A stretch of DNA of 64,000 bases. It comes from Paraspadella gotoi (Eukaryota > Animalia > Chaetognatha). This document shows positions 1 through 64,000 of the stretch, piece by piece (the stretch's first letter is position 1; every line of letters starts with the position of its first letter). Made by a program: the position numbers and the translations under genes. The stretch covers positions 1,416,262 through 1,480,261 of the forward strand of contig JBJCIZ010000744.1 of assembly GCA_051294375.1 (NCBI GenBank). Reading direction: 5' to 3'. Under the pieces are notes generated by a model. That model searched no databases and was not told the origin of the DNA. It saw only the letters and a program-made list of their open reading frames with translations.

Positions 1-896
1 GACCGACGATCTGATCCGTCAGATGTCGCGTCTCGGCGTCGTCGCCAGTGTCCAACCCTCGATGGTCTGTTCCGACGCTGGGTGGTTGGCCGACAAGGTG
101 GACGACGCTATCTTGGCGGGTGGGTAAATTTGAGGTGGTTTTTTCGGAAAAGGGGTGACGGATGGAATTTTCTTTTGGTTTATTTATTAATAACCTTTGG
201 CAACAGCCGGGTTGCCTGTGATGCCCATTGGGATGGGGCATCTCACCGTTGGCTTTGGGAGCTTCCGACCCTCAGTGACGCCTCCAGTTATTGGCGCCAA
301 TGGATTTGGCTGAACGATGGTGGACGTGAGGCGGTGTGAATATAGCGCCACAAACCATCCGTTATTTTTTACTGTCACTATTTGGGTTTATTTTTATTAC
401 CTTCGTCAATCAGAAGATGAATTATTCATTGGTTCATTCGTATTTTAATATTTTAATATATGTATTAAGTTTAACATTCAACTCAATTCCTCGGAAAAAA
501 AAATCCATTCCAGACCACGCCTACGCCTGGAAGAGCCTCTCCTCCAGCGGCGTATCCCTCGCCTTCGGTTCCGACGCCCCCGTCGAGTATCCCTCTCCGG
601 CGCTCGGCGTTTACGACGCCGTCTTCCGTCAAGCGTCTCGTCGAGACCCCGACGTCGCCTCCCCCGAGATCTTCAAGCCGGAAGAGCGCCTGACCGTTGG
701 CGAAGCCGTAGACGCCTACACGACGGGCGCCGCTTGGGCCGCCGGACGGGAAGATAGTCTGGGTCAGATCGCCCCCGGATTCGAGGCCGACTTTGTTGTT
801 GTGGAAGGGGACGTGGATCCAGTCACGGAGGCTGGGGAGTGGCGGAAGATCAAGTTTGGACAAGTCTGGGTAGCGGGCAAGAGGAGGGTCGGATGA
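1..896 (+). CDS. 3' part of a YtcJ/LAF3-like metal-dependent amidohydrolase (Amidohydro_3); exons <1-119 and 514-896
   Basis: Spliced translation ...RQMSRLGVVASVQPSMVCSDAGWLADKVDDAILA|DHAYAWKSL...FGSDAPVE...LTVGEAVDAYTTGAAWA...GQIAPGFEADFVV has the typical C-terminal motifs of this family. GT donor at 120 and CAG acceptor at 511-513 are phase compatible. Confidence 0.85.
196..352 (-). mobile_element. Internally deleted copy of the 255-bp twister-bearing LTR-like element, in the amidohydrolase intron
   Basis: Near-identical to 8579-8833 at both ends. A 98-bp internal deletion removes the catalytic half of the ribozyme. Direct repeat AACC at 192-195 and 353-356. Confidence 0.85.
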
Positions 897-1243
897 GATG
901 AGGTGGCGTTCGTATTATTTCATTTTCTCTTTACTATTTTATTACTACTTTTATTACTTTTATTACTATTTTATTACTACCGGGACGATCGAGACTTGCT
1001 ACTTTTGATTAATTATTACCTTTTATGCAATTTTTTCCGTGCCTCGAGATTTCGATTGGGAGATCAGCGCTTTTCTCTTACGGTTTACCATATGTTTGTT
1101 AAATGAATTTATTTCTGTTTTGATCGATTTATTTTTCGATCCATTCTTACGCTTAAACGAAGAATTCTTTTGTCATAGGCTATAACTTAATTAATTAGTT
1201 AATAATTTAATATTAATTTGACGCATATCCGCGTGGAAAAACG

Positions 1244-4200
1244 ATGGACATAAAATACGAGGTTTTCGACGAGGAATTGGAGGAAGTCGTCCTCGAAGGA
1301 AAAGACGCCGCCGACCAACCACTCGACGGCGAGATCGATCGATGGACGCTCTTGGAGCGCCGCCTTGAAAACTTTCGTCGAAAAGAGGGGCCAGTTGCTG
1401 AAGGGCGACGATACAGAAGTAGACGATTGACTCCGGAAGATGAAGATGGGATTTTGACTCCGGAAGATAAATCCCGTGGACTCGGAATGTCGGAGGAAGG
1501 TCGAACGAATTCTCTTTGCGGAGAATCGATGAGAGATGAAATCTGGCGCACCCAACCCGAATATTCCGTTCGAGAGTACAAAGACCGGCGATCTCCAAGC
1601 GGAAGGTCAACTACTGAAGATGATCGCCGGCGATCGCGAGGAAGACGGTTTACTCCTGAAGATGTACGTCGGCACTCCTTGAGCAGACATTCAACCACTC
1701 CGAGCAGATATTTATCGGTAGACAATGAAATCTGGCGAAGCAGATCCAGATATTCTAGTCCAGATGATAAACGACGTCGCTCTCGAAGCAGGGAGTCAAC
1801 TCCAGATAAATACCGGCACACCTCAAGTAGACGGTCGACGCAATGGACTCAACGCCGAGAATCTCCAAGCAGACAATCGACGACGGTAGATAAAACCCTT
1901 CGTGAGAGATCCAGATTTTCTTCTCCGGAGGATGAGCGACGGAACCTTCGAGGCGGAGAGTCGACGCGAGTGGACGAGCGACGCCGAAGCGGACCTTCTT
2001 CGCCGGAGAAACGACGGCGCCGGAGCCGATCAACGACGCCGAACGACGGCGCCGATTTTGAACGAGGGTCTCGTGCGTCGGCGGAGCATCAAATCTCTCG
2101 AGACATGAAATCGAATCGGGAGATTTTTCAACGAGTTCGAAATTTCGGTCATAGATACGATGGGGAGGACGCCGCCGCTGTCGCCGAGGATTCGGACGCC
2201 GAGATTAACGAAGAGACGAACTCTTGTCGTAAACGAAAAGTGGGCGTGGCGACGATCGGCGAGAAAAGACGGAAGCGGAACGACGACGATGACCGGCAGC
2301 GGAATCGAGCGTCGTTGACATCAAAGTCTCCTTCCCTTATCGATTATCCATCGACGTATTTGAGTTCACAAGTGGATGGAAACGAAGAGAACGAAACGGC
2401 GTCCTTTTTTGAGTCTAGGGAAGATGGAACCGAAAGGACTGAACCGGCGTCGATTACCGGCGTCGACGATCTCGAAATCATCGTCCCTCCGCTTCTCTCC
2501 CTCGAAGCCTTCTGCGATCCCGCCGTCAAGGGTCTTCCTCCGTCGACGCCGCCTCCCCAGCGGCTCCGTCTCTTCGGCGAAATCATGCTCGGCGTCAAGA
2601 TCTCTCCGCTCCCGCTTTTCCAGCACGAGGCGATAGTTGCCTCGTCCCTGAGCACCGCCGGAACGGTGCCGAGGAAGAGGGTCGACTTTCGGCCCGAAGC
2701 CGACGTCTGCGTCTTCGATCTCTTCGTGGATCGAGTTCGCTGCGCGACGGGGAAGGGCGTCGACGCGGCGGCGGCCGAGCGGGCGGGGTTCGAGCGACTG
2801 GCGGAGAAGTTGAGATCCTCGGATTACGTGAAGATCGAAAGGGAATCGGGGGAAGAGAGGTTGGGGCTTTACTCGCGATATTCCGAGGCTCCCGCCGCGA
2901 GTTTTCGCTACGACCTTCTCTGCGGAGAGAGAAAGGTTTCGAGGAAAGATCTCCCGCGATGCTCCTCCTGCGGCGTCGAGGGTCACTTGTACAATTTTTG
3001 CGTCGGGTGGCAGATGGAACATTCGGTGGCGGAGACTCCGCCTTTGTTTGCGATGGATGACGAAGCGATTGAGGTTTGTGGTCGCGAGAAGAAGGAATTC
3101 GTTCGAGCGGGAAATGACTCGCGATTGACGCCGACTGATCCAATCATCCAATCTACCGACCATTCATCGACTCCCAACCCTCGATCACCCATCGATCAAG
3201 ATTCGGTAATTGTTGATTCGCGAAAGAGACGGTTACGTTTTAACGCCGAAGATTATTACTCGGATATTCCGTATCCTTATAACGACCCGATTGCCAGTTC
3301 CGCTGATAATTTCGAAAATAATACGATTAAAAGAGATGAGAGAAAGAGGGGAGGCTTTGATGATGAAGATGTCATGCGCGAAAGAGATAAGTTGAGAAAA
3401 CCCATAGTTTCTTCCCATGCTCACAAAGACGATTCCTTGCCTAAATTTCAAACGAAATCACCATCAGCACGATATAAATCACCATCTCCACTTCCTAAAT
3501 CACCATCTCCACTTCCTAAATCTCATTCTCCACTCCCTAAATCTATATCTTCAATCCCTAAATCTCTCTCTTCACGCCACAAATCTCCATCTCCGTTCCC
3601 TACCGCCAAAGAAAAATTAATGTTGGGCATCGTCTCGACTCTCAAGCGCCTCCTTTTATCCTCGTCCTCGCCGTGTAGCAAGTACGGCGATTACGAGAAC
3701 GCTGAGAATCTCTTCTACGAAGCCGTCTCTCGCCACGACGGATGCGTTCAGTTGAGAATGGACAAGAATCATTTTGAAATGCTCGTCGACGATATCCTCG
3801 TGCATCAGAGGAAATACGAGGACGGACATCGAGGAAGCAACAAGGCGTCATTTTTCGAGGAATTGATCGACAAATTAAACTTGTGTAGATTTCTCAAAAT
3901 ATTCGCGGGCGATCGAAATGTGTTGATGTTGTCCAAAACCGCCGTGAAGGAGAATGTCGTGTTTTATAAATGCGACGACGAGATTGTCGATTCGCGTTCC
4001 GTCGGCGAAGATCGAGCGTCGATCCCCGCGCCGAATCGATCCGACGATCTTCAGCATTTCTCGGAAATCGCGTCGCGATCTGCGAGAGCCGCTACGAATG
4101 ACGACTCGCCTCGAGTAGTCGGTGGAAATAATTCGGATCAAACTGCGAACCGATTAATGGGTGATGTTTTAATTTCTAAGAAAACGGATGGGAAGAAAAC

Positions 4201-7200
4201 TGTAGGCGAAAGTATGGCGACTACAAAAGAACTCGAATTAACCAAAACTGTATTCTCACGAGCTGTGAAAGATAGCAGTTGCGGGTTGATCAGTGTTACA
4301 AAAAAATTACCTCCAGGTAATGAGCTGATGAAAAACTTAGCTTCAAAACATGACCTTAAAAATCAAATGAGTCCTAAAGAATCATCATCTCAAGAATCTG
4401 GTAGTGGAAGCGTTACTACTCAGGCTAAAAATGTTCAAGAAACTGGAACGATTGAACTTGTAGATTTACCATCAGATGATTTTACTTTGAACTTTTCAAA
4501 ATTAATGCGTTCGATTAAAGAAACGTTTTCGCATCTGCCTCGTAATGAAAAAAATGAACTAACTATGATTATTATTAAAAAACACTACAAACCAGAAACT
4601 GTATGTAATATGTTTGAGACGATTCTGTCTAAAAACAATATGATTGTTAGTTCGGCTATCGACTCTATGAATCCGAGAAAAAATGCTTGGAAGTTTATAA
4701 TAAAGGATCAACGCACACTCACTAATATTTATAATTCAACTATTTATGGAAACTACAAACTGAAACAGAAAACCTTGGTTAGGTTTTATCTGAACACAAT
4801 TTGTCGTTTTATGGCAGCTAATGGGGAGAAAACTGTAGGCGAAAGTATAGCTTTTATAAAAGAACTTGAATTACCCAAAACTGTATTCTCACAAGCTGTG
4901 AAAGATAGCAGTTGCGAGTTGATCAGTGATACAAAGAAATTACCTCCAGGTAATGAGCTGATTAAAAACTTAGCTTCAAAACATGACCTTGAAAATCAAA
5001 TGAGTCCTAGAGAATCATCTCAAGAATCTGGTTGTGGAAGCGTTACTGCTCGGGCTAAAAATGTTCAAGAAACTGGAACAATTGAACCTGAAGATTTACC
5101 ATCAGATGATCTTACTTTGAATTTTGCTAAATTAATGCGTTCGATTAAAGAAACGTTTTCGCATCTGCTTAGTAAAAAAAAAAAAAAACTATCTATAACT
5201 GATATAAAACAAAAATACAAACCAGAAACTTTACATAATATGTTTGAGACGATCCTGTCTAAAAACAATATGATTGTCTGTTCGGCTATTGACTCTATGG
5301 ATCCGAAAAAAAATGCTTGGAAGTTTACAATAAAGGATCAACGCACACTCACTAATGTTTATATTTCAACTGTTTATGCAGTCAAAAAACAGAAACCTGT
5401 TGTAAGGTTTTATATGATCACAATCTGTCGTTTTATGACAGCTAATTATATGAGAATTAAGAATGTTGAGAATGAAAAAATTTTAGAATTGTTTCCAGAA
5501 AAGCAAGTAACATTATGTTATGGATACGATGTACTTTGTAAGCATTTGGATTTAATGAACAATACTTATCGATTACATCCAGAAAATAAAAATGGTGTGA
5601 TGACTGTGGGCGAACAAAGTTCAGCGATAACTGTTACTGAATATAGCTTCGCGAATCTTATGCATTTGATAAAAAATTCCTTTCAACTTTTGTATGATTT
5701 TACGAAAACTGACAAGTGCCACGAGAATATGGTTGAGTCATTGTATGGGAAAGAAAAAATTGCCAACGAATTTGAAAAAATACTTACAAATTCTAAAATG
5801 GTTTTGAACACGACTTTTGAAAACAATATTTGGCTGTTTAGTATAAATAATGTCCTTGTCTTTTGCACATCTATAGTTCAATTCCCGGATGCTTTAAATC
5901 AGTTTTATCAGCAGATTATATACGATATCGTACGGTCAGATTATCTAAAGCTGGTTACTGTTAATAATGTTCAATTAATTTTAAAGTTATTCGAAACGGA
6001 GAAAGACGCTTTACATGGGTCAAAAAGATATGACTTACTTTGTAAATCATACCTCATTTCTAAAAAAGATGGCCAGAGTTTAAAAGCTAAAGACGACCAG
6101 AGTTTAAAGGCTAAAGACGGCCAGAGTTTGAAGACGAAACCCAATGAAAACCGAAGCTCTCATTCAATAAAAGTTCCAGAAAAAGAGCAACAAAGCAAAT
6201 TTAAAAAACAGTCTGAAAAGAAGCAATCAAACCAGCTAAGTGTTAGCGTCAGTAAGGAAGCAGTTGAGGGAAACATTTTTAAAAATAATCAGGGAGACCG
6301 TAAACCTGAAAAAAATATTTCAGAAAAAAGTTTGGAATTGATAAATTTAGGGTTAAAGTCAACACGTCTTCAGTTATTTCCTTTACATCCTGAAAATACT
6401 AATGCAGTCAGTGTTGTCGGGGATGACAATACAATTTTTTCGGCAACGGTTCCCGAGAGACGTTTTGCGAAATTAATGCAATTGGTAAAAAATACTTTTG
6501 CATTTTTGCATAATTTGCCAAAGATTTTAAATCGTTATGAAAGCTTAATATCTTGCCGCTGTAATAAGGATGACTTGGCCAGTATATTTAAGGAATTATT
6601 AGAAAATAATCAAATGACTTTAAGTACTATTAATGAAAACTATCTTTGGAAATTTAAAATTGACAACATACTCGTTTTTATTTCAAAAAAGGCATTCAAT
6701 AATGCTTTCATCCAGTTTCACCGTCGATTTATATGTAAAATTGTACTATCAGACTATTTAAAACTTGATATGGTCAACAATGAACAAATATTTAAAATAT
6801 TTGAAACTGAAAAAGAGGCAATGAAAGGCTCGTACAGATATGATTGTCTTTGTAATAACGATCAAGACCGAGCTCATGCGTCAACTGAGAATAAACAAAA
6901 AGAATTGGAAATTGAGGTTCAATTAAAAAATACCAAGCATCCAGTTGAATCAAACCAAACATTAACGCCTGCAGCAGCCTCTCACTCTCACAACCCACAG
7001 CAGAAGCTGCAGTGCCGATGGAAGGATAGCAGATCAAAAAATTATTTTGAAGATTTTTCTGAGAAAAACTCTAAAACTGATAAAAATACTGCTGGAAGAA
7101 CTACTAACTCTCAGAATTTACTAGAAATAGGTCTTCAATCTTTTCGTTCGTTTCCCTTACATCCCGAGAATTTCGAAGGTGCCCATATTGTCGGTCAACA

Positions 7201-7645
7201 AGATGATGCGTCAAATTTGGCAACTGACAATGAGAAAGCCTTTGCAAAGTTCATGCAAACTGTGAAAAATACCTTTGCCTTTTTGTATAATATACCAAAG
7301 TTTTTGAGTAGTTATGAAAGTATTCTTGGACAGAAATGTACAAAACAAGAGCTTGGTGGTATTTTTCAAGAAATATTGAGACACCATGAAATGGTATTAA
7401 CCTCATATCATTTTGGCAACTTTTGGCATTTTAAAGTTAATGATATTATAATCTTGAGTTCAAAAAAAGGTGCTTTTCATGACGCTCAGAATCAGTGTTT
7501 CAGACGGACTATATGTCTTATTGTGCTATCAGATTATTTGAAACTGGACACAATTAACGGCCAGTGTACTTTGCTCCTGTTTGAAACAGCAAAACAGGCC
7601 AGCGAGGGCTCGTATAGATACGATGCTTTGTGTAATAAAATATAA
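1244..7645 (+). CDS. Intronless 2133-aa protein: RS-rich N-terminus, CCHC zinc knuckle, multiple copies of an uncharacterised domain
   Basis: 6.4-kb uninterrupted ORF. CSSCGVEGHLYNFC fits Cx2Cx4Hx4C. Recurrent motifs FAxLMxxxKxxF, WxFxI, SDYLKL and GSxRYDxLC. Confidence 0.8.
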   Translation: MDIKYEVFDEELEEVVLEGKDAADQPLDGEIDRWTLLERRLENFRRKEGPVAEGRRYRSRRLTPEDEDGILTPEDKSRGLGMSEEGRTNSLCGESMRDEIWRTQPEYSVREYKDRRSPSGRSTTEDDRRRSRGRRFTPEDVRRHSLSRHSTTPSRYLSVDNEIWRSRSRYSSPDDKRRRSRSRESTPDKYRHTSSRRSTQWTQRRESPSRQSTTVDKTLRERSRFSSPEDERRNLRGGESTRVDERRRSGPSSPEKRRRRSRSTTPNDGADFERGSRASAEHQISRDMKSNREIFQRVRNFGHRYDGEDAAAVAEDSDAEINEETNSCRKRKVGVATIGEKRRKRNDDDDRQRNRASLTSKSPSLIDYPSTYLSSQVDGNEENETASFFESREDGTERTEPASITGVDDLEIIVPPLLSLEAFCDPAVKGLPPSTPPPQRLRLFGEIMLGVKISPLPLFQHEAIVASSLSTAGTVPRKRVDFRPEADVCVFDLFVDRVRCATGKGVDAAAAERAGFERLAEKLRSSDYVKIERESGEERLGLYSRYSEAPAASFRYDLLCGERKVSRKDLPRCSSCGVEGHLYNFCVGWQMEHSVAETPPLFAMDDEAIEVCGREKKEFVRAGNDSRLTPTDPIIQSTDHSSTPNPRSPIDQDSVIVDSRKRRLRFNAEDYYSDIPYPYNDPIASSADNFENNTIKRDERKRGGFDDEDVMRERDKLRKPIVSSHAHKDDSLPKFQTKSPSARYKSPSPLPKSPSPLPKSHSPLPKSISSIPKSLSSRHKSPSPFPTAKEKLMLGIVSTLKRLLLSSSSPCSKYGDYENAENLFYEAVSRHDGCVQLRMDKNHFEMLVDDILVHQRKYEDGHRGSNKASFFEELIDKLNLCRFLKIFAGDRNVLMLSKTAVKENVVFYKCDDEIVDSRSVGEDRASIPAPNRSDDLQHFSEIASRSARAATNDDSPRVVGGNNSDQTANRLMGDVLISKKTDGKKTVGESMATTKELELTKTVFSRAVKDSSCGLISVTKKLPPGNELMKNLASKHDLKNQMSPKESSSQESGSGSVTTQAKNVQETGTIELVDLPSDDFTLNFSKLMRSIKETFSHLPRNEKNELTMIIIKKHYKPETVCNMFETILSKNNMIVSSAIDSMNPRKNAWKFIIKDQRTLTNIYNSTIYGNYKLKQKTLVRFYLNTICRFMAANGEKTVGESIAFIKELELPKTVFSQAVKDSSCELISDTKKLPPGNELIKNLASKHDLENQMSPRESSQESGCGSVTARAKNVQETGTIEPEDLPSDDLTLNFAKLMRSIKETFSHLLSKKKKKLSITDIKQKYKPETLHNMFETILSKNNMIVCSAIDSMDPKKNAWKFTIKDQRTLTNVYISTVYAVKKQKPVVRFYMITICRFMTANYMRIKNVENEKILELFPEKQVTLCYGYDVLCKHLDLMNNTYRLHPENKNGVMTVGEQSSAITVTEYSFANLMHLIKNSFQLLYDFTKTDKCHENMVESLYGKEKIANEFEKILTNSKMVLNTTFENNIWLFSINNVLVFCTSIVQFPDALNQFYQQIIYDIVRSDYLKLVTVNNVQLILKLFETEKDALHGSKRYDLLCKSYLISKKDGQSLKAKDDQSLKAKDGQSLKTKPNENRSSHSIKVPEKEQQSKFKKQSEKKQSNQLSVSVSKEAVEGNIFKNNQGDRKPEKNISEKSLELINLGLKSTRLQLFPLHPENTNAVSVVGDDNTIFSATVPERRFAKLMQLVKNTFAFLHNLPKILNRYESLISCRCNKDDLASIFKELLENNQMTLSTINENYLWKFKIDNILVFISKKAFNNAFIQFHRRFICKIVLSDYLKLDMVNNEQIFKIFETEKEAMKGSYRYDCLCNNDQDRAHASTENKQKELEIEVQLKNTKHPVESNQTLTPAAASHSHNPQQKLQCRWKDSRSKNYFEDFSEKNSKTDKNTAGRTTNSQNLLEIGLQSFRSFPLHPENFEGAHIVGQQDDASNLATDNEKAFAKFMQTVKNTFAFLYNIPKFLSSYESILGQKCTKQELGGIFQEILRHHEMVLTSYHFGNFWHFKVNDIIILSSKKGAFHDAQNQCFRRTICLIVLSDYLKLDTINGQCTLLLFETAKQASEGSYRYDALCNKI
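4186..5446 (+). repeat. In-frame tandem duplication (about 630-bp unit) inside the large ORF
   Basis: GAAAACTGTAGGCGAAAGTAT starts both units (about 4195 and 4828). Both end in TGTCGTTTTATGRCAGCTAAT. The peptide KTVGES...NVQETGTIE...RFYxxTICRFM is repeated. Confidence 0.9.
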
Positions 7646-7835
7646 TTTCTTCAGTATTAATCCTAAAAATAGTTTTCTTTGTGAAATGTGTTTTTAAGTT
7701 ACGACATGGTGAAAATTTATATACAGTGAGAGCTATGAATCAGTGATATAAAATGGAAAATTGGAGGCTCTTGTTATTGAGTACTTTTCTCCGCGCATTT
7801 TTTTACCTCCTTTCTTTCGTTTTTTTTTATTAGAA

Positions 7836-10251
7836 ATGCAGCCCTCGATATCAAAACGCATAACCGGAGAAGTTGTTAAATCAATATTCCCTAAGATAAC
7901 CACCGTTCTATTAGACGCGGATGGGGTGCTGTGGGAAGGATCCCAGTCGATTCCAGGTATAGCGTCGAATCTTAAAATAAAAAAGTTTAATATATTTCTC
8001 GTAAGTGTTGTATTTAATTATCTTTATTTGGATATGCATTTCGATCGTTGATAATCATTTGAACAAATTTTTTTGTTTACTGTTAATTATCAATTAATTT
8101 TAATTTATTTTGATTTTAATTTTATATGAAAATTTTTTTTTACTTATATAGTTATAAGTTATATCTAATAACTCATTTTGGGAAGGGGAAGTCGGTGTTG
8201 TGGGAGCATCTATACAACACAAAGTTAGATTACAATCTGTCCTAGTTTTCTAATAGGTATCACACATCGTTCCTGTAAGAAAGTCATTAATGAAAAATCA
8301 TAATATCTAATAGACTGAACAGAAAGAGATGGGAATGGATAATTTTTTGAAGAGGAACCAAAGTTATATTTGATTTTTGACAATATAAATGGAACTATCG
8401 AGGCGAATTTTGATATACAACCCCTGTCAAGAGATACAGGGTCCTGCCAGCTTTTTTTGGGGTGCCAAAAAAAGCTAAAAATTTTTTTTGGTATTTTTAA
8501 AAAATTTTTACTAGCATCAAGTGCATTTACATTTTAAACATTTTAAAACTAAAATTGATGAATTTTAAATAATTAGACTATGGCAACAGCCGAGTTGTCT
8601 GTGATGCCCATTGGGATGGGGCATCTCACTGTTGGCTTTGGGAGCTTCCGACCCTCAGTGACGCCTCCAGTCACTGGCGCGGTTACCCTAGGACGGTCTC
8701 GCTTTGCCAACGCAGAGGGAAGTCGTTAGGACTGTGGATGGAACACTACGCCTGGGATGGTGTGTTCTCCCTCTGAGCCAATGGTTTTGGCTGAAGGATG
8801 GTGGACGTGAGGCGGTGTGAATATACCGCCACAAGACATCGTTTGAAGATGCATGGTTCATCGTTTTACAATTTTCCTAAATTATTCAAAATCTGAAGCT
8901 GAAAATTAAGGTAAACTAATATTTTTATTGTAATAAATACGTTTTTGTGGAAGAGTAAACGTCTGTGTAACTGTTCAAAACCAAAATAAACCATTTTTTG
9001 CCCCAATGGGTGACCCCTCCGGGGCCACATATCTCGGCTCAGGGGTAAAATATTGAAATTCTCCTCGATAGTTCTACTTGTATTCACATAGGGATCGTTC
9101 ATACCAAATTTAAATAAATTTGGTCTAGTAGTTTTCTCGGAACGAGTTATGGTGAAACTCAGTTCGTCCCATTGGCTTGGACAGCTAAGTACTCGTTAAA
9201 ATCCCCTCATGGTTACGCTGGCTAAAGTGTGATGGTGTCGACATAAACACGCCAGTGACATGGGGTGGTCACTGCAGGTCCAAAGCCCTGAGCGCCAGCT
9301 GTTGGGAGATGCCTCACACCCTAGGCATCACACATGTCCCCCCGTTGTCATAGTACCTCATTTTATAATATGAAGCCTTCTGTATATATATATGAACTTT
9401 TAAATTTTCACCTTTTTTTTTTAAATACAAAATCCGTTTCTTCAGGCTCAATCGAAGCCTTCAACAAGATGGTCGCCCTCGGCAAACGCCTCATCATCGT
9501 CACCAACAACAGCTCAAAGACTCGAGAAGAGTACAAACGCAAATGCGACTCCATGGGCTTCGTCGTCCCTTTGGAGAACATCATGTCCACCTCCTACGTG
9601 ACGGCTTGGTACTTGAAGAAGCGCCGCCTCCCGGGAAAGGTCTACCTCGTGGCCAGCGAAGCCGTGGCCAAAGAGTTAAGCGCCCAAGGCGTAGATCACG
9701 TCGGGTGCGGCCCGGACGAGTTGGAAGCCTCGGTGGACATCGTGGACTGGTCCAAGTCGAATCTCCGCCTCGAACCCGACGTCTCCGCCGTCGTCGTCGG
9801 CTTCGATCGCTTCTTCAACTACATGAAGCTCTTGAAGGCCTCTTCCTACGTCCGCGGCGGCGGCGCCCTCTTCGTGGCCACCAACGAGGATCAGCAGATG
9901 CCCGTGGGCGAGAGGGTCGTCATTCCCGGCACGGGATCCCTCGTCGACGCCGTCAGCTGCGCCGCGGATCGTCAACCGGACGTCGTGTTGGGGAAACCGC
10001 ACGGGGCGATTATCGAGTGTTTGTCCGAGATTCAATCCATCGATCCTTCCGAGACGATCATGATCGGGGACAGACTCAACACGGACATTCTCTTCGGCGC
10101 CAACAATGACATACGGACCGTGCTCGTCTTGACCGGATGTTCTCGGCTCGAGGACGTCATTCGCTGCGAAGGCGCCGACGGAGACTCGGAACGGCGACAG
10201 GTGCCGACCTTTTACGCGGAATCCTTGGGCGAGATCGGGGAGATGCTTTGA
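7836..10251 (+). CDS. PGP: HAD-IIA phosphoglycolate/glycerol-3-phosphate phosphatase; exons 7836-7956 and 9446-10251
   Basis: Motif I LLDADGVLW, plus VTNNSSK, GKP and MIGDRLNTDILFG...VLTG. GT at 7957 and CAG at 9443-9445, phase 1. Confidence 0.85.
8579..8833 (-). mobile_element. 255-bp LTR-like element with 4-bp TSD and an internal twister ribozyme
   Basis: AGAC direct repeat at 8575-8578 and 8834-8837. Minus-strand termini TGTGGC...GCCATA. About 8 differences from the copy at 52444-52698. Confidence 0.9.
8631..8711 (-). ncRNA. Twister ribozyme, type P5 permutation
   Basis: Minus strand reads GUUGGC AAA GCGA GACCG UCCUAGGG UAA CCGC GC CAGUGAC-UGGAGGC-GUCACUG AGGG UCGGAAGC UCCC AAA GCCAAC. 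This parses as P5, P2', GA+T1', P1, U^AA, P2, T2, P3, P4/L4, P5'. T1 is CGG:CCG. Predicted cut between 8685 and 8684. Confidence 0.85.
9193..9352 (+). mobile_element. Diverged relative of the twister element (160 bp), sense to PGP
   Basis: Shares the P3 stem CAGTGAC/GTCACTG, the downstream GATGCC...GGCATC hairpin and the 3' end GTTGYCATA with the 255-bp family. Candidate TSD GTAC at 9189-9192 and 9353-9356. The 5' end lacks TG, so that boundary is less certain. Confidence 0.65.
9217..9299 (+). ncRNA. Twister ribozyme, type P5 permutation
   Basis: GCUGGC UAAA GUGU GAUGG UGUCGACA UAA ACAC GC CAGUGAC-AUGGGGUG-GUCACUG CAGG UCCAAAGC CCUG AGC GCCAGC. P2-P5 are fully Watson-Crick, T1 is CCA:UGG and T2 is GC:GC. 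Predicted cut between 9244 and 9245. Confidence 0.9.
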
Positions 10252-11298
10252 TATTTTTTTTTTTCCGGGAGATGCTAAAGACTTTTTAGTAAAGAGACAT
10301 AGGATATTGTATGAGAGAGAGAGAGACAGACAGACAGACTTCATCGTAAATGAATGGCCACTCGATTGGTTTGACGTGGTCCTCAATGTTTTAATTTTTT
10401 TTGGGAGATGCACTAATTTGGCGGAAAGGGCGGGGAAAAGGGCTGGGGGGGCGGTAAAAACGTTTGAAACGGTTTTAATTTTGTGAATTTAATCCTTTGT
10501 CAACTTTTATTTGGACGAAGGAGTTCCTCGTTTTTGTTTATTCGAAAAGAGACTTCTAGTCATTGGATACTGGTTTCGTGGTTTTGGACTTTAGACGTTG
10601 GACAATGGACGATTGGGCATTAAGGCGGGCCAAAATTGAACACTTTTTATAACTTCTAATTCTCTCAAAGAAATTTCTTTTATCCTTCCATTACTAAATC
10701 GATTTTCAATGCAACTTTTTGAATTAGTTCATTGGGTTGTTGCACTGAAGCTTTTAAATATTTATTAATATATAACAAATGACAAAAATTTTTTTTTAAA
10801 AATTTATTTTTTAAGAATGGATTCTTATAAAGCTTGAAAAATTAAAGGAAAGTTAGTACTACAATTTTTTAAAATTTTGACAAGAAATAGGTTAAAAAAA
10901 AAAAAAAGTTAAAAAATCATCATCATCATCATCATTGGCTGAATTTTATGGTTTTTTAAAATTGTGATCAATAAAAGAAAAAAAATTTAAAAATTTGTAT
11001 TAATAACCTTTATCTAACTTTTAAAGCTCTATCAGAATCTATCAAAAAAAATTGAAAAATTCAAAAAAAATTTTTTAAAATAATTTTTATTTTCATATTC
11101 TCTAACAGTCACTTTACCATTATTTATTTGAGAGAACTTCTAGTTTTCAACCTGTTCCGGCCTATTGGGCATTTTACACCTTTGACAAGTTTTTTCGTTG
11201 TTTAGTACCGTTTTGTTTAGTACTGTTTGGTTTAGTAATTAGTACCATCGCAGGAAAACGGATTGATCATTAGACTTTTCCGCCTTTTCTTCTCTCTC

Positions 11299-11336
11299 GA
11301 CCAATCAGAGAGGTGGCTTCCCTCACGGAATCGACG
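11299..11336 (+). promoter_or_regulatory. CCAAT-containing repeated motif upstream of BTB gene 1
   Basis: GACCAATCAGAGAGGTGGCTTCCCTCACGGAATCGACG. Related copies at 27023-27098 (minus) and about 25935-25965. Confidence 0.4.
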
Positions 11337-11570
11337 GTAGAGAGAGATCAGAGATCAGAAACGAGGCAGTCTTCAACTTACCCTTAAGAAACTCGCATCA
11401 AAATTCCCCAAGCTCAGAAATAATTTCGTCACAATTGTTGATAAAGCATCGATTGTTCACTGTTTATTATTTATTGAATTATTTACTAATTTTCTTTTGA
11501 TAATTTCTAATCATTTTCTTAGTCAAGTTGATTATTCACCGTAACCAAAGACATACCTTTACCATTCTCT

Positions 11571-13379
11571 ATGGATAAAATCACCGACAATGCTTTTCAA
11601 TCTTTGAGCATCGTCGACGGATCCGCTGCAGCCAGTGACGACTTTGACGTGACGCTGCGCGGATGCGACGGCGTCTCCGTCCGCGCCCACCGCTGGGTCC
11701 TCCGCCGACGATCGAAATACTTTGACTCGATGTTCCGATCCGGCCCGGCCGACGCCGAGCCGCACTTCGGAGAGATTTCCGGCGCCGTCCTCGGGAAAGT
11801 CGTCGAGTTCTTCTACAAAGGCGCCTTGGAGGCGCCCCCGGATCTCCTCGACTCCATCACCCGCGCCGGCGACTATTTCGAGTCTCAGGAACTCGTGGAA
11901 TACTGCGAAATAAAAATCTGTCGTCGTTTGATCGAGGAAAAAAAGAAAAATCTTTCCGAAGAAAATATTTTCTCCGTCGTCGAAAGCTTTATGTTGGCTT
12001 GTCAGCTGAATCTCTATCGCCTCAAGGAATACGCCAAGGAGACCCTCGTGCGTCATCTTCATAAACCCCGAATTCTGTCCAAGTTGACGAGGGAATTCCA
12101 GGATTATCGCTACGTCGAAGACCTCTGCCGACTTTTCGGAATCAACGTCGCCGTGAAATTGAAAAAGGAGACGAAATTCTTCGAGGATGAGTTTTGGTGG
12201 ATGATGATCGAGGGATTTAAATTCGTCGACTCTCGCCTGAGAATCGCCTTGTCCCTTCAGGAGAATTTGAGAGGGATCGAGGCTTACGAGTTGTACTTGA
12301 ATCACGAATCGGATCGTTCGACCCTTCGGTCGCAATTTCAGATGAGACCGAAGGCGGAGAAGAGAGAGAATTGTTTATACGATCCTTTATCGAGGAAGGT
12401 GGTGGAAGTGATCGAGGAGAAGGAGTCGAGCAACTCGTTCCGATTCAAATGTCGCGACACTGGAGAAAAAGATTTCGTCGGCGCGGAATTTCGCGTCTCC
12501 TTTCCCGAGATCGACTCCGATCCTAAAATAGAACACGTGAGCCTCTTCGGCAATTACGCCTTTGTCGTCACTCATCGAACTATCGTCGTCTTTTCTTTGA
12601 TCGAAAGGAGAATCCTTCGAACTTTCCACATCGACGAAATGTTGGGAAATCCCTTCGATCTTCGAGTCGTGTGGATGAGCATTCGCGGAGGATTGGCCAT
12701 TTTGTACGTGAAGGCGACGTTCGGCGGCGCCCAAGAGGCAGAACGTCCTTACAACTTCGTCTTCTACTTTGACGCGTCCGACCCGGAAATGGTTCGCTAC
12801 ATTTCCCGTTGGAGTTGCTCCAGGACGACTCGTTTCGCTCTGGATTTTTTCGATCGTTTGGTGAAAAGAGAAGACGATTCTCACTGCCTCGTCTACCAAA
12901 GATATTTGTCCCCCGAAGTTACTCCCTTTGAAATAAGCAAATCGTTTCATCCTATTCGCATAAAACTCGGCCGCGGTTACTTTTGGTGCAAAGATTGCGA
13001 CAATATCCTCGCTTACGATGGTTTGGAGAGCACCGTGGGGGCATTCAAGTTACCCGCGCTCCAGTTCGGATTGCGAAGGTTCGCCGTTTTGCCCGGACCC
13101 GACGATCTTCTGGCCATAATTTACGTATATGACAATTCCATAGCTTGGGTCGTCTCGGATCTGAAAAAGGATCTGAAATGGAGCGAAAAGTTAACTATTG
13201 ACAATTATTACAAGGTAGTCCGTATGAAAATTCCAGTGATGAAGTCGAGTAGAATTAGCAAATTACCCTTCGTCGGCGCCGAAGCCGCACATTTCTACGG
13301 CGATGAAGTCGTCATCCAGGCGAACTCCGAGTTTTTTAGTTTTGTCGTTATTCGTGAACAGCTTTCGCGCTGTGCGTAG
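11571..13379 (+). CDS. BTB/POZ-domain protein, intronless (602 aa)
   Basis: DVTLRGCDGVSVRAHRWVLRRRSKYFDSMF...VVEFFYKG is a BTB signature. The C-terminal region is beta-rich. Confidence 0.85.
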   Translation: MDKITDNAFQSLSIVDGSAAASDDFDVTLRGCDGVSVRAHRWVLRRRSKYFDSMFRSGPADAEPHFGEISGAVLGKVVEFFYKGALEAPPDLLDSITRAGDYFESQELVEYCEIKICRRLIEEKKKNLSEENIFSVVESFMLACQLNLYRLKEYAKETLVRHLHKPRILSKLTREFQDYRYVEDLCRLFGINVAVKLKKETKFFEDEFWWMMIEGFKFVDSRLRIALSLQENLRGIEAYELYLNHESDRSTLRSQFQMRPKAEKRENCLYDPLSRKVVEVIEEKESSNSFRFKCRDTGEKDFVGAEFRVSFPEIDSDPKIEHVSLFGNYAFVVTHRTIVVFSLIERRILRTFHIDEMLGNPFDLRVVWMSIRGGLAILYVKATFGGAQEAERPYNFVFYFDASDPEMVRYISRWSCSRTTRFALDFFDRLVKREDDSHCLVYQRYLSPEVTPFEISKSFHPIRIKLGRGYFWCKDCDNILAYDGLESTVGAFKLPALQFGLRRFAVLPGPDDLLAIIYVYDNSIAWVVSDLKKDLKWSEKLTIDNYYKVVRMKIPVMKSSRISKLPFVGAEAAHFYGDEVVIQANSEFFSFVVIREQLSRCA

Positions 13380-13623
13380 TGAGTTCGCTGAACAGTGAAA
13401 CGGGAATTTTTTTTTTCTTCCAAATTTGTATTACGGGTATCACAAAATTTACCCGAGCGAGAGATGCGCTTATGAGAGCGTAGTGAAAGTTATGCTGTTA
13501 CAATCAAATTTTGGATTCAATTTTTACACGATTTTCAAATCAAAAATTTCTACATCGTTATAACTTTATGAAATTTAGACCACTATTCTTTACTTAATTC
13601 TTTTTTTGGAAACTCTCTCCTTT

Positions 13624-13658
<35 letters not shown>

Positions 13659-14068
13659 CTCTCTCTCTCTCTCACTAGATAGACAAGTTATCTGGTCGTT
13701 TATAATGTTATTTTAAATATTTTTACATTTACTGATAGGAAATGATGTCAATATTGTTTATGTAACATTTCAAATCAATCGACCCACGCGTTGAAAAATA
13801 ATCAACAATTCCACGCCCAATTTTTAAAACAAATCTGCGTTCGTTAAATTTTCTTTTTGGTTCCACTTAAATTTTTAGCTTTTGCCGAGTGACTTCATTG
13901 GTAATAAAAAAATTGATTTTCTTTGATATCTTTTGAACCAAAAATGATAGAACGATAAGACTGGTATCATATTAAAAGCCATTGTGTTAATCCTTTCGGC
14001 TTCGTTGAGTATAGAGATTTAACAAAGTTTGGAAATGTTTTCGTCAACGATTTTTTTATTAGTATACG

Positions 14069-14104
14069 GACATGTTTCGACTCTTCATTTCGAGACTTCA
14101 TCAG
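14069..14104 (-). ncRNA. Minimal type I hammerhead ribozyme (one stem II mismatch)
   Basis: Minus strand CUGAUGA A GUCUC GAAAUGAA GAGUC GAA ACAUGU C. Confidence 0.6.
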
Positions 14105-15313
14105 CGGTAATGATGCATTAACAAATTTGTGTAAAAGAAGGAGAGAGAGAGAGAGTGAGAGAAAGAGAGAGAGAGAGAGGGCCAAAAGTTTCCAACACAG
14201 AGATAGTTGTTAAAGAATGAGTACAGTTTGAATTGAGGACAGATCAGTTGTGAAAAGGAGTGAAATGGTCAATTGGTGAAAGAGAGAGAGAGAGAGACAG
14301 AAGGAGAGAGGGAGAGAGAGAGAGAGAAAAACAGGGAGAGACAAAATAATACATTATGTAATGTACAACAAAGAATAAATTTAAACTAATGGTGAATTTA
14401 ACAATTATTCTAGTAATAAATAGATAGTAATGAAAGGAAAGAAAGTTTTTAAATGTGAAATGATACATTTTGTGAGGGATAGATAAGTGAATATTAAAGT
14501 GAAAAATTAAGAATTAAGATAGAGCTCAAAATGATTCCTCTCCCTTGATTGTAGCAACTCATTCCCTCTCTCTGGGGAATGAGCGCCGCCCAAAAGGACG
14601 GCTACGGAGGAGGGAGAGGAGTCCACCACTCCTGTTGCAAAAGCGGCAAGAACGGACAACCGCCCGCCTCGCCAGCAGGCGAGAAGGGGGCAGTCGGCAG
14701 GTGTACCAGGCCAGAGAGACATTCGAGTCGCACTTGGTCTCTTCCCGCAAGGAAGCTTACCTAATGCAACGGCAATGAACTCAACAGAATTGTCATCTCA
14801 ACCAATGACGCGTCAATGATCCGGCTTCATCGTTAAAGCCTTTCATTTGCATAAACCAAGGGGGCCAGCTCATTTTGAGCTCTATCTTAATTCTTAATTT
14901 TTCACTTTAACATTCACTTATCTATCCCTCACAAAATGTATCATTTCACATTTAAAAACTTTCTTTCCTTTCATTACTATCTATTTATTACTAGAATAAT
15001 TGTTAAATTCACCATTAGTTTAAATTTATTCTTTGTTGTACATTACATAATGTATTATTTTGTCTCTCCCTGTTTTTCTCTCTCTCTCTCTCTCCCTCTC
15101 TCCTTCTGTCTCTCTCTCTCTCTCTTTCACCAATTGACCATTTCACTCCTTTTCACAACTGATCTGTCCTCAATTCAAACTGTACTCATTCTTTAACAAC
15201 TATCTCTGTGTTGGAAACTTTTGGCCCTCTCTCTCTCTCTCTCTTTCTCTCACTCTCTCTCTCTCTCTCTCTCTCTCCTTCTTTTACACAAATTTGTTAA
15301 TGCATCATTACCG

Positions 15314-15349
15314 CTGATGAAGACTCGAAATGAAGAGTCGAAACATGTC
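15314..15349 (+). ncRNA. Minimal type I hammerhead ribozyme of the Penelope-associated kind
   Basis: CUGAUGA A GACUC GAAAUGAA GAGUC GAA ACAUGU C. Perfect stem II, palindromic ACAUGU in place of helix III, and a GUC cleavage triplet. Confidence 0.75.
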
Positions 15350-16633
15350 CGTATACTAATAAAAAAAAAATCGTTGACGAAAACATTTCCAAACTTTGTT
15401 AAATCATATTAAAGCCATAATTATGGGGCATCTTTTCCATATAATTTTTTTCAAATATTTCCACGGATTTTTTAAAAATCTGGATCGGAATCTTAGTCAA
15501 AAGTATAACAACTTTTGAAATTAAATTAAACACACTTGGCTGTATTTAAAAAAATAAATGAATATAGATTCTGAAAGAGAAATGATTGAATTATGTTTCT
15601 GATATAAACAAAAATTTTCTATACCTCAAATGTTTATATAATTACTAAGGATAATAAATTATCATTTTGTTGAAAACAAAAAAATTTAAAAAATTCATGA
15701 AGGAACCTTAAAAAACATATAATTTAAATATGAAAATTTAGGAGTTCAAACTTTGTTCCGGCTGATTTAAAAACTACTGACATAGGGCTAAAAGGCTGTA
15801 TTATCAGATTTTTAAATTTTTGTCATCTTCAGGTGCAAATTAAAACCTTTGCATAATGCCCATTAGCTATATTAATATAACTATTTTTTATTAAAAAAAG
15901 CATAACAATCTTTTAATAACACGCAAATGCATGTAGCTGTATGGTAAAATTGTTGTTTTTATTTTTTATTATAATACAAGGCTTTTATCAATAAAGGGGT
16001 AAATTGCAAAGAAAAATAAGTTATTTCAAGGCTCCATATTGATACTATGATATCAATGAATTTTCTTTGTTCCGGCAACGAAATGTACCTAAGACATTGT
16101 AGTTTCATTAGCTAATCTTTATTTTTATAATTTTAAAGGGCATGTTTGGCAAAAACAGTAAGAAACAAAAATGACAACAAATTTTGAGAAAAAAAATTGG
16201 ATTAATTGTTATTATTTCTTACTATGTCGTCAATTTATTTTTTTCGTTATGTGCTTGAAAGTTAGGCTAAACCCAACAGAATCGGAATCAGTGCATGACA
16301 GCTGTATATTTAATTGACTTATACAGTAAATACCGCAAAATAAAAAAAAATTAAAAAGAAATTCAGACCAAGCGTCGTGTTTATTTTCAGTATTTTTTAG
16401 TCAAGACCTTTATGGATTTTCTTTGTTCCGGCGGCGTTGGATAGCCCAAACACTGCAGTTTCAGAAATCATCCATGGTTTTGTAATATTTACTGCGCTAC
16501 TGGTGCAAAAATTGCTAGGAACCAAAATTATCAGAAACGCTTCGTTCTTTCGGATTTTTTTTAAGCGCGGAGCGACATATCTACTCTCACCAACTTGATG
16601 TTTGTGAAAAAATGAAATGAGTGATTTCAAACG

Positions 16634-16662
16634 CTGATGAAGACTCGAAATCGAATCGAAAC
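16634..16662 (+). ncRNA. Degenerate third copy of the hammerhead core
   Basis: CTGATGAAGACTCGAAATCGAATCGAAAC. The cleavage-site strand is missing. Confidence 0.45.
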
Positions 16663-17673
16663 AAAAATAAAATTGTTGTTTCGCGAAAAACTTTCGTCTT
16701 TCTTAAAAGAAATTTAGATACTAATTTAGATACTCATTTCCGATGCATTACAGAATGCCTCGTATTATAAAATGATATCGGGTTTTCATCTGACCAGACG
16801 CGGTTCCCACTAAACTACCTCATGGAATTTATTTATTTAAATTTTGTTTGAATTTTAACGACTAAATACATAGAATTAACGAGGCGAATTTTGAGATTCA
16901 ACCCCTGATTCAGGACCCGATTCAGGACCCTTGGGCTAAACTTTTGACTATTTTTTGCTTCTATGGATGACCCCCTTAGGGAGCCTGGCCTTAATAGTTC
17001 TATTTGTATTCCCATTCAGAACCATGTGTGGCCGGAAAAAGGCCCGATATAATTTTATAATATGAAGCCTTCTTATATGCAACTCTAAAAGTAGTATGAA
17101 ACCAACACTTCCTCCAGTTTATAGTTTAGTCTTGGTTGTTGTTGTTGTTGCTTTTTATTATTTTTTAGATATTTTTACCGTTGTATGCAATTAAATTTTA
17201 CTCTTCGACCTCATGACTGAAGTTGGTATTTTTTATAATTAAATAGAATTTTAATTTACATATTATTTTTTCCTATGCGTTGTAGGTGGTTAGGTAGGTA
17301 GGTAGGTACATAATCCCTGTTTTTAGAATTATGTATTTATTGTCGTACACAAAACATTTCGGCTCAATAACTTTTGAGTTAATTTTTTTTTTTTTATTGT
17401 TCATTTCAAAAATTACTCTTACAATGACAATTTTCATCCTGTTAATCAAACGTTAAGATTTAAATATTAATTTTTTTTTATTTTAATTTTACTTTTTTTT
17501 CTTAATCATGAAACTTTTTTTTTCACACGATGCTCATTGTTAAATGTTACACTTTTTATCGTTTTAAATAAAAATAGTTTATATTTAAAAATATAGTTTG
17601 AAATAAATGTTCTTCGTTTTTAGGCACTAGTTTCGTTTTATCCGCAATCAAAGAGTGACTCCCTCCAATCGTC

Positions 17674-18395
17674 ATGGTCAAACTCGTGACCAACTCGTTG
17701 CGCCCTCTTTTTTCGTCGACCGACGACAGAAACGATTACGACGTGACGTTGCGCGGCTCCGATGGCGTCACCGTCCACGCCCACCGCTTCATCCTCCGCC
17801 GGAGATCGGAATACTTCGACGGGATGTTCCGCTCCGGCCTCCTTGACGGAGATCCCGTCTTCCATCAATTCTCCGGCGCCGTCCTCGAGATGATCGTCCA
17901 GTTTCTCTACGAAGGCCGAGTCCAAGTCGCCGAGGATCAGTTGTTCGCCTTGATCGACGCCGCCGATTATTTTCGGATCAAACGGTTGGTGGATCTTTGC
18001 GAGATTCGCGTCTGTCGCTCCTTGGATTCGCCCTTCAACGACGATGGTCGGGATTGTGGCCAAGAAGGAGTTTCTCTCGAATCCATCGTGGAATACTTCG
18101 TCCTCGGTTGTCGTCTCTCTCGTTATCGATTGAAGGCGTATTCCTTGGAGGCGCTCATGCCTCGTCTCCACGAATTCGGAGTCCTCTCCGCGTTGACGAA
18201 CGACTTCGCCGAGTATCGCTTCGTCGAGGAACTCTGCCGACTCCACGGGATCGACGTTGAGGCGCGGATGAAGAGGGAAAGGTCTCTTCTTTCTCAACAT
18301 TTATTGTTTCAGATTAGGAGCGATTTTCCAATAGAAAGAGTTTTCAATGTTAAGAATGTGACCAACTGGTTTACTTTGGAGAATGAGAATAGTCC

Positions 18396-18428
<33 letters not shown>

Positions 18429-21400
18429 AAATAGAAATGATTACACTTGACCCTGGTCAGTATCGAATACGTCTAATGGGTCCTTTTGTCTAGTAATGCA
18501 GAAGGGATAATACTAAAACACAGAATGTTAATAGTACGCAAGTATTAGGCAGGACTGTTCCTTTTTCCTAGCAAATCCCTTGACAATAAACAAATACATT
18601 ATTAAATGTAGTTAAAATTTGTAGTTTTCTACTGTCTATGCGACAGCATTCAACTCCAGAACTGGCCGATTGGCCTCGTTCAGAGCAGAGGGCCTGTTGG
18701 CTGTCTCCAGGGCGAAGGGCCTGACGGCCACGTCCTTTCCCTGGAAGATTCACGAAGTGGCTGGTCCTCACTGAAGGTCCACTGACTCCAGGGTCGAGTC
18801 CTGCAGCAATTTCCATCCCTACCTCCGGTCGTTGTTTTTGCGATAGTACACTAACGCCTGTTTCTGAAACATTCATACGAACTTTTAGAAAAAAGTTTGA
18901 GAAACGGTTTCCATAGAGGAAATGTGAGTTTTTACATTCTCATCTGATCTTTTGATGATGTCGTCGAAAAGGTCATTTTTTTCTGCGATGTTTAGGATTC
19001 TCTTCAGTACAGAAGCAAAAGAGGTTTCAAAGAGGTTGGTAGAGTTGCTTGCATCGAGGACTAGGAGATTGGGAGTATGGATTGCTAAGTTCAATAGTAG
19101 TTTAATTGCTTGGATGTGAAGCTTATCGACTTTGTCCCATTGTTGTTGATGATCCATGTAATGCTAGAATATTGAAAAAAGGGAAACTGTAAGAGATTTG
19201 TAAATTGAGAGAGAGAGAAAGAAAGAGAAACCAACCAACCAACCATTTGAATTACAAAGAATAGAATTTAGCAATATGGAGGGAAAAAAATGCGTGAGGT
19301 TCGTGATGGAATAAAAAATACGTAAAGAGTGATGAAGTCCTTAAACCACCAAAAAAAAAGCCTGTCCAAAAGTCTGTAAAAAGTCTATAATATTTATTAA
19401 ATGAATAAACTATATCCCAGGTCCTTTTTCGTGGAAGAATTTTGGACTCTCTTGGTTCATCGATTCTGTTTCATCGACTCTCGCCTTCGGATCGCTCTTT
19501 CCTCGGAATCCAACCTCAAAGGCGTCGCCGCTTATCAGTTTTGCCAGAATCTTATTTCCGCACGGAAACGTATTTCCTCGGGGTTCGTGGAATTCTCAAA
19601 GTTGCCCAAGAGGAGCAGGTGAGGTCATTGGGGGGAAGGGGGTAAATTAGTTTCTCTTATTTTGACATTGATAATGATGATAATGAGAATAACAATAATA
19701 ATCAGATTGCCTGCTAGTTGCGAATTAACTTAAATCCCTTTTACAGATGGTGTCTCTTCGATCCTGAGTCGAGGAAGATCATCCAAGTGACCAAAGACTC
19801 TGAGTGGAGCGCCGTCGTCAGATTCAAGGCGCTCGAGACGAACGATGATGATGATGATTCGATTCGCGTCGTTCACGAATTTAGCGTCAGTTTTCCGCAG
19901 CATACCAGCAGGTTTGGGGAAGAGCGGGGAGGTATTATTTTGTGCGCGTCCTTGTTTTTGTTTATATTATTAATATTAATATTATTAAATGTTATCGGGG
20001 TGTCTCTCTCTCTCTCTCAAACTTTTTTTAACTCATCCCTCAGAAACTCGTGTGAGAGTAAATCCCAAGCTCAATTATATCATTGTGAAAACGTTTACAT
20101 TAAATCAATATTAAAAAAAAATATAATTAATATTTACTGAAACCAAACTATCTTTAACTTAAGAGAGGACGTTCTGTGGGTGAGCCTCTACGGCGACTTC
20201 GCCTTTATCGTCGCCAAACCTTTTCACTTGATCGTCTTCTCTCTTCTTCGTGATCACGTGATCGGATGCTTCTCCTTCAGACGATTCACCGTCGTCTCCG
20301 CGACGCTCACTTTTCAAGGTAAGGAACCCACCGACCAATTTTTCGAATTAAATTACCCTCGTTGTGATTAATGTAAATTTTTTTAAAAAATATATATTTA
20401 AACTTTTTTTTGGTTTTTCAAAATTTCAATGTTTTGTCCGTGAAAATTCATAAAAATTTGTACAATGAATCAATGATGGAGATATTTTTTTTTGATCCAC
20501 CCACGTAACATGAAAATATTAATAAAAAAAAAAATAATCGGTGAATAGTGAGTTAATATTAAAAACGAATTACTCGGGTAATTTTCATTCATTGAAAGTT
20601 TTTTTTTTCGGATTTGCATACGTACGTACATAAAGTTTCATTAAACAAGGTTATAATCTTTTGACCCTCGCCCCTTTTCACTAATATATCATAATATTGT
20701 TCTATAATGAAAAAGGCGGGTTGGCTACCCTCGTCTCCACCGTGGTCAACCACGAATCCGAATTCCGCTCCGTGTCTCACTTGGACGTCTCCGACCCGCG
20801 ATGCGTCCTCCATCTCTCATCCTATTTGTGCAAAGACGACGAAAAGGTTTTCACCCTGGATTTCTTTGATCGGTTCGTGAGTGGGGCCAGGGGGGGGGGC
20901 GGGAGAGGGGGTAGACTCCCTCCGCAAAGCCGAGGGGCCTGAGGCTCTTAGTGGGGGCCCCGGGAAAAACTCACAAGGCTACAAACAACCTTGTGTTGTA
21001 TAGATGCTCCCTCTATTTCCTAAAAATAAACATAAAAAAACTTTAACAAACAAACAAACAAGATCGGTAAATATAATGTGTTGCGCCGCAGTGACTTTCT
21101 TAGCCCTTATGACACGCACTGCATCGGAATTCCATCTTTTATTCTTTATAGTTTTAGGATTTCCTGAAGTCGGCGCAAGCAAACTATAAGCGAGTTATGA
21201 GCATTTTTAACGTAAGTGGGACAGACCGACGGACAGACATACCGACCGACCGAGCGACAGACTGACCGAGTTGCTCCGCGAGTACTCTTTAATTATGACA
21301 CCTTCAGTCGTCACTCGATGGCTCATTGATTTAAAGCCATCAGCTCCTGACCAAGTAGGCACCGGGATCGATCCCCAATGGTACCTCCCCTAAGGGTAGC

Positions 21401-22247
21401 GTGAGGACAGGCTTGAAAAACCCCGTCCCAAATCTTGTTTCATTGCTGGCGAGTGGCGAGGGTTGGCAAAGATATTACGTACAGTAATCTTCATCCCACT
21501 TGGCGTCTAATCACACAGGTTGTTCTTGAAGGACGGTTCCATTTTCGCCTCCTTCGGCGGAACCCACCCGACCAAGCTCAACGGATTCGGCGCCGACGCC
21601 GGTGATCTCCGAATCGTTGGCCTCCGCCTCCGCGTGGCCTACGTGTGGCGCGAAACTCACCTCGACGTCGTCGCCGTCGACTGCTTGGGGACGCGAAAGG
21701 GTAGGGTCTCCTTACCTTACTCCCCTCGGCCCTTTTTCATCACTTCGGGGAATCTGCTCTTGGGATTTTCCGATTCGACGAGCGGATTCGTGGTGGATTT
21801 GAAGAGGCATCTCCAGTGGAGCCGGACGGCGGAGGAGGCCGAGCGGCTGCTCGCTTCTTCCAGCCATTTGGGTAAATATGTCTTGTACGAAATTAAAATT
21901 CTAACAAGCAACTTTTGTTTTACTTTCGCGTATAAAAAATAATTTTTTTACCAAAAAAATGTTCATGTTTAGAGCTGTTGTTTTTTTTTTTTAAACGGAG
22001 TTTAACAAAAAATATAATTACAAATTTTTCTAAATTTTAACTTTTTCTCAGTCAAAAGTTAGTTATATTAATATTTATAAATAAATATTGAAAATAAATT
22101 TTAGGTTCCGATTGGTCGAATGCGATGATGACGATCGGGTCGGAATTCGTCGTCAACTCTCTTTGGTTTTACGGAGATCAATTCGTGGTGGATAAAAATA
22201 AGGCGGCTCCGTTCTATCGATGCTTCGTCGGCCGAACCTTAAATTAG
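17674..22247 (+). CDS. BTB/POZ-domain protein, paralogue of 11571-13379; exons 17674-18281, 19421-19618, 19747-19911, 20164-20318, 20716-20872, 21519-21871, 22105-22247
   Basis: BTB motif DVTLRGSDGVTVHAHRFILRRRSEYFDGMF. Successive exons are collinear with paralogue 1 (FIDSRLRIALS, CLFDPESRK, VSLYGDFAF, GGLATL, LDFFDRL, FYGDQFVV). All junctions are GT-AG and in phase. Confidence 0.8.
21303..21490 (+). mobile_element. tRNA-derived SINE-like element
   Basis: A-box-like TGGCTCATTGA and B-box-like GGATCGATCCC. The head TTCAGTCGTSACYCGRTGG and the segment CAATGSTACCT...AGCGTGAGG are shared with 24568-24920. Confidence 0.5.
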
Positions 22248-22661
22248 TTGTTCTTGTTCTTTTATTTACCTTGACCCTGGTGAAGCCTTGTGTATTTCAA
22301 TTTCTTGACTTTATTGATCATCTGATCTGTGTTGTTTTAAAATTAGTCGCATTTTTTCCCCCCCAACGTATCGGCTCACCGTTGTTGCCTTTTTTTTATA
22401 TGCATTTTCTTTTACCGAGTTTGTTCCTTTTCGTTATTTTTAAGCCGATCGTTGCTTTTTCATTTTTTTTTTCCTTACCCAAAATGTCCGAATTATTTTT
22501 TTGTAAGACATTTTTTGCGCTTCCCTTTGATCCAATCAATTTGAAAAAAAAAATTTCTTTCCCTCAGATTTGTTCTTTTTTTTACCATTTTTCTCTTTTC
22601 CAAAGTCACGTGATACAAAAATTAAAAAAACCCCAAAAGAAAAACGAAACAAAAAAAAACA

Positions 22662-25374
22662 ATGGGAAAGAAACAGCATCAGAGCGACAAACTCTACTTG
22701 ACGTCGACAGAGTGGTCGACGCTCTACGGCGGGAAGAAGGTCGTCAAACAGGACGCGGATCAGGCAGAGTTTAGGCGACTTCCCTTTGACGCCTGCAGCC
22801 TCAGTTTGCAAGTAACGAATTCTTTCGTTTATTGGTTCGTGGGGGGGGGGGCAGTTGATGGTTGGATTGGACGTTTATCTCTGAAATTGATTCTAGCAAT
22901 TTAAAAATTATCCATTCTTCTGTAAATAAGTTATTTGTTGTTTGTTTGACGTCTTATCTCTCTTACTAAAATAATAACAGCACCCTATTAGTTTTTCTTT
23001 CTCTCTCTCTCTNNNNNNNNNNCTCTCTCTCTCTCTCTCAATGAAGGGATATACAACGTTTTTCAGTTGTACAACTGCATAGTAAATAGTATAAATTTCC
23101 CTACCCCTTCCATATCCCCTTCCCACGTCCAGCCCGTCGAGAACCCCCTCTGCACCGAGGACGGGATCGTCTTCGACTTGATGAACATCGTCCCCTTCCT
23201 CAAAAAATACGGGAGGAATCCGGTGACGGGGGAGAAGCTCGAAGCCAAGTCGCTCGTCCGACTCAACTTTCACAAGAACTCGTCGGGGAAATATCACTGC
23301 CCCGTCATGTTCACGGTCTTTAACAAGAACAGTCACATTGTCGCCGTGAAGCCGACGGGCAACGTGTTTTCGTGGGAGGCCGTCGAGGAGTTGAACGTCA
23401 AGGTTTCTTTTGGGGGGGGGTGAGGTTGGGGGGTGGGGGCGAGTATGAGTTGTTTTGAAGGAGATGGTTGGGTTGTATACTTGATAATGATTCTCCTCGC
23501 AAGAGTCGAAAGAGTTATGGGTTTTTAATCTATCAACGTGGTCCCCGTCTTGTCTTCGTAGTATTTTCAAGTAAAAGAAAAGAAAATATTATAAAAGTCA
23601 TCTATTAATCACTTAATCTCCAATCTCCCGAGTCAATCGAATCAATTCGCCCAATAATCCTCTCGCCCCTTCTCCCTTCCCTTCTCCCTCTCTCCCCTTC
23701 TCCCTCCCCTTCTCCCTCCCTCCCCCCACTCGCCCATTTTTTTTTCCTCCTCAAGAACAAAAACTGGAAGGACCTCCTGACCGACGAACCCTTCGCGCGT
23801 CAAGACCTCATCGTCATCCAAGATCCGCGAAACTTGGACAAGTTCAACATCTCCAAGTTCGTGTACTTGAAGAAAGACTGGAAGGTCGGGGAAGAGGAGA
23901 AGGTCGACGCCAAATACTTTTTGAAAAAAGTCAACGCGGAGACTGAAGACGTTTTGGCCGAACTGGAAAAGTCTTACGTCGGTGAGGGGGGTAGAGAGAG
24001 AGAGATAGATATGTTTTTAATTCGCCTCAACTCGTTTGTTTATTAAAACCGTTGGCTCTTATCCGTGCCCCAGTCAAAATATCTGCGTTAACTACAATGT
24101 CTTTTTCTCAGTGAGACATTTTCTTATTTACTAAGGCTCACACGACCGACCACTGTTTCAACAACCTATCCCACGACACCCCCACTTTTACCCACCCCTC
24201 CTTATTTTCACCTCTTTTTAAACCCACACACCTCTCCCCCCCCCACAAGCCCCCAAACCCAAGAAGAAGGAAGAGAAACGCGCCGACCACATCAACGCCG
24301 CCCACTACTCGACCGGGCGCCGTCGCCGCCTCCTTCACCGCCACGGGGATGGAGAGGGTGACGTCGCACGAAGCCGCCATCATCGATGAAGATGAGATCA
24401 GGTTTTTGGAGGAGAGGTGGAGGGAATGTGGGGTGGTAGTTGAGGGGGGAGGTAAAGTAGTCGGGCATTGCAACAAGTTCATCCCCCGCCCAATAAGCCT
24501 TGAAATTAACTCGCGGTCATTAAATTACATTTGACTAAAAAAATTCCATCCTCCACTCCTGACACATTCAGTCGTGACCCGGTGGATTATTGAGGAATGC
24601 CATCGGCTTATAACCATTAGGGTCCATTAGGGTACCGGAATCTATCCTCAATGCTACCTAGCCTGCGGGAAGCGTGAGGTCGGCCTTGGGGGGGGGGCCT
24701 CGAAAACCCTCAAGTCGGGTTTCAAGCCCAGGACCCGTTCCATGCTTGAGTGGATTCAAGACGATGCCGATAGCACTCTTCAGCCCACCTAGCGCCACAG
24801 TGGTACTCGTTGGCGTGAAAACCATTTTCGGATGGTAGAATGTCCATTCTTCGCCCGACTGTCGACGGGTCTGTCTAGTGTCCATTCGTTTAGTGTCCGG
24901 GGAAATGCAAGATCCTTTAATTTAACCAAATCTTATTCAACCCTTCCCCTCTTCCTCCCTCTCCCCCTTCCTCCCTCTCCCCCCTTCCTCCCTCTCCCCT
25001 CTTCCTCCCTCTTCCCTCTCCCTCCAGATACAAGAGAATAAAGAAAAAAGGCTACGTCCGGATCGCGACCAACAAGGGTCCCCTCAACTTGGAGCTCCAC
25101 TGCGACGTCGTCCCCAAAACTTGCGAGAATTTCGTCAAATTAGCGCAGAAGGAATATTATAACGATACCGTCTTCCATCGATCCATCAAGAATTTTATGA
25201 TTCAAGGTGTGCGGTGTCTGATGTCTATTGAGGAGGGAAATTACTCTCTCGCTCTCTGTCTCGCTTTTTTTTTTTTTTTTTTTTTTGTTAACGTCTCGAT
25301 CGCTCTGTCTGACCCTTTGTACTCGTTTATTAAATTTCTCTCTTTTTTCTCTTTTTTTTTTTCTTTGTATATTT

Positions 25375-25414
<40 letters not shown>

Positions 25415-26801
25415 AGCCACAAGTTGAAACAAACGGCCTTTCTCTCTCTCCTTCTCAGGCGGCGACCCGACCGGAACTGGCAAAGGCGGGGAATCCTACT
25501 GGGGTCCGCCCTTCAAGGACGAGTTCAAGTCCAACCTGACCCACACTGGTCGAGGTGTTCTCTCCATGGCCAACTCTGGGCCAGATTCCAACAAGAGTCA
25601 ATTCTTCATCACATTTCGATCCTGTCGGTGAGCAATAGGGGGGGGGGCATCGGCCCTTATAATCTCCCTCTAACAAGGGCGGGGGAAAGAGAGGGGCTCT
25701 GAGTTATCGTGTATTGATTTCATAATGATTTATTGAGTTTTAAATTATTGATTAATTTTCTATAGTTTCTTTTAAGTTTAGACGAGAAATAGACGAGGTA
25801 AATAATTATTTATTTACAACAACGGAGATAATTATAAATAAAAATTGTAAATAAATAATTATTTATCTTATTTCTTGATTAATATTGAATCATCGCCGGT
25901 TTGCCTCTCTTGGCTTTTCCGTCTTTTCTGATTAACCAATCAAATAGGAGGCTTCTCTCACGAAAGAGTATTTGTTTACTGTCTGTTTATTCTGCGCAAT
26001 CTTCGTCAATATTGATTATTAACAATAATGTAAGGAAACTAAATTATTATGATTATGATTATTAACAATAATGTAAGGAAGCTAAATGGTCCTTAAATAA
26101 CAATATACTTTGCTTAACTAATATTCTTATTTAATAAACCAAATAACCTACTTGTTAAACAAGAGATGCTAACTTGCTGTGGCAGAATACTCTCATGCTT
26201 GTAGCATATAGCTAGCTAAATTTATGACAATACGACAATATGCAAATGAGATTGATGAACTCAATCTCATTCTCGGTTGCAACAAAAAGATCCCTTCCTT
26301 ATAAAAACTCCTTCAATTTCATGACTGAAATGTTTTTCTCCGCCCCCCCTCCCCCCCCCAAGCCACCTCGACATGAAGCACACCGTCTTCGGTCGCCTCG
26401 TCGGCGGCATGGAGACCCTCAACGCCCTCGAGGCCGTCCACTCCGACCCCAAGACCGACCGACCGTCGGAGGAACTCAAGATCGAATCCGTCGTCGTCTT
26501 CGTCGATCCCTTCGCTCGAGTGGACGAGGAGTTGCGGGCGGAGAGAGAGGCCGTCGCGGAGAAGGAGAGGACGGAGGCGGAGGAGAAGAGGAAGGAGGAG
26601 TTGAGAGGAAGAAGAGGAGGCGGAGGAAGAGAGGGAGGAAAGGCTTTTAGATCGGGAGTCGGGAAATACATTTCGCAGACGAGGTTGTTGGGGAATAAGA
26701 GGGCGGAGGGTGGAGGAGGAGAGGAGGAAGAGGAGGTTGCGAGGAAGAAGAAGATGAAAGTCTTGGGAAAAGGGACCTTCGGGGATTTCGGGTCGTGGTG
26801 A
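22662..26801 (+). CDS. PPIL2: RING/U-box cyclophilin PPIL2 (Cyp60); 7 exons starting 22662, 23133, 23756, 24250, 25028, 25459, 26363
   Basis: [91 protein letters not shown]. One apparent 1-nt insertion near 24315 is probably a sequence error. Confidence 0.95.
24568..24920 (+). mobile_element. SINE-like element with several hairpins in PPIL2 intron 4
   Basis: Head homologous to the 21303 element. Hairpins include CTTGAG/TTCAAG, ACCAT/ATGGT and CCCG/CGGG. Confidence 0.45.
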
Positions 26802-27353
26802 TACATCTTTTTTTTTTGTATATTTATTGTTGATTTTCTTTTGTGAATCGTTCTTCATTTTGTGTCCATATCTTTTTTATTACTGCTCCTGAATTGACGA
26901 GGAAGATGATGATAATTGAGGATAATTGTGGATTAAAAACAATTGTTTAAAGTTACCATGGAAATGGTCCATAAACTTGGGAATTTGATGTTAGTTTCTT
27001 GTTAGTTTCTCGTCGTTTCTCTCGTCGGTTCCGCGAAGGAAGCCTCTTATCTGATTGGTCAAGAGAGGAGCCTCCTCTCCGATTGGTCGACAGAGAAGAT
27101 AGATAGAAGATGAGATGGTTGATTTACTTAATATAATAGTTTTATTACTTAATACCTAATAGTACTTCAAACGTATTTGTCCGCGATTCTTGTTCCGTAA
27201 TTTTGTTCTATTCAAATTCAAGCCACGAGTCCAATAAAAAAAAAGTCGAAAAATCACATTGAGAAATGAAACGAAACTGTTAGTTAGAAAGTGAAGGATT
27301 GTATTTGTATCGAAAGATCCTCCTTTCCTTACCCATTCGTCAACTCGCCCTCC

Positions 27354-28613
27354 ATGACGGTCCTCATCCCCCGCTGGTATATGGATCTATCCAGAAAGCC
27401 TTCCCACGCTGGTCGACGATGCTGTCGGTCGAAGTCGCTCAAGCGCCTCTCTTTGTTATTTTTCGCGGTTTTTACGTGGAACGTCGTCACGTTATACTTT
27501 GAAGCGACGAAGTTGGCCAAGACCGAACGACTCCACACGAATCGATCGCGGAAGGCCCTCGGCCATTCCAGTTGGTCGTCGGAGCCGGTGATCCCTGTTC
27601 TCGTCATCGCCTGCGACCGTCCCTCCGTCCGCCGGAATCTCGATCAACTTCTTAAACTTCGTCCCTCTAAACAACAGTTCCCCATCATCGTTTCTCAAGA
27701 CTGCGGCGACGCGGAGACGGCGAATGTCATTCGATCTTACGGCGATCAACTCGTTCATCTCCAGCAGCCCGACGCGTCCGACATCGAGCTCTCGCCCAAA
27801 ATGAAATTCTTCGTTGGATACTACAAGATCGCCAGGCACTACCGGTGGGCGCTCAATCAGGTCTTCAAAACATTTAACTACGAGATTGTGATAATCGTGG
27901 AGGACGATCTGGACGTGTCGCCCGACTTTTTCGAGTATTTCCTGGGACTCTATTCGGTGCTGATCTCCGATCCGACGCTCTGGTGTATCTCCGCCTGGAA
28001 CGATAATGGAAAGGAGAAGCGCGTTGGCCCCGAATCGGGCTTGCTCCATCGGACCGACTTCTTCCCGGGGCTGGGGTGGATGATGCAGAAAAAGATCTGG
28101 CTAGAGTTAGAGCCCTCTTGGCCGCGGACCTTCTGGGACGACTGGATGCGTCAGCCGTCGCAGCGCCGCAACAGGAGCTGCATTCGGCCTGAGATTTCGC
28201 GGACGAGGACTTTCGGGAAGAAGGGAGTCTCCAACGGGCTCTTCTTCGAGCAGCATCTCAAATATATCAAACTCAACGATCGGTTCGTCCCTTTCACCAA
28301 GCGCGACCTCTCCTATCTCAAGAAGGAGAGGTACGACGAGGCCTTCGTCAAAGACGTCTACGGATCCCCGCTGTTTACCGTGGATCAGGTCACAGGGGAT
28401 CACAGGCCCGAAGTCAACAAGGTCCGCGTCGAGTGCGCCTCCGAGGAAGGCTTCGTCGAGGCGGCCAAGCAGTTGGGCGTCATGGAGGATGTTAAGTTCG
28501 GAGTGCCGAGGACGGCATACCGCGGAGTCGTTTCTTTTTATTATTTTGGGAGACGTCGAGTCTTTCTCGCGCCTCCACCCGATTGGAGAGGTTACAACGC
28601 CTCGTGGCATTGA
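27354..28613 (+). CDS. MGAT1: Alpha-1,3-mannosyl-glycoprotein beta-1,2-N-acetylglucosaminyltransferase I (GT13), intronless
   Basis: N-terminal TM segment, then PVLVIACDR, FPIIVSQDC, GYYKIARHY, IVEDDL, SAWNDNG, RTDFFPGLGW, FWDDWMR, GVPRTAYRG. The start could be 27354 or 27381. Confidence 0.95.
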   Translation: MTVLIPRWYMDLSRKPSHAGRRCCRSKSLKRLSLLFFAVFTWNVVTLYFEATKLAKTERLHTNRSRKALGHSSWSSEPVIPVLVIACDRPSVRRNLDQLLKLRPSKQQFPIIVSQDCGDAETANVIRSYGDQLVHLQQPDASDIELSPKMKFFVGYYKIARHYRWALNQVFKTFNYEIVIIVEDDLDVSPDFFEYFLGLYSVLISDPTLWCISAWNDNGKEKRVGPESGLLHRTDFFPGLGWMMQKKIWLELEPSWPRTFWDDWMRQPSQRRNRSCIRPEISRTRTFGKKGVSNGLFFEQHLKYIKLNDRFVPFTKRDLSYLKKERYDEAFVKDVYGSPLFTVDQVTGDHRPEVNKVRVECASEEGFVEAAKQLGVMEDVKFGVPRTAYRGVVSFYYFGRRRVFLAPPPDWRGYNASWH

Positions 28614-28859
28614 TTGTGATTTAATTGATAATTAAGTTAATTATATTCTTGTAGATAAAAAGCCTTATTTATTTTTAATAATTACAAAACTTTTTTAAGA
28701 AGACGCCTAAAATTATATTTATAAAAATGTTGCAATATGCGAAGCAATCTTCTAAAAAGCCCTTTTTTTTTAAGGTTAAGGAGTAAATTATTGATGGCTG
28801 TGTTTGTAGGGCATAAACTTTTGTTGAACGTTTTATAATCAATTAAAACTTTTCATTTG

Positions 28860-28965
28860 CGATTCGAGTTTTGAGACGTTTCGAGGCGCCCTCCGTTGCG
28901 CCTTCATCTTCGCCGGCGACTATTTCGGCATCAAGGAGCTCGTCGACATCTCGAATCCGCCCTTT
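28860..28965 (+). pseudogene. Short relic of a third BTB-family gene
   Basis: GCCGGCGACTATTTCGGCATCAAGGAGCTCGTCGACATC encodes AGDYFGIKELVDI, matching AGDYFESQELVEY and AADYFRIKRLVDL in the two BTB genes. There is no intact ORF. Confidence 0.55.
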
Positions 28966-29403
28966 GGATCATCTCGCTGATAAAGGCTTTCTAAATCCAG
29001 ACGGTTCAAAGAGTCTCGATTGAAAGTGGATTAAAAGGATTCTGTGAATCGCCAAGTGGATATTTTTATTTTGTGCTTTCCCACGGTTTCATATTTTTTT
29101 CATTTTTTTTCATATTTCTACTGTGTCTTTAAAAAAAAAAAAGTGATACACAGTAAATTTAATTAGTGGATACTATATTTACCCTTCTTCCAACGTTTCT
29201 TTATTTTCATTTCAGATTTAACATTAATTAATACGCGAAACCATCATTTACCACATTCGCACAACGTCGGCAGCCACGCTCTCGTTCAGAACTAAAACTG
29301 ATTGGTCCAATTGGTCTCCGTATAATTGTTATATATCGCGCTCGCGTCCTGCGTCGTGATTCGTTTAAATTTATCGTGTCATCAAGTAAAAAGTCAGTTT
29401 TCA

Positions 29404-29991
29404 ATGATGAGAACGCCATCTGCGCCCTTAACGACGAGATCTTCGAAAAAAGCTACGCCAACGACGAACAAATGGCTCATCGACTTCACCGGCCGCAGCG
29501 GGGCTCGAAGCGCCGGCCTCGGCGATCGTCATGTCAGTCAATGCGCTCAGTTCGATCTCGCCTCGCCGCCGGGATTCAGCCATGACAAGCTGGCACCCGA
29601 TGTCGCCGCAAAGGAACAAGATCAGAAGCTCGTGGTCAAGAGGTCGTGGGACGTCGCCCTGGGACCTTTGAAACAGGTCCCCATGAACATGTTCATCATG
29701 TGGATGTCCGGAAACTCCATCTCCATCTTTCCGATCATGATGGTTGGCATGATGTTTGTCCGGCCAATCCAGGCTCTTTTTTCCGCTGGCCAAGCGTTTA
29801 AAGCTATCGAGGGCGGTCAAGCTCCTTTGCAGAAGATGGTCTACTTGCTTGGTCACTTGGCCTGCGTCGCGTTAGCGTTGTACAAATGCTCGGCAATGGG
29901 TCTACTGCCGACGCATTCTAGCGACTGGCTCGCGTTTGTTCAGCCGCAAAAACAGTTTGAGTTTTCGTCCGGCGGATATGCGTTCTTGTGA
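29404..29991 (+). CDS. EMC4: ER membrane protein complex subunit 4, intronless
   Basis: KRSWDVALGPLKQVPMNMFIMWMSGNSISIFPIMMVGM...YKCSAMGLLPTHSSDWLAF. Confidence 0.95.
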   Translation: MMRTPSAPLTTRSSKKATPTTNKWLIDFTGRSGARSAGLGDRHVSQCAQFDLASPPGFSHDKLAPDVAAKEQDQKLVVKRSWDVALGPLKQVPMNMFIMWMSGNSISIFPIMMVGMMFVRPIQALFSAGQAFKAIEGGQAPLQKMVYLLGHLACVALALYKCSAMGLLPTHSSDWLAFVQPQKQFEFSSGGYAFL

Positions 29992-30596
29992 CTCCTTCTT
30001 AAAAGTATATGATTGTATTTAGTTGATGCATTGAAATCATTGATGTGATGCGGGAACCAATATATTGCAGTAAAATCACTGATATTTTTGAAAATTGTTA
30101 AATTTCTTATCGGAACCTATAAAAAAAGAAATTTATGTCATAAGAAATTGTCTTTTTATTCAATTTTTGTTTTAAATCAATTTTATTTTTTAGTTTTTTA
30201 TTAGGAGCTTCAAATTTAAAAATTTTATATATTTATAAAGGATCATGTTTGTTTTTCTTTTGATTTTCTTTGTATTTGGTAAGAATGAAAGAGCCATTAA
30301 AAAAAAACCCTTCATTTCAAATGAGATTTGAGTTCCTCAATCTTATTTACATATTGTCGCAGTTTACTGTAGATTATTTCTCATATCTTTAGACTCGGTT
30401 TTCTTAAAAGTTTTATCTATTTTAGGGACATTATTAATAAGGATTAATAACGATTTAGTTTTCCAAATAATATTTAGATATTTCATCTTTACAAACATCT
30501 TACATCTTTGACTCTGCCACTCGCAAAAATATCGACCAAGAGACTTTGAACAATCAGACACCGATTCCCTCTTCTCTCAATCGCGTCGGTTCGACG

Positions 30597-39862
<9,266 letters not shown>

Positions 39863-39887
39863 NNNNNNNNNNNNNNNNNNNNNNNNN

Positions 39888-52698: not shown

Positions 52699-53572
52699 GT
52701 ATAATATTTTCAAGAACTGTTTCAATTGTATAAACGGACCATTCCCTTGAGTATTATTGGATAGGGAAATAATAAGTACTCCGAAATGGCCTTAAAATAC
52801 TAGGATCTGACGTGTTAAGTACCTTTTGCCTTTTTTGCTCTCTAAAATGGATTGACTAATGACCGTCCATTGGAATCTCAGTTTTCGATATCAACGATCA
52901 TGTTTGTCTTTTTGGTCGTTTTTATATTTATTACTTTTATTTGTTACTAAATTGCTTATTTTTTTAGTAGAAAATCGTTTGTTCGTTAATTATTCATATC
53001 TTGTTTTGATTTAAAGATTTCACGCGGCCGTAACGTCCGCGTGTGAAAAGAAAGTGAGCGAGATGCGTCAAGTAAAACAACTGACTTTTATTGACAACTA
53101 AATTATCCCTCAAGCATTAACTTTAAATTGCATGGACAACAAACTTAATACAGTACTCGCCACAAAAAAAGATAAAAGGAGCTCTTGCTGATTAATCTCT
53201 CAAATCTTTCGTCTTCGTTTACTCAAACGTATACAGAAACCGATCTCAAAAACATTGTTTTAAAGACCGTCTAGTCTATTATTTTACTCAAATCGTTCGA
53301 CCGCTACTCGAATCTTTGTATCTCTATTATCGGATTCCAAAAGAAAAAAAAAATTACGTTAGTAGAAATGAGAATTATTAGTTATGGTTTTGCAACCATT
53401 ATACAATTATAAAATTAGTCAATTCTCAAAGAATTGAAATTCTCCCAACAAAAGAGACCGCCGAAAAAAAGGAACCAAACAACAACCTGGTTGTTGCTAT
53501 CGAAATTTAAATTTAATTTAAATTAATCACGAAAAAAAAACACCTCCTCATCGAAGAAAACCAATTTAGCCT

Positions 53573-53735
53573 CCCCATCAAAACATATAAACCACAACAG
53601 CAAGCCACACCCCAACAAAACATACACACCACAACAGCAAGCCACTTCCCCATCAAAACATATACACCACAGCAGCAAGCCACTTCCCCATCAAAACATA
53701 CACACCACAACAGCAAGTCACACCCCCATCAAAAC
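53573..53735. repeat. Minisatellite, about 36-38-bp unit CCCCATCAAAACATACACACCACAACAGCAAGCCACTT, 4-5 copies
   Basis: Tandem units lie immediately upstream of the GT31 start codon. Confidence 0.85.
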
Positions 53736-53755
53736 CCACAACCCCCCCCAAAAAA

Positions 53756-56700
53756 ATGAGCGTGATACGCGTGACGTGGATCTCGATCCTCGTCTACGGC
53801 GGCATCACTTACCTCGTCGTCGTCCTCCTCTCCTACGGACGTCATTTCCTGTCTCTTAGCAACGCGAGACGCACCTACGCCGTCCGCTACTCCATTTTTC
53901 GCAGGACGGCTCACCTGCGGGTCAGGGGCGGCAACGCCGTCTTGTCCAGGGTTAAGTCAGGTCAGTTTTTTTTTTTTATTTCTCCGTCTCTTTCATTCGC
54001 ATCAGTTTCCTTTCTTTCTTCCTCCCATCTTTTCGTCGTCTTACCCTTTTTTTTTTTTTCTCTTGAGCTTCCTTCCCTTACTTTCTTCCTCCCCCCCCCC
54101 CTTATTTTCTCATTTTATTTTCCCCCTTTTAGTCTATCCCATCCTATTTTCTCCCGTTCTCTCAAGATTCCCTCTTTCCCTCTTTCCCTCTTCATCCATT
54201 ACTCATCTATTACTCATCTATTACTCATCACTCTTCATCTTCCATCCCTCCCTCTTACCCTCAGCGGCCAACGAAAAGACTTACCCTCGGAACATGACGG
54301 TTTTGAATTCGCTGCATCTCAGTTTCTTTAACTACAAGTTCGTCTCGAGGTAAGAGAGAGAGAGAGAAAGAAATACAGAGAGAGAGAACGAGCGCTAAAA
54401 GCTAATTGAGCGCAAGCGAGTGATCAAAGACCAATTGATTGATCGATCGATTCAAAATTAAATTCCTTTATCATTTGATTCCCACCCTCCCCCCCCCCCG
54501 CTTTCCACGCATTTCTAAGAAATCCTGTCTACTCCTTCGACCACTCGTTGATCCACAATCCCGACTTTGGTTGCCTTCCGCTTCGCTTCCCGCTTCCCGT
54601 CGGCGCCTCCGACCCGACGATCGCGTTCAAATCGTCCGCTTCCGTCGCCGCAATCGATTCCGCTTCCTCCGCCATCACCGCCGCCGCCTTCGCCGACGCT
54701 GCTTTCCGCTTCCGGCCCGAATCGTCCGCTTCTCTCCGCTCCTTCGAGATCGAGCGATTCACCGGCGAACCTCCGCCGGACGCATCCGCCGGATCGAGGA
54801 ACGCTGCCTTTGAAAAAACTACCGTATCTCCGAGACAGGAGAGAACGTCGCCTCCGGATCTCGTGACGCCTGCCGGATCGTTCAAATCGCCTGATGGATC
54901 GCATGACGGATCGTTCAAATCGCCTAATGGATCGCCTGGCGGATCTTTCAAATCGCCTGGCGGATCTTTCAAATCGCCTGATGGATTGCTTGGCGGATCG
55001 TTCAAATCGCCTGATGGATCGCATGGTGGTTCGTTCAAATCGCCTGATGGATCGCCTGGCGGATCCGCCGAATCGCCTACTGGAATTTCTTCGCCTTCAA
55101 TTTCGATCCCGCGAAGGATCGAGGAATCCTCATTCGTCGCCTCTTCCTCTTCCTTCTCCTCTTCGTTTTCCTCTTACTCGTCCTCTTCTTCTTCTTCCTC
55201 TTCTTCCACAACAACGCCTCCTTCCTCCTCTTCAAACTCTCCGTCTTCTTCGCCCACGACTTCCTTCACTTCCTCCCTTTCCTCCCTCTTCTCCTCCCCT
55301 CCTCCCTCTCTCCCTCCCTCGCCCGTCTTTCTCCTCGTCCTCGTCTGCTCTTCCTCCAATCACTCATCCGCTCGCGACGCGATTCGACGCACGTGGGCCA
55401 AACCCCAGACGTTGAGCCACGCCCGCGTTCTTCCGCCGCTGGGAGGACGAGGGTGAGATTCATTCATCCGATTCATTCATTCATTCCCGACTTTCGTTTA
55501 TTCCATTCATTCCTTCATTCATCCGATTCATTCATCCATTTAGACTTTCATTTATACTATGGTGGACTAAAATCCACCAACCGACTAAAATCCATCAGCG
55601 GCCATTGGTGCAGGAGGTAAGTCATTAGTATCCCAATCCAAAGGTCCGGGGTTCTAGCCCGGTGGTTGCCAAGAAGTGAAGAGGGACGGGGCCCTTAACC
55701 CGAATGTAACACTGTGTTACAGCCTGATCCTAAGCTCAGGGACTGTTTATATTGAACGGTTCTGTCACTAACTCTTAACAATCCTTTCTGTCTCTTTAAA
55801 ACAGTCTTTATTCTATTCATTCCGACTGTCATGCATACTCTCATTCCATTCAACTCTTGTCCTTAACCAGCTTATGAGTTTCGATCAATTGTGTCATTAA
55901 ATGCCCTATTTCAATGACAGCATCCGACTCGGCGTATTTCTTAGAAAAGAATCGAAAAGAATTCATTTTTTCCCTCGAAATATTTTTCATTAATGTTTAT
56001 TTGTGTTCATCAATGACAGTACGTCTCCACTCGCCTTCAACGACCCAAACTCACAGCCGACAACTTCCTCTTCCTCCTCCTCTCCTCTTCCCGTTCGTGT
56101 CTTCTTCCTTCTCGGTCTCCCTCGCGACGCCGACACTCAGGTTCTTGTCCCCCCTTATTTAACTAATTAGTAATTAATAATTATTAATAATTTATCACCA
56201 TTCATTGCTAAATAGTGTTAAATGCGTTATTTGCTTCAGGCGGCGATCGACGCCGAGTCTCGCGTCCACGGAGACGTCGTTCAGTTCGACTTCATGGACA
56301 CTTACGACAATCTCACGCTCAAGACCGTCATGGGACTCAAATGGGCCACCAAGTGAGTCTGGTGAATTGAGAAGGCTTTGATCTTAATGGTTTTTGAGGT
56401 CTGTGACGCAATATCTTAATCTAGTACCTCCCTGGCCTCACTGGGCCGCCAAGTCAGTCTGTAGGCGATCTTGAACAAAATTAAGTCTATTACTATTACA
56501 AACTTAGATTGAGTTCGTCAATCTCGTTTGCGTAAAGAAGTAAATTATTTCAAGCGTCATTTGACTCATGTTTCCGTTTCATTGCGTAGTTTAAACATTT
56601 TTTTCTAGAAAGAGTTTGTGATTACGAATTAATGTCGCCGCAATAATCCAGCGGATTAAGTGACGGAATCGGGAATTCCTCCGCCTTCTACCTTCCTCCC

Positions 56701-57986
56701 CCCCCAAGGTTCTGCCCTTCCGCTCAACACGTTCTGAGGACGACGACGTCATCGTTCAACGGTGACGCCCTCGTCGCGACGTTTAAACGACGAAGGCTCA
56801 AGCGTTCCATCATGGGACACGTCTTCACCAAAGGCCAGTTTTTTCTCTTCGTGAAATGAAAACAAAAGAATCAACGAAAATAACGAAACATAACGGGGCT
56901 GTACCCAANNNNNNNNNNNNNNNNNNNNNNNNNNNNNNNNNNNNNNNNNNNNNNNNNNNNNNNNNNNNNNNNNNNNNNNNNNNNNNNNNNNNNNNNNNNN
57001 NNNNNNNNNNNNNNNNNNNNNNNNNNNNNNNNNNNNNNNNNNNNNNNNNNNNNNNNNNNNNNNNNNNNNNNNNNNNNNNNNNNNNNNNNNNNNNNNNNNN
57101 NNNNNNNNNNNNNNNNNNNNNNNNNNNNNNNNNNNNNNNNNNNNNNNNNNNNNNNNNNNNNNNNNNNNNNNNNNNNNNNNNNNNNNNNNNNNNNNNNNNN
57201 NNNNNNNNNNNNNNNNNNNNNNNNNNNNNNNNNNNNNNNNNNCCCCAGGTTCCTTCGTGATGCGCGACGCGACGAACAAATGGTTCGTCCCTTCCTCCAT
57301 CTATCCTCATTTCAAGTTTCCTCCTTACGTCGACGGNNNNNNNNNNNNNNNNNNNNNNNNNNNNNNNNNNNNNNNNNNNNNNNNNNNNNNNNNNNNNNNN
57401 NNNNNNNNNNNNNNNNNNNNNNNNNNNNNNNNNNNNNNNNNNNNNNNNNNNNNNNNNNNNNNNNNNNNNNNNNNNNNNNNNNNNNNNNNNNNNNNNNNNN
57501 NNNNNNNNNNNNNNNNNNNNNNNNNNNNNNNNNNNNNNNNNNNNNNNNNNNNNNNNNNNNNNNNNNNNNNNNNNNNNNNNNNNNNNNNNNNNNNNNNNNN
57601 GGACTTACGGGGGTAACGGCTAAAGAAAAGAGAGAGAGAGAGAGACGGAGAGGGAGAGACATAAGGGGGGGAGACTTGGAGAAGGGAAGAGATAGAGAGA
57701 CGGACGGACGGACGGACGGACTTCTTTCGCTTTTGTGTATTCGCTGTATTGTTTCCCGCTGGGGGAACTCTGGATGAATTCTTCTTCGCCACATTATTTT
57801 CGATTAATTATAAATCAATTAACTCGTAAACAATAACCCCCCCCTCCCCAGGCATGTTGACGATGGGTCAGAACGTTCGTCTCGTCTCCAACGATCGATT
57901 CAAAGTCAATCCGTCGCCTCCCTTCAACTTGTGCAATTTCTTCTCCAACGTCGCCCTTCACAACGTCGATTATTCCAAAGAGGTCA

Positions 57987-58040
<54 letters not shown>

Positions 58041-58574
58041 TTGGGGCGGAGGCGGGTGGGAATTATGGTTTAGTGATTTTTGTTTTTGTCGTCGTCGTCG
58101 CTTTTGTTAACGGTAGGAATTAGGAAAGGGGAGGAAAGAACCCTGGGACAAGTTGAGATGCCGAATAAAGCTTTGGTCTGTTTGTCGCTTTGATTGATTT
58201 TTTTTAGCTGTTATTTCCTTATCCCTTCACCTTCTGCCCTCGCCTCTGATCTTCTTTTCTTCCCCCCCCCACTTTGTTTTTCTTTTTCTTCTTCTTTCTT
58301 CTTTTTTCCTTTCCCTTCCCTTCCTTTTCCATCCTTTCCCATCCATCCTTTCCTTTTCTATTTACTTTACTTTCCTTTCCTTTCCTTACTTTTCCTCTCT
58401 CCATGCCTCCCAAAAACCCGAAGGAGTCGATCCTCCGCGTCTGGAAATCCTTCGAGAAATACCTCACCTCTGCGGCCAAGGACGGCCCCGACTGCAGTCT
58501 GGCCCAGACCCCGCCTGTTCGCTCCAAGAAATCCTGGAAGAGAATGAATGTTTTTGGCTTCTTTAATTTTCTAC

Positions 58575-58579
<5 letters not shown>
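53756..58579 (+). CDS. GT31 beta-1,3-galactosyltransferase-family protein, multi-exon, interrupted by N-gaps
   Basis: N-terminal TM segment, FLLVLVCSSSNHSSARDAIRRTWA, AESRVHGDVVQFDFMDTYDNLTLKTVMGLKWATKFCP, NKWFVPSSIYPHFKFPPYVDG. Confidence 0.88.
55597..55775 (+). mobile_element. tRNA-derived SINE
   Basis: tRNA-like head GCGGCCA TTGGTGCAGGAGG ... CCGGGGTTCTAGCCCGG TGGTTGC with A and B boxes. There is no intact anticodon arm, and an unrelated body follows. Confidence 0.6.
57986..58040. repeat. (TTA)n microsatellite
   Basis: About 17 perfect units. Confidence 0.95.
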
Positions 58580-58610
<31 letters not shown>

Positions 58611-59268
58611 AGAGAAAGAGTCTGCGTTGACATATCGATCTCAAAATGGTTGTGATATTATTTTCACTTCGGTCGCTGATTTTCATCGAGGTCCTCTTTT
58701 CTGTTTTTACCTTAAATATTTTTTTTTTTGTAAATCCACCATACGAAAAGGAATTTTAAATATTTAACTTATAATTTTAATGTGAATATTTTTTTTAATT
58801 TTTTCTCGGGATATAAAATGAGTAAAGAAATCAATTTTGCCTAAATTATCACGAATACTTGGAAAATTTACTTATCCAGTCAATTTGATATTGGGACCAT
58901 AAAAAAAAAATCAAAAAAAAAACGAATCAAGCTTTAATTAAATTGTTTTAAGTGTTTATCGCTTTAGATCTACTTTATATCTTCAACCTAACTGCTAATT
59001 AGAAATTCTATAGCCTTACATTAAAATAAAACGATTTGTATTCGTATCGTTACATTTAACAAATTCGCTGTAGCTTTTTTGTTTAACCGGTCGCTGTTGT
59101 TTAAAAAAAAAAGACCTGATTAATATTTATTGATATTTATTAATATTATTTCTTGCCTCCGTATTAATAATGATCTCTGCCTTTATTGGGCACCTCTTTT
59201 CTTTTGCGTCTTGAGAAAAACTCTACCGCTTTTTTTGTTTGTGTTTTAGCGAAGCTTCATTGACATCG

Positions 59269-62090
59269 TCTCAAATGGAAGATAATATATCGATTCTATT
59301 TACTCAACTTTTATATATAATATATATATATATATTAGAAATTTCAAATCCGATTTCTTTTTAAGCATAGACAATCTCAGGAAAACGGCCACTTCTTTTC
59401 CTTTTTTTCCCGTTCTATCTGAATTATATGACTTTTGTCTAGACTTTCTTAAAATTCTTTGGCCCTTCCCAAGGAGCGCCAAAAGTTGCCCACCACAGGC
59501 GTCAAAATTCACAAATATTCGTAGATTTTTTTTTGAACAAGTTTCTATTTTGAATTAATTTTGTAATATAATTAGTTCATGTCCTGCACTTTAGAATATT
59601 GCATTGCCCCAAATTAGTTAATATATTAAAAAAATAGTTTTAGGTGCTTATTATGTTTGAAAAACTATTTTTTACAAACCGCCGAAGTTACCCAAAAACA
59701 GCAAAAATTAGTTCTAAAGATACAAACTATTTTTATAAATTTGCTTAGATATGTTATATGTTCTTTTTTATTATTTATTCAAAAGGTATAATTTCAAATA
59801 TTTTTATTTAATTATTAGATATTGTTTGAATTATGCAGCACGCACAAGCCTTTTTACCTTTAAACTTTGACCGGTTAAAAATGGCTGTATGAACTTCATT
59901 GTATTTTTATGTCAGATACCCAAATCAATAGCTACCAAATACTATATTGCTTATAATAGAGAAATATGCCGTGTAAAGACATCTACAAAAAAAAAAATTA
60001 AATGTAATCTTTGTGCTAAAAGACTTCATCTTTATTTCAAACTCAATTTACAAAACCAGAAAAAAAACAATATTGGCAAAGACAAACAACGAAAAAAAAA
60101 GACGTGTGCAATAAACAAACAAGCTCAATCTCCTTGAACCCTTGAACCTTCCTTACTAAACTTAGTTGCTGTGGCTGGCATGATTCCACGACCACCACGG
60201 TCGCACAAAATGACCTCCCCCGTCTCTACTCGCCGAGGCAGAAGCGGAGACCTCTGCAAAAAGCAATAAGCAACCAATGCCCTCTAATCAACCATAGTAG
60301 CAACCAAATTTTAAAATCAGCACGCGACAGGCCCTGGCCTACCTTACCTTTTACCTTAAAGTCAAATTGAGTCGCATTAGCATCTGTTCCTCACGAAAAC
60401 ATTACCTGACCCAGTGACCCACACTATAACAGTCTTAGTCGGCAAAGCGAAACTACGGTTGACTTGACCCTCTCATGACCCCAATCCTTATCAACGGATA
60501 TACCTTTATTTTGTCCACGTTAGGGGCTGCTATCTTTATGTTGAGCCTCTCTTTATTAATTTTACTGTCTTATTTATTTTCTTCTATGTCTTATCTATTC
60601 TTTATCTATCCTTTTTATTTTTAATACAAATTTTTGTATTTAAATGAAATTGATTTAGTTAATGTTCAGTTACTATACAGCTTTTTATAATTTTTTCAAG
60701 TTTATATTTTCTACCATTTATATTTAATAAATAGCTTTCTATTTTTAAACAATTAACTGAACCTTAAACACTTCTTTTTCCTTCATTTCCTCATCTCACT
60801 CTCTCTCAATCCTCAGTATTCCTTGCATAGTAATACTACATCTTGCAGATAAAAAAAAGCTGCCTGCTTCCAGCAAAATCAGGAATCCAGATATATCAAA
60901 AGTGCCACATATAGAGACTAGAGCAATAAAAACATGAATCGAATGTTGCCGATCACTCATGATTCGTGTAGCTGTAAAGCCTAGTAAGACAAAAATGTGC
61001 TTTATTGTCCGTCGCTGATTTTAAATGAGGACTTGAGCTTCCCCTTATTCATCTGAAGCCGTAGTCATTGTTCGATGGGTTACCACACTTTCTGAGGCCG
61101 ATCATTAGCTTGCGAACAGGCTCGAATTTTAGAGGGCATTGCACTTGCTATTTGCCTTTCCAGAGGTCTTCCCTCAGTCCTCAAGCGGCGGAGACGAGGG
61201 GCAGTCATTGTGCGGCTGGTGGTTGCGCGATCATACCACCACGCATGATTTAAAGGAAGGTTCAAAGGTTCAGAGATTGACTTCTTTCTTTGATTCACCT
61301 TATTTTATTTTTTTTTGTTTTTAAATTGGAGTTTGGAAATAAAGATAAGATTGAACACACGATTACATTTAATTTTTTATATTATTTATTATGTCTTTAC
61401 ACTTCAATTTTCTCTAGTATAACCAACTCATATATCCATGGTTTATTGCGATGTTAGGTAATCTGGACATAAAATTAAAATGAAAAGCTTCACATCAGCC
61501 ATTTTAAACCATCAAAGTCAAAAGTTAAAAAAGCTTGCGACTGTCTGCCCATAATTAAAACAATTATCTAATAACCTAAATAAAACTTTTAAAGTTAAAC
61601 TTTTGAATATAAATTGATAAAAAAGAACATGTGCTAACATATTCTATTAAAATTGTAATATAAAGTTCAGCTTTAAGAACTAATTTTTTGGCTGTTTTTG
61701 ATAACTTCCCTGGTTGTAAAAATAGTTTCTTCAACATCAATAGGCACCTAGAAAACTATTTTTAGATATTATTAACTAACTGCCAATGAAATCATTCTAG
61801 TCAAGGAATGAAACTAATCTCAGTAGATAGAAAATTAAATTAAATAGCAACTTGCTTCAAACAAATCTAGCGAATTATTTGCGATTTGTAATATGCTCGT
61901 GGCCACATTTAGCGCTCCCTGCGGCAAAACGGCCCAAGCAATATTTAAAATAAGTCTACAAAGCATATATTCAGATAAGAACGGAAAAAAAAGGACAAGA
62001 GATGCCGTTTTCCCTGAGATCTTCCTATCTTAAAAAGAATCGGATTTAAATGCTGTTCTAACTATATATATATATATTCTTCCATTGAGA
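59269..62090. repeat. Large degenerate inverted repeat (arms about 59269-60350 and 61080-62090)
   Basis: Collinear reverse-complement blocks with many indels, and similarity decays toward the centre. Confidence 0.75.
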
Positions 62091-63459
62091 AGTATGAGAA
62101 AAATTTCAAAAACAAAGTTTATTTTTAAACTTTAACTTTTTAATTAATGTTGTCAGAATAAATATCTTTTTACCTGTGTAGATTATAATTTTTACTCTCG
62201 GCTTCTTCTATACTCGAAATTAATTTTTGATTGATTAATGATTATTAGATATGATTTTGTGCGGACTTTCTCAACAACACGCACACAAACTCGCACTCTT
62301 TTCCCATTGTAGTGTTTCTGTATGTGAGTCATGTCACGTATGAAAATTACTTCTCACAATGTGTTGTTGTTGTATTTCACTTAAGTCGTCGCCTCATTTT
62401 TATTTGTTGATTTTAGTCTTTTTGCTTATTTATGATTTTTGCTTAATTTTTTTTCCACTTTTCGGAAAGCATTTTGCCCCCAAAATTATTTTTCAATCTT
62501 CCGTTGTGCGTCATAAAAAAAAAGTTAAACGCTCTCATTTTTTAGTGTTGAGCTATATTAAGTATTAAGTAATATTTGGCGTCATTTAAATATTTGACGC
62601 TAGTTTCGTTGCTATGACGGTATCAACGGGAAGAATCTGTTTATTAAAGTATGTACGTTGTACAATTTATTGTATGTACTACAATGTAGGCTAATATTAA
62701 TTATCCCGCTCAAAAGCTTTTATCGACTTTAATGATTAAAAGATAGAATGTGAAGTGTTTATTGTATTTTCCCTAATTTTTCTTTTCCGGTGCAGCTGCA
62801 CTAAATTAACAGTGTAAACCGATTGTGATCCCGTTGTTTTTTTTTCGTTGTAATATTTCACAACAACAACAACAACTTGCCTCCAATTCGCCGCTTAAGG
62901 TTTTACCGTTTTTATTTTTAAATAGTTTTTATTCCGATTTAGGCTTATTTAGTTGTATCAATTACAAATAATTTATGGTATATGAACTTATTTTTCTTTC
63001 GATAGTAACCCTGATAAAATAATTTGAGTTTAGAGAGCGACACTTTGGTGATGAAATATGTAGCTTTTCTAGCTAACTCAGATTGTTCTTGAAAGTGACC
63101 AGTTGCGGTCGATAAACTGGGTACTTCAGCTCCGTTAAAAATGTTACGCAGTAGTTTGATACCATTAATTGTCAAGGCGAAACTCAACCAGCTTATTAAA
63201 TTTTACAAATATTTTCCATTAATTTTTAAAAAAATTATATTTAGAAGACTTTTATGTTTATCCAACTAGTTTGTATCCATTATTACGATCAAAGCAACAA
63301 GAAAGATCATGAACGTCTACATTGGCCAATTTAAAATTAATGGAGCTAATTGCAAAGGTACTTGACGTAAATTTGGACGAATGACCTGATCACTAAAAAG
63401 TTCATATAATTATTCACCGTTTAAAATTTATTGAAATTTTATTCAAAAGGCGGGAGAAG

Positions 63460-64000
63460 TTGATTATAATTAGAGCTAGAAGACGTTTAAAAGAGTTAAA
63501 TTGGTCCAATTTTCTATTTAACATACCAGCGCAAAATTGGATTCTCGAAACGTCCGAGGGATCGGTGACGATTTCCCTCACATTTTCTTCCAGTAGCCAA
63601 TGCTCGGTCGAAGTGACGATACCCGAATATATTATTTTGTATTTTATAATTTTAAAAAATAAAATAAAATGCAGGGTATCAAAAATTTTGGCACAGTTTC
63701 CTAGAGACATATTAAACGGGGTCATTGGTCCATATTTTTTTAGCGCATAAATCGACGCTTGAAACACCAGAGGGAATAGTGACGATTTCACTCAGCTCGA
63801 CTGAATATCATCATTACTCGGTTGAAGTCACTATTCCGTTTGCCTTTCACAAATGCACCGTCAATTCCCAGAACAGGACCTGGTCCTGCGTGCAAACCAA
63901 GACAACCTTCACTCTTCCCAATACTTACAGAGACTTTACCTTACAATGTCAGATCGAAATTCTGAAGGAGGAACCAGTCGGACCAGACTACGTGACCCTT
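63460..64000 (+). CDS. Partial coding region with an internal repeat, running off the window end
   Basis: LETSEGSVTISLTFSSSSQCSVEVTIP and LETPEGIVTISLSSTEYHHYSVEVTIP. The frame stays open to 64000. The product is unknown. Confidence 0.4.

What the first reader, a model, noticed from the sequence alone, without database searches (positions are those of the whole stretch)
8579..8833. Family of 255-bp LTR-like mobile elements that carry a twister ribozyme (candidate animal twister retrozyme)
Seen: three copies (196-352 deleted, 8579-8833, 52444-52698), each flanked by a different 4-bp direct repeat (AACC, AGAC, GTAT). Termini are TGTGGC...GCCATA, there is no convincing ORF, and hairpins run along the whole length. 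The minus strand holds a complete type-P5 twister (U^AA, T1 CGG:CCG, T2 GC:GC). The only change inside the ribozyme between the two full copies is a structure-neutral G-U/G-C. Established: 4-bp TSDs with TG termini point to DDE integrases of the Gypsy/Ginger type, and plant retrozymes are non-coding LTR elements with 4-bp TSDs whose LTRs carry hammerheads and yield circular RNA. Inference: these are solo LTRs of a retrozyme-like element that uses twister instead of hammerhead. I do not know of this combination being described.
Basis: partly seen in the sequence, partly recalled or inferred. Interest (0 to 1): 0.92.

Follow-up and report, generated by a model that had tools for sequence, protein, structure and literature searches.

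The report
Twister ribozyme inside animal retroelement LTRs
This 255-base repeat, found three times here and at many other sites in an invertebrate genome, has the ends, the 4-base target duplication and, in one outside contig, the tRNA primer site of a Gypsy-type retrotransposon terminal repeat, and it carries a predicted self-cutting 'twister' RNA, so it is likely an animal counterpart of plant retrozymes that would spread through circular RNA, a combination I did not find described.

Summary
Observation confirmed. Three copies (one internally deleted), each with its own exact 4-bp duplication; public contigs show a high-copy family with sharp ends and unrelated flanks. New evidence: one contig from another run continues past the element into a 2-nt spacer and a tRNA-Trp primer-binding site, on the twister strand. 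Termini TGT...ATA/AAA, 4-bp TSD and tRNA-Trp primer site are the published marks of CsRn1-clade Ty3/gypsy elements, so these are solo LTRs, not a MITE or SINE. The minus strand fits a type-P5 twister (1 of 20,000 shuffles). Rfam scores it far below threshold (15.9 bits, though top-ranked). Its departures from consensus, two swapped T1 pairs and a P2 mismatch, are each tolerated in published mutant scans; a competing fold is about 10 kcal/mol lower. Best reading (0.6): solo LTRs of a non-autonomous, CsRn1-mobilised retrozyme-like element whose RNA is cut in both LTRs and circularised. Not shown: cleavage, circles, second LTR/PPT, non-coding interior. It is not a member of plant retrozymes (no hammerhead, different primer). 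No paper found on twisters in LTRs; the scan's notes hold nothing on this DNA and no twister-LTR case elsewhere.

The parts
8579..8833 (-). Copy A: 255-bp solo LTR; sense (twister/PBS) strand is minus, termini TGT...ATA
   Evidence: sharp ends in contigs of runs X1, X4, X9
8575..8578 (.). Left target-site duplication of copy A (AGAC; repeated at 8834-8837)
8834..8837 (.). Right target-site duplication of copy A
8631..8711 (-). Predicted type-P5 twister of copy A: P5 8711-8706/8636-8631, P2 8702-8699/8682-8679, catalytic GA 8698-8697, T1 8696-8694 with L4, P1 hairpin 8693-8686, T2 8678-8677 with L4, P3 8676-8656, P4 8654-8641, L4 8651-8644
8684..8685 (-). Predicted cleavage site U^A, 149 nt from the LTR 5' end and 106 nt from its 3' end
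   Evidence: alignment to Rfam twister-P1 consensus
52444..52698 (-). Copy B: 255-bp solo LTR, 96.9% identical to A; TSD GTAT at 52440-52443 and 52699-52702
52496..52576 (-). Predicted twister of copy B (P4 fully G-C); cleavage site 52550/52549
196..352 (-). Copy C: solo LTR with a 98-bp internal deletion that removes the cleavage site; termini TGT...AAA; TSD AACC at 192-195 and 353-356
120..513 (+). GT-AG intron of an amidohydrolase-3 gene that hosts copy C, twister strand antisense to the gene
   Evidence: spliced frame open across the junction; Pfam Amidohydro_3 on the second exon

Best explanation
These are solo long terminal repeats of a Ty3/gypsy-type retroelement with CsRn1-clade ends and, in one contig, a tRNA-Trp primer site, and each intact copy holds a predicted type-P5 twister ribozyme that would likely cut the RNA of a likely non-coding two-LTR parent in both LTRs so that it is closed into a circle and copied by a borrowed reverse transcriptase and integrase. 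Shown: LTR-type termini, 4-bp TSDs, high copy number with unrelated flanks, a primer site downstream on the twister strand, twister anatomy. Inferred: (1) cleavage at LTR position 149/150; (2) a parent of the form LTR-PBS-interior-PPT-LTR; (3) joining of the 5'-OH and cyclic-phosphate ends by a host ligase, which restores one whole LTR in the circle and replaces the terminal repeat that cleavage removes; (4) tRNA-Trp-primed reverse transcription by a CsRn1-type helper, running through the LTR without a strand jump; (5) solo LTRs arising either by LTR-LTR recombination or, as the plant retrozyme model allows, by direct integration of LTR-length cDNA. Solo copies lack the primer site and would be dead ends.
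For: Termini and TSD. CsRn1 features (4-bp TSD; TGT...ATA or TGT...AAA; tRNA-Trp PBS): PMC2582038 passages; 3 of 3 copies fit, and both terminal variants occur. PBS: single contig of run X10, 4 differences to copy A in 189 nt, 85 nt beyond the end; the first 10 letters after a 2-nt spacer equal the published CsRn1 PBS, and a further 13-nt block is complementary to the tRNA-Trp T-arm region printed in PMC6903752 and PMC8722339; rough chance 1e-5 and 3e-7. Twister: descriptor hit in 2 of 2 full copies, 1 of 20,000 element shuffles, 0 hits in 20 shuffled windows; twister-P1 is the best of 4,227 Rfam families on that strand; both T1 departures are changes on both sides that keep pairing, and the same swaps keep 0.74 and 0.86 relative activity in Osa-1-4, the P2 mismatch 0.97 (PMC5113685 supplement); 0 of 12 family-wide variable sites fall in the 74 non-loop ribozyme positions, 2 in the 7-nt P3 loop (P=0.015). 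No poly(A) signal on the sense strand. Plant model and direct solo-LTR cDNA: PMC4918200 passages.
Against: No Rfam hit at gathering and none for twister on the 401-base scan; best score 15.9 against 67.2. The nested twister fold is 10-11 kcal/mol above a competing rod-like fold, pseudoknots not counted; folding z-scores -0.8 and -2.1 on the twister strand are no better than on the other strand. The three departures were tested singly in another twister, never together; no convincing natural twister with the same doubly swapped T1 among 80 of 119+ viral loci. The descriptor gave 1 further loose hit in the window (56876-56799). The PBS rests on 1 contig, depth 6, from a run labelled as a different organism. 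No PPT, second LTR or interior beyond 30 letters was seen; the 52 nt at the LTR 3' end are as free of variable sites as the ribozyme, so the constraint is not specific to it. An interior coding for Gag-Pol is not excluded.
Confidence: 0.6

Rival explanations
1. The LTR belongs to an autonomous CsRn1-clade retrotransposon that carries the twister itself; cleavage sets the RNA ends (and perhaps supports cap-independent translation), with or without circles.
For: All end and primer features are those of autonomous CsRn1 elements, whose LTRs run 146-383 bp in the table passage seen. Interior unseen. Ribozyme-dependent translation is reported for RNA viruses and non-LTR elements (PMC13725137, PMC8501958 passages).
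Against: Cleavage in both LTRs would strip cap, poly(A) and the terminal repeat from a 5-kb mRNA (inference); no AATAAA on the sense strand; no RT/integrase frame seen beside any of the 3 copies.
Confidence: 0.14
2. A TRIM-like or ordinary LTR element in which the twister-like motif is inactive or incidental (misfolded, or a captured relic); replication by normal strand transfer of a linear RNA.
For: Sub-threshold Rfam score, competing fold, weak P1/P2; deleted copies without the core exist (copy C; internal joints), though these may post-date insertion.
Against: Two both-sided T1 changes that keep pairing and an intact catalytic core are hard to get by drift; variable sites avoid the core.
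Confidence: 0.18
3. A Ginger-type or other DNA-transposon MITE that happens to carry a twister.
For: TG-type ends, 4-bp TSD, short size, single-unit insertions; Ginger features recalled, not read.
Against: Inverted repeat only 5 of 6 bp; a tRNA-Trp PBS at the canonical 2-nt spacing has no role in a DNA transposon; asymmetrical TGT...ATA/AAA ends are published for CsRn1 LTRs.
Confidence: 0.05
4. A SINE or non-LTR element end, like twister variants of Perere-3/RTE or metazoan non-LTR retrozymes.
For: Twisters are known at RTE 5' ends.
Against: Fixed 4-bp TSD in 3 of 3 copies, both ends sharp, no tail, no tandem arrangement in the window, cleavage site internal rather than at the TSD.
Confidence: 0.03

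Closest known systems
Plant LTR retrozymes (Cervera, Urbina, de la Pena 2016, PMC4918200; passages seen)
   Same: Self-cleaving ribozyme embedded inside an LTR of about 250-400 bp, 4-bp TSD, PBS directly after the LTR, Ty3/gypsy-type ends, solo LTRs present, highly base-paired sequence.
   Different: Twister (type P5) instead of type III hammerhead; tRNA-Trp instead of tRNA-Met primer; animal host; solo LTRs appear to dominate; two-LTR form and circles not shown here.
CsRn1 clade of Ty3/gypsy retrotransposons (PwRn1, AgCR; PMC2582038; passages seen)
   Same: 4-bp TSD, termini TGT...ATA or TGT...AAA, tRNA-Trp PBS, LTR length in range.
   Different: No ribozyme mentioned in the passages seen; Gag CHCC motif and Pol phylogeny, which define the clade, could not be tested; this family is probably a non-autonomous partner.
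Twister variants of Perere-3/RTE non-LTR elements (PMC8501958 passages; PMC7761336 passage)
   Same: Twister in an animal retroelement.
   Different: There a P1-type, often truncated twister at the 5' end next to the TSD of a LINE; here a P5-permuted twister with P3 in the middle of an LTR.
Metazoan non-LTR retrozymes (PMC7761336 and bioRxiv 10.64898/2026.07.22.740005 passages)
   Same: Short non-coding ribozyme-bearing repeats in animals.
   Different: Those are tandem type I hammerhead repeats tied to Penelope elements and lack LTR, PBS and PPT.
Helenus/Ajax TRIMs (PMC10886601; search listing only, features recalled)
   Same: Short non-autonomous LTR elements of animals with a structured RNA module in the LTR; 4-bp TSD in animal Helenus (recalled).
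   Different: Their module is a tRNA- or 5S-derived promoter; the listing counts 0 occurrences of 'twister' in that paper; no tRNA-like part above chance here.

Membership tests
Twister ribozyme | N^AA cleavage site and catalytic G-A in L1 | tested here: met
   U^AA at 8685-8683, GA at 8698-8697
Twister ribozyme | Pseudoknots T1 and T2 by pairing with L4 | tested here: met
   3 of 3 and 2 of 2 Watson-Crick pairs; two T1 pairs reversed against the Rfam consensus
Twister ribozyme | Helices P1, P2, P4 (P5 open end for type P5) | tested here: met
   P4 3 of 3, P2 3 of 4, P1 2-3 bp, P5 6 bp, P3 7 bp; imperfections in P1/P2/P4 tolerated (PMC11662667 section 32)
Twister ribozyme | Rfam gathering score | tested here: not met
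   15.9 bits against 67.2 for twister-P1
Twister ribozyme | Site-specific self-cleavage | not testable with these tools
   needs in vitro transcription
Plant LTR retrozyme | Type III hammerhead in the LTR | tested here: not met
   no hammerhead family listed; twister instead
Plant LTR retrozyme | 4-bp TSD | tested here: met
   3 of 3 copies
Plant LTR retrozyme | PBS for tRNA-Met | tested here: not met
   PBS present but for tRNA-Trp
Plant LTR retrozyme | Two LTRs around a short non-coding interior with PPT | tested here: inconclusive
   LTR-PBS junction in 1 contig; no second LTR or PPT seen; no genome held
Plant LTR retrozyme | Circular RNA monomers | not testable with these tools
   only contigs available
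CsRn1 clade (Ty3/gypsy) | 4-bp TSD and termini TGT...ATA/AAA | tested here: met
   3 of 3 copies
CsRn1 clade (Ty3/gypsy) | tRNA-Trp PBS | tested here: met
   1 contig against published consensus
CsRn1 clade (Ty3/gypsy) | CHCC Gag motif and Pol phylogeny | not testable with these tools
   interior not available
Ginger-type MITE | Terminal inverted repeats (recalled) | tested here: not met
   5 of 6 terminal bp only
Metazoan non-LTR retrozyme | Tandem repeats with type I hammerhead | tested here: not met
   3 of 3 copies single; no head-to-tail joint among the 15 of 84 joints shown
Helenus/TRIMp3 | tRNA-derived Pol III promoter in the LTR (recalled) | tested here: inconclusive
   A/B-box-like pair at 8780 and 8745 has 4 mismatches; a better pair turns up in 182 of 3,000 shuffles on one strand; no ARAGORN call at 80% threshold; no Rfam tRNA

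The most novel reading that the evidence does not exclude
An animal LTR element that has swapped strand-transfer replication for a twister-made RNA circle, and whose flood of young, perfectly duplicated solo LTRs are direct integration products of LTR-length cDNA made on that circle; in the boldest form the parent is an autonomous CsRn1-clade retrotransposon, which would be a Gypsy element with a circular RNA genome. The twister is also a divergent P5 form that current Rfam thresholds miss, so such elements may be common and overlooked.
Probability: 0.3. Interest if true: 0.9.

Novelty: new variant of a known kind. Interest (0 to 1): 0.76.

Why it matters
LTR retrozymes are described from plants with hammerheads; the papers seen say animal ribozyme repeats lack PBS and PPT. 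A twister in a CsRn1-type LTR would show that the LTR-retrozyme design arose again, with another ribozyme class, another primer and another helper clade. It would give twister a second genomic role, offer a natural test of the proposal that circular templates yield solo LTRs directly, and point to a class of twisters below Rfam thresholds.

Tried and rejected
No whole genome is held, so no genome-wide TSD or two-LTR census. Metagenome scan with the element's left end: 1 hit, a chance match inside a bacterial gene. Prokaryotic genome scan with the core: 0. Viral contigs: tRNA-Trp/PBS pattern 0; LTR-end plus PBS pattern 5 loci, none an LTR element; twister 5'-half pattern 65 loci, 0 of 71 loci then held fit the descriptor or resemble the element; P1-type pattern with the same T1, 119+ stretches, 80 fetched, 5 rows with partial pairing, none convincing and none run through Rfam. 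No PBS-like or tRNA sequence in the window. No RNA holder listed on record; X9 and X10 are only guessed to be RNA. In X9 the summed depth is about twice as high over 8601-8636 as over 8649-8720, unlike the DNA runs; contigs cannot show RNA ends or levels, so this is not used. X10's contig crosses the cleavage site, which fits uncut RNA, DNA or a re-ligated circle alike; not used. Summed depth is no copy number. Pol III promoter idea: chance level. The sigma-70 scan is irrelevant to an animal. A paper search for the PBS letters gave only unrelated primers among the 20 of 43 listed. All 3 copies are antisense to their nearest genes; too few to mean anything. Host placement: MGAT1 has one unnamed 74% hit and then 58-65% to molluscs, chelicerates and vertebrates alike, so an animal of a poorly sampled lineage; not resolved further.

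Full report
Observation. The window holds two 255-bp copies (8579-8833, 52444-52698; 8 differences) and one 157-bp copy (196-352) that lacks 98 internal bases; a word-7 BLAST finds no further copy beyond one weak 71% fragment at 9244-9332. Each has its own exact 4-bp flanking repeat (chance about 1e-7 for three). Read on the minus strand the ends are TGT...ATA in two copies and TGT...AAA in the third. No ATG-started frame exceeds 49 codons. The host is an animal: MGAT1 has one unnamed 74% hit and then 58-65% identity to molluscs, chelicerates and vertebrates. Copy C sits in an intron of an amidohydrolase gene, antisense.

Family. No genome is held. Twelve of 14 listed public runs share words with the element. 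Laid on 8529-8883, 7,730, 2,769, 454 and 1 contigs matched in runs X1, X4, X9, X10 of four studies (X1 may be the source sample). Cover rises and falls at 8579 and 8833. Loose ends there come from 127/100/26 contigs on the left and 82+81, 66+80, 18+19 on the right, with agreement of only 0.42-0.47 and AT-rich majority letters: many separate insertions with unrelated flanks. No head-to-tail joint is among the 15 of 84 joints shown. Joints 8575-8837 and 8566-8841 show the surrounding sequence without the element; since the right flank is itself repeated, these are probably other copies of a host repeat.

Primer-binding site. The single X10 contig (276 nt, depth 6, run labelled organism B, RNA only by guess) matches 8579-8767 with 4 differences and runs on for 85 nt beyond 8579; 30 of these letters are shown. 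In the twister sense they read: 2-nt spacer, then 10 letters equal to the PBS published for CsRn1-clade elements, then after 4 letters a 13-nt block complementary to the variable-loop/T-arm stretch of tRNA-Trp as printed for a nematode and for wheat (PMC6903752, PMC8722339, one table passage each). Rough chance values are 1e-5 and 3e-7. PMC2582038 (passages; its alignment figure not seen) gives for the CsRn1 clade a 4-bp TSD, LTR ends changed to TGT...AAA or TGT...ATA, and a tRNA-Trp PBS. All three features are met, and both end variants occur among 3 copies. The 255-mer is therefore an LTR whose sense strand is the twister strand; the window copies are solo LTRs. Two-block primer pairing is known from Ty1 and HIV (recalled). 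The weakness is that this rests on one contig.

Ribozyme. Rfam gives nothing at gathering and no twister among 5 weak hits on 401 bases; on 98 bases of copy B the best of 4,227 families is twister-P1, 15.9 bits, E 0.35, cut-off 67.2, truncated as a permuted form must be. Against that consensus the element keeps U^AA, T2, the L4 frame and the catalytic GA, and reverses two T1 pairs on both sides. In the Osa-1-4 mutant matrix (PMC5113685, whole main text and supplement passages) the same swaps keep relative activity 0.74 and 0.86 while either change alone is mostly dead, and the P2 mismatch keeps 0.97. PMC11662667 (section 32 in full) and PMC9901934 (passages) agree that P1, P2, P4 tolerate flaws and T1 needs pairing. 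Of 16 variable positions listed inside the element at 3% or more I dropped 4 where copy A alone differs; of the 12 left, 0 lie in the 74 non-loop ribozyme positions and 2 in the 7-nt P3 loop (P=0.015; post hoc, and the last 52 nt of the LTR are equally clean). Against: the nested twister fold (-18.9, -21.4 kcal/mol) lies 10-11 kcal/mol above a rod-like fold in which L4 pairs with the P2 strand, pseudoknots uncounted; this may mean poor activity, or an off state that would protect a circle (inference). The three departures were never tested together, and no natural twister with this T1 turned up in 80 viral loci. I put the odds of a selected twister at about 0.85 and of measurable cleavage at about 0.7.

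Mechanism. With a ribozyme 149 nt into each LTR, a transcript of a two-LTR parent would be cut to one unit: 106 nt of LTR, PBS, interior, PPT, 149 nt of LTR. It would have no terminal repeat for strand transfer, no cap and no poly(A); the sense strand also has no AATAAA. Ligation of the 5'-OH and cyclic-phosphate ends restores one LTR in a circle, which a tRNA-Trp-primed CsRn1-type reverse transcriptase could copy without a jump; integrase gives the 4-bp TSD. This is the plant retrozyme cycle (PMC4918200 passages), which also proposes solo-LTR-length cDNAs. All of these steps are inferred here. Rivals: an autonomous CsRn1 element with the twister (0.14), an inactive motif in an ordinary TRIM/LTR element (0.18), a MITE (0.05), a non-LTR end (0.03).

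Comparison and novelty. It works like a plant LTR retrozyme but fails membership on ribozyme class and primer; it has CsRn1 cis-signals but the clade's protein marks could not be tested. Seven searches found twisters at RTE/Perere-3 5' ends (PMC8501958, PMC7761336 passages), in viroid-like circles and RNA viruses (PMC12542633, PMC13725137 passages), and statements that canonical retrozymes are mostly dicot elements and that animal hammerhead repeats lack PBS/PPT (PMC5680766, PMC4918200, bioRxiv 10.64898/2026.07.22.740005 passages); none describes a twister inside an LTR. Limits: Roth 2014 is not held, the PMC11662667 supplement with its ribozyme lists was unreadable, PMC10886601 on Helenus/Ajax was seen only as a listing (0 counts of 'twister'), PMC8501958 notes 1.6% of its variants upstream of LTR-type RT without describing them in the passages seen, and Repbase/Dfam could not be searched; the family or the motif could be recorded there. 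PMC6154101 and PMC3286476 (passages) added background only. The scan's own notes show nothing for this sequence or genome and only hammerhead/Penelope cases by words.

Verdict. Real, high-copy solo LTRs of CsRn1 type carrying a divergent, probably functional P5 twister; likely an animal twister retrozyme. New variant of a known kind; interest 0.76.

Noticed in passing
contig of run X10, beyond window 8579: The primer site is bipartite: acceptor-stem block plus a 13-nt block complementary to the tRNA-Trp T-arm region, with the T-stem 3' strand looped out.
   Followed up: partly
window 1217-7645 (+): Single 2,142-codon open frame with ~630-nt internal repeats (4188-5446) and no Pfam hit in either half.
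   Followed up: partly
window 14016-15405, 43886-45917, 59319-62078: Three long inverted repeats (536 nt at 96%, ~1,000 nt at 81% and 73%), possibly foldback elements.
   Followed up: no
window 1-896 (+): Intron-containing amidohydrolase-3 gene, a family more familiar from bacteria (recalled); origin not examined.
   Followed up: partly
window 35846-39035: 1.6-kb tandem duplication at 95.6% holding a DEAD-box helicase-like exon (by eye); real duplication or assembly artefact.
   Followed up: no
window 8162-8374 and 48602-48832; 8834-8870: A second AT-rich interspersed repeat near copy A; copy A's right flank is itself repeated in the runs.
   Followed up: no
window 11532-13379 and 17659-18450: Two related frames that look like BTB/POZ-domain genes by eye (75% alike over 185 nt); not scanned.
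   Followed up: no
window 8780-8735 (-): A-box/B-box-like pair upstream of the twister, reminiscent of Pol III-driven TRIMs, but at chance level.
   Followed up: yes
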